DNA from: Candidatus Parcubacteria bacterium
GTDB lineage: Bacteria; Patescibacteriota; Patescibacteriia; UBA1558; GWA2-36-10
Length of the DNA stretch: 64,000 nucleotides
Reading direction: 5' to 3'
Assembly: GCA_018669975.1 (NCBI GenBank)
Contig: JABHSK010000002.1
Location: 5,535 to 69,534 of the forward strand
In this document: positions 1 through 64,000 of the stretch, piece after piece
How the letters are laid out: the number at the start of each line of letters is the position of its first letter
Numbering within the stretch: position 1 is the first letter of the stretch
The notes under the pieces: model-generated
What the model saw: the letters and a program-made list of their open reading frames with translations, nothing else
Databases searched by the model: none
Told to the model about the DNA's origin: nothing
Position numbers and translations under genes: made by a program

Positions 1-16
1 AATTTGTCCTCCATAT

Positions 17-1504
17 TTAAAACCTTAATTTTTTATTCAAATCTGAAATAGCTGTAAATTCTTCAATGGTCAACACCGACTTATCTTTTGATTTATAGTC
101 TTCTATTAAATTAGCCACTTCCTTACCTTGAATCATGCTCTCTTGGCCAAGTTCCAAATATATTTTATACACCTGGCTATTCCTCCAGGCCTCAATACCC
201 TGCGCTTTTTTAGTAAAAGAATCTTTTTCTAATACATTAATTTTATCCAAAATCTTGTCTACCCTATCCTGTACAACATCGCCAAAACGACGAAAGTTGT
301 CCAAAGTTAAAGCCTCTAATTCTTGCACTGGCCCAGTCAACTCATGCTGCACGGGTGAAGCCTGTGGTACAGATTTCAATGTTGGCTCTGGCGTAGGTTT
401 TGGTTTGGTAACTACATCAGAAATTTGCTTTTTATCAAGTGCGCTGGGTCTAAAAACCTTGGGTAAGGGCTCTAAACTTTTTTCAACTACCTCTGGTATA
501 TTTTTTGGTTTAACTTCAGGCTTTGGTTTAACTTCAGGCTTTGGTTTAACTTCAGGCTTTGGTTTAACTTCAGGCTTTGGTTTAACTTCAGGCTTTGGTT
601 TAACTTGTTTTTCCACCTGAACAATCCCCTTCTTCTTTTCTCCTTCCTTGATTAACTCCACTTCTTTAACAGTCTCTATTTTTTCTTCAATTTTTGGTTG
701 CTTTGGAAGAACAATAGGCTCTATTTCAACCTTTGTTTTTACCTGTTTAGATGCTATGGGAGGTTGCTGACTAGGCACGGGCTCAAAGGATGACTTCATT
801 TCCTTAAGAGCTTTTTTTACCTCTTCTTGCGCAGAAGCATCTTCTCCGTCCCCATCTTCAAGCTCTATTCTGCCTCCTGGCTCTACAATTGTATCAACCA
901 TCGCAGCTTGCCTGACCACTAAACCACCCACTGAAAATAGTTTATTTTTTATACCTTTAACGATAGATAAAATATTATCGACAATATCCTTATCTAAGGA
1001 TTTGTTATCCACAGATACCTTAATATACAGCAACTCTCTAACTACTATAGCGCTTTTTCGATCACGAAAAAAATCATAAAGAATGTCAGTAAATTTCTGT
1101 CTATTCACCTCATTAAGCTTCAGATCCTGCTTTTCTATAATCTTATTGACGATTTTATCAATGCTATATTTTTTACTATCGTCTTTTGGTAATACCTTAG
1201 CCAGCTCGTCAAGCTGTTGCTTGTCGTCAGGATGAAAGACTAATTCAGCTGTACTATCAGCCCTACCACCAACATACTCAATTGGCGCAAAACTATCATC
1301 CAATGGCGCTGTATTTATACTCGGAGTGTTAACAACACGTTGTTTATCCTCCTCTTTTTTCGGTATCGGAGTCAATGTAGAACCATCACCTTTTTTCGGC
1401 CCGCTTTGTTTCAAAGGATGCAATTTTCCACCTTGATCTTTTATCAACAAATTATCAGCCCAATTATCTTTAGTTAATATACTTTTATCGTTAGATGTCA
1501 CCAT
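17..1504 (-). CDS. hypothetical Lys/Pro-rich protein with (KPKPEV)x7 repeat block
   Basis: 495-aa ORF; an 18-bp DNA tandem repeat encodes KPKPEV x7; no catalytic motif recognised; start at window edge looks complete. Confidence 0.5.
   Translation of the reverse strand: MVTSNDKSILTKDNWADNLLIKDQGGKLHPLKQSGPKKGDGSTLTPIPKKEEDKQRVVNTPSINTAPLDDSFAPIEYVGGRADSTAELVFHPDDKQQLDELAKVLPKDDSKKYSIDKIVNKIIEKQDLKLNEVNRQKFTDILYDFFRDRKSAIVVRELLYIKVSVDNKSLDKDIVDNILSIVKGIKNKLFSVGGLVVRQAAMVDTIVEPGGRIELEDGDGEDASAQEEVKKALKEMKSSFEPVPSQQPPIASKQVKTKVEIEPIVLPKQPKIEEKIETVKEVELIKEGEKKKGIVQVEKQVKPKPEVKPKPEVKPKPEVKPKPEVKPKPEVKPKNIPEVVEKSLEPLPKVFRPSALDKKQISDVVTKPKPTPEPTLKSVPQASPVQHELTGPVQELEALTLDNFRRFGDVVQDRVDKILDKINVLEKDSFTKKAQGIEAWRNSQVYKIYLELGQESMIQGKEVANLIEDYKSKDKSVLTIEEFTAISDLNKKLRF
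507..606. repeat. 18-bp tandem repeat ggtttaacttcaggcttt x5.5 (in-frame, coding)
   Basis: perfect direct repeats read directly in the sequence; they translate to PEVKPK repeats on the minus strand. Confidence 0.9.
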
Positions 1505-1573
1505 GTTTTTATAGATTTTATATATTATATTATAACATATTTAGTGCGACATAGCCAATGATATTAAGTGATC

Positions 1574-1606
1574 AAAAAACCGCCCCCACTTAGTGGGGGC
1601 GGTTTA
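1574..1606 (-). terminator. rho-independent terminator downstream of efp
   Basis: 11-bp perfect stem accgcccccac / gtgggggcggt with 3-nt loop, flanked by A-run/T-run; T-run follows the hairpin on the minus strand. Confidence 0.7.
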
Positions 1607-1617
1607 AATAAATAAAA

Positions 1618-2175
1618 TTAAATTCTTTCTACATAATCACCTGTTTCTGTATTAATAACTACTTTGTCACCCGTTTTTATAAACAATGGAGTTCTAATTT
1701 CTACACCTGTCTCCAAAATCACTGTCTTGGTAGCAGCGCCGGCAGAATTTCCTTTTACTCCATCAGGAGCTGAACTAACCTCTAAGGTAATTTTAGTTGG
1801 CAAAGCTACAGATACTGGCTTTTCATTAAAAATCAATACATCAACCTGCTGTCCTTCTTTAAAATATTTAACCATGTCTCCCAAATCATCCCGATTAAAC
1901 TGAAACTGTTCAAAGTCCTCATTGTCCATAAAGAAAAAATCATTATCTTGTTCATACAAAAAATTAGCCTTACGTCTTGCCATGTCGGCTTCTTCTATAT
2001 TGTCTGAACCTGAAAAAGTTTTTTCTAAGGTAGAACCACTGATTAAATTTTTTAGTTTCGTTTTTACTACAGCACCACCTCGAGCCACTTTGATATGTTG
2101 AGTAAACACTATCTGGTATGGCTCATCATTAATGGAAATTACTGTACCTAAACGCAAATCACCGAAAGACAACAT
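1618..2175 (-). CDS. efp: elongation factor P
   Basis: 185 aa; KVARGGAVVKTKLKNL loop and overall EF-P architecture (KOW plus two OB domains). Confidence 0.9.
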   Translation of the reverse strand: MLSFGDLRLGTVISINDEPYQIVFTQHIKVARGGAVVKTKLKNLISGSTLEKTFSGSDNIEEADMARRKANFLYEQDNDFFFMDNEDFEQFQFNRDDLGDMVKYFKEGQQVDVLIFNEKPVSVALPTKITLEVSSAPDGVKGNSAGAATKTVILETGVEIRTPLFIKTGDKVVINTETGDYVERI

Positions 2176-2177
2176 GA

Positions 2178-2396
2178 TTATTTAGATGAAAAAGGCAATA
2201 GAGCCATAAAACGGGCCCTCTTTATAGCCTGAGACAATTTTCTTTGGTGTTTTGAACAGGCTCCACTTCTTCTCTTTGGCACAATTTTACCGTATGAAGA
2301 GGTAAATTTTTGTAATTGTTGCCAACTCTTGTAATCAATGTATGAAATATCATTCACACAAAAATGACAATATTTAGTTATGTGCTTCTTATGCAT
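2178..2396 (-). CDS. rpsR: 30S ribosomal protein S18
   Basis: 72 aa; CHFC...IDYK...KIVPKRRSGACSKHQRKLSQAIKRARFMALLP is the S18 signature; lies within the rpsF-ssb-rpsR operon. Confidence 0.9.
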   Translation of the reverse strand: MHKKHITKYCHFCVNDISYIDYKSWQQLQKFTSSYGKIVPKRRSGACSKHQRKLSQAIKRARFMALLPFSSK

Positions 2397-2419
2397 ATTA
2401 AAATTATTTTATTGGTCTA

Positions 2420-2890
2420 TTAAAATGGAATATCCTCGATACTGATCTCTTCTTCACCACCACCAGAAGATTCCTTCTTTGCTTGTGGTTCTGGCTGAGA
2501 AAAATCATCCTGTTTTTTACTAAAACCTGGTTGATTCTCATAACTAGAGTCGCCGGTAGACCCAGCCCTATCTAGCATAATCATATTTTCAGTGATAATC
2601 TCTGTGCGATATTTCTTAACTCCACTAGGATCATCCCATGATCTGGTTTGCAAACGACCTTCTATATAAACCTTGCTCCCCTTTTTCAAATATTGATTAC
2701 TAATCTCAGCTAAGCGTCGCCAAGCAACGATATTGTGAAACTCAACTTTTTCCTGTTTCTGACCGCTCTGATCTTTCCAAACAAGATTGGTAGCCACAGA
2801 AAATGAAGTAACATTCTGACCATTGCCTGTAGCACGCATTTCTGGATCACGCACAACATTTCCAATGACCATAGCTTTGTTTAAATTCAT
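2420..2890 (-). CDS. ssb: single-stranded DNA-binding protein
   Basis: OB-fold N-terminal region, Gly/Gln-rich linker, acidic C-terminal tail ending DIPF. Confidence 0.9.
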   Translation of the reverse strand: MNLNKAMVIGNVVRDPEMRATGNGQNVTSFSVATNLVWKDQSGQKQEKVEFHNIVAWRRLAEISNQYLKKGSKVYIEGRLQTRSWDDPSGVKKYRTEIITENMIMLDRAGSTGDSSYENQPGFSKKQDDFSQPEPQAKKESSGGGEEEISIEDIPF

Positions 2891-2914
2891 AGTGTTAATT
2901 TAGTTTTTGAACAA

Positions 2915-3400
2915 TTAATCTATTTTGGGTTCCTGATCTAGCAACTCATCAAGCTTCTTATCGATGTCGTCTAGATCAATTTTGGTAGTTTCTACCTTAG
3001 GGGTAGCTTTTACAGCTTCGTCTGCTTTTTTTGTCTCAGCTGGTGCAGCTTCACCCTTGGTAGCTGGCGCTAACTTACGAGCAGCTTGTTTCTTCTCTTG
3101 CTTGTTAGCAGCTGGATCTTTTTTGATAATCAAATAACGAAGCAAATTGTTATTTAACTTCAATTGAGTTTCAATTCCTTTAAGACCATCCTTGTCTTCT
3201 AGAGAAAACTCCAAAAACACATAAAACCCGTGTTTCTGCTTTTTAATAGGGTAAGCCAGCTTCTTACGGCCAATTGAATAGGCCTCCTTGATGACTTTAG
3301 CACCTACTTTGTCCAAATAGCCCAAGATGTCCTTCTGCACAGCTTGATGCTCTGTTTCAGGTACATTTGCACTAATGATAAAAGATAATTCGTAATTCAT
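2915..3400 (-). CDS. rpsF: 30S ribosomal protein S6 with Lys/Ala-rich C-terminal extension
   Basis: N-terminal 95 aa match S6 (MNYELSFII...HGFYVFLEF); conserved synteny with ssb and rpsR. Confidence 0.9.
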   Translation of the reverse strand: MNYELSFIISANVPETEHQAVQKDILGYLDKVGAKVIKEAYSIGRKKLAYPIKKQKHGFYVFLEFSLEDKDGLKGIETQLKLNNNLLRYLIIKKDPAANKQEKKQAARKLAPATKGEAAPAETKKADEAVKATPKVETTKIDLDDIDKKLDELLDQEPKID

Positions 3401-3414
3401 ATTCTATTTAATTA

Positions 3415-3441
3415 CCTTACCCAACATAATTAGAGGTAAGG
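3415..3441 (-). promoter_or_regulatory. 5' leader hairpin of rpsF sequestering an SD-like GGUAAGG (possible S6:S18 autoregulatory element)
   Basis: ccttacc-13nt-ggtaagg inverted repeat 15-40 nt upstream of the rpsF ATG on the minus strand; the purine-rich arm is positioned like a Shine-Dalgarno. Confidence 0.3.
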
Positions 3442-3582
3442 GCCCTGCTCATTGACAAGGCGTGGTTAATCAAATAATATAGTTTTAAAAACCATATTAG
3501 ACTCTCGATACTCTAACATAAATAATAGACAGAGTCAAGTCAGTGTATTGATTAAAAATCACTTTTAAATTATGATATATCT

Positions 3583-4776
3583 ATGCATAAATACTTATTT
3601 ATACTAGGCCAAGCAAATGACCTAGCCAAAGAAGAAATAACCACTGTCCTGGATGAAGCCCAGGATAAAATTTTGAAAACAGGTACAAATTTTGTAGTAG
3701 CTAGCAGTGGAAAAAATGCCGAACAACTAATGTCCACATTAGGTGGCACAGTTAAGATAGCTGATTTTATCGAAACCATAGATGACCCATCTAAGCTTAC
3801 TGATGAAAAATGGCTTATCTATCTAAAACAATCAATAGCCAAGGCTAATGGCGACAAAATTCACTTTGGTTTTAGTTTATACAATGATTCCAATAGAAAC
3901 TATCGGGCCATCAATAAAACAGCCCTAGCAATAAAAAGACAACTTAAGCAAAAACACAAAGTTCGCCTAGTCAGTAGCAAAGAACCAGTTCTATCCTCTG
4001 TAATAGTCGCTACTAATAAATTACTGGGCAACGAGCTACTCATTGTTAAATATAATAATAAGTGGTTATTGGGAATGACTAGAGCTGTCCAAGATTTTGT
4101 AAAATATGGACAAAGAGATATGAATCGACCTGGACGTGATAGTAAATCTGGCATGTTACCCCCCAAGGTGGCTCAGATGATGATAAATATTGGCAGTATT
4201 AGTCGACAAAAAACAATTTTAGACCCCTTCTGTGGTTCTGGCACTGTTCTACAAGAAGCTATACTGCTTGGTTTCAAAAAAATAAATGGCAGCGACCTAA
4301 GTCCTAGGGCTGTATCAGACTCAAATAAAAATATTACTTGGCTAAAAAAAGAATTCAATCTAGAATCCGAGGTTAATATTAAACAATCTGATATTAAAAA
4401 TTTAAGTAAAGATTTTGCGCCTAATTCCATTGACTTGATAGTAACTGAACCATTCATGGGTGATGCCCGTATAATAAAAAATAAAAGGAGTATCAATCAG
4501 CTAACTGACATTAAACAAGAATTACAATACCTTTATTTGGAATCTTTTGCTCAATTTAAAAAAATATTAAAACCCGGCGGCAAGATTGTGTTTATTTTTC
4601 CAATCTTCAGAATAAAAGACCAGACTATACCCACTCTAGACAAAAACATTATCCAGCAAATAAATTTTGAATTAATACCACCAAAAATAAAATCTGATCA
4701 ATTATCAGATAATGGCAATATTATATACTCAAGACCCGGCCAAGTAGTTCAAAGGGAGCTTAGTCTTTGGCAATAG
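3583..4776 (+). CDS. THUMP/UPF0020-type RNA (guanine-N2) methyltransferase-like protein
   Basis: SAM motif I ILDPFCGSGTVLQEA, motif IV-like VTEPFMGD, and LPPKVAQMMINIG resembling Trm11/RlmL-type methylases. Confidence 0.6.
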   Translation: MHKYLFILGQANDLAKEEITTVLDEAQDKILKTGTNFVVASSGKNAEQLMSTLGGTVKIADFIETIDDPSKLTDEKWLIYLKQSIAKANGDKIHFGFSLYNDSNRNYRAINKTALAIKRQLKQKHKVRLVSSKEPVLSSVIVATNKLLGNELLIVKYNNKWLLGMTRAVQDFVKYGQRDMNRPGRDSKSGMLPPKVAQMMINIGSISRQKTILDPFCGSGTVLQEAILLGFKKINGSDLSPRAVSDSNKNITWLKKEFNLESEVNIKQSDIKNLSKDFAPNSIDLIVTEPFMGDARIIKNKRSINQLTDIKQELQYLYLESFAQFKKILKPGGKIVFIFPIFRIKDQTIPTLDKNIIQQINFELIPPKIKSDQLSDNGNIIYSRPGQVVQRELSLWQ

Positions 4777-4841
4777 ATCAAAAAAAATAAAAACCCCACT
4801 CGGAGGTCTAGAAAACACTAGAAAAACGGTGGGTTTTTTTG

Positions 4842-6086
4842 CTATCTAACAACTTCAGATATCCAAGCCAATTGTTTGTCAGCCATGTGAATTTCTCGCC
4901 ACTTGAACTTACCAGTATTCTGATCCAAATAAACTACCTGACCAGAACCTGGAATCAGGTTACTCAAATAAAAAGCTAACACGGTAACATCATCTTTAAT
5001 ATGCATTTTGTCTACCAATATCATCTCAAAAAACAAACGTCTAGCCAACAAATGATCAGTGTTTTTATCTAGCCAGTCTCCCAAGTCATGACTATATCTA
5101 AGGTTAATAAAACGTTTTAGTATATTCCTAAATCTACTATCCTCTTTTAATAAAGCTTCTAGAGCCTTTTTTTCTATCAAAACTTTCAAACAACTACTTA
5201 CCTTATCTTTGTCTTGTAAGCCAATAGCATTCCATAGAATATCCCTGACCTTTGACAAATTATTATTTGCTTCTGACATTATAAAGTCTGCTGGCAACAT
5301 TTTGACCTCTATATCATTGAGTTGCTTATGAAACTTTTTCAAAAGCTTGTCTATATCAACTTTGGTTGTGGGCTTTTCTTCCGAAAACTCAGACACCCTC
5401 AACACCCCAGCTACCAACTCAAACTGTATCTTTATATTATCATCATAGGCTGTGATAAAGTGCCGTAAAGAATCAAGCTCATTTTTACTTAGCTTGGCTA
5501 TATTCGGAGCTTTAGTGAGGTATTTTGAGCGTTGTAGAGCATTATGATAGGCAGCCCCTGAAAAATGTACATAGTCTTTAATCCAATTATCTACCGTCGG
5601 CGCTGTCGTCCTTCCTTCTGGATTAACAATCTTTCTAGACGTCAAACGTAGATCTTTAAAATTGTTATATTTTTTAAGCATCTGCTTGACTGTACCTGCC
5701 TCAAACTCTGGAAAAACTGTCCTTTGCAAAGCTGCTCGCTTTAATCTTTTTAGTCTCGGTACTTTACCACCCAAACGCAAAATCAAACGATCTACATTTT
5801 CTAAATATTCCTGCAGTGGCCATAATATTTCATAGGCAATATCTAGGGTAAGCTTCCTTAAATCACATCGACCTGCCCCTTCCATTTTTTCCAATTTCTT
5901 GGGAAAATCTAAAACAGATATTTTTTTTAAAAATGCCTTGTGCTCTAATTCTAAAATATAATCCAGCTGAACCCTATTAAGAAAAAATTTATTGGATATC
6001 TTAATATTATTTAAGGGAATATCTTCACCATAAATAACATCTTTTACCTCCTCGGGTAATTTGTTTAATGCTGCTGGATTAATCAT
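4842..6086 (-). CDS. hypothetical cytoplasmic protein, last gene of the giant-protein operon
   Basis: 414-aa ORF with no TM segments and no recognised motifs; separated by 36 bp from the upstream membrane-protein gene on the same strand. Confidence 0.5.
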   Translation of the reverse strand: MINPAALNKLPEEVKDVIYGEDIPLNNIKISNKFFLNRVQLDYILELEHKAFLKKISVLDFPKKLEKMEGAGRCDLRKLTLDIAYEILWPLQEYLENVDRLILRLGGKVPRLKRLKRAALQRTVFPEFEAGTVKQMLKKYNNFKDLRLTSRKIVNPEGRTTAPTVDNWIKDYVHFSGAAYHNALQRSKYLTKAPNIAKLSKNELDSLRHFITAYDDNIKIQFELVAGVLRVSEFSEEKPTTKVDIDKLLKKFHKQLNDIEVKMLPADFIMSEANNNLSKVRDILWNAIGLQDKDKVSSCLKVLIEKKALEALLKEDSRFRNILKRFINLRYSHDLGDWLDKNTDHLLARRLFFEMILVDKMHIKDDVTVLAFYLSNLIPGSGQVVYLDQNTGKFKWREIHMADKQLAWISEVVR

Positions 6087-6122
6087 TTATATAAAATAAT
6101 AAACAAAAATAATTAAACATCC

Positions 6123-8813
6123 CTATATTCCACCACCGCCATCAAAGTCATCATCTGCATCAGGAGCAGCACCTGCATCAGGAGCAGCACCTGCACCAGG
6201 AGCAGCACCTGCACCATAACTATTCTCAGCCAATGAGTGACGCATTCTCTCAGTTAGTATATCAGCATCATCCGCTAGTCTATCTAACTGCTCTTTTGGT
6301 AATTGGAGTAACTCTTCTAGCTTAAGATTGCTAACAAACTCATTAAAGGCCTCATCATCTAAAACTGGCCTACCATTTCCATCGACCTGCATATCACCAG
6401 CTGGAGTTACCTCTGCAAAAGCTAAATGGGCATTCTTCATGTTTCCTCGAGCCAGTCTAGTCCTAGCTTCCGCTTGCCTCGCTCTAAATTGATCATTGTT
6501 CTCAGCGCCTGTTTGATTAGGAATATTGTTTATCTCCTGACTAAAATAAGCATTAAGAGCCTCAGGACCCCCGGCATAGGGACTAGTAGCGTCGCTAGCC
6601 ATCATAACCTCTGCATTACCATGCCTTATCTGGCCTGACACCATAACCTCCATCTTCTCTCTATCATTTGTCTTTGACATAAATTCTTTCCTCTGACCAG
6701 CATTCATTAATCCAGACATACTTCTAAGGAAAGTAGAGTCTGCGCCCATTCTAGCTACTTGTTTTCCTGAGATATCCCGACTAGCTGCCGCGGCAAAACT
6801 ATCTCTAAGACTTGTCTGCAATCTATCTCTAGCAGCATCTGCAGCCTGTGCATTCCCTGAGCTAGCCATCTCCCTTCTATGTTCTGCTTCACCTAAATCA
6901 TGACCAATATTACTAAAATGATTCTCGGTATCCGCAGCTCTGCCAAACTGAGAAATAGTAAGCGTCCTTTTATATGCTTCTGAATCTGTATTGATTTGTG
7001 CATTACCATTTTGATCTCTCACTGGGTTACCAGCTGCATCTGTAGTAAACATACTATCAGTTGGTCGAAATTCCCTTAAAGCATTTATCAATGAATTTCT
7101 GTCCTCACTTTCCATACCCTCCATAGCCTTGGCCCTAGTATCATCATCTTGAGCTAATATAGTAGTCATCACTGCTTGATGGTCAGTATTACCAGCATCA
7201 ATACCATCAAAATTCATATTCTTTAAGGTGGCTACTAAACCACTGTCTGCTATATTACGATCCATGGTCTCTTCAGTGTTAACTGAAGCAGCACGCTTCT
7301 GCAAACTTGTACGAGCATCTGCATCACCATATGTTTCAAATAAATCATCCATATTGCCAGCATCTAGAGTTTGACCACCAACAGTCACACTTGTTTCACC
7401 GCGAGCCTGAGCTGCTTTAGCAGCGTGATATTGAGCCTCATCACCACCCTTAGTAGCCCAATATGCTGCCTGATCGGTTACACCTTCTGCACGTGTACCC
7501 TCATACTCAGCTCTGCGCTTCCTGCTACCCTGATCTGCTGCCACTCTACGCATCCCAGCTCTAGTTACCAAGCCGCTAACTCTACCTGCTATACCTCCAC
7601 GGTCTTGCATTTGTTGGCCAGCTTCTGTCATGCTACGACCCGCCATGCCTCGCAATCTACTGAGTTGCCCCTTGATCATTCCCTCACCACTTCTGCCCTG
7701 ATACAAAGTTTTAGCACCAGCTGCCGCACCAGCCTTGACTAGACCACCAGCCTTGCGACCTACCTTGCCAGGAGCTGATTTTATATTAGAAGCCATATTA
7801 CCGGCTATACCAGCACCAGCCGCGCCTGATTTAGCAGTCATCTGCAATCCAGCCACTAAAATAGCTATACCAATAACAAAATTTAATACACTACTTGGTG
7901 CAGCTGCCGCACTAACATCATAAACTGGATGATTATCATCATCTTCACTGTCCCCGGGAACCTCACTGAAACTATCATTTATATTTCCATTTCCCGTAAT
8001 ACTAAAAGCTAGCCATAAAAAGAAAGCTAAACTGGGGCCAGCAATCAAATTCTTAAGCAATTCTTCTGACCATTCATTAAAATATTTTTCAGTTTTAGGA
8101 AAAGTAAAAGCTAAAAAAGCTAAAGGAGATAAAACCAGTAACACCCATAGAGTCACAATCCTCATAGCTAACATGGCCAAAAAGGCTAACACGACCATGA
8201 CTGTTATTAACAACATAATAGCACCCAAGAAATAGGCTACTACCACATTACTTTCAAGGCTTGGACCTGTAGAGTCGCTACCTTTTTGTAAAATATTCTG
8301 CAAACCCAAGGCAGTCATCACATTACCAGCTGCAATATTCTTAATTACAGAGACAAAGGTCAACATAATTACCTGAGAAAAATCAATGGCAATACCAACG
8401 ATAGTTTTACTAAAATTAATCAATACTGCTACTATTAACAATTTTTTCAACAATTGACGGTAACCGTAAGACTGAATTTTTAAAATAGTAGCTAAAGCAA
8501 TCACCAAGAGTATAAGGATGAAAAACATATTACTCAGATCTCGCAAAGCTTCCCAACCAGCTGAAACACCTGCTTCTTGAGTAAAGTTATTATATTCAGC
8601 CACAATAGGCAAAAGCAACAACTCCAATTTTAAAACTTGTGACAGTGGCCAAATAAACAAGCCATAGATAATATTGGCTAATAAATCATCTACAACTGAC
8701 TTTAAACCACCACCAGCATACGCAATACGTGGGGTCGCCAAACTAACAGCCGTAGCCAAGGTTACAAATAATACCCAATATTTACTTTTGATTTTTCTAG
8801 ATAAGATATTCAT
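6123..8813 (-). CDS. polytopic membrane protein, TrbL/VirB6-like N-terminal domain plus ~560-aa Ala/Gly/Arg/Asp-rich C-terminal domain
   Basis: signal peptide (..RIAYAGGG), about 8 predicted TM helices in the first 330 aa with a Gly/Ala-rich segment after the last TM; hydrophilic low-complexity tail ending in (GAGAAPx)3 DDDFDGGGGI; 6-bp gap to the giant gene. Confidence 0.45.
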   Translation of the reverse strand: MNILSRKIKSKYWVLFVTLATAVSLATPRIAYAGGGLKSVVDDLLANIIYGLFIWPLSQVLKLELLLLPIVAEYNNFTQEAGVSAGWEALRDLSNMFFILILLVIALATILKIQSYGYRQLLKKLLIVAVLINFSKTIVGIAIDFSQVIMLTFVSVIKNIAAGNVMTALGLQNILQKGSDSTGPSLESNVVVAYFLGAIMLLITVMVVLAFLAMLAMRIVTLWVLLVLSPLAFLAFTFPKTEKYFNEWSEELLKNLIAGPSLAFFLWLAFSITGNGNINDSFSEVPGDSEDDDNHPVYDVSAAAAPSSVLNFVIGIAILVAGLQMTAKSGAAGAGIAGNMASNIKSAPGKVGRKAGGLVKAGAAAGAKTLYQGRSGEGMIKGQLSRLRGMAGRSMTEAGQQMQDRGGIAGRVSGLVTRAGMRRVAADQGSRKRRAEYEGTRAEGVTDQAAYWATKGGDEAQYHAAKAAQARGETSVTVGGQTLDAGNMDDLFETYGDADARTSLQKRAASVNTEETMDRNIADSGLVATLKNMNFDGIDAGNTDHQAVMTTILAQDDDTRAKAMEGMESEDRNSLINALREFRPTDSMFTTDAAGNPVRDQNGNAQINTDSEAYKRTLTISQFGRAADTENHFSNIGHDLGEAEHRREMASSGNAQAADAARDRLQTSLRDSFAAAASRDISGKQVARMGADSTFLRSMSGLMNAGQRKEFMSKTNDREKMEVMVSGQIRHGNAEVMMASDATSPYAGGPEALNAYFSQEINNIPNQTGAENNDQFRARQAEARTRLARGNMKNAHLAFAEVTPAGDMQVDGNGRPVLDDEAFNEFVSNLKLEELLQLPKEQLDRLADDADILTERMRHSLAENSYGAGAAPGAGAAPDAGAAPDADDDFDGGGGI
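6157..6216. repeat. 18-bp tandem repeat gcatcaggagcagcacct x3.3 (coding, Gly/Ala/Pro-rich C-terminus)
   Basis: direct repeats read in the sequence at the 3' end of CDS 6123..8813. Confidence 0.85.
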
Positions 8814-8819
8814 ATATTT

Positions 8820-11800
8820 TTAATCTTTATGTACTTGTATCCAACCCTCATACTCTTTAATAGTAGAAGTAGTCCAATTGTCAAAAATTTCTATAATAGG
8901 TTTAAAACAAGAGGCATCTGCTACGCTAGGAACAGTGTAGACATTACCGTTTATAGTAGTAGTCGCACCGTCACATGGGAATAATGGATTGTATAAATAT
9001 TGGTTATACAAAACCTTATAACCTTCATGGCAAGCACCTTCAGTACCACCAAAACCTTGCCAGCTTCCCAATATACCTGGCATGTCTGATTCTGGATTAC
9101 AGAGTGGCAAATTATTTTTGTATTTACCATAATAACTACTTGGCACACCGCCATCACCCCAATCCATAACAATATCTCTAACCGGCATATGATCAGGATG
9201 AGCATGATAATAAAATTTAGCGGCTGCAAACAATGAGCTCTCCTGACTAACTATACTACCGCCATTGGAATTATTTATGGTAAAGCCCTCTTCGGGTATT
9301 CCATTTGAATCAATACAAAGTCCATTTCCACAAACTCTAAGAATACGCGGTTTAGAATAGGTATTACCAACCTGTGGTCTAGCAGAGGTGGACATATTAT
9401 GAGTGTCTATATAACTAGCCTGGTTATACAAACCAAGTGAATTAGACGGCATTCTCAATGAGTACATTTGTCTAAATAAGTAAGCAAAACTGTCCATAGT
9501 GTCCCACCAGCGATAAAAAGCACAGCTAGCATTTACACATCTAGCACTTGATTCATTCGTCCAATTACCAATGGGTCCCGGACTCATAAAAATAGCTGTT
9601 CTATCATAGAAATTATTAGTAAAAGGCTCCAATGGTAACATCACTTGAACTTGAAGATCTGTGCCAAATCTTGAAATAGGACTAACCGATGCACCAAAAG
9701 CATAACCTATAGACGTGGTAGCTCTTTCTATGTCTGAATTAGGAATAAACGGTGGAGTAACCGTAGGAGTCAAAATATAGTCATAATGTAATTCTGACCA
9801 CCATGAGTTGACAGTCACTCCTGGCGCATAAATATCATCAGAACTAGCTAAATAAGCTGAACGATCTTGCAAGTACGCCGGTGAAGTACTAGGGCTACCA
9901 TGCCAGAATGTAAACTCTGTATGAGGTAAAGTGTAGTTATAATTTTCTGGCTTTGATGCCCACCAAACATCAGTATTGACTATAGCATTGTCACCCAGAG
10001 GATCTACCTCCATCAATCTATTACAACGTTGGTAACAACCCTTGCCGTTTATATTTGCATTACAATCATCACCAGCTCTAGTTGAACCATACCCAGGAGG
10101 AGTTAATACACCGCCAAAGACATACATATTAAAATCTAGCGGATTACAAACATTGTACGGGAAAGCACCACCAGTGATATGAGCATAGTGATAATTTGGC
10201 ACACAAGCCACTGTAGTAGTAACAGAAGATGGTAATGATAAAAATTGATTCACATTAGTTGAACTATAAGCGCCTGTTCCAGATACACCCTCATCTAAAT
10301 AGTAGTACTCAATAGTAGCATCATACAATCTCTGTAATCGAGCCATAGTAACTCCATAGCTAGCGGCTGGCGCGTTTACAAAATCTTCGGGCTCAAATAA
10401 AGCGCGACTATCAACTCTAGGTCCAGGAGCACTACTATCATTTATATGGTTAACACCATTATTTTTTACAATCACATCCATACCTATTGGCCCAGGCAAT
10501 CCACCTGGCACATCAGTAGCTTCATACCTGGTAAATACATCTTTAAGATAATAATTTGTCAACAAATCCCTCAAAGTAATATCACCCGGGTCATCTAGTG
10601 CATCAGCATTAATCAGAGATCCAGTTGGAATCCTTAATAATAACGTACAATTACCACCCGGGCCACTATCACCACTAGCAGCACAATAATATCTATCTCT
10701 AGGAATTATATAAGGATTAGTAAAAGCACACATTTGTATATAATTTCCATAGGGGTCAGTATAACCAGCAGAATCATAATTATTATATAGACCCTGTGTA
10801 GAATTAATCTTGGTAATTGGATACCACAGATTACAATAGTTTGCTCTAGAATCTATATCTGAAACAATGCCAGAATATTTATCTTGTTCATAACAAATAC
10901 CTGGTAAATTAAGATTAGTCTCAATCTTTGTCATTGGCTCACATCTACCGCCAAGATACAAAAGACGCGAAGCATCTCCATCACAATTCATATGAGCATT
11001 ACATGGTGAGCCAATATAAGGACTAGTCACAAACTCTGAAGAACCATCCTCATGTATTATTTCATAGGCTTCGGCAGCATCAATAGCGCTTGTACCACTA
11101 AGTGTCGATACACAAACACCAGTGTAATAATCCTTGTCTGTTGGATAATAAGCAGTGTAAGTACCGTTTCCATAGGTAATCTTATTGTAAGAATCCTCAC
11201 AACCATCCTCCCAAGCATCACACAAACCATCTGCGTCAATGTCTAAGCAGGTACCGTCAGCTATAACACTCTCACAAATACTAGCATTACCGTAGCCAGG
11301 CCTTCTCTCTCTAATTTCCCTACCTGCAATACTAGTACCTGTATCCTGCGATATGCTCTGCGGAAAAGGAGAATCTGGTACTGCATAGCCCTTGGTAGTT
11401 AACCCTATATAATATGATTGGTTAGTATAATCTGGACTCAACCAACAAATCTCATCTTTACAAATACCAGTATTAATCCACTGGTAATAACCCATATGAC
11501 TAATACCATCTTCTGGGAAAGCCATACAGAATTGTCCGTTAGTAAGAGGTATACCATCAGCAGTATAGTTACTAGTTTCACAACTAGTTGTCGTACTGTG
11601 CACTCTATACATCAATCTTAGATCGATGTCTTCATTATCACCAAAATTATAAACTTCTAAATCTTTGGCTGGCAATAGGTTTGGAGCTGCATAACCAACA
11701 TAGTCTTTATCTGCCCACTGCAAGTGACTATTGTTTCCTGATACTCTATATTGGTAAACGGAAGTTGTCAGTGGGGTACTAGAAGTATAAGTATCCCAAT

Positions 11801-14800
11801 TGCCACACTTGGTGACACTACCTCGTTTATCATATTCAGTACAACTAGAAATATCATCACAGAGCACATCATATTGTTGTGTATCTGGATTAAATTCACT
11901 AGAGGATGACTTACATGCCAACCATTCAGCACATTGCCTACTCTTGTTTACCTTGATAATTGTATTAGCATTACAACCCACGTCACCATTAGCACAAATA
12001 TCTGGGTTAACTGGTTTATCAAAATATACATTCTTATTATAAGTAGTAGAAGCATTGTACAAAGAATCTACGCCTGCGTGTCCTGAACCCCAATTATTAG
12101 TGTCATAGAAAAGCATACAACCACTATTTCTATCCACATCAACACAACTCTTATAATCTATATTATTATTATCAAAATAATGATAATTCTTACATGACAC
12201 ACCGTTTATCCATTCTCCACCGCCAGTCGCATTCATTATTAAAACACACGTCATACCACCCACACCAGCATAGACAGCACCAGTACCGTCAACACAAGCG
12301 ACAGTATCTCCATCTTTAAGTCTTGGATCACAGCCAGGCGGGTCAAAAGGATCTTTAAATGTAGTACATAGGTTAGCTGTCTCTGGACACTCCGCTGCCC
12401 AACGATCTGGCTGGAAATCAACTATGTAATCTAAATACTCAAAATCAGATTGATCAAAATTAAAGTCCCCGTTATCACTACAACCTATCGGATCTATACC
12501 ATCTCCCAATGTATGAGTTTGGAACCAACCAGTAAATGGCACATACTGACCAGAAAGCATCCTAACATGATTATTTTCACGAAAGGAACAAGTCTTATTA
12601 CCTGGATCCTTAAAGTAATAAGTACCTTTAGACGAACCATAGGTTTCACAATCTAATGCTTCAGATACACATAGAGTATTCTCATATTGATCTGGATCAT
12701 TAAATTTATAAACCGTACTAAAGCCAGTAATCGCGTTGGCATTAGCCTTGTCTACTTTTGGTAGCCCAAGCTCCGAACAACCCTTAAACTGTTGCGGACA
12801 ATATTTGGATCTATCTGGTACCAAATAATCTAAACTATCTCTTGACACAGTAATCTCTGCTGGTTCTGGAGGCACTTCTAGATTAAAGGTTTCTTCAAAA
12901 GGATTGGTAGAATTATGTGTATCAATCACCGCCATACAACCTATCTTGTCTTCTCCACAAAGTTTTTCAAATGATTTTAAGTTATATAATGAGCCGTTCC
13001 TATCCCGATAAGCTTGGCAACCTAAATGAAAGGCAGAATAAGGACTATCGCAGGAAGCCGGCGTGCTCCAGGTATCTTTCCTTACATAAATATGATCTGT
13101 CACTTCACGCAAGGTGACGTTGTCAAAATAGACACTATCAACTCCATTGAATGTAAATGTTAATCCAGTCGTGGTGAAATCAAAATTTAAAATATCCTCT
13201 TCTGTAATAGCCACTGTATAAGGATGCCAATCACCACCTTGTATATTATTAAAGCTAGCAATCAGCGTGCTCGTGGCCATACTACCAATAGTAACGTCTA
13301 GTGTTGTTAAATTACTATTATTTCGCAGCCACCATGACAACTCATATTCTCTATTTCCTTGTAGCTGATTGGATAAATCACGATCAACACTTGTGTTTAC
13401 AGCATTGAGTTGCAACTTCATTGAATGTCCTTCATTCATAACAGATTCATTGGACATATCCAACGATCCCCAAAATGTTACCCAAGGATCATAGGTGCCT
13501 TCTTCAAAAGTGTCAGAAAGTATAGTTCTTAGATTATTTCCAGTATTACCCTTGTAGGCACGACAACCACCACTTTGTTCTCCACACTCTTCACTTAAAC
13601 TAGGAATAGCACTATACAATGCACCAGTTAAAGTACGGCGATAAGTATGACAATCATCACTAGCAAATATAACTCTGTCCTGCAGGCGCCAATAAGAATC
13701 TCCGTTGGTGTCAAAAAACTCTCTACAATTCGGATTATTTTCTGGATCATCTAATATAGTAGCTGTTTCTGGACCACAAGCAGCCATAGGGAAATTTCCA
13801 TTTGTAGCAGGTGCATCATCAATACATAAAATTCCGCCCCGTTGTACATTAGTACAAGGTGGTTGACCTTTACCAGCTATTGTCCGATTACTCTCTAAAG
13901 TATGCCAAGTTTTAATCTGATAACCAGATACGTCTTGACCTTCCCAAGTATAATAAGTGATTCCTAAATCATCAGCCACACATTGACGCAAATATGAAAA
14001 ATATTCTTTACCTTCACCGCCATCAGCCACCTCATCTAGGTTAGTGAACTCTTCGCAGCCAGCTTCTGAAGCTGGGCAAGTCTCGGCTGTATCAGGTATA
14101 AAATTATAATAATTAACTGCGTAATCTCCCTCGATATTATCAAAAATTGTGGTTTGTTCCGCAAAAGAAGCATAACCAACACACTCCTGAGGGCATAGAT
14201 CATCCTGTGAAATCACTGCTGGCACCATTGGTCCACCAGCTACTGGTCTATATGCCTGGCAACCAACCTCATCTTCACTACACATGATTCTCTCGCCACC
14301 CATATAGATAGTACTACCAACTCCATACTCGGAGTATGGCGTAGCACTCATACCTTCTTGGCTAACTATTTCTAATTTAATATTATCAAACCACATAGCT
14401 GAAGGAGCAGCACCATTTGGATTAACACCACCATAAGACATTACATCTATTCGCCCTCCACTAGTATTTTCATCTGTCATAAACAGACAACCAGCCCTTA
14501 ACCAACTAAAATCACTCGGTGGCACAAATCTCAAATCCGCATTATTTGGATGACCACTACCACCAAGTAAACAAGTACCAGTGCTTGTTGCTGGTCTTGC
14601 ATTATTTGTCGCACCGTTACAGTCGCCAGTCATATCACATAATTGTACAGCTACACGTGCTCCATAATCAGCTGGCGCCACATATTGAGCAGCATCAGCT
14701 GATATAATATAATATGTATTTGGCAGTAACTCCACATTCATCTGCAATACTTCTTCTGCATAAGGCTCTGTATTCCAATTACTTGCTCCCCAAGTATAAC

Positions 14801-16973
14801 CATTTGCTACTTTATTATTGTCATAATCAGCAGTAAAACCATTGCTTGGAGTCCCATTACTTGTTCTTGTCCAACCGTCTGGAGTATTAGTAGCAGTACC
14901 ATCATCATGAAAATTATTAAAACTACCATTTGGTACCAAGTTTACTCCTAGGTCAGGAACCATAACTATATACTCTGAACAATCAGCATAAGTTGAATCA
15001 CACTCAGAAGTATTTAAAAATAAATCATCTTCATTTAAAGTGAATAGGGTTGGATCCAGTGTCATATCCTCTTCCATAAACCAATCACCAGCTGCATCTC
15101 TAGTCTGTGAATACCGCTTACAGCCAGACTCCTCAGCTGTACAATATTCCAAAGTGCCCTCTATATAGCCCTTTGTACCTAAATCAGCGTTGTCAAAAAC
15201 TAAACAACCTGAATAAATGTCCCCATCGTCACACATGTCACCGTTGAAGCGCCAAATATTTTCACTTCTGGTGCAGTATCCATATTGTCCTTCTAGACAA
15301 TTACCACTTTCATCTTCTCGTAGACATGTCTGTGGATCAGCACAATATTCTTGACGACTGCTTCCATCTGAAGATTCTAAAGCTGGTCCATAAACCATAG
15401 CATTACATCTAGTTGGTGGTGCTCTTAGCACCCAATCTGGATCAACTAAATGATAAAATGGATTGTGATGATTATCATAAGTTGGATCAATTCCATATTC
15501 ACAAGATCCACCATCTTCAAAACAATTAATAACCTCTTCTACAGTCACCGCCTTATCAGCTACACGCTGAGCAGCTAACTCCATACCAACTGGAAAAATA
15601 TTAGCTTTCCTTAATTTAACTAAATCTCTATAACACAGGCCTGATTTGAAACAATCTTTATTTTCATTATCTGGATTATTCGGTCCTATGATTGGTAAAT
15701 CACCATCCAAGAGTCCATCATCAATGGCACTCCTAAGAGTTTCTTGATTAGAAACGGCCAACATTAAATTGGTGTCGATGACACAATTATCTAATGCCCG
15801 ATAATCTTTTTGTGCTGGACAAATAGCAAAATCTTGCAAAAACGTCCAATCCTCTACTGGTGTTAACTCTGTCGCTTTTAAATCTGAAAATACATTACCT
15901 ACACTCCATAATTCGTCTATATCTACACAACCACCCAAAGCACATGCTACCGTTGGTTTGATACCTGGATTTTTCTCTAGTTCACTTGCTGGAGGATTGA
16001 TAATATTCATACCCTCTTCAAACGCCCGCTTCATCAACTTTGAAGACAAAGTAGATACAAACATATTACCAGCTTCAGCTAAAATAGCTGACAAAGTACC
16101 TCCTTCGGCATTTTCAAAAAAAGCGAACTGATCCCCAGCAATAGCCGCATCCCATTGAGCCTCGTTCATGTTCATAATATCTGTACAGCCAGTCTTTACG
16201 TCTCCTGAGATAGTTGTCTTTGAGTCCAAATAACCCTTACACATCTCAAGAAACATTGCTTTATGTGCTGCAGCCATAGCACCAGTTTTACTCACCTCTT
16301 CCCTTATTCTATCTCTTTGACCTAAATAGGTTTGTTCATATCCAAATAAAGCTATAAAAGCGTCATCAAAATCAGCTCTTTTGTAGTTTGGTGTAATAGT
16401 CAGACTATCTTTAACATAGTTAGCCCAGTTTCTACCATACAATGAATCACTAAAATTACTCCAATTCTCTTTAATTGCTGAAAAGTCACACTTCGGTGCT
16501 GGCGGCTCTTCAGAATCTAAAATATCTAGAGTTAGGCTAAGTTGCAAATCTAAACTTGGGTTACATAAATCTATGCCTAAGCTAGCCAAGGTCTCTCCAT
16601 TTGACCCCGCAGACTGCATTAGGCCACCTATAAACTCACCCTTTGCTGCATCTGCTGCTCTATGTGTAGCACTTTCTCTTGGTTTAGTATCATAGAGTGA
16701 TTTTTTACCAGAGCCTGACTCTGATATACTAGTAGCTAAATCATAGGCCAGATTATTCATAAACATTCTAGCCGTATCAACTGCCACCTTATGAATCATA
16801 CCCTCCCAAACACCTGCTAATATACCCTGAAGTCTTTCCCAGCCCCATTTTGCTCCATTAACAGTAACTACGCCAGGGGAAAAAGCCTGGACAGGTTTTG
16901 GTTTTGCCAACAAGGGTCCGACAACCATCAATGACAGTACAATCACGATTATCGCTCTTTTGTAATTGTTCAT
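8820..16973 (-). CDS. giant secreted Cys-rich protein (2717 aa) with CBM4/9-like and PKD-like segments
   Basis: N-terminal signal peptide (IIVIVLSLMVVGPLLAKPKPVQAFS); about 100 Cys; Asn/Gly/Thr/Tyr/Asp-rich; NGSFNNFHDDG...PDGWT and FEEGTYDPW segments resemble CBM_4_9 beta-sandwich starts; MDWGDGGV resembles the PKD WDFGDG motif; uninterrupted 8.15-kb ORF. Confidence 0.8.
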   Translation of the reverse strand: MNNYKRAIIVIVLSLMVVGPLLAKPKPVQAFSPGVVTVNGAKWGWERLQGILAGVWEGMIHKVAVDTARMFMNNLAYDLATSISESGSGKKSLYDTKPRESATHRAADAAKGEFIGGLMQSAGSNGETLASLGIDLCNPSLDLQLSLTLDILDSEEPPAPKCDFSAIKENWSNFSDSLYGRNWANYVKDSLTITPNYKRADFDDAFIALFGYEQTYLGQRDRIREEVSKTGAMAAAHKAMFLEMCKGYLDSKTTISGDVKTGCTDIMNMNEAQWDAAIAGDQFAFFENAEGGTLSAILAEAGNMFVSTLSSKLMKRAFEEGMNIINPPASELEKNPGIKPTVACALGGCVDIDELWSVGNVFSDLKATELTPVEDWTFLQDFAICPAQKDYRALDNCVIDTNLMLAVSNQETLRSAIDDGLLDGDLPIIGPNNPDNENKDCFKSGLCYRDLVKLRKANIFPVGMELAAQRVADKAVTVEEVINCFEDGGSCEYGIDPTYDNHHNPFYHLVDPDWVLRAPPTRCNAMVYGPALESSDGSSRQEYCADPQTCLREDESGNCLEGQYGYCTRSENIWRFNGDMCDDGDIYSGCLVFDNADLGTKGYIEGTLEYCTAEESGCKRYSQTRDAAGDWFMEEDMTLDPTLFTLNEDDLFLNTSECDSTYADCSEYIVMVPDLGVNLVPNGSFNNFHDDGTATNTPDGWTRTSNGTPSNGFTADYDNNKVANGYTWGASNWNTEPYAEEVLQMNVELLPNTYYIISADAAQYVAPADYGARVAVQLCDMTGDCNGATNNARPATSTGTCLLGGSGHPNNADLRFVPPSDFSWLRAGCLFMTDENTSGGRIDVMSYGGVNPNGAAPSAMWFDNIKLEIVSQEGMSATPYSEYGVGSTIYMGGERIMCSEDEVGCQAYRPVAGGPMVPAVISQDDLCPQECVGYASFAEQTTIFDNIEGDYAVNYYNFIPDTAETCPASEAGCEEFTNLDEVADGGEGKEYFSYLRQCVADDLGITYYTWEGQDVSGYQIKTWHTLESNRTIAGKGQPPCTNVQRGGILCIDDAPATNGNFPMAACGPETATILDDPENNPNCREFFDTNGDSYWRLQDRVIFASDDCHTYRRTLTGALYSAIPSLSEECGEQSGGCRAYKGNTGNNLRTILSDTFEEGTYDPWVTFWGSLDMSNESVMNEGHSMKLQLNAVNTSVDRDLSNQLQGNREYELSWWLRNNSNLTTLDVTIGSMATSTLIASFNNIQGGDWHPYTVAITEEDILNFDFTTTGLTFTFNGVDSVYFDNVTLREVTDHIYVRKDTWSTPASCDSPYSAFHLGCQAYRDRNGSLYNLKSFEKLCGEDKIGCMAVIDTHNSTNPFEETFNLEVPPEPAEITVSRDSLDYLVPDRSKYCPQQFKGCSELGLPKVDKANANAITGFSTVYKFNDPDQYENTLCVSEALDCETYGSSKGTYYFKDPGNKTCSFRENNHVRMLSGQYVPFTGWFQTHTLGDGIDPIGCSDNGDFNFDQSDFEYLDYIVDFQPDRWAAECPETANLCTTFKDPFDPPGCDPRLKDGDTVACVDGTGAVYAGVGGMTCVLIMNATGGGEWINGVSCKNYHYFDNNNIDYKSCVDVDRNSGCMLFYDTNNWGSGHAGVDSLYNASTTYNKNVYFDKPVNPDICANGDVGCNANTIIKVNKSRQCAEWLACKSSSSEFNPDTQQYDVLCDDISSCTEYDKRGSVTKCGNWDTYTSSTPLTTSVYQYRVSGNNSHLQWADKDYVGYAAPNLLPAKDLEVYNFGDNEDIDLRLMYRVHSTTTSCETSNYTADGIPLTNGQFCMAFPEDGISHMGYYQWINTGICKDEICWLSPDYTNQSYYIGLTTKGYAVPDSPFPQSISQDTGTSIAGREIRERRPGYGNASICESVIADGTCLDIDADGLCDAWEDGCEDSYNKITYGNGTYTAYYPTDKDYYTGVCVSTLSGTSAIDAAEAYEIIHEDGSSEFVTSPYIGSPCNAHMNCDGDASRLLYLGGRCEPMTKIETNLNLPGICYEQDKYSGIVSDIDSRANYCNLWYPITKINSTQGLYNNYDSAGYTDPYGNYIQMCAFTNPYIIPRDRYYCAASGDSGPGGNCTLLLRIPTGSLINADALDDPGDITLRDLLTNYYLKDVFTRYEATDVPGGLPGPIGMDVIVKNNGVNHINDSSAPGPRVDSRALFEPEDFVNAPAASYGVTMARLQRLYDATIEYYYLDEGVSGTGAYSSTNVNQFLSLPSSVTTTVACVPNYHYAHITGGAFPYNVCNPLDFNMYVFGGVLTPPGYGSTRAGDDCNANINGKGCYQRCNRLMEVDPLGDNAIVNTDVWWASKPENYNYTLPHTEFTFWHGSPSTSPAYLQDRSAYLASSDDIYAPGVTVNSWWSELHYDYILTPTVTPPFIPNSDIERATTSIGYAFGASVSPISRFGTDLQVQVMLPLEPFTNNFYDRTAIFMSPGPIGNWTNESSARCVNASCAFYRWWDTMDSFAYLFRQMYSLRMPSNSLGLYNQASYIDTHNMSTSARPQVGNTYSKPRILRVCGNGLCIDSNGIPEEGFTINNSNGGSIVSQESSLFAAAKFYYHAHPDHMPVRDIVMDWGDGGVPSSYYGKYKNNLPLCNPESDMPGILGSWQGFGGTEGACHEGYKVLYNQYLYNPLFPCDGATTTINGNVYTVPSVADASCFKPIIEIFDNWTTSTIKEYEGWIQVHKD

Positions 16974-17013
16974 ATTTTTATTTTCAATAATTTATTATGA
17001 TTATTTTATATAA

Positions 17014-17829
17014 TTACTCCTCTGTACTCTGATTATCTTCTTCGCTGATACCCAATAATTGAAAGCCTATTGATATCAACTCCTGATCCGTCATTTGATT
17101 AATTCTCTCTTTGTCAGCACCAGGCTGTGCCAATAAAAAATTTCTGACTTCTTCTGAGCTGACTTCTTCTGATTGCTCTGAAGCAGCCATGTTTTCAGAA
17201 ACAATTTTAAAAAGCATCAACAAATCTTCGTCTGACAGTTTATTTACTTCCTCTTGAGGCATGCCACTCTCTATCAAAATCCTTCTAAAATCTGTGGCGA
17301 TGGCACCTTGCAAGGTCAAATCCTCATCCAATTTAACATCTTCTATAACTTCTACAAGTCTAGTTTTTGGAGTAATTAAAGCCAATAAACTACAATCCTC
17401 TCCTTCTGGACATAGTGGATCAGCGCCAGAACTAACTTCATCAAAATCTGATACGCCATCGCTATCTGTATCATCTATAAAGATACTAGTGTAATACTGG
17501 TACATCTCCTGATAATCAGTCAGACCATCTTGATCTGTATCTCTTTCTTGTAATTCAGCAATAGTCACTTGAGCATCCCCCTGTTCTTGTAATTGCTCCT
17601 CCAGCCAATCGGGCCTCTCATAGGCTACTGGACCAGCTATATTTCCATACAAATACCAAAAAGAAAAAGCGACAATTGCCAATCCTAATATAATAAATAA
17701 TAAAACATGCTTCTTGTCACTTTGATTTTCTTGTAGAGATCTATTGATATCCTCTGCTGAGTATCCTTCTAGCTCGTCGGACAATCCATCCTCTGTGAAC
17801 TCATCTAGTTTGTGTAACTTTTTTTTCAT
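17014..17829 (-). CDS. membrane-anchored protein with TSP3-like calcium-binding repeats (first gene of operon)
   Basis: single TM (LLFIILGLAIVAFSFWYLY) after a charged N-terminus; DTDQDGLTDYQE and DTDSDGVSDFDE..GADPLCP match the thrombospondin type 3 DxDxDGxxDxxD(NCP) pattern. Confidence 0.6.
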   Translation of the reverse strand: MKKKLHKLDEFTEDGLSDELEGYSAEDINRSLQENQSDKKHVLLFIILGLAIVAFSFWYLYGNIAGPVAYERPDWLEEQLQEQGDAQVTIAELQERDTDQDGLTDYQEMYQYYTSIFIDDTDSDGVSDFDEVSSGADPLCPEGEDCSLLALITPKTRLVEVIEDVKLDEDLTLQGAIATDFRRILIESGMPQEEVNKLSDEDLLMLFKIVSENMAASEQSEEVSSEEVRNFLLAQPGADKERINQMTDQELISIGFQLLGISEEDNQSTEE

Positions 17830-17854
17830 TAATAGAGTCGATTAAATTATGTTT

Positions 17855-17863
17855 ATTATAACA
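17855..17863 (-). promoter_or_regulatory. extended -10 element (TGTTATAAT) for the 17829->4842 operon
   Basis: minus-strand TGnTATAAT about 30 nt upstream of the start codon at 17829; no good -35. Confidence 0.3.
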
Positions 17864-17960
17864 TATTTTTATGAAAAAACCAAAACATAAAAACAAAATA
17901 ATCTACATATTTTGTTTAACTGTTTAAAAGATAGGTCTTTATAAAAAACTTATATAAATT

Positions 17961-18794
17961 TTATAAATTGCGAGCTAGTTCTAACCAATTTATAGGTGAT
18001 AAATTCTCAGCCCTAACATTGGCGTCTAACCTTACTTTATCAAAAGCGAATAATAATTTTTCTTTATCCAGATTCTGATCCGTCAACAAATTATTAAACA
18101 ATTTCTTCCTCTTACTAGCAAATCCACGACGTATTAATTGCCAAACAAACTTTTCATCCACATCATAATCCCAAGTATGAATGTTAAAAATATGTATAAC
18201 AGCTGAATCTACTTTTGGTTGCGGATAAAAATTATCTTTTCTAACTATCCGGGCCAATTTACTATCTGCATAGAGAGCCACTGACAAGGACAAACGACTG
18301 TGCTTACCTTTTTCAGCAGCAATGCGCTCAGCCACCTCTTTTTGTACCATCAAAGTCATGCTCAACGGTTTTTTATCAGCTAAAATAAATTTTTGAATAA
18401 ACTTGGCTGTCAAATAATAAGGAATATTAGCCACTATTTTATAATCTTTGGCTTTATATTTTGTCAAAATTTCTAACCACTGCTGATCTGACAATGAGAG
18501 AATATTTTGCCAAATTAATTCTACGTTATTAAATGTGTTAATTAATTTATTCAAAGGTTTTTGAAAATTTTTATCTATCTCAAAAGCAACTACTTGTTTT
18601 GCCTTTTCTAACAAACTTTGAGTAAGTGCTCCCAGGCCAGGACCCACTTCTAGAATCAGGTCTTCTGAAATAATTTCAGACGCTTTGATAATATCACCCA
18701 AAACTTCATCTGAAACCAAAAAATTTTGCCCTCGCACTTTATTTGGTGTCAGGTGGTGTTTTTTTAAAATAAATTGTAACTCTTCTAAGGTCAT
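17961..18794 (-). CDS. rsmA: 16S rRNA (adenine1518/1519-N6)-dimethyltransferase
   Basis: GQNFLVSDEV...LEVGPGLGALTQSLL SAM-binding motif and KsgA-length protein. Confidence 0.85.
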   Translation of the reverse strand: MTLEELQFILKKHHLTPNKVRGQNFLVSDEVLGDIIKASEIISEDLILEVGPGLGALTQSLLEKAKQVVAFEIDKNFQKPLNKLINTFNNVELIWQNILSLSDQQWLEILTKYKAKDYKIVANIPYYLTAKFIQKFILADKKPLSMTLMVQKEVAERIAAEKGKHSRLSLSVALYADSKLARIVRKDNFYPQPKVDSAVIHIFNIHTWDYDVDEKFVWQLIRRGFASKRKKLFNNLLTDQNLDKEKLLFAFDKVRLDANVRAENLSPINWLELARNL

Positions 18795-18800
18795 TTTGAT

Positions 18801-19982
18801 TTACAAAAGCATATAAAGTAGTGACATGCTACCAGCCAATATAAAAGTAAGTTTAAAAGCAAAAACTTCATCGGTAATAAAAAACATGGCTAAATAAATA
18901 GCTAAAATAGCCACTAATTTTCCAGCTACTAAACTCATTTCAAAAAATACAATACTATTCATGATATGACTACGTTCTGATTGACGCACATCTTTAGCTT
19001 TTTCATAAGTAATAGCCATTAGAGGGATAGAAATTGTATTTTTGCCTAACTTAGACATAGTATCAACAAAAAATACACCAACTGTATTAGTAATAAAAAT
19101 TCTAATAAACCAGGCCAATGAATAAAAGGTGCTACCCAAAGAAAGAATCTTCCTCTTATTGCGCGAATCTGATAATTTACCTATATACAAAGTTACTAAA
19201 GTGGTAATTAAGGTAGCCAAGGCCACTATTAAGCCCAAATTAAATACATCAATGATTATAATAGATATGAATACCGGCCAAACAACCATCAGGATTAATT
19301 CCTCTCCATAACCAAGGTAAGCAAAAAAATCACTGCGATTCTTTTTACTAAAAAGATTGCTATAAACTTTTTTATATGAAAAATCACGTGGTGTAAATTT
19401 TTCTTTGGTGGCTAAAGTAGAAATATTGGAGCCTACAAATAAAATCGAGGCAATCACAAACAAAGTGCCGTATCCCCAAGTAAATATAATAAAACCTGCT
19501 GCAGCTGGTCCAACAATATAAACCAAAGATGAAGCTACATTCATAGCACTGACCTCCCTACCCTCTTCTGTGGCATCTGAAAAACGAGCAAAATCAGCAT
19601 GGTAGGCAGGCCAATAAAATGTTTTCTGTAAAGCCAAAAATATTGGTGCAACATAAAATAACCAGTCATGCTGACCAATCAAAAATAAACCAGTATAATA
19701 AGCAATAAACAAAAATGTCCCAATCAACATGCCAATTTCATAACCTTTGCGACGGGCAAATTTTCCTCCTAGAGGCATCAAAATAAAATACAAAAAATAG
19801 GCTATCAGATAGAAAAACATTATCTTCTGCAATGAATACCCTATCTGATAAAGATAAATTGGCTCAAAAATCATTACTAGAGCCAATGCCAGGTTAACCA
19901 AGGTAGTTGAAATAAATAGCTCCTTCACCTGACGCTTCATGTGATGAGGTAAAAAACTTTTTATAAATTTAAATCTTTCCAT
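18801..19982 (-). CDS. MFS-type transporter (12 TM)
   Basis: 393 aa, about 12 hydrophobic helices; paralog of 20616..21779 (shared YEKA.D motif near C-terminus). Confidence 0.55.
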   Translation of the reverse strand: MERFKFIKSFLPHHMKRQVKELFISTTLVNLALALVMIFEPIYLYQIGYSLQKIMFFYLIAYFLYFILMPLGGKFARRKGYEIGMLIGTFLFIAYYTGLFLIGQHDWLFYVAPIFLALQKTFYWPAYHADFARFSDATEEGREVSAMNVASSLVYIVGPAAAGFIIFTWGYGTLFVIASILFVGSNISTLATKEKFTPRDFSYKKVYSNLFSKKNRSDFFAYLGYGEELILMVVWPVFISIIIIDVFNLGLIVALATLITTLVTLYIGKLSDSRNKRKILSLGSTFYSLAWFIRIFITNTVGVFFVDTMSKLGKNTISIPLMAITYEKAKDVRQSERSHIMNSIVFFEMSLVAGKLVAILAIYLAMFFITDEVFAFKLTFILAGSMSLLYMLL

Positions 19983-19987
19983 ATGTT

Positions 19988-20596
19988 TTATTTTTGTATT
20001 TTAAGTTTTCCCTGCCTTAGAACTTCCATTTGATTATTAAAAAATTTAATAATAGTTGAAGGTGGATTTTTAGGTAGAGTTCCAGCATTTATAAATAAAT
20101 CTGGCTGGATTGCAGATTTAGCAAATTGTTTTTTAATATCACTAGCACTGTAAGAATCCCCAGTAGAAGCTATATTGGCTGAAGTCGATACCAGTGGACT
20201 TCCTAAAATAGTAACTAAATCTTTAGCAAAAGGATGACTAGATACACGTAGGGCTAAAAAATCATCGCAATGCTCCTGCCACTTACAATATTTAAATGGT
20301 AGCACCAAAGTCAGCGGTCCAGGCCAATACTTACCAGCCATGCGCCTAGCTGATTCAGAAAAGTCCACTAAAGATGTAGCATAAACTAAATCTGAAACCA
20401 AAACTGGCAAAGGAAATTTTCTAGCTCTATTTTTTATATTGTATATTTTATCAACAACTCGAGCATTATAAAAATCAGCACCCAAACCATAGGAAGTTTC
20501 AGTGGGGTAAACCACCACTCCTCCTCCACGGATAACTTCCAATGCCTCCTGTAAAACACTGGCACGATTTGCACTTGATAATTTTACTTCTTTCAC
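19988..20596 (-). CDS. tsaC: L-threonylcarbamoyladenylate synthase (YrdC/Sua5 family)
   Basis: VIRGGGVVVYPTETSYGLGADFYN...YNIKNRARKFPLPVLVSDL is the YrdC domain signature. Confidence 0.8.
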   Translation of the reverse strand: MKEVKLSSANRASVLQEALEVIRGGGVVVYPTETSYGLGADFYNARVVDKIYNIKNRARKFPLPVLVSDLVYATSLVDFSESARRMAGKYWPGPLTLVLPFKYCKWQEHCDDFLALRVSSHPFAKDLVTILGSPLVSTSANIASTGDSYSASDIKKQFAKSAIQPDLFINAGTLPKNPPSTIIKFFNNQMEVLRQGKLKIQK

Positions 20597-20615
20597 GTCT
20601 AAAAAAAATTAATTA

Positions 20616-21779
20616 TTATTTTAATAACATCACAAACCAAGCTAAAATGGCTGCTACTATAAAAGCTGCCTGCAAAGGGAAAAATACCAACAAAATAGCA
20701 ATCACTATCAAACTAAGCACCTTACCAGCATGAATAGCCATTTCCTTTATTAAGGTATATTCATCGATATAATGCCCTCTATCGGCAGCTTTTTCATAAA
20801 CTAAGGTCTCTATAGATGTCCTTAATACTATACTAGCTAAGGTATGATACAGGGAAGATAGGAATACTTGCATGGCTGTGCCAACCGCTATTTTTATCAA
20901 CCATGCGCTAGAATTTAAGACAGTACCTATTTTTACTAGTTTAGTTTTTTTTATTCTGTCCAATAAATTACCGATAAACAATCGAAGAATTAGACCCAAA
21001 AGTAAAATAGCACCAGTCAATAACCCTAAAGCTTTAAATTGTTCATCTAAAATACTAAAAATAAACAATGGCCAAAATAAACCATTAATAGTCGTTACTG
21101 CTCCATCAGACATATATGCCACTACCATACGGCGATTGAATGGATGTACGAGGTATTTAAAGGTCTCTTTATATGTCCAAGTAACTTCTTCCTTTACTGT
21201 TGGTAAAAATGCAAAAGGAATCAACGAAAATATACAAACAAACAGAGCAATAAGTGCTAAAGTACCAAAGTCCCATCTATCCAGAACAAAACCACCAATC
21301 ACTGGTGCAATAATAGATAAAAAAGAAGCTGCTGACCAAATTACACTAAATTGTTTACCACGATTTTTTTTGCTAGAAAATTTAGCAGAATCCGTTTGAA
21401 ATGGTAGCCAAAAAAAACTACGAATTGCTATTAAGAAAAAAGCAGACAAAATAGCATACTTAACTGGATCTTCAGGTAATTTATAAAAAGCAAGTAAATA
21501 AGGAATTCGCAAAACCACCCCAATGATTAAACTAGTTTTGAGTCCAATTATATTCATCACCCTAGCTGTCCAAGGTACCAAGAAAAAATAACCAAAAGAT
21601 ATAGAGACCCACCAAGCGATAACTGCGTGGATACTACCCAACTCTTGATACAAAAAGATTGGCAAAAATAATCCAAAAATATTAAGACCAAAATCTAGGG
21701 TCATCTTACCTGCCCATAAAGATAGCAAGTCTTTAGAAAAACCTAATTTTTTGTAGTCATCTACTAAATGAAAATGCAT
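20616..21779 (-). CDS. MFS-type transporter (12 TM), paralog of 18801..19982
   Basis: 387 aa polytopic protein with similar helix arrangement and conserved C-terminal block to the neighbour. Confidence 0.55.
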   Translation of the reverse strand: MHFHLVDDYKKLGFSKDLLSLWAGKMTLDFGLNIFGLFLPIFLYQELGSIHAVIAWWVSISFGYFFLVPWTARVMNIIGLKTSLIIGVVLRIPYLLAFYKLPEDPVKYAILSAFFLIAIRSFFWLPFQTDSAKFSSKKNRGKQFSVIWSAASFLSIIAPVIGGFVLDRWDFGTLALIALFVCIFSLIPFAFLPTVKEEVTWTYKETFKYLVHPFNRRMVVAYMSDGAVTTINGLFWPLFIFSILDEQFKALGLLTGAILLLGLILRLFIGNLLDRIKKTKLVKIGTVLNSSAWLIKIAVGTAMQVFLSSLYHTLASIVLRTSIETLVYEKAADRGHYIDEYTLIKEMAIHAGKVLSLIVIAILLVFFPLQAAFIVAAILAWFVMLLK

Positions 21780-21797
21780 GGGGTATTTTTGTTTTTA

Positions 21798-24632
21798 TTA
21801 TTTTACTACGATGCTGATAATTCTATTTTTAATATGAATAAATTTTATCAGTTCCTTGTCCTCAATATATTTTTTTATTTTATCCTGCTCTAAAATTTGT
21901 TTTTTAATGTCTTCACTAGGCTCAGTGTCATGTGGTAGTTCAATTTCACTACGAACTTTACCATTAACCTGAATTCCAATGGTCACCAGCTCATCTTGAG
22001 CTAATTTAGCATCGTATTTAGGCCATTTTTCATGGGCCAAACTATCTTTGTGTCCCAATTCACTCCACAACTCCTCAGCCATATGTGGTGCAAAGGGTGC
22101 TAATATTAATACAAATTTTTCAAACACCTCGTTGTTTATTTTGTCTTGTTTTTCCAAAGCATTTGCCAAAATCATCAATTGGGCTATAGCTGTATTAAAA
22201 CGCATAGCTACAATATCTTCACCAACCTTCTGAATGCTCTTATGTAAAACATTGTTAATGTCTACATTATCAGCTTTTTCATCTAGCTTGTCCTGCAAAT
22301 CCCAAGCTCTATTTAAAAATCTATAAATACCAGCTACACCTTTATCGTCCCAAGCAATTGATTGATCAAACGGACCCATAAACATTTCATACATCCGCAC
22401 AGTATCTGCACCATACCTACTAACATAACTATCGGGATTAATAACATTGCCCTTAGATTTTGACATCTTGATGCCACCCTCACCTAAAACCATACCCTGA
22501 GCAGTACGCTTTTTGTATGGTTCACTACCAACCTTCTTTGGTATTACTCCAATGTCATATAAAAATTTAAAAATAAAACGAGAATACAGGAGATGCAAGG
22601 TAGTATGCTCCATGCCACCATTATACCAATCAACTGGCAGCCAATACTCGGCTTTTTTCTTATCTATTAACTCCTGATTATTTTTGGGGTCACAAAAACG
22701 AATAAAATACCAGTTAGACCCAGCCCAATTAGGCATTACATCAGTTTCTCTTCTTGCCTGACCACCACAGGACGGACACTCTGTTTTTACCCAGTCCTCT
22801 GCCTTGGCTAATGGTGATTGACCATCATCGGTTGGCTTAAAATCTTTAATATCTGGCAACTCAATCGGCAAATCATCCTCAGCCACTGCCACCCAACCAC
22901 ACTTATCACAATTAACCATCGGGATTGGCTCACCCCAATAACGTTGGCGAGAAAAAATCCAATCATGCAATTTATAATTAACAGCAGCTTTACCTAATTT
23001 ATTTTTTTCAAGCCACTTAATAATTTTTTGTTTAAACTCTGCTGTCAACAAACCATCAAATTCACCAGAATTAATAGCTCGACCCTCACCACCGTAGGCT
23101 CCATATTTATCTAAATATATCAATATACCTATTTTATTATACTCATGACTTACACTCTGTAAAGCTTCTTTTTCACTCAACCAAATTATTTCATGTTTAG
23201 CCTTTTCTGTATCAGAAATATCTTGAGCTGACTCGTCATCTAGTTCTAATAAAATAGGATTGTCCACTCGATAACGCCAAACGTCTTTATTTTCAGCATA
23301 AAAATGCTCCTCTGTTTTATTACCCAATCTTTTTATTGCCTTTGCTTTATAGCCAGTTTCTTCAAGAACTTCCCGTTCAGCAGCCTGCTCTGGTGTCTCT
23401 CCTTCTTCTATACCACCAATGACAGGTGCTAACCAATTAAATTTTTTCCATTTGAGTAATAAAAATTTGCCATCTGACTTACGTTGTATGGTAGCTGAGA
23501 TTGTCTCCCTATATTCCTCGCCATCTCTAACTTCACCGTCGACTGGCATCACCACATCCCTAATTTCGATGTTATATTTTTTAGCAAATTCATAATCACG
23601 TTGATCGTGACCTGGTACAGCCATAATCGCCCCCGTACCATAGCTCATCATCACATAGTCAGCTACAAAAATAGGTATCTCTTCATTGTTTACCGGATTA
23701 ATAGCTTTAAGACCTTTTAATTCAACACCTGTCTTGTCTTTATTTAAATCTGCTCTTTCTAAATCAGATTTCTTTTTAGCTGCAACAATATACTTTTTGA
23801 CTTCTGCTAAATTACTAATCTTGCCTTCCAATTGATGGATAGCTATGTGTTCTGGTGCTACCACCATAAAAGTAGCTCCAAATAAAGTGTCTGGTCGAGT
23901 AGTAAAAACTTCTAGTATTTCCTGACTGTCTTTTATTTTAAATTGCACTTCTGCACCTTCGCTACGACCAATCCAATCTACTTGCTGTTTTTTTATTTGT
24001 GGTAAAAAGTCTACTTGTTCTAAATCATTTATCAATCTATCAGCGTATTCTGTAATCTTGAGCATCCATTGCTCTTTTTCCTGTTTAACCACTTCCCCAC
24101 CGCAACGTTCACAGGCACCACTAACCACTTCTTCATTGGCTAGACCAATTTTACAAGAAGTACACCAATTAATATTTTCTTTAGCTTTATAGGCCAGTCC
24201 TTGTTTGTGCATTTGGATAAAAATCCACTGGGTCCAACGATAATAATCTGGATCTGTGGTAGAAAAACTTCTATCCCAATCAAAACTTAAGCCGATGTCC
24301 TTCATCTGCTTTATGTAGTTGCTTATATTTTTTTCAGTAGTTATTTTGGGTGGTGTATTTGTTTTAATAGCATAATTTTCGGCTGGCAAACCAAAAGCGT
24401 CAAAGCCCATTGGATACAATGTTTGAAATCCCTGCATGCGTTGATATCGACATAATACATCCATAGCAGTATAAGAACGTAAATGTCCGGTATGTAAACC
24501 ATCCCCAGAAGGATAGGGAAATTCTACTAAGCCATAAAATTTTTGTTTGCCTTTATCATCAACTAAAAAAGTATTGTTTTCGTCCCAATACTGCTGCCAT
24601 TTTTTTTCAATAGTATCTGCTTGGTATTTCAT
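21798..24632 (-). CDS. leuS: leucyl-tRNA synthetase with inserted Nudix-like domain
   Basis: HTGH (GLHTGHLRSY), CP1 editing motif TTRPDTLFGATFMVVAPEH, KMSKS (IKMSKSKGN) and anticodon-binding regions all present; an extra ~130 aa carrying the Nudix box GGIEEGETPEQAAEREVLEETGY sits between the HDQRDYEFA and NYKLHDW blocks. Confidence 0.95.
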   Translation of the reverse strand: MKYQADTIEKKWQQYWDENNTFLVDDKGKQKFYGLVEFPYPSGDGLHTGHLRSYTAMDVLCRYQRMQGFQTLYPMGFDAFGLPAENYAIKTNTPPKITTEKNISNYIKQMKDIGLSFDWDRSFSTTDPDYYRWTQWIFIQMHKQGLAYKAKENINWCTSCKIGLANEEVVSGACERCGGEVVKQEKEQWMLKITEYADRLINDLEQVDFLPQIKKQQVDWIGRSEGAEVQFKIKDSQEILEVFTTRPDTLFGATFMVVAPEHIAIHQLEGKISNLAEVKKYIVAAKKKSDLERADLNKDKTGVELKGLKAINPVNNEEIPIFVADYVMMSYGTGAIMAVPGHDQRDYEFAKKYNIEIRDVVMPVDGEVRDGEEYRETISATIQRKSDGKFLLLKWKKFNWLAPVIGGIEEGETPEQAAEREVLEETGYKAKAIKRLGNKTEEHFYAENKDVWRYRVDNPILLELDDESAQDISDTEKAKHEIIWLSEKEALQSVSHEYNKIGILIYLDKYGAYGGEGRAINSGEFDGLLTAEFKQKIIKWLEKNKLGKAAVNYKLHDWIFSRQRYWGEPIPMVNCDKCGWVAVAEDDLPIELPDIKDFKPTDDGQSPLAKAEDWVKTECPSCGGQARRETDVMPNWAGSNWYFIRFCDPKNNQELIDKKKAEYWLPVDWYNGGMEHTTLHLLYSRFIFKFLYDIGVIPKKVGSEPYKKRTAQGMVLGEGGIKMSKSKGNVINPDSYVSRYGADTVRMYEMFMGPFDQSIAWDDKGVAGIYRFLNRAWDLQDKLDEKADNVDINNVLHKSIQKVGEDIVAMRFNTAIAQLMILANALEKQDKINNEVFEKFVLILAPFAPHMAEELWSELGHKDSLAHEKWPKYDAKLAQDELVTIGIQVNGKVRSEIELPHDTEPSEDIKKQILEQDKIKKYIEDKELIKFIHIKNRIISIVVK

Positions 24633-24753
24633 AGTTTTTTACCGCAATTATAACCAAATTTTAGCATTACATAGCCAAAAAATCAAATACAAAGAAAGCT
24701 CTTGACTGTTGTTTTTTCTTCTGTTATGTTATTATTTATACTATTAATATAGC

Positions 24754-26139
24754 TTGATATTTAACCAAAGTAATATTAGTCTATTTGTACAAAAAATAAT
24801 AAATAAACTAGCCATAAAAACAGCTGATGGATTAATTTCGCTCAAGAAAAAAGCGATATCTGGAGCAAAAATATTTGGCATTGGCATATTATTAATAGGA
24901 AAATTTACCATATTTCCTATTATTTTGTTTAGCTATAAAAACATCTTGCGTATCAAGATTAAAAGCAAAAATCTTAATATCAAAAATCTTAATTATATAA
25001 TTTTTTTAAAAAAATACCTACCGCGTATTGGTGTAGCCACAGTATTATTAACTGTTGCCACTAATGGTATTGTCGCTCAAAGTTATAGTGCTGATGAATA
25101 TGCCAATCGCACCCTCCTCTCCACCCTAGTTCAAGCTGACGAAGAACAATGGAGTGAAATAATAGAAGAAAAAGGTCCGGCCATCAACCAACCACGTGTG
25201 GTTAGCTATCTGCAAGACCAGGGCAATGTACAAGAAATAATTATCGATAGTCCCTTAGAGGATACTAGTATAAATACTGGTAGTACGGATGTATCACCAG
25301 ATTCAGCCAGTCTAGTTTTAATTAATCCTGAAGATACTGAATCCAGTGAAGCTCAAGATGACCCTACTGCCATAAGGAAAGAAACCATTACCTATGTGGT
25401 TCAACCTGGTGATGTTCTAGGAAAGATAGCTCAAGAATACGGCATTAGTGTCAATACTATTCTTTGGGAAAATGATCTCAGCTGGAATAGCACCATTAGA
25501 CCAGGTCAAAAACTAAATGTTCTAGCAGACTCTGGTATAAATTATGAGATTAAATCTGGCGATACTGTCTTAGCGATTGCCAAAAAATATCAGACTGAAG
25601 CCAAGGAAATTGTAGAAATCAATAAACTAGCTGACGCTGGTGATATACAAATTGGTGATCTACTATTTATCCCAAATGGTGTTAAGCCAACTGCAGTTGT
25701 TTCTTCATACAAGCCTAAACCTGCTCCTGTATCTGCCTATAGTGATAAAGTAGTCCCTCCAGCCGCCGATACTAATACTGGCACTAAATTCCTTTGGCCT
25801 TTAACCAGTCATCGTATCACCCAGTATTATCACTGGGGACACAGTGGCTTGGATGTTGGCGATAAAACTGGCAATCCTATCTACGCAGCCGAAGCCGGTA
25901 AAATTGAACGATCCGGCTGGTCTAGGGGTTATGGCTACAATGTAGTTATCAACCACGGCAATGGCCTCAAAACTATTTATGGTCATGCTAGTCAACTTCT
26001 AGTAAAGGCCGGTGATTCTGTTGCTCGTGGAGAAACCATTGCTCTAATTGGTAACACTGGCTGGTCTACTGGACCCCATCTTCACTTTGAAGTTCGAGTT
26101 AATGAAGTTAGAAAAAACCCTTTAAACTATATTAAATAA
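24754..26139 (+). CDS. LysM-LysM-M23 peptidoglycan endopeptidase (start uncertain)
   Basis: two LysM motifs (YVVQPGDVLGKIAQEYGIS; YEIKSGDTVLAIAKKYQTE) and a C-terminal M23 domain (HSGLDVGD...HGNGLKTIYGH...GPHLHFEV); N-terminal 100 aa hydrophobic/basic, true start may be downstream. Confidence 0.8.
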   Translation: MIFNQSNISLFVQKIINKLAIKTADGLISLKKKAISGAKIFGIGILLIGKFTIFPIILFSYKNILRIKIKSKNLNIKNLNYIIFLKKYLPRIGVATVLLTVATNGIVAQSYSADEYANRTLLSTLVQADEEQWSEIIEEKGPAINQPRVVSYLQDQGNVQEIIIDSPLEDTSINTGSTDVSPDSASLVLINPEDTESSEAQDDPTAIRKETITYVVQPGDVLGKIAQEYGISVNTILWENDLSWNSTIRPGQKLNVLADSGINYEIKSGDTVLAIAKKYQTEAKEIVEINKLADAGDIQIGDLLFIPNGVKPTAVVSSYKPKPAPVSAYSDKVVPPAADTNTGTKFLWPLTSHRITQYYHWGHSGLDVGDKTGNPIYAAEAGKIERSGWSRGYGYNVVINHGNGLKTIYGHASQLLVKAGDSVARGETIALIGNTGWSTGPHLHFEVRVNEVRKNPLNYIK

Positions 26140-26196
26140 ACTATTCAAATTAAAAAAACAGCCACTCTATCGAGCGGCTGTTTTAAAATATCACTA

Positions 26197-27876
26197 TTAA
26201 TTACAAGTACTCATGCCACCCTTATTAATTCGGAAATTCCAATCACCTGGACACAAGCAATGTTCTATATCCGGCAAACAAGCTCCTGGATCAGCAGTAA
26301 CGTCCCAATTACAATCATTTTCACTACAAGTAAATAAATCAGTATGCATTAAACATTCTTCTTCCGTTTTTGGTACTGGCAATACCCACTCTCCACCAGC
26401 ATCTGCGCAAGATACCTCCGACATTCCCAAGGTGTCTAGGCCATCAAATGGGTCCAAACTACCACCCATCAGTTCCTCCATTTTAGCTTCATAAAATTCT
26501 TGATCAAGCTCGCCGTCGCCCAAAGGATTATAACCATTATCTACTTCCTCACCATCTGGATATCCGTCTCCATCAGTATCAGGATTATTTGGATCTGTTT
26601 CAAATAACATAGTTTCAGCTGAGTCTGGCAATCCATCTCCATCTGTATCTGTTTGATCCATCATAGCAGTCATAACATCCTCATTAATATCTACACCCAT
26701 CATATCTGAGGCTACTCCGGCCATTACTTGACTTATAAGCTGCTCAACTGTAATAGTTTTATCTGGTACCTGGATATTGATTGGCTCAGCTGCATAAAAC
26801 ATGCTCTCTACACTAAAAGTCAGCGTACTTTCTGGTTCACTATCATTTGGTAAAGCTAAATTATAAGCAGCTATTTCAACGCCCTGCAAAGCCTTGGTCT
26901 TGGTATTAACCCAAGCATAAATATCTATCTGTGCTAAAGCTCTCTTCATGTCAGCCCAATCTTCTGGCTCTTCCTGTTGAAATTTAAGAAATTCCTCTTG
27001 CATACTCTCTTTAGTCTTAGCCCTCTCATTATCTGGTATATCAAGATAGGTATCAAAGTGTTCTGTTATCACTAACATTAACTCTCCCAATTTATTTGGC
27101 TTAATATTATATTGAATCTTTTTTAATTTACCATCTGGAGTTTCCATGGTCTGATGTGGATCACTAATCACAAAGGCTTTTACATCCTTTATTTTCTCCA
27201 TTAATTCCCCTGTACTTTTTTGAAACTCTTCCATCTGTGCATTATAGTCTTCCTCTGGCTGCTGCATTTGAGGGTTGAGTGCATTCAAGCTATCTGTATT
27301 GAACTCTATCCAATCTTTACCAAGCTCTATAGGAAAAGGCAAACCCAAATCATCTAAACCACTAATATTCGGCTTTATATAAAAAGTCTCCCCTATTTTC
27401 TTATATTCCATAGCTAAATCCAGTCGTATTTCTTCACTAGCATCAACAAAATAATTGGCCTCCCCTGTAAAATTTGTGCCCACTGTGTGTTGCTTTGCGC
27501 TTCCACTAAATTCAACCTTTTGACTAATAGGCATCAACAGCTTAACTGCATTCTCTTCTGCTTGAGTCATCCTTAAAGCAAAAGATGTTTCAGTTTTAAA
27601 ATTAGTCAATGTACTACCCCAATTCCAAACCATTTGATTATGCAATAATAGTGCTTGTCCTTTGGCATAATACCACCAGCCACCTACACCCAGCAAAACT
27701 ATAACCACAATAGGTACAATTATCAACCAAAGTTTTTTGCCTTTACCACCAGAATATTCTGGTGGTGGTGCCTGAGCTATCGGCTGAACCTGCGGCGGTG
27801 TTTGTACAGGCTGAGGTTGTGGTGCCTGGGCTATCGGCTGCTCACTTGCATTTACTGCGTTGTTTTGATTCTCCAT
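26197..27876 (-). CDS. membrane-anchored Pro/Gln-rich protein with TSP3-like repeats and Cys-rich C-terminus
   Basis: N-terminal QPIAQAPQPQPVQTPPQVQP tract, single TM, DTDGDGLPDSAE..DTDGDGYPDGEEVDNGYNPLGD, C-terminal 11-Cys module. Confidence 0.6.
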   Translation of the reverse strand: MENQNNAVNASEQPIAQAPQPQPVQTPPQVQPIAQAPPPEYSGGKGKKLWLIIVPIVVIVLLGVGGWWYYAKGQALLLHNQMVWNWGSTLTNFKTETSFALRMTQAEENAVKLLMPISQKVEFSGSAKQHTVGTNFTGEANYFVDASEEIRLDLAMEYKKIGETFYIKPNISGLDDLGLPFPIELGKDWIEFNTDSLNALNPQMQQPEEDYNAQMEEFQKSTGELMEKIKDVKAFVISDPHQTMETPDGKLKKIQYNIKPNKLGELMLVITEHFDTYLDIPDNERAKTKESMQEEFLKFQQEEPEDWADMKRALAQIDIYAWVNTKTKALQGVEIAAYNLALPNDSEPESTLTFSVESMFYAAEPINIQVPDKTITVEQLISQVMAGVASDMMGVDINEDVMTAMMDQTDTDGDGLPDSAETMLFETDPNNPDTDGDGYPDGEEVDNGYNPLGDGELDQEFYEAKMEELMGGSLDPFDGLDTLGMSEVSCADAGGEWVLPVPKTEEECLMHTDLFTCSENDCNWDVTADPGACLPDIEHCLCPGDWNFRINKGGMSTCN

Positions 27877-27894
27877 AAATATTATTAAATTTTA

Positions 27895-28908
27895 TTAAAA
27901 AATATTAAATAATTTACCAGCAAAGGTAAAATAAATAAGTATAAACATCAGTGCTTCCGTTCTGGTCATTTTTTTATCTATAAATGCTAACCACATCAAG
28001 AAGAATGCGCCAACTAAAAATGATCCCAAGAGCATAAACATTTCTTTACTAATGGTTAATTCAGTAAATAAACCAACAGCACCAAAAATAACAAATAAGT
28101 CAAAAATATTAGACCCTATAATATCTCCAATCACCATATCAAAATTACCTCTACGCGCAGCTGAAGTGGCTACTAAAATTTCAGGCAAAGATGTGCCTAG
28201 GGCTACTATAGTGGCAGCTATTACTGAAGTGCCAATTCCCAACATTTGAGCAATATGAATAACTGAATCTACTACAAATTTTGAAGAAAAAGATACCACT
28301 GCTAAACTAATAACTAAAAACAAAACAATTTTAATAATTGGCCTATCTTTTTTAGTTTTAATTTTCTCCTTTTTCTCTATTTCAGAGACTTCACTCTTTA
28401 TCTCTTTTTTAAGTTGCTTTTCATATTCCTCTTTGACACTCTCCTTGGCTGATTTCTGAATATGATAAGCATAAATAATGTAAACGATATAACCCACTAG
28501 AAAAATGCATGCTTCTATTATATTAAATTTTCCGTCAGACAAAGCAATGATAAGTAAAAAAATAGCTGCCCCAAAAAATGGCAGATCATTAGATACTATA
28601 TCCCAATTAAAAATTGCTTTTCTTTTACTAAATAAAACCGCTATACCCAAACCTAACAATATATTAACTATCACTGTACCTATCACATTACCAGCCAAAA
28701 ATTCTACCTCGCCTTGATATACAGCAAAAATTGAAGTGGTTAACTCAGGTAGAGATGTACCAACTGCTACTATCAAAACACCAACAATAAAATTAGGTAG
28801 TTTTAAAAGCTTACCTAATTCCTCAGCATAATCGGTAAAGTAGTCAGCTGACTTGATAAGCATCCACAAGCTAGCTGCAAAAACTATAAGCCAAATCATC
28901 ATAAACAA
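27895..28908 (-). CDS. Ca2+/cation antiporter, CaCA (YrbG-like) family
   Basis: two alpha-repeats with GTSLPEL motifs (GTSLPELTTSI; GTSLPEILVAT), about 10 TM. Confidence 0.75.
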   Translation of the reverse strand: MFMMIWLIVFAASLWMLIKSADYFTDYAEELGKLLKLPNFIVGVLIVAVGTSLPELTTSIFAVYQGEVEFLAGNVIGTVIVNILLGLGIAVLFSKRKAIFNWDIVSNDLPFFGAAIFLLIIALSDGKFNIIEACIFLVGYIVYIIYAYHIQKSAKESVKEEYEKQLKKEIKSEVSEIEKKEKIKTKKDRPIIKIVLFLVISLAVVSFSSKFVVDSVIHIAQMLGIGTSVIAATIVALGTSLPEILVATSAARRGNFDMVIGDIIGSNIFDLFVIFGAVGLFTELTISKEMFMLLGSFLVGAFFLMWLAFIDKKMTRTEALMFILIYFTFAGKLFNIF

Positions 28909-28962
28909 TCTTTATTAAAAAATTCATTTATATTTTACCATAAAACTGTCTTTTTTAAAACT

Positions 28963-28989
28963 AAAAACCCCCACTTGATGGGGGTTTTT
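28963..28989 (-). terminator. rho-independent terminator (bidirectional hairpin) after the CPA antiporter gene
   Basis: aaaaaccccc-acttgat-gggggttttt: 5-bp GC stem flanked by A-run and T-run. Confidence 0.55.
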
Positions 28990-29005
28990 ATATTTTACAA
29001 TAAAA

Positions 29006-30328
29006 TTATTTAACTGGGACTTCCTCTGCTTTAACTTGTTTCATTACTTCTTTCTCAAACAATATTGCACCCAAAACAGTTACTAGAATAACACCCAGTA
29101 AAGCGGCAGCGGCAAAAGTCTCATCTAAAGCATGATTAGCTAGAGCAACAGCTACAAAAACTAAGCCAACTTCACCACGAATAGACATGGCCAAACCAAC
29201 TAATTTTCCTTCTTGCTTATTCTTAAATAAATATTTAACAATATACTTACCAGCAAAACCAAGCACAGTAAATAAAATAGCCCACATCCAAACCTTAAAA
29301 TCAGTTAATGCGGCTCGTGGTAACATGGTACCAATACTGACTAGGAACCCACCTACAAAAATATGCATGTAGCCTTCAATTTTATCCCAAGCTCCGTGTT
29401 TAATTTCATTATCAACTTTTGATAAAACTACACCGATACCAAAAGCACCCAAAACAGGCTCTAGACCTAGCAAGGCTGCTGCAGAGGCACCTAACATTAG
29501 CATGCCAAAGAAAAATCTAGTAAATACACCAGTGCTATTATTACTATACTGTCTGTTCAAATAAGAAGCGATCTTATCAGCTATACCCATACTCCACAAA
29601 GCATATGTAGCTACCAAAAATACCACTACACCAATAGCCAACATTACAAAAGGATTCATACCACTAGCTTCGACTGCATGCTCACCAGCTCCAGTAGAAG
29701 ATAATTTAGCTAAAACAGTTAAAATAATAACACCTAAAATATCATCAATAACTGCTGCACCAACAATCTGATTACCAAGGTTAGTTTCCAATTTACCAGC
29801 TCGCTTCAAAGCTTCTACTGATAGACCAACTGAAGTAGCCGTAAAGATACCGCCTAAGAAAATACTTGGTACTAAACCTAAGTCTAAAACATAATATCCT
29901 AAAGCTGCAAAAGATAATAAGGGTATTAATACACCACCAAAAGCTACAGCGCTAGCAATACCAATATTCTTTTTGAGCAACTCCATATCAAAATGAAGAC
30001 CAGCCTCAAATAATATAAATAACACACCAATTAAACGGGCCAACTCTACGCCGACAGCATCTGGCTGTAAAACACCTAATACTGCTGGACCAGCAATAAT
30101 ACCCATGATAATTTTACCAGCCATTGGAGCTATACCCATAGCCTTGGCTAGGCGACCACCAAAAGTGGCAAACAATGCTAGAAATGATATATCAATCAAG
30201 ATCGGTAAGTAAGTTTTTACTTCGTGATGATGACTGAGTACTAATTTTTCTTTAACAAAATATAAAATCACTGAAATAACAGCGACTTCTAGGACAAAGA
30301 AAAACAAACCTTTTAATTTCTGATTCAT
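29006..30328 (-). CDS. monovalent cation:proton antiporter (CPA/Na+-H+ exchanger family)
   Basis: 440 aa, 11-13 TM, Gly-rich helices typical of Kef/NapA-type exchangers. Confidence 0.7.
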   Translation of the reverse strand: MNQKLKGLFFFVLEVAVISVILYFVKEKLVLSHHHEVKTYLPILIDISFLALFATFGGRLAKAMGIAPMAGKIIMGIIAGPAVLGVLQPDAVGVELARLIGVLFILFEAGLHFDMELLKKNIGIASAVAFGGVLIPLLSFAALGYYVLDLGLVPSIFLGGIFTATSVGLSVEALKRAGKLETNLGNQIVGAAVIDDILGVIILTVLAKLSSTGAGEHAVEASGMNPFVMLAIGVVVFLVATYALWSMGIADKIASYLNRQYSNNSTGVFTRFFFGMLMLGASAAALLGLEPVLGAFGIGVVLSKVDNEIKHGAWDKIEGYMHIFVGGFLVSIGTMLPRAALTDFKVWMWAILFTVLGFAGKYIVKYLFKNKQEGKLVGLAMSIRGEVGLVFVAVALANHALDETFAAAALLGVILVTVLGAILFEKEVMKQVKAEEVPVK

Positions 30329-30412
30329 ATTTATTTTTAATCTGATTAATTAATAATTTATAATAAAAACAGCAATAGTATACACTATTGCTGTAGAAAA
30401 ATCAAGTCTATT

Positions 30413-31690
30413 TTATTTAGCTATATTAGCTATACACCAATCTGGATCTGAATGATCGTTACATAACAAAGGGTCTCCCAGATTAGAAGCTACTGACGCA
30501 ATGCAGCCATCAAAATAATCACCCGTAAACATTGTTGATTTATATTTAAGGCAATCATCTGTGTTGTCTAAATAATCATAAACCGATATAGCACAAAAAA
30601 TAAAAGTATCAGGATCTAAAGAGCAGGGCTCTAATGTTTTATTATTCTTTCCAATCTTAGCCAAACAATAATCTGGCTGATTTAATGTCAGGCATTTTGC
30701 AGTATCATTATCTCTAACTGCCTGATTCTTGGTTACATTTTCTTGACAACGAAATTTTAAAGTTGTCATTGCAGAAAAACCAGCTGTCTCACAAAAATCT
30801 GAATCAAAAGCCCTATTACTAACCGCATCCAAGCAAACGTCAATACCCATTCCATCGTCTTCAACCATAGAACGGCAAATTTCTGCTGCTGCGTATTCAT
30901 CAAAATCTTCTTCTTCTAGCATCTGCTCTACTATTTCCCATTTAGCTTTAATAGCATTTGTTAAAGTATCATTAGGATTATAACCATTTATTACTTCTAC
31001 TAGATCACTGTAACCATCATCATCTGTGTCCACTTTAGTATCCTCTGCTCTATTCATTTTTTCTAAAAACAAATTGAGACCATCTTCATCTTCGTCTGTC
31101 TGCAATAATGTTAAATAATACGTATACGCATCTTCTTTGAAAAACTGACATGTACCATCCATATAAACCTGATCTTCTTCACTAAGATCTCCTTCAAAAA
31201 AAGTATAATCTTCTTGTAATTCGGTTGGAAAATATTTAATATCTTCAGGATTTTTAACTAAATAACACATGGTTAATGAAGGGAGATTCTCTCTCCGAGT
31301 ATAATCTCCGAGGAGTTCAGCCACTGTCATTCCCTCATCATCATTATGAGCTGACTCTGGAATATCACTATCATCAACATCAGATATTTGATTTCTTACC
31401 ACGCCTTCTGAAACACTAACAGTCTGCACCTCTGTAATCTCTGTCCCGCTGCCACTACCCTTTAACAAAAAATATCCAGCTAGAACTACTCCTATTAATG
31501 CAATACCAATTACAACAGCCAAAATTATGCCTTTATTAGCAAAAATCCCTGTGGAACTCGGCGCAGGGATATTATTAGCTACCTGGTTAATTGGTGGATT
31601 ATTCACTGGAACATCCACTGGGGGTGGTTGTTGTTGAACTGGTTGTTGAGGTTGAGACTGAGGCTGTTTATTCTCTATTTCTTCAAACAT
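30413..31690 (-). CDS. membrane-anchored Pro/Gln-rich protein with TSP3-like repeat and Cys-rich C-terminus
   Basis: N-terminal QPQSQPQQPVQQQPPP tract, single TM, DTDDDGYSDLVEVINGYNPND motif, 18-Cys C-terminal region. Confidence 0.6.
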   Translation of the reverse strand: MFEEIENKQPQSQPQQPVQQQPPPVDVPVNNPPINQVANNIPAPSSTGIFANKGIILAVVIGIALIGVVLAGYFLLKGSGSGTEITEVQTVSVSEGVVRNQISDVDDSDIPESAHNDDEGMTVAELLGDYTRRENLPSLTMCYLVKNPEDIKYFPTELQEDYTFFEGDLSEEDQVYMDGTCQFFKEDAYTYYLTLLQTDEDEDGLNLFLEKMNRAEDTKVDTDDDGYSDLVEVINGYNPNDTLTNAIKAKWEIVEQMLEEEDFDEYAAAEICRSMVEDDGMGIDVCLDAVSNRAFDSDFCETAGFSAMTTLKFRCQENVTKNQAVRDNDTAKCLTLNQPDYCLAKIGKNNKTLEPCSLDPDTFIFCAISVYDYLDNTDDCLKYKSTMFTGDYFDGCIASVASNLGDPLLCNDHSDPDWCIANIAK

Positions 31691-31715
31691 GTTTATTTAT
31701 TTTTATAAATTTAAA

Positions 31716-32135
31716 CTAAACACTATCCTGTGAATCTACATTTTGTGGTTCAACCGGCTGCTCTGGTTGAGGTGTCGGTGGAGCTTGATCCATTGTGGGA
31801 GCAGTCATAGGTGCCGCCATGGATTGGCTAGATTTTGAAATCAAGAAGAGAATACCAATCACAAAGGCTGGTCCAGACATAGCTAAAAATGATAACCAAG
31901 GTGTATCCCCCCAGGCCATCACAATATAGACAATGCCTAAAATGATAAATATAATTCCTCCTATCATCTCCTGCTTCCAGGCAATTAATAAAGCTATCAA
32001 CACCGCTATTGTTGGTGTTAAATGCATGAATAACGCTCCCCAAGAGAATTGTTCAATGTCAAAAACAAATAAAGTTACTACCAAGGTAAACATGATAGCA
32101 AAAACTCTGGGAATCCAATATAAAGTTTGATTCAT
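31716..32135 (-). CDS. small 4-TM membrane protein with Pro/Gln-rich C-terminal tail
   Basis: 139 aa; hydrophobic helices followed by APTMDQAPPTPQPEQPVEPQ. Confidence 0.5.
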   Translation of the reverse strand: MNQTLYWIPRVFAIMFTLVVTLFVFDIEQFSWGALFMHLTPTIAVLIALLIAWKQEMIGGIIFIILGIVYIVMAWGDTPWLSFLAMSGPAFVIGILFLISKSSQSMAAPMTAPTMDQAPPTPQPEQPVEPQNVDSQDSV

Positions 32136-32161
32136 ATCAATTTATTTTAATTTTTTATATT

Positions 32162-32614
32162 TTAATTGTCTAAAAATATCTGATCTGGTGTCACCCAAGT
32201 GCCTAAGGGATTAACATTGCAAGCCATCGCTTCATACTGCGCTTCCTCACCACTAATAGGTTGCCCACCATGATCATATGACCAAATCACAACCTCTGTT
32301 ATAGTTTTACCACCAGTCTGACAACCTCCGTTGGTGCTATAGGGACAAGTGTTTTTAGAAAAAGTTCCTTCACTGCCACAATTAAGCTCCATTTGCTGCT
32401 CTGTCCAAAAACTACCAATATAATCTACACAATGACTCTTGTCATCAATGGTATTACAACTACCACGCACCTTATAATCTCCACTTGTTTCCTGCAGCAT
32501 ATCCTCTACCACCTCAATACCCTCGTCTATTTCTTCTTGAGTAGGTGGATTTCCATTTTTCCCACAGCCAGCTATAGCCAAAGGTAAAATCAAAACTAAT
32601 AATAATTTTTTCAT
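32162..32614 (-). CDS. Cys-rich lipoprotein
   Basis: lipobox LAIAGC after MKKLLLVLIL signal; 8 Cys in mature part. Confidence 0.6.
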   Translation of the reverse strand: MKKLLLVLILPLAIAGCGKNGNPPTQEEIDEGIEVVEDMLQETSGDYKVRGSCNTIDDKSHCVDYIGSFWTEQQMELNCGSEGTFSKNTCPYSTNGGCQTGGKTITEVVIWSYDHGGQPISGEEAQYEAMACNVNPLGTWVTPDQIFLDN

Positions 32615-32726
32615 AATATTTTTTAACTAGCCCTTAGTTAGCATGGTAATAAGAGATACCGACAGTAGTATTACCAGCATGATAATAATAAAAATAAAAA
32701 ATTTTGGTGGCTTCATAATTTAAATT

Positions 32727-32987
32727 TTAAACCGCACAACAAAATGGCGGATTGATAATAATATATAAAAACAAAATAAAAATTATCCAAGTTATAATCA
32801 AAAATATTCTATCTACTAAATCCAATTGAGAAAACTTAATTAAACCAATAATAGAAAAAGTAGCCGCAACTATGGGCATCAACATGCTAATAATAGGTAA
32901 GCCTAAGAAAACTACCAACAAGGAAACAAAGCTATAAACACCAATATGCTTAAATTCTCTTTTTTTCGAGTGTTTTTTCTTCTCCAT
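32727..32987 (-). CDS. small membrane protein (2-3 TM)
   Basis: 86-aa hydrophobic ORF with basic N-terminus. Confidence 0.4.
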   Translation of the reverse strand: MEKKKHSKKREFKHIGVYSFVSLLVVFLGLPIISMLMPIVAATFSIIGLIKFSQLDLVDRIFLIITWIIFILFLYIIINPPFCCAV

Positions 32988-33057
32988 GAAACTGCTCTAA
33001 TAATAGCTTAATAATACCATAATATGGGTTAAAAAACTACCCAATATTACGTATAAA

Positions 33058-33082
33058 AAAGAGAGCTCCGTTGAGCTCTCCA
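33058..33082 (-). terminator. terminator for the GC-rich lipoprotein gene
   Basis: gagagctc-cgtt-gagctctc hairpin preceded by A-run (T-run on minus strand). Confidence 0.55.
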
Positions 33083-33086
33083 TATG

Positions 33087-33509
33087 CTAGAAGTCATAGT
33101 TCTCGTAGTCGAGTTCCCTGTCCAGATCTATCTGGAATTCACCGACTATCTCCGGCGGGCGATTGTCATCCATGATGACCGTCCAATAAGTACCGCCTTG
33201 CTTGGCGACCAACAACATGTGAGTAAACTGCACTTGGACGGTGTCTGCAAAGCTGGGATGGTACATGGCTGGAAAGTAATCATCGGCCGAATTTTCGATT
33301 AACGCATTGGTACTACCAACTCTGATGTTGGCATAAAAAAGTACTCGATCGAAATCATCAACGTGACTGGCCACGTACAGAGCTTCCTCCACTGAGGACT
33401 CGTGCCAGGCATAGTGATACTCAGGTGGTGTGGACTCACCACAACCAACCAACAGCAATAAAGCAATTGTAGCCCACACGAGCGCCAAACTAGTAAATCG
33501 ATACTTCAT
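33087..33509 (-). CDS. lipoprotein encoded in a GC-rich (about 50%) segment; start likely the internal MKYRF
   Basis: signal plus lipobox LLLVGCGES; ORF track gives 33087..33542 but Met12 precedes the signal peptide; base composition clearly differs from the flanking DNA. Confidence 0.55.
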   Translation of the reverse strand: MKYRFTSLALVWATIALLLLVGCGESTPPEYHYAWHESSVEEALYVASHVDDFDRVLFYANIRVGSTNALIENSADDYFPAMYHPSFADTVQVQFTHMLLVAKQGGTYWTVIMDDNRPPEIVGEFQIDLDRELDYENYDF

Positions 33510-33709
33510 GACTTCCTCCTTTTTGAGTGTTTCAGTGTACACAAATAACTACCTATATTTACACAAAACACGCTTTTTGTCAATAGTAGTAAGGGTTTTA
33601 TAAAAATAAGTATAACTATAAAAGGTCCCTATATTGACAAAAAGGCCTATTTTTACTAGGCTATCTAATTATTCCTATAGAACCTTTTAAACTAACCAGG
33701 AGGAAAATA

Positions 33710-33910
33710 GTGGAAAGACCCCCTAAAAAAAGATTTTGGCGAGCCTGCCGTAATATCTGGGCCTGCATCCTACCGCTGTCTCTAACCTGTATTTTTATCC
33801 CCTCCCTGCCTTCTGGCTTGTTCATTGTACCTCTGATGGCCGGCGCACGGCTAACTTTTCATAGCTACTGCCAGATTGTAGTTACCGCTGAACAAAACCC
33901 TATTGCCTAA
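33710..33910 (+). CDS. small basic/hydrophobic Cys-containing protein (66 aa), GC-rich
   Basis: GTG start 6 nt after AGGAGG; followed by a terminator; same atypical composition as the adjacent lipoprotein gene. Confidence 0.4.
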   Translation: MERPPKKRFWRACRNIWACILPLSLTCIFIPSLPSGLFIVPLMAGARLTFHSYCQIVVTAEQNPIA

Positions 33911-33920
33911 AAGGCAAAAA

Positions 33921-33953
33921 CCACCCCCAATAAAACAAGGGGTGGCTTTTTTT
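33921..33953 (+). terminator. rho-independent terminator
   Basis: ccacccc-11nt-ggggtgg followed by cttttttt. Confidence 0.5.
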
Positions 33954-33964
33954 ATCTATGTCAA

Positions 33965-34216
33965 TTATTTTAATTTACTACCTTTCCCCCATAAAATATC
34001 AAATATGTTCTTAAAATTATCAGCAAAATGACGGTTAGTAATTTTAATACCCACTAGATTCTTATTTTCCATGGACATAATACTAACTACATCTCCCATG
34101 ATATACATCACAAATTTATCTACTTTATTTTTAGCTGGCAAATACCTAGCTTCTAACCATTGGTTGTCTTTGTAAATTTTTTCCTTCTTTTTCTCAATCG
34201 CTGAAGAATTTACCAA
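33965..34216 (-). CDS. hypothetical small protein (TTG start in ORF track)
   Basis: 83-aa ORF between the GC-rich patch and the tRNA; no motifs. Confidence 0.3.
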   Translation of the reverse strand: MVNSSAIEKKKEKIYKDNQWLEARYLPAKNKVDKFVMYIMGDVVSIMSMENKNLVGIKITNRHFADNFKNIFDILWGKGSKLK

Positions 34217-34528
34217 TAGTTTGGTTGTTATGTTTAATTCTTTCTTCCAGCGCTCTATCTTATCCTGCCAGGATGACTCAAAAATAAAACTCCACTCTTT
34301 ACTCCAAACAAAAAACCGCCCCTGTTTCCTAAAATCACGCTGAAAACAAAACGGTTTCTGTATGAATATTTCAAAATTTATTTATTCTTAAATCTACTGC
34401 GTCTTTTAAGTTTTTTACGCCTTCGTCTTTTCACGGATATTCTCTTGTGTTTCAGTTTTGTTCCCATGTCTTAGTTATATAAATTAATGGTAGAAATATA
34501 GCAAATTGTCTATAAAATGTCAATATGG

Positions 34529-34605
34529 TGGTCGTCCTGCCGGGACTTGAACCCGGGACCCCCACTTTATAAGAGTGGTGCTCTAACCAACTGAGCTACA
34601 GGACG
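34529..34605 (-). tRNA. tRNA-Ile, anticodon UAU (reads AUA)
   Basis: manual fold: acceptor CGTCCTG/CAGGACG, D-arm GCTC-AGTTGGTTA-GAGC, anticodon arm CCACT-CTTATAA-AGTGG (loop U33-UAU-A37), T-arm CCGGG-TTCAAGT-CCCGG, discriminator A, encoded CCA; body very similar to ileX-type tRNA-Ile2 but with T instead of C at position 34. Confidence 0.85.
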
Positions 34606-34684
34606 ATGAAAACATACATATTATAAATCAAACAACGTATTTTGTGAAGACTTTGGTCGTATTCGATATTAAACCCTAGTCACA

Positions 34685-35794
34685 CTAAACGCTGTTTATT
34701 ATATTCAACTTCTTTTGTATTTTGTCTATGACCAGATCTTTGGTTTCCTCAATTTCTTTGTCGATGACAATTTTGGCCAAGCGACGATACCCCTTGCCTT
34801 GCATATCCTTAGTCAGTTCCAAGGCATTTATATTATTAATGCTATAAACACAAACTTTTGTTTTATACAATTCTACTTGGTAAAAAATAACAGCCGCTTG
34901 AACATCTGGTGTAGATAAAATTAGATCTTTGACCATCTCCTCAAAATCCTGTGGCAAATTATCTATCTCGTCATGTTGCAAATACGAACTAATAATATTG
35001 TCTTTCTTTTTTAAACGAGATAATACTCTACCCCAATTTTTAAGAGTACTAATATCTTTAGTTCTATATAGAGTCTCTACAATCTGACCACGGTCAGCTC
35101 CTTTTATGATTAGCTGGCTAGCCAACTCCAGTGTCTTTGGATTAACTTGCGGCGACTGAAAACTATTAGTAGCTGAAATCATACCTGCCAATAAACAGGT
35201 GGCGATATTCTTATCTAGGTGTTTATTCAAAACATGATAGGAAACCTCTGCTAGAGAAGTAACATTACTTTCTACCACATTTAATTGTCCAAAATTTTCA
35301 TTGAGCAATGATCGATCGATATTAATGATGGGTACATCATGAAAAAAACTACGGTTACTATCAAACACTTTACCAAGAGCCTCCAGACTAGGAGCACCAA
35401 AGGTGATAATTAAGTCATATTTATAGTCATCTTTATGTGTCGATAGATCTGAATCATTAAACAATCCATCTTCTGGCACAATATCAATATGTAATTGCTT
35501 GCCTTTGACATCATAACTAAGCTGTTTAACTTTGGTCTTGGATGTATCTAAAATAATCTTGAATTTATTAACATCATCTAGATTTTCCTTAAAGCTTACC
35601 TTGGATGGCAAGAACTTAAGTTTGTGCACTTTACCATCAAAAACCAAATCAACCAGCTTCTTTTGTTTTGACAAAAAAAGCCACCAGGCTGCAGCCGTGC
35701 TGACAGTGTCTACACTGGGGCTTTGAGGTCCGGTCAACAAAATGCGATTAGACGAACTCAAAAGCTTGCTAAATTGTTTTAATGGCAAATCCAT
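34685..35794 (-). CDS. DHH-superfamily-like protein with degenerate catalytic motifs
   Basis: ILLTGPQSPSVDTVSTAAAWW resembles DHH motif I; INIDRS sits where NrnA has NIDHH; no GGGH motif. Confidence 0.4.
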   Translation of the reverse strand: MDLPLKQFSKLLSSSNRILLTGPQSPSVDTVSTAAAWWLFLSKQKKLVDLVFDGKVHKLKFLPSKVSFKENLDDVNKFKIILDTSKTKVKQLSYDVKGKQLHIDIVPEDGLFNDSDLSTHKDDYKYDLIITFGAPSLEALGKVFDSNRSFFHDVPIINIDRSLLNENFGQLNVVESNVTSLAEVSYHVLNKHLDKNIATCLLAGMISATNSFQSPQVNPKTLELASQLIIKGADRGQIVETLYRTKDISTLKNWGRVLSRLKKKDNIISSYLQHDEIDNLPQDFEEMVKDLILSTPDVQAAVIFYQVELYKTKVCVYSINNINALELTKDMQGKGYRRLAKIVIDKEIEETKDLVIDKIQKKLNIINSV

Positions 35795-36001
35795 TTATAC
35801 TTAAATTTATACTTTTTGACTATTAAATCTATAATATTACGGCCATATTGTCAATACTTTTTATCCACTATTCACTCTAATAAGTCAATAGCCACCCCAT
35901 TAGATTGACTTTTTAGCCAAAATTTAGTAGAGTAAAGCCGAAATATAAAAAATATCCTCGAATAATACACATCTTTAGTGTATTAATTTATTTATAAAAC
36001 T

Positions 36002-37975
36002 ATGAATGTATCAGCACTAGCTAGACAACTAAAAATTACTACTAACGAACTCCTGGAAAAATTGCCCGAGTTGGGCTTTGATATTGGTGCTAGAGCTATC
36101 AAAGTAGACGATAAATTGGCTCCCAAAATAATTGAGGCTTGGAAAAAAGCGGCTAAAAAAGACAGGTTCAAAAAAGAATTATCTAAGGTAACAGAGATTC
36201 GTGGCCAAGATAAAGATAAGGATTCAGACAAAGAACTCAAGGAAATATCTATTGGTGATACTATAATTGTCAAAGATATGGCTGAAATCATGGATCTGCC
36301 AGTAGCTAAATTGATGGGTGAATTAATGGCTAATGGTATCATGGTATCCCTTAATGAAAGAATTGATTTTGATACAGCCACTATTATTGCTGAAGATTTA
36401 GGATTTAAAGTAAATAAAGATAAAGCCGAGATTACTGAGGAAATCAGCAAACGAGAGCGCTTGGAAAAATTACTTAGCAAAAGAAAAACCGAAGACGCTA
36501 AACCTCCAGTAGTGGTGGTCATGGGTCATGTTGATCATGGTAAAACTAAACTATTGGATTCTATTCGTGAGACAAATGTAGTCGACCAAGAGGCTGGTGG
36601 CATCACCCAACACATCGGTGCTTATCAGGTGGAAGCTCATGACAGACTAATTACTTTCCTGGATACACCAGGTCACGAAGCTTTCAAGGCCATGCGTAGT
36701 CGTGGTGGTCAAATTGCTGACGTGGCTATTTTAGTAGTAGCCGCTGATGATGGACTACAACCACAAACTTTAGAAAGTATCTCTGTTATTCAAAAAGAAA
36801 AGCTCCCCTTCATTGTGGCTATCAATAAAATCGATAAAGAAAATGCTGACGTAGATAAAGTTAAACAAGAACTATATGAAATAAATCTAATGCCAGAAGA
36901 CTGGGGTGGTAAAACTATTTGTCAGCCAATTTCTGCCAAAGAAAAACAAGGTATAACGGAAATATTAGACTTAGTGCTCTTGGTCACTGACATAGAAGAT
37001 CTCAAGGCTGACGACAGTGGCTCTGCTATTGGCACTATAATAGAATCACATATAGATAAAAGTGCTGGGCCGGTAGCCACCGTTCTAGTACAAGCTGGCA
37101 TGCTTAAAATTAGTGATATGTTTATCGTTGGTGATGTGCCAGGTAAAATAAAAATACTGCAAAACTGGAAAGGTGAAAATGTAAAACAAGCTGGTCCAGC
37201 AACTCCAGTAAAAATCTTGGGCTTAAAACAGCTACCAACTGTCGGGGAAATCTTAGAAGTAATTTCTGACAAAAAAACCTTTAAGGAAAAGCTTAAGCAA
37301 GCTAGCAACAAAAAGAAAGTATCTGTTACTACCAGTAGTAGCAGCAATGGTGACAACGACGACGAAGAGCAAATTAACAGTCTTAATTTAATCATCAAAT
37401 CTGATGTATTGGGATCAGCTGAGGCTATCGAAGAATCACTGGATAAGATAGAAGTAGAAGACACTCGGATTAAAGTACTCAAAAAAGGCTTAGGTCAAAT
37501 AACTGAAGATGATATCCTCAACGCCGAAGCTACCAACGCTTTAGTAATTGGCTTTCACATCAAAGAGAATAAAAATATTCAATCTCTAGCTGATGAGAAA
37601 AATGTCACTATCCTCTATTTTGATATTATCTACAAACTATTGGAAGACGTTGAAGAAAGATTAAAGAGTATCAAAAGCAAAAAAACCATCCATAAACTAC
37701 AGGGTAAAATGGAAGTGTTGGCTATCTTTAAAACCAATAAAAATAGTATGATATTCGGCGGCAAAATTACTGAGGGTAAAGCTACCAAAACTAGTAAAAT
37801 CAAAGTACTAAAAAATGACGAGGTAGAAGCTATTGGTCAAATAACCACGCTCCAAGCAGCCAAAGAAAGTGTTAGTGAGGTTGTCGAGGGCAATGAAGCT
37901 GGCATCGAATATAAAGGTGAGCCAATAATTGAAGTTGGTGATACTTTAGAATTTTTTGAAGAAACATATGAGTAA
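36002..37975 (+). CDS. infB: translation initiation factor IF-2
   Basis: G domain VVVVMGHVDHGKTKLLD, DTPGHEAF, NKIDK; C-terminal beta-barrels. Confidence 0.95.
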   Translation: MNVSALARQLKITTNELLEKLPELGFDIGARAIKVDDKLAPKIIEAWKKAAKKDRFKKELSKVTEIRGQDKDKDSDKELKEISIGDTIIVKDMAEIMDLPVAKLMGELMANGIMVSLNERIDFDTATIIAEDLGFKVNKDKAEITEEISKRERLEKLLSKRKTEDAKPPVVVVMGHVDHGKTKLLDSIRETNVVDQEAGGITQHIGAYQVEAHDRLITFLDTPGHEAFKAMRSRGGQIADVAILVVAADDGLQPQTLESISVIQKEKLPFIVAINKIDKENADVDKVKQELYEINLMPEDWGGKTICQPISAKEKQGITEILDLVLLVTDIEDLKADDSGSAIGTIIESHIDKSAGPVATVLVQAGMLKISDMFIVGDVPGKIKILQNWKGENVKQAGPATPVKILGLKQLPTVGEILEVISDKKTFKEKLKQASNKKKVSVTTSSSSNGDNDDEEQINSLNLIIKSDVLGSAEAIEESLDKIEVEDTRIKVLKKGLGQITEDDILNAEATNALVIGFHIKENKNIQSLADEKNVTILYFDIIYKLLEDVEERLKSIKSKKTIHKLQGKMEVLAIFKTNKNSMIFGGKITEGKATKTSKIKVLKNDEVEAIGQITTLQAAKESVSEVVEGNEAGIEYKGEPIIEVGDTLEFFEETYE

Positions 37976-38297
37976 ACGTACTGAACAAGTAGCTGAATTG
38001 CTACGTACAGAAATAAACAATATAATCATTCGTGATTTTGAGCCGCCGATTGGAACATTAGTTTCAATAGCTGCTGTCACAGTTTCACCTGACTTAAAAA
38101 ATGCTACTGCCTATATTAGCATTATCCCGGAAAACAAAATTGGTAGTGCTCTAGAAAAAATCAAAAAATTTGGAGGTCATGTTCAAAAACGTCTTGGTCA
38201 ACACATTAATCTAAAAACAACCCCTCGCATCAAATGGGAACTCGATGAACGAGGTCTCAAATATGCAGCAATAGACGAAGCTTTAAAAAACACCTAA
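37956..38297 (+). CDS. rbfA: ribosome-binding factor A
   Basis: 113 aa; RTEQVAELLRTEINNII...VSIAAVTVSPDLKNATAYIS; overlaps infB stop. Confidence 0.85.
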   Translation: MKKHMSKRTEQVAELLRTEINNIIIRDFEPPIGTLVSIAAVTVSPDLKNATAYISIIPENKIGSALEKIKKFGGHVQKRLGQHINLKTTPRIKWELDERGLKYAAIDEALKNT

Positions 38298-38351
38298 TCA
38301 GGTGTTTTTATATTTTATTGTGTGCTAATATATTTAAAATAAATAAACTAT

Positions 38352-38939
38352 ATGCAAAAAATTATTCTAGCCTCCGGCTCACCACGCCGCAAACAATTGC
38401 TCAAGCAAATAATTGGTGACAACTTCGTCATTAAAACTAGTTCCTATGAAGAGGATAACGAATTGAATATTCCCCCAAAAGATCTAGTACTTAAACACTC
38501 ACTAGCCAAGGGTCGAGATGTAGCCAACAACTTAGATGAAGGCATAGTCATTTCAGCTGATACTTTAATTTTCTATAAAGGTGAGGTGTTTGGTAAACCA
38601 CACACCGAAGAAAATGCTAGACGAGCACTAAAAAAAATCAGTGGAAAATCTATCGAATGTATTACTGGCATGGCTGTAATCGATGTTAAAGGCAGACAAG
38701 AAGTCCAAGATTATACTATCACCAAACTAAAAATAAAATCCCTAACCGACAAGGAAATTGATGACTATATTAAAGCTGAACAAATTCTAGATCATGCCGG
38801 TTCTTTTGCTTACGAACAAAAAGGGGCTGTCTTAATAGAATCAATCGATGGCTGTTATTACAATGTTATTGGTCTACCACTAAATAAACTTCACCAAATA
38901 CTAAATAAACTTGGTGTATCTAGCTTTGATTATAAATAA
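38352..38939 (+). CDS. maf: Maf-family nucleotide pyrophosphatase
   Basis: ILASGSPRRKQLL...SADTLIFYKGEVFGKP. Confidence 0.85.
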   Translation: MQKIILASGSPRRKQLLKQIIGDNFVIKTSSYEEDNELNIPPKDLVLKHSLAKGRDVANNLDEGIVISADTLIFYKGEVFGKPHTEENARRALKKISGKSIECITGMAVIDVKGRQEVQDYTITKLKIKSLTDKEIDDYIKAEQILDHAGSFAYEQKGAVLIESIDGCYYNVIGLPLNKLHQILNKLGVSSFDYK

Positions 38940-39007
38940 AGCTTACCTACCAATATTTAGGGCTTAAGTATTGACTAATTATACCTTTTACTATATATTA
39001 ACTGGCT

Positions 39008-39973
39008 ATGCAAAATCATAAATTGACCAGCCAAGCTATATACCAGCAAATAGATCGAGCCCACAAGATACTCTTGATCTCCCATCGTAATCCCGATGGT
39101 GATACCTTGGGTTCAAATTTTGCTATGTTCAATTTTCTCAAAAATCAAGGAAAAGAAGTTACTAGTTTCTGTGTAGATCCAGTTCCCAATTATCTAAACT
39201 TTCTGCCAGATAGTCACAATCTTAGCAATGACCATAGGGTCTTCACCAAAACCTATGACACTGTTATTACTTTAGACTGTTCTACTATAGAACTAACTGC
39301 TGCTGAATATCTTCTCCAAGCCATCCCTTCCAAATATACCTTTATAAACATCGACCACCATGTTTCTAATCCTGGCTACGGTGATATAAGTCTAGTTTCA
39401 CCACAGACATCCTCTACCGCTGAATTACTACACAACCTGTTTATGGACTGGAAGATTGAATGGAATGAAAACATTGCTACCAACCTAGCCTGTGGAGTCA
39501 TTACTGATACCGGCGGTCTAAAAAATCCTGCTACTAGCTATCAATCTTTATCCGCTACCTCTGACTTAGTTAATAAGGGTGCTAATATTCATAAAATAAT
39601 GAATGTTACACTCAACCAAACAAGTATCAACAAACTCAAACTCTGGGGACGCGCTTTAGAAAGATTAACTAAAGTAGAAAAATATAATCTAGTCTATACT
39701 TTTATAACCATAAAAGACTTTGAAGAATGCCAAGCAGATGAAGACGCCAGCGAAGGCATGTCTAATTTTCTGCATGTCCTCAAAGAGGGCGAAGTTATTT
39801 TAGTATTACGAGAAGTTGGAAATAATACTATCAAAGGTTCGCTACGTACTACCGGTAAAATAGATTTAACTAAAATAGCTGGCCTATTTGGTGGTGGTGG
39901 ACACAGAAAAGCAGCTGGCTTTAGCTTGTCAGGTAAGCTGGATTATGATAATAATAAACTGAGGATTATTTAA
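39008..39973 (+). CDS. nrnA: bifunctional oligoribonuclease/pAp phosphatase NrnA (DHH/DHHA1)
   Basis: HRNPDGDTLGS, NIDHHVSN, GGGGHRKAAGF. Confidence 0.8.
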   Translation: MQNHKLTSQAIYQQIDRAHKILLISHRNPDGDTLGSNFAMFNFLKNQGKEVTSFCVDPVPNYLNFLPDSHNLSNDHRVFTKTYDTVITLDCSTIELTAAEYLLQAIPSKYTFINIDHHVSNPGYGDISLVSPQTSSTAELLHNLFMDWKIEWNENIATNLACGVITDTGGLKNPATSYQSLSATSDLVNKGANIHKIMNVTLNQTSINKLKLWGRALERLTKVEKYNLVYTFITIKDFEECQADEDASEGMSNFLHVLKEGEVILVLREVGNNTIKGSLRTTGKIDLTKIAGLFGGGGHRKAAGFSLSGKLDYDNNKLRII

Positions 39974-39988
39974 AAATAAATAAAAATT

Positions 39989-40561
39989 ATGCTTATACCT
40001 ACAGTCATAGAAAAAACTCCAGGCGGTGAAAGAGCCTACGATATATATTCACGCTTACTTAAAGAAAGAATCATCTTCTTAGGTGACGCTATCGATGACA
40101 GAGTAGCTAACTTAGTAATTGCTCAATTACTTTTTTTAGATTCACAGGATAAAAATCAAACAATTAAAATGTACATAAATTCACCTGGTGGTTCTGTAAC
40201 CGATGGACTAGCCATCTACGACACTATGCAACATGTCAAAAGCCCGATCTCAACTATCTGCGTGGGTATGGCAGCCTCTATGGCAGCTGTATTACTATCT
40301 GCTGGTGAAAAAGGTAAGAGATTTGCTCTACCTAACTCAGAAATACTAATTCACCAAATTATGGGCGGCGCTACTGGACAAGCTAGCGACATAAAGATCA
40401 AGGCTGAACAAATTTTAAAACTTAAAGACAGGTTAAATAAAATCTTACAAAAACACACTGGCCAAGTTTTGAAGACTATTGAAGGAGACACCGATCGTGA
40501 TTATTATATGGCTGCCGAAGAAGCTAAAAAATACGGTCTAATAGATAAAATTATAAAATAA
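39989..40561 (+). CDS. clpP: ATP-dependent Clp protease proteolytic subunit
   Basis: 190 aa; catalytic triad context GMAASMAA (Ser), IHQ (His), ...DRD; high identity to ClpP throughout. Confidence 0.95.
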
Positions 40562-40584
40562 TCTTAACAAAAAGTAGACCCTCT

Positions 40585-40612
40585 TTTACAATTTGCTAAA
40601 ATATGATAATAT
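40585..40612 (+). promoter_or_regulatory. sigma70-like promoter (TTTACA-16-TGaTAATAT) driving the clpP-rny spacer transcript
   Basis: -35 TTTACA, TG-extended -10 read in the sequence. Confidence 0.4.
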
Positions 40613-40618
40613 ATTTCT

Positions 40619-40745
40619 CAAGGTGGGTGTTGGGGGTTATTTAACCTTCTACAAAAAACCCACCACGAGACCATCAGTGTTTGACGTCATTCGTAGCCGA
40701 AAGACTTTGGATGATGCCATACTATATACTGATGGTCTTTTTTGT
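40619..40745 (+). ncRNA. candidate ~125-nt structured small RNA (unknown family) ending in an intrinsic terminator
   Basis: promoter upstream; 7-bp helix GGTGGGT/ACCCACC; terminal 10-bp helix gaccatcagt/actgatggtc followed by TTTTTT; the overlapping 74-aa ORF (40593..40817) has no SD and is odd in composition. Confidence 0.25.
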
Positions 40746-41029
40746 TTAAAAACAGCCCTTTCTGTGGGGTTGATTTTTGACATCATTTATGGTAGAGTAG
40801 CTAACGAGGACAAATAGATTATTTGGAAATCCTCTATTAAAAAGTAATTTACTGTTTGGATTTTTATACATTTTAATGTTTAAATACCTACTTCTATTCA
40901 AAAATACTACTGTAAAATAATAATGAAATTAACAATTACGGTAAAAATTTTCTAAATTAAGCTAGAAACCTAAAAGATTAGGTTATTTAAATATTCTCCT
41001 AAAAACAGTAAACTGGAAAGTTTGTAATA

Positions 41030-42544
41030 ATGGAATTTATATGGTTAATTGCCGCTTTGGTCGTTGGTGTAATTTTTGGTTTTATCATAAAAAAAGCACT
41101 GACCAGCAAAACTATCAGCTCTGCTGAAAGAAAAGCTGAAACCATATTGTCAGAGGCTAAACAAAAGTCTAAAGACGCCCTTTTGGAGTCAAAAGACAAA
41201 GCACTGACCGTAATCGAAGAGGCTAAAAAAGAAGAAAAGGAAAGACGAAAACAACTTCAAGGTATAGAAAATAGATTAGCTACCCGTGAAGGTTTGTTTG
41301 ATAAAAAAATTCTAGAAATTGAAGGCAGTAAGCAAAAAATTGCTGATGCCCAAAAGCAACTAGATAAAAATAAACAAGAGATCAAGCGCATCAAGGATGA
41401 TCAAATAGCTAAGCTAGAAAAAATTGCTGCTTTGACTAGAGAAGAAGCCAAGGATGTTTTGATCAAAAATACTGAATTACGCATGAAAGACGAGCTCTTG
41501 CATCGTATTCGTAAATTAGAAGACAATGCTACTGAAGAATTAGAGGGTAAGGCTAAAAAAATACTTAGCTCAGTCATCGAAAGATGTGCTGCCCCCCACA
41601 CCGTTGAAACTACTACTACTTCTGTATCACTTCCTAATGAAGAAATGAAAGGTAGAATTATTGGTCGTGAAGGTAGAAACATTAAAACTATCGAACAGCT
41701 AACTGGAGTAGAAATCATTATTGATGATACACCAGAGACAATACTTATCTCTGCATTTAATCCAATCCGTAGACAACTAGCTAAGCGGACTCTAGAAAAA
41801 CTCATGTCCGATGGCCGTATCCACCCTGGACGTATTGAAGAAACTGTCCAGCAATCTAAAAAAGATTTAGCTTTAGATATCAAAAAAGCTGGTGAAGAAG
41901 CTGTCTATCAGGCTGGAATTGTAGGACTAGATACTAAGTTGGTACAAATATTAGGCCGCCTTAAATACAGAACTAGTTATGGTCAAAATCAACTACAACA
42001 TGGTTTAGAAGTATCACACTTAGCAGGCTTACTAGCAGCGGAATTAAAAGCTGATATTAATGTCTGTAAAAAAGGTGGTTTATTACATGATATAGGTAAA
42101 GCCCTGGATCATGAAATACAAGGCTCACATCCTGATATTGGTTATGACCTAATGAAAAAATTTGGTTTGCCAGAAGATGTGGCTTATATGTCTACTGCTC
42201 ACCACGAAGATAAACCTAAGAGCCTAGAAGGTGTCATAGTTAAAATCGCTGATGCTATTTCTGGTTCACGGCCAGGTGCTAGACGTGATTCTTTTGAAGA
42301 ATATATTCAACGTCTAACTGAGCTTGAAAATACTGCCAAATCATTCGCTGGTGTAGACAAGGTATACGCCATCCAGGCAGGACGTGAAATCAGAGTATTC
42401 GTATCACCAGATGAGATTGATGATTTCAATGCTAATAAACTTGCTCGCGATATCGCTAATAAAATAGAAAGTGAGTTAAAATATCCTGGTGAAATCCGCG
42501 TGACTGTCATCAGGGAAAAAAGGATAACTGAGTATGCCCGATAA
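41030..42544 (+). CDS. rny: ribonuclease Y
   Basis: N-terminal TM, coiled coil, KH domain (IIGREGRNIKTIEQLTGVEIIIDD), HD domain (HDIGKA...). Confidence 0.9.
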   Translation: MEFIWLIAALVVGVIFGFIIKKALTSKTISSAERKAETILSEAKQKSKDALLESKDKALTVIEEAKKEEKERRKQLQGIENRLATREGLFDKKILEIEGSKQKIADAQKQLDKNKQEIKRIKDDQIAKLEKIAALTREEAKDVLIKNTELRMKDELLHRIRKLEDNATEELEGKAKKILSSVIERCAAPHTVETTTTSVSLPNEEMKGRIIGREGRNIKTIEQLTGVEIIIDDTPETILISAFNPIRRQLAKRTLEKLMSDGRIHPGRIEETVQQSKKDLALDIKKAGEEAVYQAGIVGLDTKLVQILGRLKYRTSYGQNQLQHGLEVSHLAGLLAAELKADINVCKKGGLLHDIGKALDHEIQGSHPDIGYDLMKKFGLPEDVAYMSTAHHEDKPKSLEGVIVKIADAISGSRPGARRDSFEEYIQRLTELENTAKSFAGVDKVYAIQAGREIRVFVSPDEIDDFNANKLARDIANKIESELKYPGEIRVTVIREKRITEYAR

Positions 42545-43340
42545 AACTAAGATTATATTTTTGGGTGATATCTCTGGCGTTTTAGGAAGACAAGGCGTCA
42601 AAGAAATCATTCCCCAGTGGAGAAAAAAATATTCCCCGGATATTTTTATTGCCAATATTGAAAACCTAGCACACAACAAAGGCGTCACACTCAAAACAAT
42701 GCAAGAAATGCATGATGCTGGTGTAGAAATCTTTACTGGTGGAAATCACATTTGGAAAAAATATGACATAGATCAATTGGCTGCAGAAACTGATTACAAA
42801 ATAGCCTGCCCAGCCAACGATCATCGTGCTCCAAAAAAATACCTGTACCAACTAACTGAAGTGGCGGGTGCTAAACTGGCTGTCATTAATCTCAATGGAA
42901 GAACTTTTATTGATTTTGAAGATGAACCTCTTAGTAATCCTTTTCACAAAGTAGACGAGTTGTTAAAAAAGATACCTAAAAATACTAATATAATAATCGA
43001 CCTGCACGGTGAAGCTACCAGCGACAAAAGAGCTATGGGCTTATATCTTGATGGTCGTGTTTCAGCTGTTCTAGGCACACATACTCATGTTCCAACTGCC
43101 GATGCTCAGATATTGGAAAAAGGAACTGGATACCTTACTGATATCGGAATGGTTGGTGCTTACCCATCAGTTTTAGGAATTAAAAAAGAGATTATTATCG
43201 AAAAATTTCTATCTGATGAAAAAATACGCCATGATTTACCTAAAACTGGTCAAATTGAGGTAAATGCAGTATTATTAGAAATAGATAACCAAACAAATAA
43301 AACTTCCAAAATAGAATTACTAAGAGAAATTATAAATTAA
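42534..43340 (+). CDS. ymdB: YmdB-like 2',3'-cyclic-nucleotide phosphodiesterase (calcineurin-like metallophosphoesterase)
   Basis: KIIFLGDISG...GGNHIWKK..DLHGEATSDK..GTHTHVPTAD; conserved position directly after rny as in Firmicutes. Confidence 0.8.
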   Translation: MPDKTKIIFLGDISGVLGRQGVKEIIPQWRKKYSPDIFIANIENLAHNKGVTLKTMQEMHDAGVEIFTGGNHIWKKYDIDQLAAETDYKIACPANDHRAPKKYLYQLTEVAGAKLAVINLNGRTFIDFEDEPLSNPFHKVDELLKKIPKNTNIIIDLHGEATSDKRAMGLYLDGRVSAVLGTHTHVPTADAQILEKGTGYLTDIGMVGAYPSVLGIKKEIIIEKFLSDEKIRHDLPKTGQIEVNAVLLEIDNQTNKTSKIELLREIIN

Positions 43341-43350
43341 CCATAAGCTT

Positions 43351-43635
43351 ATGAATAAAGCGCAGTTAATTGAAACAGTGGCTATCAAGGCGGGAGTCAG
43401 CAAAAAAGAAGCTGAGGATGTACTACAAGCCCTTGAAGACGTGGTCATAGAAAGACTAAAACAAGGCAAAGAAGTAACCCTAACTGGCTTCGGTACTTTT
43501 TCTGCTCGTACTAGGAATGCTCGCATGGGTGTTAACCCACAAAATCCTAAAGAAAGGATACAAATCCCTACCGTGATTGTACCCAAATTTAAAGCTGGCA
43601 AAACCTTGAAAGACTCATTAAAAAATACACAATAA
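43351..43635 (+). CDS. hup: DNA-binding protein HU
   Basis: 94 aa; MNKAQLIETVA...GFGTFSARTRNARMGVNPQNPKERIQIP. Confidence 0.9.
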   Translation: MNKAQLIETVAIKAGVSKKEAEDVLQALEDVVIERLKQGKEVTLTGFGTFSARTRNARMGVNPQNPKERIQIPTVIVPKFKAGKTLKDSLKNTQ

Positions 43636-43696
43636 TATACCCGCCTCCTATTACCCTTTCAATTAGAAGGGGTAATGTTGTTTTACTTATATAAAT

Positions 43697-44362
43697 ATGG
43701 ATTTAACTCTAAAAAAAATAAAAAAAGACCCCCGCATTAATTCTTTTATCGATCAAACAGAAAGATATATTAGGGCCTTGGGATATACTGATCATGGTCG
43801 TCGACATATAGACATAGTTAGTGATCGCTCAAAAATGATTGCCCGTAAAATAGGTCTTAGTACTCACGAACAAGAGACCTCTGCTATTGCTGGCTGGTGT
43901 CATGACATGGGAAATTTTTTAGGAAGGACCCAACATCACTATTGGGCAGGCATCCTTTTCTCACAATGCTATATTGATGAAAGTAATCCTGATGATATTT
44001 CACAAATAATTCAGGCCATTGTTTCACACGATAAAGACGATCTTAAAATAGTTGATAAAGTCACTGCTTGTTTGATTATTGCTGATAAATCAGACGTCCA
44101 CCGTAGTCGAGTATCCAGCAAAAATATAAAACACATCAAAAAAGATATCCATGACCGCGTCAATTACGCTATCACTGATAATAAATTAAGTGTAGACAAA
44201 CAAAAAAAGGCTATTACTTTAAGCCTTAAATTGGATACAAAATTTACTGATATTATGGATTATTTTTCTATCTTTACTGTCAGAATGAACTACTGCCAAA
44301 AAGCCGCTAAATATCTAAAGTATAAATTTCATCTTACTATAAACAACACTAAGATAGCTTAA
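43697..44362 (+). CDS. HD-domain phosphohydrolase
   Basis: HGRRH...HDMGN...VSHDKDD metal-binding His/Asp pattern. Confidence 0.65.
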   Translation: MDLTLKKIKKDPRINSFIDQTERYIRALGYTDHGRRHIDIVSDRSKMIARKIGLSTHEQETSAIAGWCHDMGNFLGRTQHHYWAGILFSQCYIDESNPDDISQIIQAIVSHDKDDLKIVDKVTACLIIADKSDVHRSRVSSKNIKHIKKDIHDRVNYAITDNKLSVDKQKKAITLSLKLDTKFTDIMDYFSIFTVRMNYCQKAAKYLKYKFHLTINNTKIA

Positions 44363-45162
44363 TCTTTATATAAAACCAAACCTATTTTGGGTCCCACAGC
44401 TAGGGACTCTTTTTGGTTCCAATCAGCAATAGAATACATTAGATTCTCGTAAGTATAAATGAAATCGGCTCCAAGCCTAGTACCGGGGTCATTGGTAATA
44501 AACTTATTTTCGGCAAACCCCTTGATAACTAACATATGATATTCTGGTCCGCCATTTCTAAAATTAGGATTATCCAATTTTTTACCATTGGCCGGCACTA
44601 TCACTGGAATACCCTCTCGTAAAAGAGCTTCTATTTTAGCTACTGTTAGGTCAGGGACCAGCTCTGTTTTGTAACCAAAAAATTCTCTAGCTAACTGACT
44701 AGTTTCCCCAATAGTTATATCATAGGTGCCGTTCATAAAATCATCTTGCCAGTCTACCATTTTAATCAAAATATCCTCCACGACTTTTTTGTCCGGAAAA
44801 TTTTTATTTTGATAATAGTGATCAACCATTAAAACACTAGCTTCTTCACAAGCATCCTGAAAAGGTTGCTCCCAATTAGATGTTGGTGCCTGAGAAGTAA
44901 ATGGTACAGCTAAATTAATACTACTAACTTCCGGCTGAGGAGGTAAAATTGGCTCAGAATCAACCACTTCTTCTGACTCCTCCACCTCAACGATCTCCAT
45001 GTCTTGATCGACATCTTCGATGATTTCTTCTCGATCAATAAAATCTTCATATTCCTGAGCTACTGGTAAATCTACTTCCAATAATTCTGGGCCTCTATTT
45101 TTATAAACCCAAGCCAAACCAGCCAAGATAATAATACTTATGATGATGATATATTTTTTCAT
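44359..45162 (-). CDS. secreted/anchored C39-like (BtrH/YvpB-type) putative cysteine peptidase
   Basis: N-terminal signal anchor, acidic linker, QAPTSNWEQPFQDACEEASVLMV (Cys) and GPEYHMLVIKGF (His) blocks. Confidence 0.4.
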   Translation of the reverse strand: MKKYIIIISIIILAGLAWVYKNRGPELLEVDLPVAQEYEDFIDREEIIEDVDQDMEIVEVEESEEVVDSEPILPPQPEVSSINLAVPFTSQAPTSNWEQPFQDACEEASVLMVDHYYQNKNFPDKKVVEDILIKMVDWQDDFMNGTYDITIGETSQLAREFFGYKTELVPDLTVAKIEALLREGIPVIVPANGKKLDNPNFRNGGPEYHMLVIKGFAENKFITNDPGTRLGADFIYTYENLMYSIADWNQKESLAVGPKIGLVLYKD

Positions 45163-45190
45163 AAGTATATCTTAACAGTAAATACTAGCA

Positions 45191-45219
45191 TTGACAATAC
45201 GCTATACTTATAGTATACT
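45191..45219 (+). promoter_or_regulatory. sigma70-like promoter TTGACA-17-TATACT
   Basis: consensus hexamers with 17-nt spacer 55 nt upstream of the ATG at 45276; GGAGG SD follows. Confidence 0.5.
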
Positions 45220-45275
45220 AGCTGATTCCTACGCACCTTACTAAATCCAGTCAAAACATCTTTGGAGGAAATAAA

Positions 45276-45545
45276 ATGAGCATTCTAGACTTAGTCTTCG
45301 GCATACCGCCAATTGTAGCCCTTATAGTGGGCCTCATATCCTGGTGGATCAGAAAACCAAGTATTATGTTCGGCGGACTAGTTTCGCTAATCACCAGCAT
45401 CTTGATTGCTATATTTACAATTTTCGTCCATACGCCCAGTGGCTTTTGGCTAAGCCTATGGCTATTCATTCAATATCCCACCACCCTCTCTGCTATAATA
45501 CTATTCTGGTCTGAACCAGGCGATGGTAATTTAAGAAAGTTTTGA
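45276..45545 (+). CDS. small 3-TM membrane protein (ends in TGA)
   Basis: 89-aa hydrophobic ORF with SD GGAGG 8 nt upstream. Confidence 0.5.
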   Translation: MSILDLVFGIPPIVALIVGLISWWIRKPSIMFGGLVSLITSILIAIFTIFVHTPSGFWLSLWLFIQYPTTLSAIILFWSEPGDGNLRKF

Positions 45546-45587
45546 CACATTAACCTACTGCCCTTTGGTAGTAGGTTTTATTTTTCA

Positions 45588-45616
45588 TTGACAAAAAACA
45601 GCTCGACATATAAAAT
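45588..45616 (+). promoter_or_regulatory. sigma70-like promoter TTGACA-17-TAAAAT
   Basis: lies inside the 5' end of ORF-track ORF 45588..45977; implies the real start is the downstream ATG. Confidence 0.5.
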
Positions 45617-45659
45617 GCCTTTATTGCAAAGGAGAACCTTCAAAAAAGGGAGTTTTAAC

Positions 45660-45977
45660 ATGAAATTATGGCTAATCACAACTGTGGTAATCTGCTTAAT
45701 CAATTTTATCGCGCTAGCGACCATCGGCAAAAATTACAAATCTAATGGCCTAATTAGAGGCGCAACTTTTGCTAGTATTTTCGCCCTCTGGGGTCTCGTT
45801 AGCACACTCTGGCTTAACCACGAAGGACATTGGCTCTATTACCCTTGCGGTCTACTTAGCGCCATATTGACTGGCATCACCTTTTCCATGCTTATTATGA
45901 TACCTGTCCGCTTAAAACGAGAAAAACAAAATCACTTGGACAAGCCGATTGACTCATTTCAACGTAAAGTTTCCTAA
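45660..45977 (+). CDS. small 4-TM membrane protein (start revised to MKLWLI)
   Basis: GGGAG SD 7 nt upstream of ATG 45660; hydrophobic helices. Confidence 0.5.
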   Translation: MKLWLITTVVICLINFIALATIGKNYKSNGLIRGATFASIFALWGLVSTLWLNHEGHWLYYPCGLLSAILTGITFSMLIMIPVRLKREKQNHLDKPIDSFQRKVS

Positions 45978-45983
45978 AATATG

Positions 45984-46012
45984 ACCATCTTGATTTTCAG
46001 GATGGTTTTTTA
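45984..46012 (+). terminator. rho-independent terminator
   Basis: accatc...gatggt stem followed by TTTTTTATTT. Confidence 0.45.
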
Positions 46013-46020
46013 TTTATGTA

Positions 46021-46047
46021 AAAAAAAAGACCTTGCGAAGCAAGGTC
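46021..46047 (-). terminator. rho-independent terminator (minus strand) for the small ORF 46073..46243
   Basis: gaccttg-cgaag-caaggtc hairpin preceded on plus by an A8 run (U-run on minus). Confidence 0.5.
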
Positions 46048-46072
46048 TTTGGATCCTGTATTTTAGCCGTAG

Positions 46073-46243
46073 CTAAAATTGTACGCTCAAAGAACTAGTG
46101 GACATGGAACTAAATGATTCATTCAATAGAATCAAAATGTTGGTAATCAGTTCAACGACCAATACGAATATTCCTGGAGCAAACATCTTGAACAAAATGA
46201 GCAAAAATATCATATTAAAGAATCCGTAAAGAGCTTTAAACAT
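46073..46243 (-). CDS. possible 56-aa hydrophobic peptide (not in ORF track)
   Basis: ATG..TAG ORF MFKALYGFFNMIFLLILFKMFAPGIFVLVVELITNILILLNESFSSMSTSSLSVQF followed by its own terminator; no clear SD. Confidence 0.25.
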   Translation of the reverse strand: MFKALYGFFNMIFLLILFKMFAPGIFVLVVELITNILILLNESFSSMSTSSLSVQF

Positions 46244-46449
46244 ATTTTTGTTGTTAACTTCAAGGCCTTAAGAGAATATTTAAGATGCTGACTATTCATC
46301 TCACGACACATGAAGCGTATCCAAGATATTCTCTGCAGGGCAATAGACTTGAGGCTTTCCAGCCCACTGTCCTGCAGAGAACCTATAATGTAATGAACGC
46401 TTCTACCTTCTATATATAATAAGACGTAATAAAAGTCAAGTTATTACAC

Positions 46450-47967
46450 TTATGCCCCAAAAACTTTATTTCTATACTGTAGAGCCTCTAAAATGTGCTC
46501 ATCCTTTATACTACCGTCATCTCCCAGATCAGCTATAGTTCTAGCTACTTTTAAAATTTTAAAATATGCTCGAGCTGATAACTGTAGCCTATCTACAGCC
46601 TGCTGCAATATTTGTTTACTACTATCGGTAATCTGACAATAAATTTGCATTGCTTTTGGTTCAATATCAGCATTAAGATTAAACTTGTCTCCTTTAAATC
46701 TGTGCGACTGCCTAATTCTAGCTAAATTCACTCGCTGCTGCACAATACTTGATCGCTCAGCCTTGACATCCGACCCACTTAAATCTCCACTCTTCACTTT
46801 CTTAATTAGTAAATGCAAATCTATTCTATCTAATAAAGGGCCTGACAATCTCTTTTGATAACGTTTAATATCAGCTGCACTACAAACACAATTTTTATCC
46901 TGGTCAACCAAATAACCACAAGGGCAGGGATTAGCTGTGGCTAATAAAATAAAATTGGCAGGAAAATCTAAACTACCACGCACTCTAGATACAGTAATCA
47001 ACTTGTCTTCCAACGGCTGCCGTAAAGCTTCTAAAACTTGCCGTGGAAACTCTAATATCTCATCTAAAAATAGAATATTATGATGCGCTAAACTTATTTC
47101 GCCAGGTCGCGGCCATGATCCACCACCAACAATTGCTGAAACTGATGCCGAGTGATGTGGTGAGCGTAACAATCTACTATCTATTAGATAATTATCCTCT
47201 GAAAGCAAGCCAGCTAGACTATGAACCTTGCTAACCTCCAATGCCTCATCAATAGTCATCTCTGGCAAAACAGATAAAAAACTTTTAGCCATTAATGTTT
47301 TACCAGCCCCAGGTGGTCCAACCATTAATAAGTTATGTCCCCCAGCAGCAGCTATCTCCAATACCCTTTTAGCCTCTAACTGACCTTTAACATCTGCTAA
47401 ATCAACAGCTGCTTTAGCCGGCCGTGGTTTAAATTCAAAAAAAGATAAGGAGCCTATGCTTTCCTTATCAGTTAAATGACCTATAAGTTGTTTTAACGTC
47501 TTTACTGGGTATATCTCTATACCTTTCAACACACCGGCCTCTTTAGCGTTTCCGGCTGGTAAAAATACTTGCTTAAAACCCATGTCTTTCAAGCTGGCGA
47601 CCATCACTAGTACACCTGGCACAGCTTTAACTTCTCCTAAAAGAGATAACTCACCAATAAAGGCAATCTTCTTATCTGGCAATATAACATCTCCATTGGT
47701 TTGTAGGACACTAATAGCTATAGACAAATCATAAGCACCACCCTCTTTTCGAATTTGAGCTGGCGCCAAGTTAATAACCACTTTTTTACGGGGAAACTGC
47801 AAATTACTATTTTCAATAGCGGCCCAAACTCTTTCTTTGGCCTCCTGAACAGCTGTATCCGGTAAGCCAACCACAATAATCTTGGGTAGATGCCGAGAAA
47901 AATTTGTCTCTACCTCTACCAAAACTCCCTTGAGACCTATTGGTGCAATTGTATAAACTTTATTCAT
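46450..47967 (-). CDS. comM: YifB/ComM-family Mg-chelatase-like AAA+ ATPase
   Basis: N-terminal Lon-protease-like domain, Walker A GPPGAGKT, C-terminal ChlI domain. Confidence 0.85.
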   Translation of the reverse strand: MNKVYTIAPIGLKGVLVEVETNFSRHLPKIIVVGLPDTAVQEAKERVWAAIENSNLQFPRKKVVINLAPAQIRKEGGAYDLSIAISVLQTNGDVILPDKKIAFIGELSLLGEVKAVPGVLVMVASLKDMGFKQVFLPAGNAKEAGVLKGIEIYPVKTLKQLIGHLTDKESIGSLSFFEFKPRPAKAAVDLADVKGQLEAKRVLEIAAAGGHNLLMVGPPGAGKTLMAKSFLSVLPEMTIDEALEVSKVHSLAGLLSEDNYLIDSRLLRSPHHSASVSAIVGGGSWPRPGEISLAHHNILFLDEILEFPRQVLEALRQPLEDKLITVSRVRGSLDFPANFILLATANPCPCGYLVDQDKNCVCSAADIKRYQKRLSGPLLDRIDLHLLIKKVKSGDLSGSDVKAERSSIVQQRVNLARIRQSHRFKGDKFNLNADIEPKAMQIYCQITDSSKQILQQAVDRLQLSARAYFKILKVARTIADLGDDGSIKDEHILEALQYRNKVFGA

Positions 47968-48168
47968 AAAAAAATCACTTTTCTTCCAAGAAAAGCGATC
48001 TGTTTAATGCAAATAATTGTTTTTATGTTCTGCCCTGGAAACTTGCCCGCTCACCAAAGCCTAACAAAAAACTAACCCATGCCCTACCCCGCCATAGACG
48101 GGGGCACTCTCGCAAATCGCTCTTCTTGTTATTGCCATCTTAGCTCAATCAAAATATTTGTCAAGCAA

Positions 48169-48197
48169 TTGACACCAATCTACCTTTTAGCTAAGCT
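48169..48197 (+). promoter_or_regulatory. candidate promoter TTGACA-17-TAAGCT for the GC-rich cassette
   Basis: good -35, weak -10. Confidence 0.3.
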
Positions 48198-48253
48198 ATT
48201 CATGCCGAAGCTCGGCACAATGTCCTTTCCCATTCTTCCTATTAGGAGACCCT

Positions 48254-48439
48254 ATGCCACAATTACCTGAAAATACAACCCAAGGCGATCCCTGCACTAT
48301 CGAAGGCTGCCAAGGCAAGCTCAAAATAGGCTTTTCATGAGGTCACTACTATCTGGAGTGCAGTCTGCATCCCAACCAACATTACCGCCGTATATCCGAA
48401 GAAGAGCGTGAAACAATGCTAGCAAAAAAGAGTGGTTAA
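48254..48439 (+). pseudogene. GC-rich 61-codon zinc-ribbon-like ORF interrupted by one in-frame TGA (codon 29)
   Basis: AGGAGA SD; MPQLPENTTQGDPCTIEGCQGKLKIGFS-TGA-GHYYLECSLHPNQHYRRISEEERETMLAKKSG; C/C/C/H ligands span the TGA; strong terminator downstream. Confidence 0.3.
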
Positions 48440-48458
48440 AACCACCCCACATTATCCT

Positions 48459-48482
48459 GGGAAGCTCATGCTTCCCTTTTTT
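48459..48482 (+). terminator. rho-independent terminator
   Basis: gggaagc-tcat-gcttccc followed by TTTTTT. Confidence 0.6.
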
Positions 48483-48912
48483 ATTTACTTACTTCCTTTG
48501 AGCGACTAAAAATCAACTCATAGTATAAAATCCAAATCACTGCTAAAGAAATATATATATCTGCTAAATTAAAAACTGTAAAAAACGGCACATTGATAAA
48601 ATCCACCACTCCTTGGTAATAAAAACGATCCAATAGATTACTAAAAGCACCTACAATCAATAATCCCCAGGGCCAAATCAAAATAGACTTCTTACTCAGA
48701 CTCTTGAGCCAAAAATAAATCAGGATAAACAATGCTATAATCACCAACGGATATAAAATTACTGTTGGCAGGGGTATAGAAAAAGCAATATTTGGATTTA
48801 TATGTAAATCAATAAAACCCCCGTCATTATCAAGGGTTTTTTTGACTGCATAAATTTTAGCTAGCCTATCTACTATAAATAAAAATATAACACTAGCAAA
48901 ATATTTGATCAT
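48481..48912 (-). CDS. lspA: lipoprotein signal peptidase II
   Basis: GAFSNLLDRFYYQGVVDFINVPFFTVFNLADIYISLAV signature. Confidence 0.8.
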   Translation of the reverse strand: MIKYFASVIFLFIVDRLAKIYAVKKTLDNDGGFIDLHINPNIAFSIPLPTVILYPLVIIALFILIYFWLKSLSKKSILIWPWGLLIVGAFSNLLDRFYYQGVVDFINVPFFTVFNLADIYISLAVIWILYYELIFSRSKEVSK

Positions 48913-49295
48913 TATAAAGATTTTTTCTTACAATCCATACATGAGGTAGCTGAAGGAAAAGCCTCTAACCTCTCTGGAGTGATTGGCTTGTCACATTTCT
49001 CACAAAGTCCATAATTACCCTCATCTATCTTTTTAATAGCTTTGTTGACATTATATAAAGATACTTCCAAAGTCTTCTCTAAAGACAGGTTCTTCTCAAA
49101 GGTAGCTACCTCAGCAGCATTCTCATCATCCTTATCACCATAATCAACGAACTTAGCATTGTAGTCATTATCAGCTACTTGAACAGTGTCAGCTTTTAAT
49201 TCACGCAAAATTTCCTGACGACGTTTAGTCAGTTCAGCTTTCCTAGTCTCTATGAATTTAGCTGTTAATTTAGGACTTTTATCTTTTTTCAACAT
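48912..49295 (-). CDS. DksA/TraR-family C4 zinc-finger protein (start revised to internal ATG)
   Basis: CEKCDKPI...CMDCKK CxxC-x17-CxxC at C-terminus, coiled-coil N-terminal part; the upstream GTG of the ORF-track ORF overlaps a terminator-like hairpin. Confidence 0.55.
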   Translation of the reverse strand: MLKKDKSPKLTAKFIETRKAELTKRRQEILRELKADTVQVADNDYNAKFVDYGDKDDENAAEVATFEKNLSLEKTLEVSLYNVNKAIKKIDEGNYGLCEKCDKPITPERLEAFPSATSCMDCKKKSL

Positions 49296-49374
49296 AAGAT
49301 TATCTTTACTTTTGAAATAATAATACTTTAGTATATTAGCAGATACACCTTTAAAAATCAAGGTAAAATAAAAA

Positions 49375-49439
49375 GGCACACTTCCGTTGCCCGCATGGTA
49401 AATTTATGGCTGGTTAGTGTGCCTCTGGTATCGGCACAG
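49375..49439 (-). promoter_or_regulatory. leader element with mutually exclusive hairpins (terminator-like ggcacact..agtgtgcc + U-run versus gtgcc..ggcac) upstream of dksA-like/lspA
   Basis: shared GGCAC segment can pair in either direction; a 12-codon uORF (MRATEVCLFILP) lies within it. Confidence 0.3.
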
Positions 49440-49738
49440 AAACTTTAATTCAATTAAAGGTACTTTTTGTAAGTGAAAATTGATGTTTAAGATCTTCTAT
49501 GCTGATATTTAATTACTCGTCCCTGACTCAGAGTTATAGCCATTTTACCAATCTATAGATTGATCTCTTCACACTAGGTGAAAGGATAATCTTTTTTACT
49601 GTTTTTTTGTTTTTGTTTTGGAGAATAGTCAGGTTATTCCAAGGTTTGTATTTAGAACAGTAAAATGGAAAGAGTTGAGCACTAAAATCTTAATGCACAA
49701 TTCCTTAAAGTTTTAATGAGCTTCTTATCAACATACTA

Positions 49739-49767
49739 AGTATATCATAGATAGACCTTTATGTCAA
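49739..49767 (-). promoter_or_regulatory. strong sigma70-like promoter TTGACA-17-TATACT (minus strand)
   Basis: consensus hexamers; transcription would start near 49731, about 435 nt upstream of the dksA-like ATG. Confidence 0.45.
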
Positions 49768-49884
49768 CGTGATATTTAAGCTAATATTAGATAAAAAACG
49801 ACCCTATAGAAGAATCATTTGACAAAACAAGTAAAAATAATCAGAAGATACCAACAAGTTATCCACAGTGTGTATATAACTATC

Positions 49885-51234
49885 TTAAAAACACAACTGC
49901 AATCCCTCAACTGTAGAATTTTGGTAGGAAAATATATCTAGTGTACCTATATTCTTAGTTTCTAAGTAATCCCGCAAGCTGCTAGCTGGCACCTGATCAA
50001 CCTCTAGGCTTATAAAATCACCTATCTCATAGCTAGAGTCTGACAAACAATCCCCAAAAACTGAGCTAAGTGGCCTATTATTGTTAATTATCCCCTCCAA
50101 CAAGAAAGCCTCATTACTTAAATAATACATATTATCAAGGCTAATACCGTATAAGCCGTCAATTTGCCAGTATTTTAACTGGGAAAATTCATGCTCTAGC
50201 ACTGGTTGTTCTTCACCAGCTAATAATTCTATATAAGTGGTGCCATCTGGTAATAGCTTGGAAACCTCTTGTAGCTCAAAATCATGGGCTAAATCTATAG
50301 CCAAACCCTGCCAATCATCCTTACCTACTAACAACCAGCCAGCTCCATCTTGAATTAAAATACTATCTGATAAAATATAGTTGTTTATCTCCTCTTGGTT
50401 TAGATTGTAATATGGCAATGCATTATAAAGTTGTAAAATAATGTCTCTACTAATAAAATTGGTTGCAAACTCTGTTGAACTAGCTTGAAAACCAGCCATT
50501 AAGTCAAAATCTGCTAGTAATCTAGCCCCTGACAAAGGATGTGGCTTGTGAGAACCACCCTCTAGCCTAGTTTGATATAGATTCAACCTAACATGCCCCT
50601 TTGTTGTCTGTAAATTAATAAAAATATCCCTAGCTAGTAACTGTTCTGGTAACAAATTATCCCAACTGGACAAAAATTCTGGCTTTGACCCTGGAAACCA
50701 GTATATATTTAGACCTTGATCGATATAATTAACTGTAAAGCGTTTAACTATTAACTCTGGTAGACTCTGTCCAAGTGCATCTGACTCTGAAATTAACAAA
50801 ATGTCCCGACTGGGTTGGAAATAAAAATAATCCGGATTAGAATTTTGCAAACTATCCAAAAATTTACCTGGTAAACTAGAAAATCTCACCAAATAATGAT
50901 TAACATCCTGCGCAGACTCTGTCCGAAACCAAATTACCTCCTTTAGATTGGAGAAATCTTTCCCTAATATACCCTGCAGGGTCTCTAGATGCTCCTGTGG
51001 TACACTAGTATCGAAAAACCTAGTATTATCAGCCTCATTTTGTAATAAAACCTTTTGATTAGTCCACTGAAAATAGAAAGTAGTGTCCTGGGGAAGAAAA
51101 TCACGCGCATAAACATTAGATTGTGGCGCTAAAAATCTCACCAAAAACAACAAGATAGCCAAAACTAGCAGAGCTATGACTATCTTGAAATCAAACTTCT
51201 TTTCTTTCTTTTTAACAAGCTTAAGAAAGTTCAC
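49885..51234 (-). CDS. hypothetical bitopic membrane protein
   Basis: 449 aa; N-terminal TM (VIALLVLAILLFLVRF); no motifs recognised; 9 bp downstream of pnp. Confidence 0.5.
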   Translation of the reverse strand: MNFLKLVKKKEKKFDFKIVIALLVLAILLFLVRFLAPQSNVYARDFLPQDTTFYFQWTNQKVLLQNEADNTRFFDTSVPQEHLETLQGILGKDFSNLKEVIWFRTESAQDVNHYLVRFSSLPGKFLDSLQNSNPDYFYFQPSRDILLISESDALGQSLPELIVKRFTVNYIDQGLNIYWFPGSKPEFLSSWDNLLPEQLLARDIFINLQTTKGHVRLNLYQTRLEGGSHKPHPLSGARLLADFDLMAGFQASSTEFATNFISRDIILQLYNALPYYNLNQEEINNYILSDSILIQDGAGWLLVGKDDWQGLAIDLAHDFELQEVSKLLPDGTTYIELLAGEEQPVLEHEFSQLKYWQIDGLYGISLDNMYYLSNEAFLLEGIINNNRPLSSVFGDCLSDSSYEIGDFISLEVDQVPASSLRDYLETKNIGTLDIFSYQNSTVEGLQLCF

Positions 51235-51243
51235 TGTTGTAAT

Positions 51244-53463
51244 TTATTTAGAATCTTTTTTAAAAAATCTAGGTTTTCCTGGCGCTGGACGTCCTTTGTC
51301 TTCACGTCCTTTGTCAGAAAAAGCAGGTTTCGGCAACAATTCTTTCATGGACAAGCTAACACGATTTCTTTCCTTGTCTACTTCCATAACCTTAACCTTA
51401 ACCATATCGCCAACATTAAGAACATCGCTAACTTTTTCAATTCTTTTGTGAGCAATCTGAGAAATGTGAACCATACCATCTTTACCTGGTATTAATTCTA
51501 CGATAGCACCTAATTCAGAACCATTGTCACGTCCCTTGATGATATTTAAAACTTTACCTTCATATATTTCACCAACCTCGATATCCTTGACGATGTTTTC
51601 AATCCATTTTTTAGCTTTAGCTGAACCCTCGCCATCAGTTGAGGTAATCATGACTACACCATCCTGTTCAATATCAATATTTACATTACAGGCAGCGATA
51701 ATTTCGTTAATAATCTTACCACCTGGCCCAATAACGTCTCTAATTTTATCTGGATCAATATTCATGGAAGTGATACGTGGTGCATACGGAGACATCTCGG
51801 AGCGTGGCTCAGCAATAGTCTTCTTCATAACATCCAGAATCTTAACTCTAGCATCTTTAGCTTTATCCAAAGTCTCTTTAACTACATCGTAAGATATGCC
51901 ATCTAATTTTATATCCAATTGAATGGCTGTGATACCATCTCTAGTACCAGCTATTTTGAAATCCATATGACCCGCATGATCTTCAATGCCTTGAATGTCA
52001 GTCAAAATCTCATAATTACTTGCATTGTCATCATCAACTACCAATCCCATAGCTATTCCAGCTACTGGCGCCTTAATTGGCACACCAGCGTCCATTAAAG
52101 ATAGTGTAGAGCCACAAATTGAAGCCTGTGAAGATGAGCCATTTGAACCCATAACCTCAGAAACTACACGAACAGTGTATGGAAAATCTTCATTTTTTGG
52201 TAAAACAGCTATTAAAGCTTTTTCAGCCAAAGCGCCATGACCAATATCACGCCTACTTGGACCTCTGAGTGGTTTTACTTCACCAACACAGTATCCTGGA
52301 AAGTTATAATGGTGCATATATTTTTTAGTACCATCTTCTTCCATAGTATCTAATGTTTGCTCATCACCAGGAGAACCTAAAGTCACTACAGACAAAACTT
52401 GTGTTTCACCACGAGAAAATAGACCACTACCATGGGTACGTGGCAATAGAGACACGTCGGCCTCCAAATTTCTTATTTCATCAAGCTTCCTATTGTCAGG
52501 ACGCTTCTTTTTATCTAATACCAAACCCTTAAAGGCTTTAACTAGGGCATCATCTATCATAGACACTCCCATAGATCTCATATCTTTAGATACTTCACTG
52601 TCTTCTTTTAAAACTTCGTTAACTTTATCAGTCAAATCATTAATAGCCTGTTTCATTTTTGATTTATCTGGATTAAAGCAGCTAACTACGTCATTCTTAG
52701 CTAAAACTTCATTTACTTTAGTTATAACCTTAGAGCGCACTTCTTCTTTGTCTTTATCCACTTCTGTTACTATTTTTTCTTGGCCTTCTTTCTTTACGAT
52801 ATCCTCAACAAAAGGCATAATCTTTTTAATATGCTTACCAGCAAATTCAATTGCTTCATACATATCATTTTCTTTGACCTCTTGAGCTCCAGCCTCAATC
52901 ATAATAACTTGATCAGCTGAACCGGCAACAAATAAATCTAGGTCGCTCTTCTGCTTAGCTTCAACACTTGGATTTAAAACCCATTCATTGTCAACTCTAC
53001 CTAAATTAACACCGGCCAAAGGACCTCTCCAGGGTATTTTAGAAATACCCAAAGATATAGAGGTAGCCATCATGGCAGGAAAAGTTGGATCATTGATACC
53101 ATCATATGATAAAACAGTGACCACAACTTGCACATCATTACGTTCTGACTCTTTAAATAAAGGTCTAATAGAACGATCAATCATACGAGCTGTTAACATA
53201 GCCTCATCTGTAGCCCTACCCTCACGTTTAATAAAACGTGAACCTTTAATTTTTCCAGCTGCGTAAAGCTTTTCTTCATAATCAACCATTAGTGGGAAAT
53301 AATCTATCCCCTCACGTGGTTGGCTAGCTGTTGTAGCTGTTGCTAATACGACTGTTTCGCCATAACTAACAGTACAAGCTCCATGAGCCTGCTTAGCTAA
53401 TCGCCCGATCTCAACTTTAAGTTCTTTTCCGGCGACTTCTGTAGAAAATTGTTTAACTGACAT
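51244..53463 (-). CDS. pnp: polynucleotide phosphorylase
   Basis: two RNase PH domains, KH and S1 domains, length 739 aa. Confidence 0.95.
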   Translation of the reverse strand: MSVKQFSTEVAGKELKVEIGRLAKQAHGACTVSYGETVVLATATTASQPREGIDYFPLMVDYEEKLYAAGKIKGSRFIKREGRATDEAMLTARMIDRSIRPLFKESERNDVQVVVTVLSYDGINDPTFPAMMATSISLGISKIPWRGPLAGVNLGRVDNEWVLNPSVEAKQKSDLDLFVAGSADQVIMIEAGAQEVKENDMYEAIEFAGKHIKKIMPFVEDIVKKEGQEKIVTEVDKDKEEVRSKVITKVNEVLAKNDVVSCFNPDKSKMKQAINDLTDKVNEVLKEDSEVSKDMRSMGVSMIDDALVKAFKGLVLDKKKRPDNRKLDEIRNLEADVSLLPRTHGSGLFSRGETQVLSVVTLGSPGDEQTLDTMEEDGTKKYMHHYNFPGYCVGEVKPLRGPSRRDIGHGALAEKALIAVLPKNEDFPYTVRVVSEVMGSNGSSSQASICGSTLSLMDAGVPIKAPVAGIAMGLVVDDDNASNYEILTDIQGIEDHAGHMDFKIAGTRDGITAIQLDIKLDGISYDVVKETLDKAKDARVKILDVMKKTIAEPRSEMSPYAPRITSMNIDPDKIRDVIGPGGKIINEIIAACNVNIDIEQDGVVMITSTDGEGSAKAKKWIENIVKDIEVGEIYEGKVLNIIKGRDNGSELGAIVELIPGKDGMVHISQIAHKRIEKVSDVLNVGDMVKVKVMEVDKERNRVSLSMKELLPKPAFSDKGREDKGRPAPGKPRFFKKDSK

Positions 53464-53617
53464 ATATCAGTTCCTTTCAAAACACTGATGTAGAGTTGAT
53501 ATGGCAAACTCCAAGATATTGAAATAATATCCTAAAACTTACCTACCAACTTTCAAACAGTATTATTAATAATATTAAATTGTAAAACCCTGATCTAAAC
53601 AGAACAGGGTTTATATC

Positions 53618-53974
53618 TTACTTTTTTACTTCTTCTTTTTTTTCTTCTTTATCCTCAGGTGTAGGAACGACAATTAAGCGCTCTTCTTCTTCAAGTCTAA
53701 CTTTTTTACTCATCTTTAATTTCAAAGCCTTTACTAACTTGATAAATCTCTTCTCGTCTTCCCTCTCTAAGTAACGTAGTAATCTGTGTCTGAGAGAAAC
53801 CTTAGCTAACAAACCACGACGTGAAGAAAAATCCTTCTTATTTTCACGCAAATGCTTAGTCAACTCTTTAATCTCTTCAGTTAAGATAGCAACCTGCACC
53901 TCAGCTGAACCAGTATCACTCTTATGAGTTTTAAATTTCTCAATAACTCGTTGTTTCTTTTTTTTGTCTAACAT
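53618..53974 (-). CDS. rpsO: 30S ribosomal protein S15 with ~30-aa Glu/Lys-rich C-terminal extension
   Basis: KFKTHKSDTGSAEVQVAILTEEIKELTKHLRENKKDFSSRRGLL is the S15 core; start taken at internal Met14 by alignment with S15 N-termini. Confidence 0.85.
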   Translation of the reverse strand: MLDKKKKQRVIEKFKTHKSDTGSAEVQVAILTEEIKELTKHLRENKKDFSSRRGLLAKVSLRHRLLRYLEREDEKRFIKLVKALKLKMSKKVRLEEEERLIVVPTPEDKEEKKEEVKK

Positions 53975-54117
53975 AGTTTTTTCCCTTTTTCCTAAACCCG
54001 AGCTTAACCTCAAAGCTAGACTTTGTTGGTCAGGTTAAACCAAGAATTAGGTAAATTATTTTATTAAATACAGCATTACACTAACATTTTCAGCATAAAA
54101 AGTCAAGTATTGCTAAG

Positions 54118-55083
54118 TTATTCGTTCATTTCCCAAACTATACCATCATTTTGGTGATGAGTAGCCCAGGAAAACCACATTTCATAGTAACCAGGCACTT
54201 TTTGCCCATTGTTTATAACTACTATCTCATCTCCATCACGTTGAGCACTAACACTATAACCATTGAGATTGAGTGTCTCTACTCCATTTTCCTGTAAACC
54301 TTCTTGCGGAAAAGATATGTACTGATCATCCAAAGAAAAAGAATACATCACCTCTTTTGCTGAAAAACGATTATCTGACACTGAAACTGGAAAATACAAA
54401 TTATCTGAAGACTCATAATTATCATATGGATAAAAAGAATAATCCCGACTATGGCCTGTATCCTGACTAAGCACTAGAGCGTCATTGTGCTTTTGTTTTA
54501 ATTCAAGAAAAGATATCAATTGCATATCCAGGACTTGTAATTTACTACCCACATAATCCCCTACCACAGCCTCACCCCTAGCTTGTGACCACAAAGATTC
54601 TGTCTGCCTATCGTACATTAATAAATTTGATTCATATAAATATCCTGATACACCGAAATCTAATATCTGTCCACCAACATTTCTATCAATCACTATAGCT
54701 GAACCACATAAGGGACAAAAAGTAACCGCAAAATCATTATCTCCGATACTATCGTTTACTATCTCATGCCAAACCATAATATTGTAAGGATAATATCTTT
54801 TTTCACCATCCATATTTACCAGGACACCAAAAGCTTTATCTTTTAAACTTGCTCCCTCTATGCTAGTAAATTTTGGATTAGACAATGCTGGAATATCATC
54901 CTTGCCAGGACCACCAGATAATATCAAATCTATATCTATAGATGTTTTAGTGGTATCCGTGTCAAAGCCTGGTAATTTTTTACCAGCTATCTTATCAATC
55001 ACCTCTTCAGGACTATTGCTAAAAAATATAATTAAAGCAACCACTAAAAATATGCCTAATATCAAAAAATTTTTATTTCCCAT
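54118..55083 (-). CDS. DUF3179-family exported protein (thiol-redox associated)
   Basis: signal anchor; FCPLCGSAIV...LWSQ block typical of DUF3179; adjacent to the CcdA-thioredoxin gene. Confidence 0.5.
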   Translation of the reverse strand: MGNKNFLILGIFLVVALIIFFSNSPEEVIDKIAGKKLPGFDTDTTKTSIDIDLILSGGPGKDDIPALSNPKFTSIEGASLKDKAFGVLVNMDGEKRYYPYNIMVWHEIVNDSIGDNDFAVTFCPLCGSAIVIDRNVGGQILDFGVSGYLYESNLLMYDRQTESLWSQARGEAVVGDYVGSKLQVLDMQLISFLELKQKHNDALVLSQDTGHSRDYSFYPYDNYESSDNLYFPVSVSDNRFSAKEVMYSFSLDDQYISFPQEGLQENGVETLNLNGYSVSAQRDGDEIVVINNGQKVPGYYEMWFSWATHHQNDGIVWEMNE

Positions 55084-55100
55084 ATAATTTATATATTTTA

Positions 55101-56771
55101 TTAGCTACCAAAAGTGAAGGCGTATAATTCTACACCCTCTGGAACTATTAATTCCAATACACCGCCCTCAATAAATGAATCGTGGCGGACAATATCATAA
55201 AGTTTAAATTCATCAACAGCAATGGGGCTCAAAACATCTGTTTGCCTTTGCTCATCTATAAAAGCCCTCACTTCCTTGCTCTCTGAAGAGCCCATAACCA
55301 AAAATACATCCTTACCATTAAATTTTATCTGCAAACGTGATTGATCACTTTCAGAAATCAACCTTTTTTCTTCCATGCGCCACTGCCCATCTATTGTCCA
55401 TTGATTGTTAGACAACTTAGATGATTTCCTATAATTGTGACTACTATCCTTAACTAGTTCTTTATGATTATTAAAGTTGGCTAAACGCCAATAGCCCAAA
55501 TACGTCTCTGGACTTTGCATTATATTATAAGAGCCACCACTCACCTCTGAAATAGCTTCTTCTGGCATATCACCACCTTCAGCCAAAAGCTGTCTAATGA
55601 CTTCCTCACTTTCTTGATAGGCACCTTCACCAAAATGAGTGTGCCTTATATTTCCCTCTCTGTCTATAAAATATTTAGCAGGCCAATATCTATTTTGATA
55701 GGCAACCCATGTAGCAAAATCATTATCTAAAGCTATCGGATATTCTAATTCGAAATCTTCAACCGCCTTTTGAACATTGCTAAGCTTTTTTTCAAAAGCA
55801 AACTCCGGAGAGTGCATACCAATAATAACTAAGCCATCATCACTATACTTTTGATGCCAGTCCTTAATATAAGGCAAAGTACGAATACAATTAATACAAG
55901 AATATGTCCAAAAATCTATCAATACCACCTTACCTTTTAAATCCGCTATAGTCTCACCCTCTGAATTTATCCAAGCAGTGATACCTTTAAATTCTGGCGC
56001 TGGACCGCCGTCAATGTTTAATTCTTCCCGTTTCTCATCTAAATACTCTATTGCCCCTTCTATTACCTCTCCTTGCTCAAAACCCTGTAAAAAAGTGGTC
56101 CAGCTAGCTGGAGTAATATCTATAATATAAGTCTGCACTTTTCGATCATAGCCAGTAACAATACCTAAAGCAGCAATTATTACCAAAACACCAAAAATCT
56201 TGTGAATGGTTCCTAGGTGAGCATAAAGTTTTCTAACTCTTTCTAAAACTCTACGGCTACCCAGTATAATCAATAACATAACTACACCTGTGCCTAAAGC
56301 ATAAGATAAAACTACTAAGAATGAACCTACGCCAGCCTGAGCAGTAGCAGCTAAAGTAATGACTGCCGCTAATATTGGTCCGGCGCATGGAGCCCATACC
56401 AAACCTAGGGTGGCTCCTGTGGCTAACCCTCCACCAAATCCTGTTTTCTGCCCTGTGTTCAACTGAGGTATCTTAACCAGGCTATTAATTTTTTCCTGTA
56501 GTCTAGGGAGTATCAATGTTAAGCCTAATAGGGCTAAAATTGCCGCTGCAATATATCGTAAAGTGTCTAAATCAATACCTAATGATTGTACTAAGAATGT
56601 AGCAAAAACAGTAAAGGTGGCAAAGCTTAGTACAAAACCCACCACAATACCATAAGGTCGACGTTTACCGCCAACTGCACCTGAAAGCATAATTGGCAAG
56701 ATAGGCAAAATGCACGGAGATAGCACAGTAACTACGCCGGACAGAAAGCCCATTGTGATTAAAATTAGCAT
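55101..56771 (-). CDS. CcdA/DsbD-like membrane domain fused to periplasmic TlpA/ResA-type thioredoxin domain
   Basis: SPCILPILP CcdA motif in TM1, second Cys motif APCAGP, thioredoxin fold WTYSCINCIRTLP (CxxC). Confidence 0.75.
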   Translation of the reverse strand: MLILITMGFLSGVVTVLSPCILPILPIMLSGAVGGKRRPYGIVVGFVLSFATFTVFATFLVQSLGIDLDTLRYIAAAILALLGLTLILPRLQEKINSLVKIPQLNTGQKTGFGGGLATGATLGLVWAPCAGPILAAVITLAATAQAGVGSFLVVLSYALGTGVVMLLIILGSRRVLERVRKLYAHLGTIHKIFGVLVIIAALGIVTGYDRKVQTYIIDITPASWTTFLQGFEQGEVIEGAIEYLDEKREELNIDGGPAPEFKGITAWINSEGETIADLKGKVVLIDFWTYSCINCIRTLPYIKDWHQKYSDDGLVIIGMHSPEFAFEKKLSNVQKAVEDFELEYPIALDNDFATWVAYQNRYWPAKYFIDREGNIRHTHFGEGAYQESEEVIRQLLAEGGDMPEEAISEVSGGSYNIMQSPETYLGYWRLANFNNHKELVKDSSHNYRKSSKLSNNQWTIDGQWRMEEKRLISESDQSRLQIKFNGKDVFLVMGSSESKEVRAFIDEQRQTDVLSPIAVDEFKLYDIVRHDSFIEGGVLELIVPEGVELYAFTFGS

Positions 56772-56788
56772 AACTTTATTTTAATTTT

Positions 56789-57250
56789 TTATTTGAGCTT
56801 TTTGAGTATTGCGCTGAGATCATTACTACCAGCCCACTTGGCTAGCTCATTACCCTGAGAATCAACCTGCACTAGTGTGTGTTGGTAAGTGATGCTATAT
56901 TTTTTTTTGAGTTCTTTTTCTTTGTCATAATTAACCTTCAAAATCGTTAGGTCATTTGGGAAATCACCCAACTCATCCTTTAAGTTCTCGTCCAAAACTC
57001 GACAAGTTGGACACCAACTAGCATGAAAAAATAACACGACATCTCCGCTGTCAGCCTGGGCTAGCAAAGCTGGTTCATAATCTACATATTGATTATTATC
57101 AACCTCCATACTTTTAAAATCTTCCCCTTGTTTATCATCAGTCATCGTAAGTGAATTTTCTACATCCACATCCGACTTAGCTTGATTATAGCCATAGGCA
57201 ACAACACCTATGACAATTACTACGACAATAAAAATATATATGTTTTTCAT
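56789..57250 (-). CDS. membrane-anchored thioredoxin-like protein
   Basis: FHASWCPTCRV CPxC active site; N-terminal TM. Confidence 0.7.
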   Translation of the reverse strand: MKNIYIFIVVVIVIGVVAYGYNQAKSDVDVENSLTMTDDKQGEDFKSMEVDNNQYVDYEPALLAQADSGDVVLFFHASWCPTCRVLDENLKDELGDFPNDLTILKVNYDKEKELKKKYSITYQHTLVQVDSQGNELAKWAGSNDLSAILKKLK

Positions 57251-57286
57251 AAATTTTTTATTAATAATTATTTTATTTTTTAAATT

Positions 57287-57517
57287 TTAAGCATCACGTC
57301 CTGTGCACGGTAGACAAAAAACTTTTTCTACTGGCGCCTCAAAAAAACTAGCCACCTTTAAAGCTGTACAAACTGAAGGGTCATAGTTACCCTTTTCTAT
57401 TGAAATAATAGTCTGGCGAGACACACCTACTGCTCGCGCCAATTCTTCCTGTGTCACGCTTTTTTTCTTCCTAAAGTCGTACACATGATTTAATACGCTA
57501 CCGTGTTTATGATTCAT
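57287..57517 (-). CDS. XRE-family helix-turn-helix transcriptional regulator
   Basis: VTQEELARAVGVSRQTIISIEKGNYDPS Cro/C1-type HTH. Confidence 0.8.
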   Translation of the reverse strand: MNHKHGSVLNHVYDFRKKKSVTQEELARAVGVSRQTIISIEKGNYDPSVCTALKVASFFEAPVEKVFCLPCTGRDA

Positions 57518-57599
57518 GTTTACATTATAGAACCTGGAAAAACTTATGTCAAGTTAACTTTACATTAAAATATGTGTCGTTTTATGTTAAAATAAAGAC

Positions 57600-58382
57600 A
57601 TGGCTATAAATGACTACAAAAAATTCCTCCACTCTAGGCAGTTACATCCTAATACTGTCAAAAATTACCTTTGGCATCTTAATAAATTTTTTAGTTGGCT
57701 TAAAGATGAAAAAATAACTGAAACAAAATTAAAAGATTATCACCAATTCATGATAAGCAATCATCCAAGAATAAATACCATTAATCTTAGATTCATTATT
57801 TTAAACAACTATCTCAAATTTTTACAAAAAAGATTCCGCTTTGAATTATTATCACCAGAAGATACTAACTTGATTATACTGACAGATGATCAACTGCAAA
57901 CATTTTTGGACAAGCCACTAAAACATCAGGGCAACACCAATCTTCGAGACAAAGCTCTGTTGGAGTTATTGTATTCTACTGGAATAAAAGTTGGTCAAAT
58001 AGTTCAGCTTAAAAAACAATATATTGATGAAATAACTAAAGAATTGATATTACCTGATAAAAAACATATAGCCATTAAACCTCTAGCTTGGTTTCACTTA
58101 GATAAATATTTAAACACTCGTCATGATAATAGTCCCTGGCTGTTTATCAATCTAGATCGAGCTAAAAAAGCTGATGATAACAACCTGTCTGTTAGGTCAG
58201 TGGAAAGAATTATTGAGAGATATGCAAAACTAATGATTCCTATATTAAAAATTAATCCTCAGATACTTAGAAATACTCTAGCACATACACTAAAGTTGGA
58301 AGGCGCACAAAAAGAAAACATTAGAACTTCGCTACATTTCAAAACTAAGACTGGTGCTGATAATTATCTTAAAAAAATTTAA
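57600..58382 (+). CDS. tyrosine recombinase (XerD/integrase family) homolog with R->K and H->Q substitutions at catalytic positions
   Basis: N-terminal SAM-like domain; RDKALLELLYSTGIKVGQ (K in place of box I Arg), ILRNTLAH (Q/N in place of His of HxxR), LHFKTKTGADNYL (His and Tyr present). Confidence 0.6.
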   Translation: MAINDYKKFLHSRQLHPNTVKNYLWHLNKFFSWLKDEKITETKLKDYHQFMISNHPRINTINLRFIILNNYLKFLQKRFRFELLSPEDTNLIILTDDQLQTFLDKPLKHQGNTNLRDKALLELLYSTGIKVGQIVQLKKQYIDEITKELILPDKKHIAIKPLAWFHLDKYLNTRHDNSPWLFINLDRAKKADDNNLSVRSVERIIERYAKLMIPILKINPQILRNTLAHTLKLEGAQKENIRTSLHFKTKTGADNYLKKI

Positions 58383-58384
58383 AA

Positions 58385-58930
58385 TTATTTTTGTCTATTA
58401 TACAAACCAATTAACTCTGCTTTTTCTAAAATATGCCCTTCCATGGCCTGCTCAACCTCTAGTTTACTAGCTCCTTCATTTAGACTAATTTCCGTATCTA
58501 GAGCATAAAGTTTAAAAAAATATCGATGTTCACCATCAGGCGGACAAGGACCGTGGTAGTCTAAATTATCACTAGTTCCTTTGCCATGAATGCCGCTAGG
58601 CTCCTGCCCCTCTGGAATTATAGTAGTACTTGGTGGTATGTTCCAAACAATCCAATGATCCCAGACTTTACCAGCTGGCTTGATAGCATCTGGATCATCC
58701 ATTATCAGAACTAAGGATACAGCCTCAACTGGTACATCAAATATTTCTAGAGATGGATTAGTATCTTGAGCATCACAAGTATACTTTTTGTCCATAGATT
58801 GATTATGCTCAAAAGCAGTACTAGTTAGTTTCATAAAACCTTCTTGGTTATTTAATAAATCACTATCCACGACTTGTTGTGTACAGGCTGCAGATACAAA
58901 AGCTACTAAAATTATAACAAAAAGCCTCAT
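58385..58930 (-). CDS. PEBP (YbhB/YbcL) family lipoprotein
   Basis: lipobox VSAAC; YHGPCPPDGEHRYFFKLYALD PEBP signature. Confidence 0.75.
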   Translation of the reverse strand: MRLFVIILVAFVSAACTQQVVDSDLLNNQEGFMKLTSTAFEHNQSMDKKYTCDAQDTNPSLEIFDVPVEAVSLVLIMDDPDAIKPAGKVWDHWIVWNIPPSTTIIPEGQEPSGIHGKGTSDNLDYHGPCPPDGEHRYFFKLYALDTEISLNEGASKLEVEQAMEGHILEKAELIGLYNRQK

Positions 58931-59019
58931 ATATGTTCATTATAACACAAATTTATTAATTTTCACTCGAGTTAAAATTATGCTATAATATATAAGTCTT
59001 AATAATTAACCGTTTAGAT

Positions 59020-59157
59020 ATGGAAGAAAAATGTCCAACTTGCGGTAATACCCCATGCACTTGTCTCCCAGAAGAAAGTTGCGATTCATGCGGAGGTAAA
59101 AAATGTAATTGTACAAGTGAGTGTACATGCAGCGGTGGCAAATGTACCTGCAGTTAA
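59020..59157 (+). CDS. metallothionein-like 45-aa peptide with 12 Cys (not in ORF track)
   Basis: MEEKCPTCGNTPCTCLPEESCDSCGGKKCNCTSECTCSGGKCTCS; followed 13 nt later by a strong terminator. Confidence 0.5.
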   Translation: MEEKCPTCGNTPCTCLPEESCDSCGGKKCNCTSECTCSGGKCTCS

Positions 59158-59170
59158 TACCACAACAAAA

Positions 59171-59196
59171 AATTCCCGTTTCGGGAATTTTTTTAT
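59171..59196 (+). terminator. rho-independent terminator
   Basis: aattcccg-ttt-cgggaatt perfect 8-bp stem followed by TTTTTTT. Confidence 0.7.
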
Positions 59197-59600
59197 TGAC
59201 TTAAATTTTCTATTATCACTTGTCGACTTCTGGGTTTTTCATCAAAATCTATCAAGACTATCTGCTGCCATGTACCTAACATCATCTTACCATCTTTAAT
59301 TGGTACCAATAAATCAGGACCTATCAAGGCTGCCTTTATGTGCGCTGCTCCATTGGCATCCCCCCATTTTTTATGGTGCTTGTAATCAGCCTGCTCTGGT
59401 GCCATGTTTTCCAAAACATTTTTAATATCTTCAATTACCCCATTTTCATATTCTATCATAGTTAATGCAGCTGTAGTGCCAGCCACAAATACCAACACCG
59501 CTCCACTGTTAATTGATGCCTGCTCTATCTGTTTAGTCACCTGTTCTGTAATATTTACAAAATCATAATGACCCCTAGTATCTACTTTTATAATACCCAT
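59193..59600 (-). CDS. YjbQ/UPF0047 family protein
   Basis: 135 aa; VLVFVAGTTAALTMIEYENG...HIKAALIGPDLLVPIKDGKMMLGTWQQI pattern of the family. Confidence 0.7.
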   Translation of the reverse strand: MGIIKVDTRGHYDFVNITEQVTKQIEQASINSGAVLVFVAGTTAALTMIEYENGVIEDIKNVLENMAPEQADYKHHKKWGDANGAAHIKAALIGPDLLVPIKDGKMMLGTWQQIVLIDFDEKPRSRQVIIENLSQ

Positions 59601-59698
59601 ACATTGTCATTATACTACAAACTTGACTTTTATAATATTTAATACTAAATTACTATAGTCCTATTAGTCCTTTATTCATCATAATCAGGAGGTCCGCG

Positions 59699-59875
59699 AT
59701 GGCTAAGAAAAAGTTTGACATTCTATTTAATGGTGACGATGGCGCCAAAAAAGTCGGCTCAGCCGAAGCAACTACTGCACAGGGTGCCGTCAAAGAATAT
59801 TGCCGTCGTAGCGGTGCTGCTCAACTCTCCTGCGTCTGTCGCAGACTAACTGCCAAAGAGACGGAAGAGAAATAA
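59699..59875 (+). CDS. GC-rich 58-aa hypothetical protein (not in ORF track)
   Basis: AGGAGG 6 nt before ATG; MAKKKFDILFNGDDGAKKVGSAEATTAQGAVKEYCRRSGAAQLSCVCRRLTAKETEEK; own terminator; codon usage unlike neighbours. Confidence 0.4.
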   Translation: MAKKKFDILFNGDDGAKKVGSAEATTAQGAVKEYCRRSGAAQLSCVCRRLTAKETEEK

Positions 59876-59881
59876 AATTCG

Positions 59882-59906
59882 GGCTACCCCCAGGGGTAGC
59901 TTTTTA
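59882..59906 (+). terminator. rho-independent terminator
   Basis: gctacccc-ca-ggggtagc followed by TTTTT. Confidence 0.5.
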
Positions 59907-60515
59907 TATCTTTAATAAATTTAATTTTTTTGCTAATTTATCATAATCAAAATCAGCTGCTGATACTCTAATAATATTTGATCGGGCTAACTCCTGCTCA
60001 GCATCATTATTAAAATAATTAATGTGCGCTTGGTTAACCTTGAAAAAACTATCCATAACATTAGCCTCAAAGCCTCGACCCCTACCCAACACTCTTTCCT
60101 TAACCAATTCATCACTAGCTTCCAAATAAATTATATAATCTGGCAAATGTAGAGATTGATTGGCCAGTCTTATCAAATCACGAACTAGATCCTGCTCTGC
60201 TCGATTATTATAAATAATATCATTTATAAAAAATAAATTTGTCAGCCAAAAAGTATCTAAGACCACATGATGCGCTTGATCTTTTAGAGTCAATGCTTGA
60301 TTGTACTGATCTATATTTTGATTATGAAAATATAAAGTAGTTTGCAACCTATTTTTGTTCTGAGAAATATTTTCTTTAACAAATTCTGGCAAGTCACCTT
60401 CTTCACCTTCTAGGAAAGCCGTAACCCTGTACTTATCTTTTAGATGCCGAACAAAAGTACTCTTACCTACTGATGGAGCACCTACTACTGCTATAATTTT
60501 ACCTGGTCTATTTTT
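59904..60515 (-). CDS. deoxynucleoside kinase family P-loop kinase (start likely internal MKNRPGK)
   Basis: Walker A GAPSVGKST; LID-like RVLGRGRGFE; ORF track extends 22 codons further upstream (to 60581). Confidence 0.6.
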   Translation of the reverse strand, partial: KNRPGKIIAVVGAPSVGKSTFVRHLKDKYRVTAFLEGEEGDLPEFVKENISQNKNRLQTTLYFHNQNIDQYNQALTLKDQAHHVVLDTFWLTNLFFINDIIYNNRAEQDLVRDLIRLANQSLHLPDYIIYLEASDELVKERVLGRGRGFEANVMDSFFKVNQAHINYFNNDAEQELARSNIIRVSAADFDYDKLAKKLNLLKI

Positions 60516-60649
60516 CATATACACCCATTCTATCATATAAGCTAAAACCGCAACAAGCTCCAATGTTGACACGTCTATCATTTTCTACTAAAATACTATG
60601 TTCTTTCAAAAATCCTTAATCACCAACAACTCCTTCCAAGGATCAAAGC

Positions 60650-60820
60650 ATGAGAAAACTACTGTCTATCATTGTCCTAATCCTGCTATTCAAATTTATA
60701 CTCTGGCCTATAGTTGGTATGTTTTTTGCCGTTAGCTTCTTAGTGGGTCGCCTATTGATTGCAATCCTGGTAGCTGCGCTTTTGGCGGCACTCTTCAAGA
60801 TTATACAAAAAATCCTGTGA
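60650..60820 (+). CDS. possible 56-aa 2-TM membrane peptide (not in ORF track)
   Basis: MRKLLSIIVLILLFKFILWPIVGMFFAVSFLVGRLLIAILVAALLAALFKIIQKIL; followed by hairpin + T-run at 60832..60860. Confidence 0.3.
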   Translation: MRKLLSIIVLILLFKFILWPIVGMFFAVSFLVGRLLIAILVAALLAALFKIIQKIL

Positions 60821-60867
60821 GTGCATGTTATCCCTCGAATTTAAAAGTTCGGGGGTTTTTATTATCA

Positions 60868-60896
60868 TTGACAAAAGAATGTAAATTACCTAATCT
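60868..60896 (+). promoter_or_regulatory. sigma70-like promoter TTGACA-17-TAATCT
   Basis: upstream of the prs-like gene; SD AAAGGAGA before ATG 60968. Confidence 0.4.
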
Positions 60897-60967
60897 ATCA
60901 GCATAAAGCAATTCTTAGTTCGTTCAAAAATACCACGTTATAAAACCACGTCCAAAGGAGATTCATA

Positions 60968-62017
60968 ATGCTGGACACTAGTGAATTTGTCACCATCAGC
61001 GGCACAGGCAACCACACTCTAGCCAGAGGTATCATTAGTATCGTCAACGAGATCACTCCGGTTGGTCAAAAAGACCTAACCTTTGCTCATCTCGATTATG
61101 ACGAATTTCCAGATGGAGAACCGGACTTCCGCATCCAGGATTTTGAGGGCATCGAGGGTAAGCATGTACTTATCTTCAACAGTTGTCATGATCAAGAGAT
61201 GCTGGAAGAGTTCAGGACTCTAGTCTGGGCAGCCAAACATCAATATGGCGCAAACTCAGTCACAGGCATCATACCTTTTATGCGCTACCGGCGACAGGAT
61301 CACGCTGAAAAAAGACATGAAATCAACCGCAACCGTATGTTGATCCATGGCTTGGCAGCTGCTGGAGTTAATCGCCTCATTGTTTGTGATATTCATTCCA
61401 AGATTACCTTGGAAAATTGCAAAGAGGTTGGCATCAAAGCCTGGAATGTAGATCCTTCGGCTGACTTTGCGGCTGAACTTCAGCCTCTAGTAGAAACAGC
61501 TCAAGCTGAAGGCCGTGAATTTTATATTCACGCTCCTGACATTGGGTCTATCCCTAGGGCAGTTGCACTAGCTAAAATTGTGAATGCCAAGGTATCGGCC
61601 AATCCCAAAGAACGGTTGCCTAATGGCGAAACCAAAATTGTTGAAGATCCAGCAGAGCTGAAAGCAATCCAAGAACAATATGATATTGAAATTGTTTTTG
61701 CTGACGAAAAACTAGCTGGAGCTGAAGTTTGTATCCGTGAGGATGAAGCTGCTACAGGAGGCACTGCCAATGGATCCGGACACAAGTTACTGCGGCTAGG
61801 CGCTTACAAGGTACACTTTTGTGTTACTCATCCAGTCTGCACTCCGGGTTGGAAGCGCAAATTGTTCAGCAATAATCCTTTTGACCTTGTCATGTTCGGT
61901 AATACTATTGAGCGGCACAACCGCTATAAATCTACTACCGGCGGCATAGTAACGCGGATAGATCTATCCAAGGTTATTGCCCATAAGCTTTTCGAAGTTA
62001 TGAAGAGCATCAAATAA
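60968..62017 (+). CDS. ribose-phosphate pyrophosphokinase (Prs/PRTase)-like protein, GC-rich (about 47%)
   Basis: FPDGEPDFRI..GKHVLIF...IIPFMRYRRQDH...NRLIVCDIHS mirrors Prs motifs F.DGE..V.I..RG.DV.II, VIPY.GYARQDR, DRV...DLH; divergent C-terminal PRPP-loop (REDEAATGGTANG). Confidence 0.6.
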   Translation: MLDTSEFVTISGTGNHTLARGIISIVNEITPVGQKDLTFAHLDYDEFPDGEPDFRIQDFEGIEGKHVLIFNSCHDQEMLEEFRTLVWAAKHQYGANSVTGIIPFMRYRRQDHAEKRHEINRNRMLIHGLAAAGVNRLIVCDIHSKITLENCKEVGIKAWNVDPSADFAAELQPLVETAQAEGREFYIHAPDIGSIPRAVALAKIVNAKVSANPKERLPNGETKIVEDPAELKAIQEQYDIEIVFADEKLAGAEVCIREDEAATGGTANGSGHKLLRLGAYKVHFCVTHPVCTPGWKRKLFSNNPFDLVMFGNTIERHNRYKSTTGGIVTRIDLSKVIAHKLFEVMKSIK

Positions 62018-62024
62018 CCAAAAA

Positions 62025-62058
62025 CCCCGTCGAGTTCAACTCGACGGGGCCTTTTTTT
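62025..62058 (+). terminator. rho-independent terminator
   Basis: ccccgtcgag-ttcaa-ctcgacgggg followed by CCTTTTTTT. Confidence 0.7.
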
Positions 62059-62065
62059 ACAAAAA

Positions 62066-63202
62066 TTATTCAGTACAACCTTCTGTTAAATTTATATTCA
62101 CACAAACATTTGACTGACATAGACAATCCTCAGCATTATAAGCTGCAGAACATTCAAATTGTAGCGTACACATCTCTGGTTGTTCATACTGATCTACAAA
62201 ATTAGCATTTATACATTGATGTGGATGACACCCCGGTACTGGCACACAATCTTCATCTGTTACACAAGCTACCTGGCTATCAACATCTGTTCCCTCTACT
62301 TCGGTAGGCATCTCTTCTACTTCTTCTACCACCTCTTCTACAAAAGTAAAGCTATTTAAAAATCTATTATACAAATTCCAATCAACTCTATCATCTGTAT
62401 GTAAAATTCTAATGCTAAATAATTGATCTCCTTTAATGAAATAATAATAATCCCCAGCAAAGACATTGGCAGTTCTCTCTTGTACGAAATGCACAGTTGG
62501 TAATCCAGCAATACTAATATCGCCTCCTTTAGTGAAGCCTGGAAATTGCTTTACCCACTCATTCACATCTGTGTCTGCTGCTGGACGATAATATTGACTA
62601 TTATAATGAATAACGGAAATAGACGGCCAATGATCATCATTATTTAATTCTCCAGTAAACTGCACATTATTATCTGCGGCAAAAGCATTGCAAATACCTG
62701 GATATTCAACTGAATAGGCATGTACATCATTGCTATAGGTTTTCCAATCGATACTATCTATATCAATCTCCTTATGATCAACCTCAGTTGCCACTGGCGG
62801 TATATAACAATCACTTACCATATCCTCTGGAAAATTATATTCTTCAATAGCACTACATGGCACTGCACTAGCACCTTCAAAAACTAATTGCCAATCTTGA
62901 TCTTCCTTGGCTGCCAAAAATAAATACATCTCTTCAGGCTCTTCATTAAATTTTACACTACCGCGAACATAATTATCTGTTTCTTTATGGATAGTAATCA
63001 CTACTTCCTCGCTATCTCTGTTATATTTTTCTGTAAACAAAGCCATAATAGCTTCACTTTTGTCCTCCTCAACAACGGAGTTGGTAAATGAGTTATTATC
63101 ATCTTTCTTATCCTCTGAATCCTTAGAACATCCAGAGATTACAAAAACTGACAAAATAGCTGCCAGCGTCCACAAATAAAAGGTTTTTTTACTAATAAGC
63201 AT
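62066..63202 (-). CDS. Cys-rich lipoprotein
   Basis: lipobox VISGC; 378 aa with acidic and Cys-rich C-terminal module. Confidence 0.6.
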   Translation of the reverse strand: MLISKKTFYLWTLAAILSVFVISGCSKDSEDKKDDNNSFTNSVVEEDKSEAIMALFTEKYNRDSEEVVITIHKETDNYVRGSVKFNEEPEEMYLFLAAKEDQDWQLVFEGASAVPCSAIEEYNFPEDMVSDCYIPPVATEVDHKEIDIDSIDWKTYSNDVHAYSVEYPGICNAFAADNNVQFTGELNNDDHWPSISVIHYNSQYYRPAADTDVNEWVKQFPGFTKGGDISIAGLPTVHFVQERTANVFAGDYYYFIKGDQLFSIRILHTDDRVDWNLYNRFLNSFTFVEEVVEEVEEMPTEVEGTDVDSQVACVTDEDCVPVPGCHPHQCINANFVDQYEQPEMCTLQFECSAAYNAEDCLCQSNVCVNINLTEGCTE

Positions 63203-63433
63203 AGGTTTATGGTATTATTTTCTTAAGATAAACCCTCCTTAACAGCTTAATTATCAGGCTTTTCTACACTTTTGTCAATCTAACTTATCCACTTAATAAA
63301 AAACACCCTAGCTATGCGCTAAGGTGTCTTTATATACTAGATTTTCTAAATTATTCTGGGATGTAATTATCTCCACGATCATAATGCGCCCCTAGTGTTG
63401 GACACTTACGACAACCAGATAAACAATCTTCTG

Positions 63434-63991
63434 TTATTTTTTCTTTTTAACTACTTTTTTCTTAACAACTTTTTTAGGTTTAGCTGCCTTAATTTTTTTC
63501 TTTGCACCAAAAGAACCCATTAATACTTCTTCCAATTTTACAAAGTCCTTAACTGCCATCTCAACTGAGTGGTTATAACTATCAGAAGAAAAAACTACCT
63601 TCTTCACTTTTTCTAACTTCTTTTCCATTACTACCGGCAATTTATAAAGTGAACCAAAGGCGGCCATGGCGTCATTTTTAATCTTGAGCACCTCTCTAGC
63701 AATCTTTTCTCCTGGTATTTTTACCACCTTAACTTCTTTGCCATACTCTTTTTTAATAACTGCTTTTAATTTGTCCATATTTAAATTATGGTCTGCTGGC
63801 AAAAGTACCACAAAATAATCTTTGTCTGCTTTAACCAATAATGACTTAGCTACTTGATCCATCTTTCTTTTCATGGTGTTGGCAGCGTCTATAGCTGTAT
63901 AAACTGTTTTGTGCTCTAAAATGTCATGCTTTATTCCAGCACTATCCAAATGTTTAATTGTCTTCTTTGGAGCTTTAATTTTCTTAGGCAT
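63434..63991 (-). CDS. YbaK/ProX-family aminoacyl-tRNA deacylase-like protein with poly-Lys C-terminal tail
   Basis: KSLLVKADKDYFVVLLPADHNLNMDKLKAVI and GEKIAREVLKIKNDAMAAFGSL blocks resemble YbaK; ends KKKVVKKKK. Confidence 0.45.
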   Translation of the reverse strand: MPKKIKAPKKTIKHLDSAGIKHDILEHKTVYTAIDAANTMKRKMDQVAKSLLVKADKDYFVVLLPADHNLNMDKLKAVIKKEYGKEVKVVKIPGEKIAREVLKIKNDAMAAFGSLYKLPVVMEKKLEKVKKVVFSSDSYNHSVEMAVKDFVKLEEVLMGSFGAKKKIKAAKPKKVVKKKVVKKKK

Positions 63992-64000
63992 ATATTTATT

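What the first reader, a model, noticed from the sequence alone, without database searches (positions are those of the whole stretch)
4842..17829. Four-gene operon built around a 2717-aa cysteine-rich secreted giant protein and a TrbL/VirB6-like polytopic membrane protein
Minus-strand genes 17829->17014 (TM + TSP3-like Ca-binding repeats), 16973->8820 (giant secreted protein), 8813->6123 (896-aa membrane protein) and 6086->4842 (cytoplasmic 414 aa) are separated by 40, 6 and 36 bp with one upstream promoter region. The giant protein has a signal peptide, about 100 Cys, two CBM4/9-like starts (NGSFNNFHDDG..PDGWT; FEEGTYDPW) and a PKD-like DWGDGG motif. None of the four has an obvious enzymatic signature. 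The arrangement (huge Cys-rich carbohydrate-binding exoprotein + dedicated multi-TM partner + Ca-binding anchor + cytoplasmic component) looks like a dedicated surface/host-attachment or export apparatus of unknown type. It takes up 20% of the window.
Basis: partly seen in the sequence, partly recalled or inferred. Interest (0 to 1): 0.8.

Follow-up and report, generated by a model that had tools for sequence, protein, structure and literature searches.

The report
Giant lectin-like exoprotein beside T4SS VirB6
The four genes are real and are inherited together, but they are not an unknown apparatus: they are the VirB6 half of the type IV secretion system already known in ultra-small Patescibacteria, joined to a huge disulfide-rich sugar-binding surface protein that the papers I searched do not connect to that system.

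Summary
All four minus-strand ORFs exist exactly as described, with gaps of 40, 6 and 36 bp. The giant protein has 96 Cys.

The 896-aa protein is an extended TrbL/VirB6. An identical contig from the same organism shows PrgI (VirB3), TrsD and a VirB4 ATPase starting just off the window's left edge.

In 81 related Patescibacteria loci the block recurs as a module: TSP3 anchor, giant protein, VirB6, p414-like protein. In some lineages it is contiguous with the p495-PrgI-TrsD-VirB4 genes. In others, including this one, housekeeping genes separate the two.

So this is the VirB6 module of the published Gram-positive-like Patescibacteria T4SS, not a new apparatus.

Three partners look undescribed:
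- The giant protein belongs to a family of about 1,300 clusters. It has a Sec signal, 67 conserved Cys and two CBM-type beta-sandwiches.
- The second is a Ca-binding membrane anchor.
- p414 is cytoplasmic and gives a confident model with no solved-structure counterpart. Its N-terminal domain is shared with the p495 family.

My best reading is that the giant protein is the system's host-binding surface component. This rests on gene linkage only, and housekeeping ksgA is just as tightly linked.

The parts
17830..17960 (-). AT-rich spacer between ksgA and the first gene. It holds an extended -10 (TGTTATAAT, 17863-17855) and is the candidate promoter of the block.
   Evidence: The sequence was read directly. 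One weak consensus hit lies at 17875-17846. Promoter-like hits in the region as a whole are at chance level.
17014..17829 (-). 271-aa membrane-anchored acidic protein. It has a short basic N-terminus inside the cell and one TM segment (aa ~41-63). Outside it has two TSP3-type Ca-binding repeats (DTDQDGLTDYQE, DTDSDGVSDFDE), a conserved CPxGxDC loop and an acidic helical tail.
   Evidence: Pfam TSP3_bac scores 24.8 bits against a cut-off of 25. Orthologues sit directly upstream of the giant gene in all loci whose upstream flank reaches that far.
8820..16973 (-). 2717-aa Sec-exported, disulfide-rich giant protein. Layout: signal peptide (aa 1-31); conserved helical N-terminal region (aa ~32-440); Cys-rich core with at least 10 C-x6-C-x2-[YF] hairpin motifs; CBM-type beta-sandwiches at aa ~680-890 and 1151-1257; a variable region at aa ~1800-2550; a conserved C-terminal ~170 aa.
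   Evidence: Supported. 67 of the 96 Cys are conserved in at least 80% of 24 homologues down to 24% identity. The family has 1,333 representative clusters, mostly 2,400-3,700 aa.
6123..8813 (-). 896-aa extended TrbL/VirB6-type polytopic membrane protein. It has a signal-like N-terminus (AYA|GG) and about 8 TM segments within aa 50-330. A highly conserved external loop carries AEYNNFT..GW..LRDL.NMFF. The hydrophilic tail of about 570 aa (aa 328-896) is predicted to be cytoplasmic and ends in a GAGAAP repeat.
   Evidence: Pfam TrbL scores 21.6 bits here and 27.7-32.6 bits in homologues. 7 of 38 N-terminal domains match TrbL. Topology comes from hydropathy and the positive-inside rule. Relatives occur in at least 536 species-level genomes.
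4842..6086 (-). 414-aa cytoplasmic, mostly helical multi-domain protein ('p414'). It always follows VirB6. Its N-terminal ~90 aa form a module shared with the p495 family of other lineages.
4791..4809 (-). Terminator-like hairpin followed by a T-run, 33 nt after the p414 stop codon. It is the likely end of the transcription unit.
17..1504 (-). 495-aa Lys/Pro-rich protein ('p495') with a KPKPEV tandem repeat. It is the first gene of the second T4SS module and directly precedes PrgI/VirB3 in every relative where both were detected.
   Evidence: Supported. The repeat lies at 504-606. Its copy number differs in an otherwise identical contig.
1..14 (-). The first 14 nt (ATGGAGGACAAATT) of the PrgI/VirB3-like gene, which runs off the left edge of the window. 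TrsD-like and VirB4-like genes follow it in the same organism.
   Evidence: The sequence was read directly. L085 is 100% identical to window 1-16086 and continues with PrgI (Pfam E 4e-10), a TrsD-like protein (NCBIfam E 1e-8) and VirB4 (P-loop_TraG E 5e-28).

Best explanation

Shown here:
- The 896-aa protein is an extended VirB6.
- The four genes form a conserved unit: TSP3 anchor, giant protein, VirB6, p414.
- In this organism that unit lies about 5 kb from 'module 2' (p495, PrgI/VirB3, TrsD, VirB4).
- The two modules are contiguous in other lineages.

Inferred:
- The four genes are transcribed together, from the AT-rich spacer at ~17,860 to the hairpin at ~4,800.
- VirB6 forms the membrane platform. 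Its ~570-aa tail sits in the cytoplasm.
- p414 is a non-enzymatic helical adaptor that docks on that tail or on the ATPase complex. It uses an N-terminal module that it shares with the p495 family.
- The giant protein is exported by Sec and stiffened by about 30-45 disulfides. It is held at the membrane by its conserved N-terminal region, through VirB6's conserved outer loop and/or the Ca-binding TSP3 anchor.
- The giant protein reaches through the wall and binds glycans on a host cell with its two CBM-type domains. In this way it positions the secretion channel at the host surface. This would be the job done by PrgB-type adhesins or by VirB2/VirB5 pili in other T4SSs.
- The variable region (aa ~1800-2550) would set host specificity.
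For: Identity of the VirB6-like protein:
- Homologues at 37% identity pass Pfam's TrbL cut-off over the same segment.
- 7 of 38 N-terminal domains match TrbL.
- Source names include 'type IV secretion system protein' and 'TrbL/VirB6'.

T4SS context:
- The same organism carries PrgI, TrsD and VirB4 just past the window edge.
- Contiguous VirB6-p414like-p495-PrgI-TrsD-VirB4-p190 clusters occur in Falkowbacteria-, Magasanikbacteria- and Uhrbacteria-type loci.

Module conservation:
- Of 47 loci with at least 9 kb upstream of VirB6, 39 have a giant homologue upstream. In 18 of them it is directly adjacent, with gaps of -52 to +72 bp.
- In some lineages TSP3-giant-(small TM protein)-VirB6-(~330 aa protein) persists with no VirB4 within 8 kb.
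- In the reverse test, three giant homologues at only 25-26% identity all sit in TSP3-giant-...-VirB6 order.

Giant protein as a surface lectin:
- It has a signal peptide.
- It has 67 conserved Cys.
- CBM_4_9 is found in 10 of 15 members.
- A second CBM-type sandwich appears in the model.

p414:
- The model is confident but matches no enzyme fold.
- Its N-terminal module is homologous to the p495 family.

Literature:
- The T4SS is essential for epibiotic growth of Southlakia and lacks a recognisable relaxase and coupling protein (PMC10633639).
- Patescibacteria T4SS loci show no PrgB-like adhesin, and ksgA is common near virB4 (PMC12102498).
Against: The link between the giant protein and the T4SS rests on gene order only.
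- The housekeeping gene ksgA is just as faithfully adjacent to the TSP3/giant pair. General genome collinearity in these small genomes could therefore explain part of the linkage.
- In 8 of 47 loci no giant homologue lies within 10 kb upstream of VirB6. In many others unrelated genes intervene.
- The Southlakia T4SS locus has no such giant protein.
- The N-terminal region of the giant protein could not be modelled with confidence (pLDDT 30-60). It has no PDB sequence relative. No physical contact with VirB6 or the TSP3 protein has been shown.
- Sugar binding is inferred from fold and HMM only.
- Co-transcription is inferred from spacing only.
Confidence: 0.6

Rival explanations
1. The giant protein and the TSP3 anchor are an independent cell-surface system, such as a general adhesin, an envelope or S-layer-like scaffold, or a glycan-harvesting lectin. 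They merely sit next to VirB6 because gene order is strongly conserved in these reduced genomes. Only VirB6 and p414 belong to the T4SS.
For: - ksgA, a housekeeping gene, is as tightly syntenic with TSP3 and the giant gene as VirB6 is.
- In many loci tRNA synthetase, lipoprotein and other genes lie between the giant gene and VirB6. In 8 of 47 loci the giant gene is not within 10 kb.
- The giant protein uses Sec, not the T4SS.
- Large Cys-rich extracellular proteins have been reported in CPR genomes; the paper I read makes no link to a T4SS (PMC4736985).
Against: - Gaps of 6 bp or small overlaps between the giant gene and VirB6 occur in 18 loci, which suggests translational coupling.
- The TSP3-giant-VirB6-p414like unit stays together when it is separated from VirB4, and when its flanking genes differ.
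- Giant homologues at 25% identity still precede VirB6.
Confidence: 0.28
2. The four genes are a self-contained export or attachment apparatus of unknown type, in which the polytopic membrane protein is the dedicated transporter of the giant protein.
For: The four genes are tightly packed and co-conserved. In some lineages the module stands alone, with no VirB4 within 8 kb.
Against: - The giant protein has a standard Sec signal peptide.
- The membrane protein belongs to TrbL/VirB6. No VirB6 that I know of works as a stand-alone exporter.
- VirB3, TrsD and VirB4 are 5 kb away in this organism and contiguous elsewhere.
Confidence: 0.06
3. The locus is a conjugative or integrative mobile element whose T4SS transfers DNA. 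The giant protein would then be its mating adhesin.
For: The system is related to Gram-positive conjugation machinery, with PrgI, TrsD, VirB4 and VirB6 (PMC12102498). An SSB gene lies between the two modules.
Against: - The SSB gene is part of the ordinary rpsF-ssb-rpsR operon.
- No relaxase or coupling protein was found among the window ORFs of at least 100 aa scanned with Pfam.
- The locus keeps the same chromosomal housekeeping context across many species.
- GC content is unremarkable across the window.
- Relaxases are rare in Patescibacteria T4SS loci (PMC12102498).
Confidence: 0.03
4. The giant protein is a polymorphic toxin or bacteriocin-like effector with a variable toxic C-terminal part.
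For: It is very large and secreted, and its second half is much more variable than its first.
Against: - The variable part is internal (aa ~1800-2550). The last ~170 aa are conserved.
- No toxin, protease or nuclease domain was detected in 15 members.
- No small immunity-like gene follows. VirB6 follows directly.
Confidence: 0.03

Closest known systems
Patescibacteria (CPR) chromosomal T4SS. It is exemplified by Southlakia epibionticum SEML1_0006-0019 (Wang et al. 2023, PMC10633639) and surveyed by Quinonero-Coronel et al. 2025 (PMC12102498).
   Same: Both have PrgI/VirB3, a TrsD-like protein, a VirB4 ATPase and one or more extended VirB6 proteins of ~900-1100 aa with long hydrophilic tails. 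Both are chromosomal, have no relaxase or coupling protein nearby, and lie near ksgA.
   Different: - The Southlakia locus has an array of VirB2-like pilins, lysozyme-like proteins and an NTF2/VirB8-like protein, but no giant Cys-rich protein.
- Here no T4SS pilin was detected in the window or next to VirB4.
- Here VirB6 is preceded by a 2717-aa lectin-like exoprotein and a TSP3 anchor, and followed by p414.
- The survey paper reports no adhesin and does not mention these three families.
Gram-positive conjugative T4SS of the MPF-FATA class, such as pCF10 Prg/Pcf (PrgH=VirB6, PrgI=VirB3, PrgJ=VirB4, PrgB adhesin) and pCW3 Tcp (TcpH extended VirB6). The component details are from my own knowledge and from PMC12857230.
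   Same: It has the same core set for a single-membrane cell. TcpH is a VirB6 with a large cytoplasmic C-terminal domain. A large surface protein provides contact with the target cell.
   Different: - PrgB is ~1300 aa and LPxTG-anchored. The giant protein here is twice that size, has 96 Cys and CBM-type domains, and has no LPxTG.
- It has no sequence match to any solved structure.
- No relaxase or T4CP is present.
- The locus is chromosomal and vertically conserved.
VirB5/VirB2 pilus-tip and stalk components, which sit on the VirB6 pentamer in Gram-negative T4SS (R388 structure 7o3v; from my own knowledge and PMC12857230).
   Same: The gene immediately upstream of virB6 encodes a Sec-exported protein. 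Its N-terminal part is predicted to be helical.
   Different: No homology could be shown. The N-terminal model has low confidence and the profile search against the PDB is empty. The sizes differ by a factor of ten.
Large cysteine-rich extracellular proteins of CPR bacteria (Peregrinibacteria/Peribacteria; Anantharaman et al. 2016, PMC4736985).
   Same: They are large (~1,655 aa on average), secreted and Cys-rich, and were proposed to act in attachment.
   Different: That paper makes no link to a T4SS. Those proteins are richer in Cys (about 7%) and have other annotations (FG-GAP, Myxococcus Cys-rich repeat). Homology to the present family was not tested.
CBM4/CBM9/CBM16/CBM22 carbohydrate-binding modules.
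   Same: Pfam CBM_4_9 scores above its cut-off at aa 1151-1257. The structure model of aa ~680-890 matches CBM16, CBM4 and CBM22.
   Different: No glycoside hydrolase domain is attached, and ligand-binding residues were not examined. The two regions are not significantly similar to each other (hhalign probability 16%).

Membership tests
TrbL/VirB6 (Pfam PF04610) | An HMM score above the curated cut-off over the polytopic region. | tested here: inconclusive
   The window protein scores 21.6 bits against a cut-off of 25.9 (E 2e-4). Homologues sharing 37-38% identity score 30.5, 32.6 and 27.7 bits over the same positions. 7 of 38 N-terminal domains match at E<=0.01, the best at 3.6e-8. Membership is therefore supported by transitivity, not by this protein's own score.
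TrbL/VirB6 (Pfam PF04610) | A polytopic inner-membrane protein with at least 5 TM helices and a cytoplasmic C-terminus. | tested here: met
   Hydropathy shows about 8 hydrophobic segments within aa 50-330. The tail begins with 10 K/R in 60 residues, which places it inside by the positive-inside rule. No dedicated topology predictor was available.
TrbL/VirB6 (Pfam PF04610) | Similarity to a solved VirB6 structure (TrwI, 7o3v). | tested here: not met
   A single-sequence search gives TrwI as the top hit, but at E 0.23. A profile of the N-terminal domain finds nothing in the PDB. HMMER sensitivity is probably the limit. No structure model of this protein was made.
Patescibacteria MPF-FATA-like T4SS locus | A VirB4-family ATPase encoded nearby. 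| tested here: met
   L085 is 100% identical to window 1-16086. It encodes a 639-aa protein with P-loop_TraG (E 5e-28), AAA_10 and DUF87, ~7.9 kb from the VirB6 stop and about 5 kb from the end of the block. The same arrangement is seen in relatives.
Patescibacteria MPF-FATA-like T4SS locus | PrgI/VirB3 and a TrsD-like protein directly upstream of VirB4. | tested here: met
   PrgI PF12666 scores E 4.4e-10. TrsD NF041427 scores E 1e-8. The PrgI start codon lies at window positions 14-12.
Patescibacteria MPF-FATA-like T4SS locus | No relaxase and no VirD4-type coupling protein next to the cluster. | tested here: met
   Pfam scans of the window ORFs of at least 100 aa that I submitted, and of the L085 genes after VirB4, show none. 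The rest of the genome was not examined.
CBM_4_9 carbohydrate-binding module (PF02018) | An HMM score above the cut-off. | tested here: met
   aa 1151-1257 score 28.5 bits against a cut-off of 25.9. 10 of 15 family members match, the best at 5.6e-10.
CBM_4_9 carbohydrate-binding module (PF02018) | A beta-jelly-roll fold for the first proposed module (aa ~680-890). | tested here: inconclusive
   Foldseek gives E 2e-6 to CBM16, CBM4 and CBM22, with target TM up to 0.74. The model is only pLDDT 60-87 in that stretch and 54 overall. There is no HMM hit.
CBM_4_9 carbohydrate-binding module (PF02018) | Actual carbohydrate binding. | not testable with these tools
   This needs glycan arrays or binding assays.
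PKD domain | An HMM match to a PKD family. | tested here: not met
   No PKD hit appears at E<=1 in the window protein or at E<=0.01 in 15 homologues. Only the DWGD...FxHxY...VxDNWG pattern is conserved.
Bacterial TSP3 Ca-binding repeat (PF18884) | Repeats of the DxDxDGxxDxxE type. | tested here: met
   Two repeats are read directly, DTDQDGLTDYQE and DTDSDGVSDFDE. The HMM score is 24.8 bits against a cut-off of 25, which is borderline.
LPxTG-anchored Gram-positive T4SS adhesins (PrgB type) | A C-terminal LPxTG sorting signal with a TM segment and a charged tail. | tested here: not met
   There is no LP.[TSA]G motif and no C-terminal hydrophobic segment. The protein may work like an adhesin, but it is not a member of this family.

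The most novel reading that the evidence does not exclude
The giant Cys-rich protein family (about 1,300 clusters, no annotation) is an integral extracellular part of a T4SS. It would be a 2,500-3,700-aa disulfide-braced, lectin-tipped stalk that docks on VirB6 with the help of a Ca-binding anchor. It would take the place of the pilus or adhesin in this branch of Patescibacteria, and form or guide the physical bridge to the host cell. Tube-like conduits of about 60 nm have been seen by cryo-ET between a patescibacterium and its host, with no genes assigned to them (PMC11880426). p414 and p495 would then be a new pair of cytoplasmic adaptors that share one docking domain.
Probability: 0.35. Interest if true: 0.75.

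Novelty: new variant of a known kind. Interest (0 to 1): 0.55.

Why it matters
Patescibacteria make up a large share of bacterial diversity and appear to live attached to other microbes. In the one species where genetics has been done, the T4SS is essential for growth on the host. What it transports and how it reaches the host are both unknown.

This analysis identifies a conserved three-protein accessory set next to VirB6 in a large non-Saccharibacteria branch. The set is a giant lectin-like exoprotein, a Ca-binding anchor and a cytoplasmic adaptor. That gives concrete candidates for the host-recognition and bridging step. It also provides a large unannotated protein family (about 1,300 clusters at 50% identity) whose variable region could be compared with host range.

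The analysis also shows that these T4SS loci are built from two modules that housekeeping genes can separate. Neighbourhood surveys centred on virB4 can miss this.

Tried and rejected
- PDB sequence searches. The giant protein and p414 give nothing. VirB6 gives only TrwI at E 0.23.
- Profile of full-length VirB6 homologues against the PDB. Only low-complexity artefacts from the tail appeared, such as SNF5 and dynactin. I discarded these.
- Profile of the VirB6 N-terminal domain alone. No hits.
- Profile of the giant N-terminal 450 aa. No meaningful hit.
- AF2 model of giant aa 1-900 with 24 sequences. Mean pLDDT was 54. The helical N-terminal 400 aa could not be used, so the idea that it is VirB5-like could not be tested.
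- The afdb50 fold library was not available.
- PKD domain. Not confirmed.
- Internal duplication of the two CBM-like regions. Not significant.
- Promoter scan. Chance level, so it cannot be used as evidence.
- NCBIfam. Nothing for the giant protein, VirB6, p414 or p495.
- The N-terminal module shared by p414 and the p495 family is absent from this lineage's own p495 (hhalign probability <1%). The shared-domain argument therefore holds between families, not within this genome.
- The first homologue search with the full giant protein returned only 24 hits because of the candidate cap. The exhaustive search later corrected this.
- Cluster look-ups of ten distant giant homologues returned no names.
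- The mobile-element and polymorphic-toxin readings were considered and rejected. See the rival explanations.
Full report
OBSERVATION. The gaps between them are 40, 6 and 36 bp. The window has about 36% GC, and its gene content is typical of Patescibacteria/CPR. A protein 100% identical to p414 is named 'Candidatus Parcubacteria bacterium' by NCBI. The flanking genes are housekeeping. Upstream on the same strand are ksgA, MFS, sua5 and leuS. Downstream are a methyltransferase on the other strand, rpsF-ssb, efp and a 495-aa ORF.

The giant protein has one N-terminal hydrophobic segment, 96 Cys and no LPxTG motif. Pfam finds a single CBM_4_9 domain at aa 1151-1257. The 896-aa protein gives a sub-threshold TrbL hit. 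The 271-aa protein has TSP3 repeats. p414 matches nothing. Promoter-like matches are at chance level (50 against 49.0 +/- 6.2). An extended -10 does lie in the upstream spacer, and a hairpin with a T-run lies 33 nt after the last stop codon.

WHAT THE MEMBRANE PROTEIN IS. It has more than 349 homologues, almost all from Patescibacteria MAGs and 750-1400 aa long. The conserved part is the N-terminal ~350-aa polytopic domain. Homologues at 37-38% identity pass Pfam's TrbL/VirB6 cut-off over the same segment, at 30.5, 32.6 and 27.7 bits. Of 38 isolated N-terminal domains, 7 match TrbL. Hydropathy and charge place the ~570-aa hydrophilic tail in the cytoplasm. That is the 'extended VirB6' architecture. 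Southlakia has two such proteins of 1,088 and 998 aa.

THE MISSING T4SS GENES ARE JUST OFF THE WINDOW. In three relatives the order is ksgA, TSP3 protein, giant (2,723-2,940 aa), VirB6, a 414-419-aa protein, (methyltransferase), S6, SSB, S18, EF-P, a ~440-510-aa protein, PrgI, a TraC-like protein, a VirB4-type ATPase.

Contig L085 is 100% identical to window 1-16086, apart from the copy number of one 18-bp repeat. It continues past the left edge with four more genes:
- PrgI (Pfam E 4e-10)
- a TrsD-like protein (NCBIfam E 1e-8)
- a 639-aa VirB4 homologue (P-loop_TraG E 5e-28)
- a 184-aa TM protein

The PrgI start codon is at window positions 14-12. The window's ORF at 17-1504 (p495) is therefore the first gene of a second T4SS module.

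CO-CONSERVATION. A scan of one genome per species found at least 536 genomes with a VirB6 relative. I kept 80 loci and compared them with all window proteins. They fall into three arrangements.
- (A) About 28 loci look like the window, with housekeeping genes between p414 and p495.
- (B) In loci named Falkowbacteria, Magasanikbacteria and Uhrbacteria, the genes (small TM protein)-VirB6-p414like-p495-PrgI-TrsD-VirB4-p190 are contiguous. TSP3 and the giant gene lie 0.6-6 kb upstream in most of them.
- (C) ksgA-TSP3-giant-(small TM protein)-VirB6-(~330-aa protein) is followed by metabolic genes, with no VirB4 within 8 kb.

Of 47 non-redundant loci with at least 9 kb upstream of VirB6, 39 carry a giant homologue there and 18 have it directly adjacent. 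I also ran the test in reverse, starting from giant homologues at only 25-26% identity. All three gave TSP3-giant-...-VirB6. These 80 loci are the best-scoring matches, so the fractions describe this branch and not all Patescibacteria.

THE GIANT PROTEIN. An exhaustive search with aa 380-1560 finds 1,333 representative clusters at 50% identity. Of these, 1,124 have E<=1e-30, and most are 2,400-3,700 aa. None of those I looked up carries a name.

Conservation is highest over aa 1-1750 and in the last ~170 aa. The region aa ~1800-2550 is variable. 67 of the 96 Cys are conserved in at least 80% of 24 homologues down to 24% identity. A C-x6-C-x2-[YF] hairpin motif recurs at least ten times. Only CBM_4_9 is recognised by HMM, in 10 of 15 members, and no PKD domain is found.

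An AF2 model of aa 1-900 is poor overall (pLDDT 54). Its better-modelled beta-sandwich at aa ~680-890 matches CBM16, CBM4 and CBM22. The helical N-terminal ~400 aa remain uninterpretable.

These are weak and generic. They fit a protein-binding adaptor, not an enzyme.

Its N-terminal ~90 aa are homologous to the proteins that occupy the post-VirB6 position in other lineages (hhalign E 2e-10). They are also homologous to the N-terminus of the p495 family of those lineages (E 1.9e-7; E 1.8e-16 between the two families in group B). This lineage's own p495 lacks the module.

COMPARISON WITH WHAT IS KNOWN. The Patescibacteria T4SS has been published. In Southlakia it is essential for epibiotic growth, and it lacks a recognisable relaxase or coupling protein (PMC10633639). 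A 2025 survey showed that it forms a clade related to MPF-FATA systems. That survey found VirB3, TrsD and VirB6 near virB4 and ksgA frequently nearby. It reported that no PrgB-like adhesins were detected (PMC12102498). Neither paper, nor a 2025 T4SS review, mentions a giant Cys-rich protein, a TSP3 anchor or the p414 family. Full-text searches for such a link found nothing. Large Cys-rich exoproteins have been noted in CPR genomes; the paper I read on them does not mention a T4SS (PMC4736985).

INTERPRETATION. The following are shown:
- the ORFs exist as described;
- the membrane protein belongs to the VirB6 family;
- VirB3, TrsD and VirB4 lie close by in the same organism;
- the locus is built from two modules;
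- the four-gene module is conserved.

The following are inferred:
- the four genes are co-transcribed;
- the VirB6 tail is cytoplasmic;
- p414 acts as an adaptor;
- the giant protein is a Sec-exported, disulfide-braced, glycan-binding surface component that brings the T4SS channel to the host.

The main caveat is that the link between the giant protein and the T4SS rests on synteny. Housekeeping ksgA is equally syntenic, the giant gene is not always adjacent to VirB6, and Saccharibacteria lack it. I therefore give 0.6 to the overall explanation and about 0.35 to the stronger claim that the giant protein is an integral structural part of the machine.

VERDICT. Novelty: new variant of a known kind. 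Interest: 0.55.

Noticed in passing
window 504-606 (inside ORF 17-1504, minus strand): A perfect 18-bp tandem repeat (5.7 copies) encodes KPKPEV units in p495. An otherwise 100%-identical contig (L085) has four units fewer, so the repeat varies in copy number within the population.
   Followed up: partly
window 21798-24632 (minus strand): This leucyl-tRNA synthetase (944 aa) carries a NUDIX hydrolase domain (PF00293, aa 383-490, E 5e-13) inserted after the editing domain. That is an unusual fusion.
   Followed up: no
window 4842-6086, and loci L032-L082 (genes after VirB6 and before PrgI): An N-terminal helical module of about 90 aa (LPxE[VL][KR]... motif) is shared by the p414 family and, in other lineages, by the p495 family that precedes PrgI (hhalign E 1.9e-7 to 1.8e-16). 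It matches no Pfam or NCBIfam model and may be a common docking domain.
   Followed up: partly
window 54118-57250 (minus strand): Three adjacent genes encode a DsbD-type TM domain fused to thioredoxin-like domains (556 aa), a secreted thioredoxin (153 aa) and a DUF3179 protein. This is an extracytoplasmic thiol-redox set that could serve the 96-Cys exoprotein. A DsbA-like gene lies near the homologous locus L088.
   Followed up: no
window 26197-27876 (minus strand), beside 27895-28908: A second TSP3_bac repeat protein (559 aa, E 6e-10) sits next to a Na+/Ca2+ exchanger gene. Together with the TSP3 anchor, this hints at calcium-dependent surface proteins in this organism.
   Followed up: no
loci L032-L082, immediately upstream of VirB6 (e.g. 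L082:9240-9950): In lineages where the giant gene is not adjacent, a small protein of 150-400 aa always precedes VirB6. It has an acidic, disordered N-terminus (M..DEQL..RS) and 1-3 TM segments. It has no Pfam hit and no equivalent in the window's lineage.
   Followed up: partly
window 6155-6213 (3' end of the VirB6-like gene): An 18-bp tandem repeat (3.3 copies) encodes the GAGAAP/DAGAAP low-complexity C-terminus of the VirB6-like protein.
   Followed up: no
loci L007, L010, L011 and many others (record titles): Many GenBank MAG records that carry this typical Patescibacteria locus are titled 'uncultured Gammaproteobacteria bacterium', and one 'Planctomycetota'. These look like mislabelled submissions.
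   Followed up: no

Follow-up and report, generated by a model that had tools for sequence, protein, structure and literature searches.

Type IV secretion systems (T4SSs) of Patescibacteria comprise VirB4, TrsD, PrgI and VirB6, are encoded near ksgA, mostly lack a relaxase and are essential in S. epibionticum, as described in two studies (Quinonero-Coronel et al., 2025, PMC12102498; Wang et al., 2023, PMC10633639). In S. epibionticum, the one cultured Patescibacteria model, virB6 is itself essential (PMC10633639). These are the first T4SSs reported to be essential for the survival of their bearer, and effector export as well as DNA or nutrient uptake have been considered as their roles (PMC10633639; PMC11665869; PMC12857230). 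The two studies catalogue VirB6 by HMM match and report that PrgB-like adhesins were not found. Patescibacteria VirB4 is related to MPF-FATA, and the prototype MPF-FATA VirB6 has just ~300 aa.

VirB6 proteins with long C-terminal extensions have been described in several other systems: MPF-FA homologues of 700-900 aa, e.g. Tn916 Orf15 in a review figure (PMC12857230), RvhB6/VirB6-1 to VirB6-4 of the Rickettsiales and TraG of the F plasmid (PMC12857230, PMC2653234, PMC7648143). TcpH of C. perfringens is a VirB6 homologue, too (PMC6137059). The extended proteins share one plan, a VirB6-type hydrophobic domain of at least five helices together with a large hydrophilic domain in a central or C-proximal position (PMC12857230). 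The role of these domains has been raised as a question in the review literature (PMC12857230). By contrast, the VirB6 proteins of R388 (TrwI; PDB 7o3v, 8rt9, 8rtd) and A. tumefaciens have 295-342 aa and no tail. They have VirB3 and VirB4 as gene partners and work with VirB5, VirB2 and an outer-membrane core complex.

The window analysed here is a 64-kb stretch of a Parcubacteria genome with ~36% GC and a compact housekeeping content. Positions 6123-8813 on the minus strand contain the complete ORF expected there, which encodes 896 aa. Probably, this protein is the VirB6 subunit of a chromosomal, relaxase-less, MPF-FATA-related Patescibacteria T4SS and belongs to the TrbL/VirB6 family as an 'extended VirB6', with a tail that is most likely cytoplasmic. 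Neither of the two options left by the original prediction, a T4SS remnant or a new family, holds; the protein provides an added case of an architecture already described for VirB6 proteins. Its length falls inside the 700-1150 aa range of extended VirB6 proteins, and 566 hydrophilic residues follow the last hydrophobic helix. Across the family, the hydrophilic tails comprise 415-942 aa (median 533). Named genomes with homologues belong to Parcubacteria, Paceibacterota, Komeilibacteria, Nomurabacteria, Falkowbacteria, Uhrbacteria and Magasanikbacteria.

A VirB6/TrbL domain of hydrophobic helices takes up the N-terminal ~330 residues. This part begins with a Sec-type signal-peptide-like segment (residues 1-33; 8715-8813, minus strand) with a basic KIKSK n-region, a hydrophobic core at 13-31 and the motif AYA|G, in which Ala33 is invariant in the family. 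These sequence features agree with the proposed signal peptide, which would be cleaved. The domain proper (residues 34-330; 7824-8714, minus strand) is a hydrophobic helical bundle. Hydropathy indicates ~7-8 hydrophobic segments up to residue ~330, in accordance with the about eight TM helices expected, and AF2 models long helices at 36-71, 80-109, 117-167, 183-234, 241-274 and 305-327, mostly with pLDDT > 85. Both methods thus reveal the at least five long hydrophobic alpha-helices that characterize VirB6. The domain is 43-81% identical among 120 homologues, and its invariant residues include W87, R91, N95, N133, R218, W223, P230, P239, W248, G259, P260 and W267.

The proposed resemblance to TrbL/VirB6 was borne out by both sequence and structure. 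PF04610 (TrbL/VirB6) is the sole Pfam family matched: the query reaches 21.6 bits (E = 2e-4), below the gathering cut-off of 25.9, over residues 118-274 (7992-8462, minus strand), a stretch that holds P230...W248. Ten of 22 family members match PF04610 at E <= 0.01, the best at E = 4e-8, and neither a rival transporter family nor any other competing family was found. A precomputed table gives PF04610 or PF19590 (TrbL_3) for many relatives. Patescibacteria VirB6 proteins are likewise recognized mainly by VirB6 profiles of proteobacterial type (PMC12102498, PMC10633639). Foldseek against the PDB returned the TrwI/VirB6 chains 7o3v_F, 8rt9_F and 8rtd_L with probability 1.00 as the best and only specific matches, at target-normalised TM scores of 0.38-0.48 over ~285-300 aligned columns and with E-values of just 0.06-0.09. 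The feature in common is the long hydrophobic helix bundle, which here meets a sequence identity of only ~15% to R388 TrwI and A. tumefaciens VirB6. In direct sequence comparisons, a phmmer match to TrwI was marginal (E = 0.23) and was lost with the query cut to residues 1-380, and TrwI was not among the PDB matches of an HMM of the N-domain family. The full-length family profile yielded only low-complexity artefacts in the PDB (Huntingtin polyQ, Mediator 15), which were discarded. In NCBIfam, no match was found for VirB6, the giant protein or the 414-aa and 495-aa proteins described below. When the family was aligned by hhalign with the single A. tumefaciens VirB6 (plasmid record NC_003065), P230...W248 fell on the conserved P179...W197 in a weak alignment (29 columns, E = 0.14, probability 0.4%). 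W197 is reportedly the essential Trp of A. tumefaciens VirB6 described by Judd et al. in 2005. An invariant, essential Trp of VirB6 is located in a conserved region comprising a TMS and a cytoplasmic part (PMC2653234).

The last hydrophobic helix is followed by the expected Gly/Ala-rich segment, a Gly/Ala/Lys-rich amphipathic helix with a flexible linker (residues 331-372; 7698-7823, minus strand). This segment carries a net charge of +6 without any acidic residue, its basic character is kept in all 81 homologues compared, and pLDDT drops below 50 at residues ~350-373. Beyond it, residues ~373-865 (6219-7697, minus strand) are predicted with high confidence to form a folded all-alpha domain of normal complexity that includes three small beta-hairpins. 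In the full-length AF2 model, pLDDT is 88-98 over residues ~378-862, and the tail modelled alone reaches a pTM of 0.67. The tail had been described as a low-complexity region rich in Ala, Gly, Arg, Asp and Met. The composition holds (A 15.7, G 10.9, D 8.2, R 8.0 and M 4.5%), and low complexity applies to residues 348-367 of the linker and to residues 866-894. It does not apply to residues 373-865, of which SEG masks only 7.5% and whose window entropy of 3.61 bits falls among the values of ordinary globular proteins encoded in the same 64 kb (3.57-3.79); with pLDDT ~90-98, this part is not predicted to be disordered either. Similarly, the 'GC-richer codons' noted before reflect a real increase in GC from 0.362 in the N-terminal part to 0.454 in the tail, which is confined to codon positions 1 and 2. 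Since GC3 is practically unchanged (0.296 vs 0.292), the rise is due to amino acid composition and not to codon usage or foreign origin, and horizontal acquisition of the tail was ruled out.

The first ~70 residues of the tail are basic and its core has a net charge of -24. The motifs W/YxGxSGEG, RRQRK, GD..LxKLQxRSAxxN, MNFxG and AHLAF are kept at 21-30% identity, and the domain was found only fused to VirB6 and in a narrow clade. No fold match for it was detected in the PDB: Foldseek gave generic ARM/HEAT-like noise (TM <= 0.22, probability <= 0.51), and the tail profile had one insignificant match, AVR3a4 (E = 0.005). Three similar beta-hairpin-helix motifs were considered as an internal duplication, which is not claimed at an hhalign probability of 21% (E = 1e-3). 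Sequence or fold similarity to the tails of the extended VirB6 proteins of MPF-FA, Rickettsiales or TraG was not detected. Whereas the MPF-FA extensions are called 'unstructured' (PMC12857230), the tail here is predicted to be folded. C-terminal extensions of ~420-940 residues or a folded tail domain are not mentioned in the searchable text of PMC12102498 and PMC10633639.

The genes around virB6 form a T4SS cluster with the order TSP3 membrane protein, giant protein, VirB6, ~414-aa protein, S6-SSB-S18-EFP, ~470-aa protein, PrgI/VirB3, TrsD-like protein, VirB4 and ~185-aa protein. The first gene (17014-17829, minus strand) encodes a 271-aa single-pass membrane protein with acidic TSP3-type (Ca-binding) repeats and opens the conserved module in every annotated relative. 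It is followed by the gene for a 2717-aa giant surface protein with an N-terminal signal/anchor and one CBM_4_9 domain (8820-16973, minus strand), which is separated from virB6 by 6 bp. A 36-bp gap downstream of virB6 precedes the gene for p414, a soluble 414-aa protein without family match (4842-6086, minus strand); in all annotated relatives, the gene behind virB6 encodes 411-461 aa. PDB sequence searches with the giant protein and p414 were empty. Directly past the p414 gene, a consensus scan detected a terminator-like hairpin with a T-run (4791-4809, minus strand), a type of site whose counts equal the shuffled expectation; judged from sequence, it probably ends the giant-VirB6-p414 transcription unit. 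Further on, a soluble Lys-rich 495-aa protein (17-1504, minus strand), whose gene contains a repeat at 504-606, is encoded directly before prgI, and only the first 14 nt of this VirB3-like gene (1-14, minus strand; start codon 14-12) are included, as the window edge cuts the cluster. On the other side, ksgA (RrnaAD) is located at 17961-18794.

In agreement with the original prediction, Pfam detects no VirB4, VirD4/T4CP or VirB11, nor a relaxase, in the 64 kb. For VirB4, this is an effect of the window edge. Over 18.7 kb, a longer contig of the same genome (L088) with an identical VirB6 matches the window at 100% identity, one 72-bp repeat indel excepted. Beyond window position 1 this contig carries prgI, a TraC-like/TrsD gene, the gene for a 639-aa VirB4 ATPase (L088:19885-21804), which starts ~1.1 kb beyond that position, and a gene for 184 aa. 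PrgI scores 40 bits (cut-off 27), the TrsD-like protein has a precomputed TraC-like match, and the VirB4-class ATPase matches P-loop_TraG (98 bits), AAA_10 and DUF87. The PrgI, TraC-like and VirB4 genes are located ~6-9 kb downstream of virB6, and VirB3 and VirB4 are gene partners here as they are for TrwI and A. tumefaciens VirB6, whereas VirB5, VirB2 and outer-membrane core components were not found in this monoderm cluster.

Relatives have the same gene order at 29-67% identity, and the T4SS cluster is conserved over hundreds of Patescibacteria genomes. Among the 80 reference loci, VirB4 is encoded within ~10.6 kb in 41 of 49, PrgI in 44 of 49, TrsD in 43 of 49, the homologue of the 495-aa protein (~470 aa, p471) in 43 of 49 and the giant protein upstream of VirB6 in 39 of 52. 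The locus resembles both the Patescibacteria systems of PMC12102498 and the S. epibionticum T4SS SEML1_0006-0019 of PMC10633639 in its chromosomal position beside ksgA, its clustering of VirB6 with VirB4, TrsD and PrgI/VirB3 and the lack of a relaxase or coupling-protein gene in the cluster. It differs from both by the S6-SSB-S18-EFP block between VirB6 and VirB4, an insertion of this lineage; where it is absent, the cluster is contiguous. A conserved giant-protein/TSP3 module upstream is not mentioned in the searchable text of these studies.

Two alternatives to an extended VirB6 were considered. A degenerate remnant, i.e. a lone VirB6-like protein that lost its ATPases and was repurposed to assist the giant protein in export or anchoring, would account for the missing VirB4, VirD4 and VirB11 genes and for the tight linkage to the giant gene. 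It is refuted by the PrgI, TrsD-like and VirB4 genes that continue from window position 14 onward in the same genome, and VirB4 is close by in most related genomes, with a contiguous cluster where ribosomal genes are not inserted; its probability is close to nil. What stands of the proposed link to the giant protein is conserved synteny, not repurposing. Hardly better are the chances of a new membrane-transporter family that is only superficially VirB6-like and has an intrinsically disordered low-complexity tail. The sub-threshold Pfam match, the lack of an NCBIfam hit and the marginal sequence links to solved VirB6 structures would suit it, but individual relatives match PF04610 at up to E = 4e-8 and nothing else, the structure search returns VirB6 alone, the neighbours are T4SS genes and the tail is confidently predicted to be folded rather than of low complexity. 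The designation 'new family' fails as well, as the literature already covers VirB6 homologues of Patescibacteria (PMC12102498) and VirB6 proteins of the extended type (PMC12857230).

Within the preferred reading, an extended VirB6, the side of the membrane on which the tail resides has to be considered. The 40, 60 and 100 residues past the last hydrophobic helix have mean net charges of +5.8, +7.5 and +12.3 and are positive in 81 of 81 homologues. For the preceding loop 275-308 the mean is -3.0, with not one of the 81 net positive, and for loop 112-124 it is +3.0, with all of them positive. Since the segment after the last helix is invariably basic, the loop before it is never net positive and the C-terminus of canonical VirB6 is cytoplasmic (PMC7648143), the ~500-residue tail is most likely situated in the cytoplasm on its flexible Gly/Ala/Lys linker. 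Hydropathy-based topology can mislead, as just two VirB6 helices are truly within the membrane in the R388 structure (PMC9259494). If the C-terminal domain of the same protein were extracytoplasmic, the VirB6 stalk would be topped by five copies of it at the monoderm surface, where they would replace VirB5 or an adhesin and work with the giant CBM-bearing protein and the TSP3 protein at host contact. For such an arrangement, it can be argued that the C-termini of Anaplasma VirB6-3 and VirB6-4 are trypsin-accessible on intact cells and the F/SXT TraG C-domains have extracytoplasmic functions (PMC7648143), that R388 VirB6 is mostly on the periplasmic side (PMC9259494), that a giant surface-protein gene with conserved upstream position lies only 6 bp away, that the tail diverges fast, as expected of host-interaction surfaces, and that it contains 3.6% Lys compared to 10.0% in cytoplasmic proteins of the genome. 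However, export predicts the opposite of the charges observed on both sides of the last helix, the (weak) P...W alignment yields the order helix-loop-helix-C-terminus of A. tumefaciens VirB6, whose C-terminus is experimentally cytoplasmic, and the tail is free of Cys and matches neither adhesins nor domains for carbohydrate binding in Pfam or NCBIfam. We consider the extracytoplasmic placement unlikely, but it has precedents and is still a serious rival. An amino acid composition test of the tail against cytoplasmic and secreted proteins of the same genome did not discriminate (LLR 0.006).

By homology with R388 TrwI and A. tumefaciens VirB6, the N-domain would oligomerize at the cytoplasmic membrane (a pentamer in R388), form the base of the translocation channel and contact VirB3 and the VirB4 ATPase. 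The tail, to judge from the topology, would hang in the cytoplasm from the flexible linker. One may speculate that, around the VirB4/TrsD ATPase, it offers docking sites to substrates or to the conserved soluble 414-aa and ~470-aa proteins. The cluster encodes no coupling protein. A bolder and rather doubtful proposal is that the tail, as a folded domain specific to Patescibacteria and not described so far, provides VirB6 with an additional function in a T4SS that is essential and non-conjugative, either as cytoplasmic receptor or docking collar or as extracellular cap. As a collar, it might replace the coupling protein as substrate receptor and ATPase dock together with the 414-aa and ~470-aa proteins. 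As a cap, it might form with the co-transcribed giant CBM-bearing protein a host-contact and conduit structure for the uptake of material from hosts.

These data leave the classification of the gene unchanged and refine the inventory of a machine that is poorly understood. They offer three handles. In one clade, an all-alpha orphan domain that is predicted to be well folded extends VirB6 beyond a flexible basic linker. A conserved module connects VirB6 with the giant surface protein, the TSP3 membrane protein and two soluble proteins. The tail topology, finally, is a testable question.

The protein ends with a lineage-specific, disordered acidic peptide rich in Gly, Ala, Pro and Asp (residues 866-896; 6126-6218, minus strand; net charge -6). 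It contains the three 18-bp repeats described before, more precisely a tandem repeat of 3.3 copies with 97% matches (6155-6213, minus strand) that encodes GAGAAPG/GAGAAPD/AGAAPD. Variation in repeat number was observed neither among four independent contigs, whose repeats are identical, nor in two exact-pattern scans of metagenomes. The invariance in the four contigs is weak evidence, as an exact-protein look-up returns identical alleles only. Tandem repeats at the 3' end are also known from Anaplasma virB6-4; with 3 x 18 bp, the one found here is tiny, and it does not vary among these contigs. Relatives with 67% identity lack it, and the terminal GAGAAP repeat might, speculatively, be a lineage-specific disordered acidic appendage.

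The ORF at 6123-8813 (minus strand) is real and encodes an 896-aa protein, whose N-terminal domain belongs to the VirB6 family. Its overall layout is as originally predicted: a Sec-type signal-like N-terminus (basic n-region, hydrophobic core 13-31, AYA followed by G), 7-8 hydrophobic helices, the last one ending at about residue 330, and a Gly/Ala/Lys-rich segment (residues 331-372). The predicted TrbL/VirB6 likeness is borne out by family Pfam matches, a fold match to TrwI and T4SS gene context, which agree. PF04610 (TrbL/VirB6) is the sole Pfam match of the query (E = 2e-4, residues 118-274), but with 21.6 bits it remains below the cut-off of 25.9. When 22 diverse N-domains were scanned one by one, 10 matched PF04610 (best E = 4e-8), and none matched any other family. 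A homologue search yielded 349 proteins of 730-1390 aa, practically all from Patescibacteria/Parcubacteria metagenome bins, with 43-81% N-domain identity in all of the 120 matches listed. In Foldseek searches against the PDB, an AlphaFold2 model based on 81 homologues (mean pLDDT 85) specifically matched only the TrwI/VirB6 cryo-EM chains of the R388 T4SS (7o3v_F, 8rt9_F, 8rtd_L; probability 1.00, target-normalised TM 0.38-0.48, E 0.06-0.09). Direct links to solved VirB6 proteins are marginal: phmmer connects the query to TrwI with E = 0.23, a match lost with a truncated query, and the family HMM does not recover TrwI. The family profile aligns only weakly with VirB6 of A. tumefaciens (A. fabrum C58; E = 0.14, probability 0.4%). 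In this alignment, the family-invariant P230...W248 pairs with P179...W197, and an invariant Trp of that VirB6 region was reported to be essential (PMC2653234). Therefore, the assignment rests on family-level Pfam, fold and gene context. No competing transporter family was found for the N-domain, so that the better match elsewhere against which the original prediction had been set did not appear.

The absence of VirB4, VirD4 and VirB11 genes holds for the window but is an edge effect, since VirB4 lies beyond position 1. The left edge cuts the cluster at the prgI start codon (ATG, 14-12, minus strand). Eight contigs, from no fewer than four samples, carry the identical 896-aa protein. The longest one, L088, matches window positions 1-18813 with 100% identity, save for a single 72-bp repeat indel, and carries past position 1 PrgI (VirB3-like; PF12666, 40 bits) followed by a 226-aa TraC-like/TrsD protein (precomputed match to TraC-like PF26593), a 639-aa VirB4-class ATPase (P-loop_TraG 98 bits, AAA_10, DUF87) and a 184-aa protein; this outer part of the cluster comprises L088:18728-22420. 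The genome thus has its full set of T4SS genes, prgI to virB4 starting at the left edge of the window, and the interpretation as a T4SS remnant falls.

The gene order is ksgA, a 271-aa TSP3 membrane protein, a 2717-aa giant surface protein, VirB6, a 414-aa protein, (a methyltransferase on the other strand), S6-SSB-S18-EFP, a protein of ~470-495 aa, PrgI, TrsD-like, VirB4 and a ~185-aa protein. Relatives with 29-67% identity keep this T4SS gene order; in other lineages, the ribosomal-gene block S6-SSB-S18-EFP is missing and the cluster is uninterrupted. Synteny was surveyed by tblastn in 80 species-representative genomes of at least 551 with a VirB6 homologue, using loci with adequate flank. 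Downstream of VirB6, PrgI was found in 44/49 loci, TrsD and the ~470-aa protein in 43/49 each, and VirB4 in 41/49; upstream, a homologue of the giant protein was located in 39 of 52 reference loci. The VirB4 offset from VirB6 is bimodal (~6-7 kb and ~9-10.6 kb). This cluster is the chromosomal Patescibacteria T4SS (VirB4, TrsD, PrgI, VirB6), which is MPF-FATA-related, mostly devoid of a relaxase and often located near ksgA/dnaA (Quinonero-Coronel et al., 2025). In S. epibionticum, the Patescibacteria T4SS is essential (PMC10633639). Many MAGs with a Patescibacteria-type VirB6, among them loci L012, L013 and L015, carry the title 'uncultured Gammaproteobacteria bacterium' (binchicken/SRP co-assemblies), and one carries 'Planctomycetota'; these look like placeholder or wrong taxonomy, not true occurrence outside Patescibacteria. 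Gaps of 6 and 36 bp and a terminator-like hairpin (4809-4791) right after the 414-aa gene suggest that the giant, VirB6 and 414-aa genes form one transcription unit; the evidence is weak because counts of terminator sites equal the shuffled expectation.

Ala, Gly, Asp, Arg and Met are enriched in the remaining ~520 residues. The tail was described as being of low complexity and encoded by GC-richer codons. Its GC content is indeed higher (0.454 vs 0.362), but the rise is confined to codon positions 1 and 2, and GC3 is unchanged (0.292 vs 0.296). This means, the tail follows the codon bias of the genome and differs solely in amino-acid content. SEG masks just 7.5% of residues 373-865, whose 40-residue window entropy (3.61 bits) lies within the range of ordinary globular proteins of the window (3.57-3.79); low complexity is limited to 348-367 and 866-894. 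Contrary to that description, a mostly alpha-helical fold with three small beta-hairpins is predicted for residues ~378-862 (pLDDT 88-98), and pLDDT is below 50 only at 349-372 and in the 24 C-terminal residues (numbered as in the model, one lower than in the protein). A separate tail-only model has the same secondary structure (pTM 0.67). The tail diverges far faster than the N-domain (59% vs 80% identity in the closest pair), is ~25% identical in the next group and is BLAST-detectable in 16 of the 120 listed homologues. An alignment of 14 tails revealed the conserved motifs W/YxGxSGEG, RRQRK, GD..LxKLQxRSAxxN, MNFxG and AHLAF. Three alike beta-hairpin-then-helix motifs at residues ~470-500, 587-612 and 799-823 (VTVGGQTLDAGNMDDLFETY, VRDQNGNAQINTDSEAYKRT and MQVDGNGRPVLDDEAFNEFV) hint at a possible ancient internal duplication; hhalign between the segments gave only 21% probability and E = 1e-3.

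By the published definition (at least five hydrophobic helices and a large C-proximal hydrophilic domain; PMC12857230), the protein counts as an extended VirB6. Its secretion system is the Patescibacteria T4SS that has already been catalogued, so the protein does not represent a new family. Whereas MPF-FA extensions are called 'unstructured' in the same review, the tail here is predicted to be folded, and whereas the MPF-FATA prototype VirB6 has ~300 aa, the MPF-FATA-related Patescibacteria family has extended VirB6 throughout. In the searchable literature, we found described neither this feature nor the folded orphan nature of the tail nor the conserved TSP3/giant module upstream of VirB6; large surface proteins of Patescibacteria are treated just generically, as adhesins.

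Judged from charge distribution, the tail probably lies in the cytoplasm. Among 81 homologues, the first 40/60/100 residues past the last hydrophobic helix carry a mean net charge of +5.8/+7.5/+12.3 (positive in 81/81), the preceding loop 275-308 one of -3.0 (net positive in 0/81) and loop 112-124 one of +3.0 (positive in 81/81). Basic residues behind and an acidic loop before the last helix place the tail inside by the positive-inside rule. This is consistent with the P...W alignment and with the experimentally determined cytoplasmic C-termini of Agrobacterium, Brucella and H. pylori VirB6 (PMC7648143). A caveat is that, of the VirB6 helices of R388, just two really lie within the membrane (PMC9259494). 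By homology with TrwI, the N-domain would form oligomers at the membrane, provide the base of the translocation channel and touch VirB3/VirB4. Speculatively, the tethered tail could surround the VirB4/TrsD ATPases as a platform in the cytoplasm, to which substrates or two conserved soluble proteins of the cluster (414 aa and ~470 aa) would be recruited. The cluster has no coupling-protein gene; many Patescibacteria genomes hold T4CP homologues elsewhere, and the one of S. epibionticum is dispensable.

The main rival explanation places the tail on the cell surface, where it and the giant protein with its CBM would act together in contacting the host. In Anaplasma VirB6-3/-4 and F/SXT TraG, the extended C-terminus is extracytoplasmic (PMC7648143); the charge pattern argues for the cytoplasm, and a test of tail location by amino-acid composition gave no information. 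The giant protein (8820-16973, minus strand) starts with a signal/anchor segment; apart from one CBM_4_9 domain (residues 1151-1257) it is unannotated, and it gave no match in PDB and NCBIfam. It is preceded by the small TSP3-repeat membrane protein (17014-17829). The published census does not include the giant protein, which is a candidate for a T4SS partner in host contact. With a second TSP3-repeat protein (26197-27876, minus strand, 559 aa; PF18884, E = 6e-10), the segment has at least two surface proteins with calcium-binding repeats. On the other strand, at a distance of about 8 kb upstream from the T4SS module, lies a gene for a protein with two LysM domains and a Peptidase_M23 domain (24754-26139, plus). 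Since VirB1-like homologues with M23/LysM domains are known (Quinonero-Coronel et al., 2025), it could be a T4SS cell-wall hydrolase. The 944-aa leucyl-tRNA synthetase ORF (21798-24632, minus) contains a NUDIX hydrolase match (PF00293, E = 5e-13, residues 383-490) straight behind the editing domain (219-375); such an insertion or fusion is unusual.

The predicted 18-bp tandem repeats at the end of the VirB6 ORF were recovered by Tandem Repeats Finder (6155-6213, 3.3 copies, 97% matches) and encode GAGAAPG/GAGAAPD/AGAAPD. They are lineage-specific: 67%-identical relatives have other Gly/Asp/Ala C-terminal peptides, and in the next group the tail ends with ...KHGIDLT. Variation in repeat number was not seen in the four contigs examined, which came from an exact-sequence look-up biased towards identical alleles. 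ORF 17..1504 (minus strand), encoding the 495-aa protein of the T4SS cluster, contains a perfect 18-bp tandem repeat (504-606, 5.7 copies, 100% matches) translated into seven KPKPEV units. Contigs that are identical elsewhere differ in its copy number: in L088, 72 bp (4 units) are missing, which leaves 471 aa, and L089 has no indel as far as it reaches (window position 534). Thus, strain-level repeat polymorphism (or assembly collapse) concerns this neighbouring gene, not the VirB6 repeat.

Follow-up and report, generated by a model that had tools for sequence, protein, structure and literature searches.

Three families of predicted type-II surface proteins sharing a two-loop TSP3-type cassette in a Candidatus Parcubacteria bacterium

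Analysis of a 64,000-nucleotide stretch of DNA from a Candidatus Parcubacteria bacterium (hereafter the window) indicates that three of its genes, designated P1 (26197..27876), P2 (30413..31690) and P3 (17014..17829), probably represent three distinct families of single-pass surface proteins. Each family appears to have independently kept or acquired a pair of TSP3_bac loop-helix units, for which a role in Ca2+ binding is proposed. All coordinates refer to the window and, with the exception of one palindromic hairpin, to features on the (-) strand.

Anchors and cassette of the three proteins

The three reading frames were recovered with the coordinates given in an earlier sequence-only reading of this DNA, and encode proteins of 559 (P1), 425 (P2) and 271 (P3) amino acids. 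Each protein presents one strongly hydrophobic segment close to its N-terminus, in agreement with the single transmembrane (TM) helix and the type-II anchoring put forward in that reading. Lys and Arg residues flank this segment on its N-terminal side in P1 and P3, while P2 is ambiguous by charge alone. As judged from their sequences, all three are very probably type-II-anchored surface proteins with an N-in/C-out topology. They also share the order of their elements, with an N-terminal tail and a TM helix followed by an acidic ectodomain (19-25% D+E) that contains a two-loop cassette.

The cassette is composed of two DxDxDGxxDxxE loops with a period of 22-23 residues, located at residues 410/433 in P1, 199/221 in P2 and 97/120 in P3. 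It encompasses DTDGDGLPDSAE ... DTDGDGYPDGEE-VDNGYNPLG in P1 (residues 408-455; 26512..26655), DEDEDGLNLFLE ... DTDDDGYSDLVE-VINGYNPND in P2 (residues 197-241; 30968..31102) and, as defined by alignment invariants and PF18884, residues 95-147 of P3 (17389..17547), including the invariant C140/C146. D1, D3, D5, G6 and E12 are present in all six loops and D9 in five of them. The canonical set of acidic residues at positions 1, 3, 5, 9 and 12 with Gly at position 6 is hence complete in 5/6 loops, the exception being loop 1 of P2, which lacks the position-9 acid and carries L instead, next to an N at position 8 that does not vary within the family. In the AF2 models of P1 and P2, which are ion-free, the loop is a coil followed by a short helix from approximately position 9, with high pLDDT.

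Searches against Pfam corroborated the proposed TSP3-like nature of these repeats and assigned them to the bacterial kind, TSP3_bac (PF18884). P1 matched this family with E=6e-10 (39.2 bits at full length, 41.7 bits for the isolated cassette) and P3 with E=1.9e-5 (24.8 and 31.1 bits), and matches were obtained for 13/13 members of the P1 family. P2 reached 14.2 bits at full length and 18.1 bits for the cassette, under the 25-bit Pfam gathering threshold; the P2-family profile aligned in hhalign with the P1 cassette at E=3.7e-13 and with the P3 cassette at E=1.5e-13. By analogy with known sites, the cassette loops are expected to bind Ca2+. The NGYNP sequence, previously singled out as a special motif, proved to be an ordinary repeat tail: GYNP was the second commonest tail after GTDP among the retrieved proteins, a sample biased by the presence of the motif in the queries.

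The cassette is the best-conserved segment in each of the three families, with mean pairwise identities of 0.67 (P1), 0.56 (P2) and 0.62 (P3), against 0.25-0.36 in other parts of the ectodomains. Exactly two loops were found in 12/13 members of the P1 family, 9/13 of the P2 family and 81/96 of the P3 family.

Family-specific regions and genomic context

P1 has 12 full-length homologs at 27-59% identity and further loci, in a small, Patescibacteria-only family of which about 20 members were seen. Its orthologs evolve fast, presenting 24-33% identity versus 60-84% for the flanking genes. A disordered, PQ-rich (44%) cytoplasmic tail (residues 1-42; 27751..27876; pLDDT < 50) is followed by the TM helix and the outer juxtamembrane motif GVGGWWYYAKGQ (residues 49-71; 27664..27732). 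This segment is unusually conserved for an anchor (50% mean pairwise identity vs 25% in the ectodomain), with invariant G, G, W, Y, Y, A and G residues and three Lys immediately N-terminal. The ectodomain (residues 85-376; 26749..27624), modelled by AF2 as β-sheet with helices at a pLDDT of mostly 80-90, had no Pfam family match in any of 13 members. Its Foldseek matches to open-β-barrel/LolA-like folds were weak (best E=7e-4, TM 0.35), and so is the fold assignment. The cassette, with many columns invariant within the family, precedes a C-terminal 8-Cys tail of low pLDDT (residues 485-559; 26200..26424), which has 8 Cys in the last 70 residues, varies among orthologs and is absent in some of them.

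The gene located 18 nt upstream of P1 (27895..28908) encodes a YrbG-type CaCA Ca2+/Na+ antiporter, as anticipated in the sequence-only reading. PF01699 matched it in two stretches (E=7e-55), outlining two Na_Ca_ex (alpha-repeat) halves, and its product passes TIGR00367 with 194.5 bits over a cut-off of 179.65. A strong terminator-like hairpin with a 13-bp stem and a T-run is found just past the P1 stop (26155..26184), detected, as in all promoter and terminator scans reported here, as a consensus match only. Upstream, a palindromic GC-rich hairpin with A and T runs on either side (28962..28990, strand unassigned) separates the CaCA gene from that of a CPA2-type Na+/H+ exchanger (29006..30328), a conserved neighbour with about 80% identity in relatives. 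The CaCA gene and P1 probably constitute a co-transcribed bicistronic unit.

CaCA was directly upstream of P1 in 11/12 informative loci, the CaCA-P1 loci being the window, L004/5, L006, L007, L008/L067, L056 and L061-L065. This adjacency is kept in L056 although the downstream flank differs, and also in loci with a duplicated exchanger or with a paralog of ~30% identity, and the syntenic slot in L009 is devoid of both CaCA and P1. Extra TSP3 genes can intervene between CaCA and P1 (L006, L008), and the P1 homolog in L057 is preceded by a DsbA-like gene, not by CaCA. Overall, these data support a specific association of P1 with the CaCA exchanger across related genomes, and the two may be functionally coupled. 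With Na/H exchangers about 80% identical, the CaCA-P1 loci all fall within a single, rather narrow clade, so that part of the adjacency may stem from gene order inherited in common and not from selection. A literature search returned no description of a type-II TSP3 protein downstream of YrbG/NCX_Mj-type exchangers, and we know of no conserved protein of this type described at such loci.

P2 belongs to a second small Patescibacteria family, of about 14 members. A word-indexed search returned only P2 itself, and exhaustive HMMER searches identified relatives at 26-39% identity (loci L009-L011). The cassette is preceded by a helical domain with conserved C142 and C181 (residues 123-196; 31103..31324), and many database proteins match P2 over residues 138-241 only. 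The C-terminal region (residues 242-425; 30416..30967; AF2 pLDDT > 90) is modelled as a repeat made up entirely of α-helices, each with a single Cys, and contains 12 of the 14 Cys in P2 at a spacing of 9-18, with C272, C286, C300 and C315 invariant. A terminator-like hairpin past P2 (30369..30394, consensus scan) sets it apart from the exchanger genes, and P2 probably forms a separate unit with genes for a lipoprotein and a DUF7670 protein. P2-family genes also adjoin ThrRS or HD/MurC genes, and no CaCA linkage of the P1 kind was detected at the P2 loci examined.

P3 represents a third, well-populated Parcubacteria family with ~96 homologs, some of which carry the NCBI name 'thrombospondin type 3 repeat-containing protein'. 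A giant ORF and a VirB6-like gene invariably lie downstream of the genes of this family, and P3 belongs to this cluster. The suggestion that multiple copies of such proteins flank cation antiporters hence applies to P1, and extends neither to P2, given its alternative neighbours, nor to P3.

PQ-rich tails, defined by at least 40% P+Q over 30 aa, were identified in 3/69 long reading frames of the window: P1, P2 and the conserved neighbour 31716..32135, a DUF7670 four-TM protein (PF24709, E=9e-22) with a PQ-rich C-terminal tail. The similar tail previously noted on this last protein is therefore present, but PQ-richness is not conserved in the orthologs of any of the three, and DUF7670 orthologs have N/S/T-rich tails. 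Rather than a common domain, the PQ-rich tail represents a compositional trait of disordered tails that is specific to this genome. Both the PQ-rich N-terminus and the Cys-rich ectodomain attributed to all three proteins were observed in P1 and P2, and not in P3 (5% P+Q, 2 Cys).

Origin and proposed function of the cassette

The acidity of the ectodomains, together with the 14 bits obtained for P2 alone against PF18884, could suggest that the common motifs arose by chance resemblance of acidic low-complexity segments. This candidate was rejected on the P1 Pfam match and on the family-profile comparisons among P1, P2 and P3 (hhalign E from ~4e-13 to ~1e-15). Furthermore, the positions of the loops do not vary among the 13-26 homologs compared in each family, and scanning the entire window in six frames detected the D-x-D-x-D-G pattern in the three ORFs, once in the giant ORF and nowhere else, making a chance origin scarcely credible. 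The alignment advised in the sequence-only reading as a check confirmed a real common cassette, and the AF2 models revealed no common fold for the P1 and P2 ectodomains. That reading had interpreted the proteins as a paralogous family of the same architecture. Divergence from one ancestral type-II surface protein, with fold, function and whole architecture inherited, would be consistent with the common element order and with L008_559, in which a P1-like anchor (43% identity, residues 1-72) and the cassette have travelled together. However, BLASTP and profile-profile hhalign detected no homology among P1, P2 and P3 beyond a cassette of ~47-59 residues, and the additional aligned columns between P1- and P3-family profiles are gap-ridden and of low identity. 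The predicted ectodomain folds also differ (β-rich with helices in P1, all-α repeat in P2; AF2), as does the placement of the cassette, which starts at residue 408 of 559, 197 of 425 and 95 of 271 in P1, P2 and P3, and each protein has its own family and genomic context. The PQ and Cys features missing from P3, and the PQ content that differs among orthologs, likewise argue against common descent. Moreover, the ectodomain of L008_559 is unrelated to that of P1, pointing to module shuffling and not to whole-protein divergence, and we regard inheritance of the whole architecture as very improbable.

Other readings concern the function of the cassette. P1 might act as an auxiliary or sensing subunit of the CaCA exchanger encoded next to it, with its conserved TM helix and juxtamembrane segment packing on the transporter and its cassette capturing or sensing exported Ca2+. 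The 18-nt gap, an adjacency that persists with either of two CaCA paralog types and despite a rearranged flank, and the joint absence of both genes in L009 are in line with this role, as is a P1 anchor that is twice as conserved as those of P2 and P3 and bears a G-x-G-G small-residue motif. Nonetheless, the loci stem from a single clade, L057 is an exception, L006 and L008 have unrelated, differently anchored TSP3 genes interspersed, and to our knowledge no accessory subunit is needed by the YrbG/NCX_Mj-type exchangers characterised so far, so we deem this role unlikely. The cassette could also be a dockerin-like, Ca2+-dependent docking module placing interchangeable, fast-evolving ectodomains onto a common scaffold, such as the giant protein, the S-layer or the cell wall. 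Its two Ca-type loop-helix units have the period seen in dockerins, its conservation greatly exceeds that of its carriers, it appears at 60-78% identity on unrelated neighbour genes in relatives, P3 always adjoins a giant surface protein, and TSP3 and dockerin repeats are found together in giant proteins of Omnitrophota (bioRxiv 10.1101/2023.11.21.568195). Yet isolated cassettes yielded no Dockerin Pfam match at E up to 10, Foldseek returned no dockerins, no cohesin-like partner was identified, and a tight Ca2+-coordination geometry explains the conservation equally well; a docking role thus seems quite improbable. We give similarly little credence to a broader proposal, in which the cassette, instead of being a linker passively stiffened by Ca2+, is a dedicated Ca2+-dependent docking or activation module following a dockerin-like logic, and P1-CaCA a functional unit, where Ca2+ delivered by the exchanger to the cell surface loads the cassette or P1 gates or senses the exchanger. 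Through such a unit, an episymbiont unable to make its own lipids would tie ion export to the presentation of a host-interaction domain that evolves fast and possibly binds lipids (LolA-like).

The reading that we favour remains that of three distinct families with a TSP3_bac pair. Judging from solved structures of TSP3 and DxDxDG sites, each loop would bind Ca2+ via Asp/Glu at positions 1, 3, 5, 9 and 12. On binding, an acidic stretch that is otherwise flexible would fold and stiffen, forming a rigid joint that connects the fast-evolving ectodomain to the C-terminal part. In P1 this part would be a Cys knob, in P2 a helical repeat stapled by disulfides, and in P3 a set of helical repeats. Constraint is strongest on the cassette, and the variable ectodomains are probably interaction-specific. 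The proposed co-transcription of P1 with the YrbG-type Ca2+/Na+ exchanger would genetically couple Ca2+ export to a Ca2+-requiring surface protein.

CPR/Patescibacteria live attached to host cells, and knowledge of their surface proteins is very scarce. Should this picture hold, a single TM helix with a two-loop TSP3 cassette would provide a rule for identifying candidate surface or host-interaction proteins in which the conserved element is the calcium cassette and not the ectodomain, and the conserved pairing of a calcium exporter with a surface protein would be flagged in the CPR. In terms of annotation, three 'hypothetical proteins' become TSP3-pair surface proteins from three distinct families, a refinement that entails no new mechanism.

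Comparison with known systems

The C-terminal domain of P2 presumably resembles the disulfide-stapled helical repeats of Helicobacter Hcp/Sel1-like proteins, both being all-α and extracytoplasmic with regularly spaced Cys on successive helices. The repeat spans ~28 residues in P2 versus 36 in Hcp/Sel1-like proteins, no Sel1 or TPR Pfam match was found in P2, and Foldseek searches with the helical repeat gave no PDB match at E < 0.4, returning only generic designed or TPR-like solenoids (E > 0.4). Dockerin and EF-hand pairs, like the cassette, comprise two loop-helix Ca2+ motifs at a distance of about 22 residues. An entering helix is typical of EF-hands and missing from the cassettes, whose match to EF-hand_6 in isolation was sub-threshold (E=0.005), and Dockerin type I (PF00404/Dockerin_1) did not match the full proteins either.

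Eukaryotic TSP type 3 repeats share with the cassettes the DxDxDG Ca2+-binding logic, described for the adhesive extracellular proteins thrombospondin/COMP (Kvansakul et al. 2004, as cited in bioRxiv 10.1101/2023.11.21.568195). Eukaryotic thrombospondins form a disulfide-linked 'wire' of many contiguous repeats with a C-terminal lectin-like domain, whereas P1-P3 have neither. The 36-residue Cys-containing repeat PF02412 gave no significant match (E=0.43 for P1, 1.4 for P3; 9-11 bits vs 25).

P1-P3 also resemble bacterial TSP3 proteins, such as the OmpA-like proteins of Bacteroidota and Myxococcus CglD/MtsD, for which Dai et al. (2017, Cell Calcium 66:78), as cited in the same preprint, offer a TSP3_bac structural precedent. 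They present the same 22-23-residue DxDxDGxxDxxE-xxxG(T/Y)(D/N)P unit, the same extracytoplasmic location and, by analogy, the same expected Ca2+ binding; NCBIfam matches to CglD and MtsD were weak and covered the repeat only. The PF18884 repeat is itself already known, and P1, P2 and P3 are additions to a known repeat type. Six or more loops are present in 106/107 OmpA-type TSP3 proteins, in contrast to the two of the P1, P2 and P3 families, no Cys occurs inside the repeats of P1 and P2, and OmpA-like carriers combine them with a β-barrel/OmpA_C, whereas P1-P3 are predicted single-pass type-II proteins with novel ectodomains from a CPR bacterium. What goes beyond the known picture is the fast evolution of P1 relative to its neighbours, the CaCA-P1 adjacency and the conservation of the cassette: the repeat is a variable linker array in bacterial TSP3 proteins, and the best-conserved part of P1-P3.

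Predicted membrane-anchored proteins carrying a two-loop cassette

The three predicted membrane-anchored proteins P1 (26197-27876, 559 aa), P2 (30413-31690, 425 aa) and P3 (17014-17829, 271 aa) are all encoded on the minus strand, which carries nearly all genes of the window (GC ~36%), and an ORF check placed them exactly at the coordinates assigned by the sequence-only reading. The same locus is also present on 160-173-kb metagenome contigs, and the P2 sequence is identical to NCBI protein HOB10_01335 ("Candidatus Parcubacteria bacterium"). The single N-terminal transmembrane segment proposed for each protein was borne out, with one strongly hydrophobic 19-residue stretch located near each N-terminus. 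Lys residues directly N-terminal of this stretch in P1 (GGKGKK) and P3 (DKKH) are consistent with a predicted N-in/C-out topology; that of P2, which has 14 Cys and acidic loops in its C-terminal part, is ambiguous on charge alone. Two antisense plus-strand ORFs, inside P1 (26213-26494) and inside an MFS transporter gene (20872-21399), are in all likelihood spurious, given the conservation of the sense genes.

A six-frame scan detected D-x-D-x-D-[GN] loops at residues 410 and 433 of P1 and at residues 97 and 120 of P3, together with one strict match (residue 221) and a second, variant loop (residue 199) in P2. Beyond these and one match in the giant ORF that follows P3, the pattern was absent from the 64 kb. 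In agreement with the TSP3-like repeat proposed earlier, the loops were assigned to TSP3_bac (PF18884, cut-off 25 bits), with full-length Pfam scores of 39.2 bits for P1, 24.8 for P3 and 14.2 for P2, and scores of 41.7, 31.1 and 18.1 bits, respectively, for the isolated cassettes. Residues D1, D3, D5, G6 and E12 are present in all six loops and D9 in five of them, loop 1 of P2 presenting Leu at position 9 and a family-invariant Asn at position 8. In the AlphaFold2 models of P1 and P2, every loop is a coil followed by a short helix that begins near position 9, as in the classic loop-helix arrangement of DxDxDG sites. These sequence features are genuine, and far too strong for the chance low-complexity matches that had been named as the alternative.

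Exactly two loops were found in 12 of 13 P1, 9 of 13 P2 and 81 of 96 P3 family members, and six or more in 106 of the 107 OmpA-type TSP3 proteins retrieved by the same searches. The E(V)xNGYNP string singled out by the sequence-only reading corresponds to the Glu at position 12 of the second loop plus the standard bacterial repeat tail xxxG(T)(D)P. In the full set of proteins retrieved, a sample biased by queries containing the motif, GTDP is the most frequent tail and GYNP the second. NGYNP was hence discarded as a family signature, GYNP being an ordinary variant of the repeat tail and P2 relatives carrying GHDP, GYDP or GFNP instead; P3 relatives present GxDP. A PDB sequence search with the P1 family profile matched nothing but the Ca-binding part of Staphylococcus Bap. 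We infer Ca2+ binding by the cassettes; structural precedent for bacterial and eukaryotic TSP3 repeats is provided by Dai 2017 and Kvansakul 2004, as cited in bioRxiv 10.1101/2023.11.21.568195.

Comparison of the P1, P2 and P3 families

The proposal that P1, P2 and P3 are paralogs did not hold outside the cassette. Pairwise BLASTP aligned only the 44-54 residues encompassing both loops (E=2e-6, 1e-7 and 5e-4) and revealed no homology beyond them. Separate alignments were built for the three families. Full-length relatives of P1 number 12 (27-59% identity) and come exclusively from Patescibacteria or metagenomes; P3 has about 96 relatives of 240-270 aa, some of which NCBI names "thrombospondin type 3 repeat-containing protein". 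P2 appeared to be an orphan in a word-indexed search, which returned P2 alone, but exhaustive HMMER searches identified about 14 relatives, which share 26-39% identity with P2 across residues ~100-420 and three of which lie in Patescibacteria MAGs. Profile-profile comparison yielded one match per family pair, limited to the cassette: 47 columns for P1 and P2 (E=3.7e-13), 59 columns for P2 and P3 (E=1.5e-13) and, for P1 and P3 (E=1.7e-15), a meaningful stretch again corresponding to the cassette.

AlphaFold2 models derived from the family alignments also differ between P1 and P2. The P1 ectodomain (residues 85-376) is modelled as a long antiparallel β-sheet with packed helices (pLDDT mostly 80-90), and P2 (residues 130-425) as all helical (pLDDT above 90), each helix of the C-terminal half bearing a single Cys. 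All P1 matches that Foldseek returned from the PDB are weak and to open-β-barrel/LolA-like proteins, led by 4egd (protein SAOUHSC_02783; E=7e-4, TM 0.35) and followed by DUF1849, MucB, an ependymin-related protein and LmcA (E=0.04-0.3); for P2 it returned no fold match, the best hit being to designed helical repeats (E=0.45). No Pfam family besides TSP3_bac matched consistently across P1 or P2 family members. In two relatives of P2 (P0228 and P0231), a C-terminal PDZ domain (PF13180, E=8e-12) replaces part of the Cys-rich helical repeat.

The description of the proteins as Cys-rich and PQ-rich fails for P3 (2 Cys, 5% P+Q). PQ-rich tails were confirmed in P1, P2 and the DUF7670 membrane protein (31716-32135), the only three of 69 long frames in the window with at least 40% P+Q over 30 residues, but this composition is not conserved among orthologs. 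About half of the P1 relatives have PQ-rich tails, the others being N/S/T-rich, and most P2 relatives and DUF7670 orthologs lack a PQ-rich tail. A shared cytoplasmic domain was rejected on account of this drift and of the non-significant similarity between the P1 and P2 tails (BLASTP E=0.35). The tails are disordered in the models (pLDDT below 50), and their PQ richness is a genome-specific flavour of low-complexity sequence, not a domain.

The cassette is the best-conserved segment in all three families, with mean pairwise identities of 0.67 (P1), 0.56 (P2) and 0.62 (P3) versus 0.25-0.36 for the rest of the ectodomain. The transmembrane and juxtamembrane segment of P1 (GVGGWWYYAKGQ) is also unusually conserved (0.50). 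In two related loci, extra single-pass genes encoding proteins of 301 aa (L006) and of 457 and 559 aa (L008) lie beside the P1 ortholog; their ectodomains are unrelated, their cassettes are 60-78% identical to that of P1, and one of them also has the P1 anchor. The same cassette on unrelated ectodomains indicates module shuffling. The slot between the predicted Ca2+ exchanger (CaCA) and M23 peptidase genes is a hot spot, holding one to three tandem single-pass genes with unrelated ectodomains and nearly identical TSP3 cassettes (L006 1035-1940; L008 6623-7996 and 9663-11342; L067; L060 1-2083). L006_301 and L008_457 have a distinct C-terminal domain in common.

Genomic context of the three genes

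The CaCA exchanger (27895-28908) proposed as a neighbour of P1 was corroborated by a match passing TIGR00367. Gaps along the lipoprotein, DUF7670, P2, CPA2 Na+/H+ exchanger (29006-30328), CaCA and P1 genes are 26, 25, 84, 97 and 18 nt. A consensus scan located terminator-like hairpins downstream of P2 (30394-30369) and of P1 (26184-26155, 13-bp stem), as well as between the Na+/H+ exchanger and CaCA (28962-28990), which suggests three transcription units: lipoprotein-DUF7670-P2, the Na+/H+ exchanger alone, and CaCA-P1. This co-transcription is predicted from sequence patterns; no promoter is claimed, as the 33 promoter-like matches found by scanning do not exceed the shuffled expectation (27.5±5.2). 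The lipoprotein gene, probably co-transcribed with DUF7670 and P2, is the first of two encoding small predicted lipoproteins (32162-32614 and 33087-33542, both minus strand) with lipobox-like LAIAGC and LLLVGC; its product has 7 Cys and no Pfam family. Convergent to P1, a plus-strand gene (24754-26139) encodes a peptidoglycan endopeptidase of LysM-LysM-M23 architecture that carries a membrane anchor at its N-terminus, and adjoins P1 in all related loci extending past P1 but L056.

Of all the gene associations, the CaCA-P1 pairing stands out. In the window and in L004/L005, L007, L056, L061, L062, L063, L064 and L065, CaCA is the gene directly upstream of P1 or its ortholog, and one or two extra TSP3 genes intervene in L006 and L008/L067. 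The order is kept where the downstream flank differs (L056) and with a ~30%-identical exchanger paralog (L061, L063, L067). The pairing may reflect functional coupling, in which Ca2+ export would supply the cassette or P1 would serve as an accessory or sensor. It could equally be gene order inherited within one clade, from which all these loci come (Na+/H+ exchanger ~80%, M23 ~60% and LeuRS 61-68% identical). P1 orthologs in this clade are only 24-33% identical, and P1 thus evolves much faster than its neighbours. L064 (1867-3765) carries two tandem CaCA paralogs, ~67% and 31% identical to that of the window, upstream of the P1 ortholog; other related genomes keep only one paralog type. L009 lacks both CaCA and P1 and retains the M23 peptidase and a P2 homolog upstream of the Na+/H+ exchanger. 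The exception is L057, where the P1 homolog is preceded by a DsbA-like gene and not by a CaCA C-terminus.

The suggestion that the gene copies flank cation antiporters therefore stands for P1, with CaCA upstream in related loci, but not for P2. P2-family genes elsewhere adjoin ThrRS or HD/MurC genes (L010, L011), and L009 has the P2 homolog without CaCA; a calcium-exchanger link was therefore rejected for P2. P3-family genes are always preceded by rsmA and followed by a 2,500-2,900-aa ORF and a protein of 900-1,040 aa that matches TrbL/VirB6 weakly. In the window (4842-17829, minus strand), as in L059 and L060, this conserved cluster downstream of rsmA comprises the P3-family TSP3 protein, the giant ORF (8820-16973, 2717 aa; 2548-2906 aa in relatives; one CBM_4_9 match), a ~900-aa multi-TM protein (TrbL/VirB6, E=2e-4) and a 414-aa ORF with no Pfam match, and may constitute a surface or secretion apparatus. 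GC content reaches 0.437 at 6001-8000, versus ~0.36 elsewhere; this peak coincides with the part of the VirB6-like gene (6123-8813) that encodes the hydrophilic, Ala/Gly/Arg-rich C-terminal half of its product.

The window also encodes a leucyl-tRNA synthetase (21798-24632, minus strand) with a NUDIX hydrolase domain (PF00293, E=5e-13) inserted directly after the CP1 editing domain (~23163-23486, residues 383-490) and a recognisable Nudix box (GGIEEGETPEQAAEREVLEETG). This insert brings the enzyme to 944 aa, whereas most related genomes encode one of ~801-808 aa; it is also present in the L057 enzyme (953 aa), and no account of such an insertion turned up in a literature search.

Relation to known TSP3 proteins

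The data best support P1, P2 and P3 as type-II-anchored surface proteins of three distinct families, in which the common two-loop cassette would serve as a structural joint or an interaction element stabilised by calcium and the ectodomains would be the variable, probably target-specific parts. With lower probability, the cassette might have a dockerin-like docking role, but the dockerin profile did not match the cassettes and no partner was identified. Literature searches found no paper on TSP3 proteins in Patescibacteria/CPR and nothing directly relevant on PF18884 or SAOUHSC_02783. The P1 and P2 ectodomain families of these distinct surface proteins are undescribed, as is ordinary for CPR genomes; the repeat that they carry is already known, both as a Pfam family and in the name that NCBI gives to P3 orthologs.
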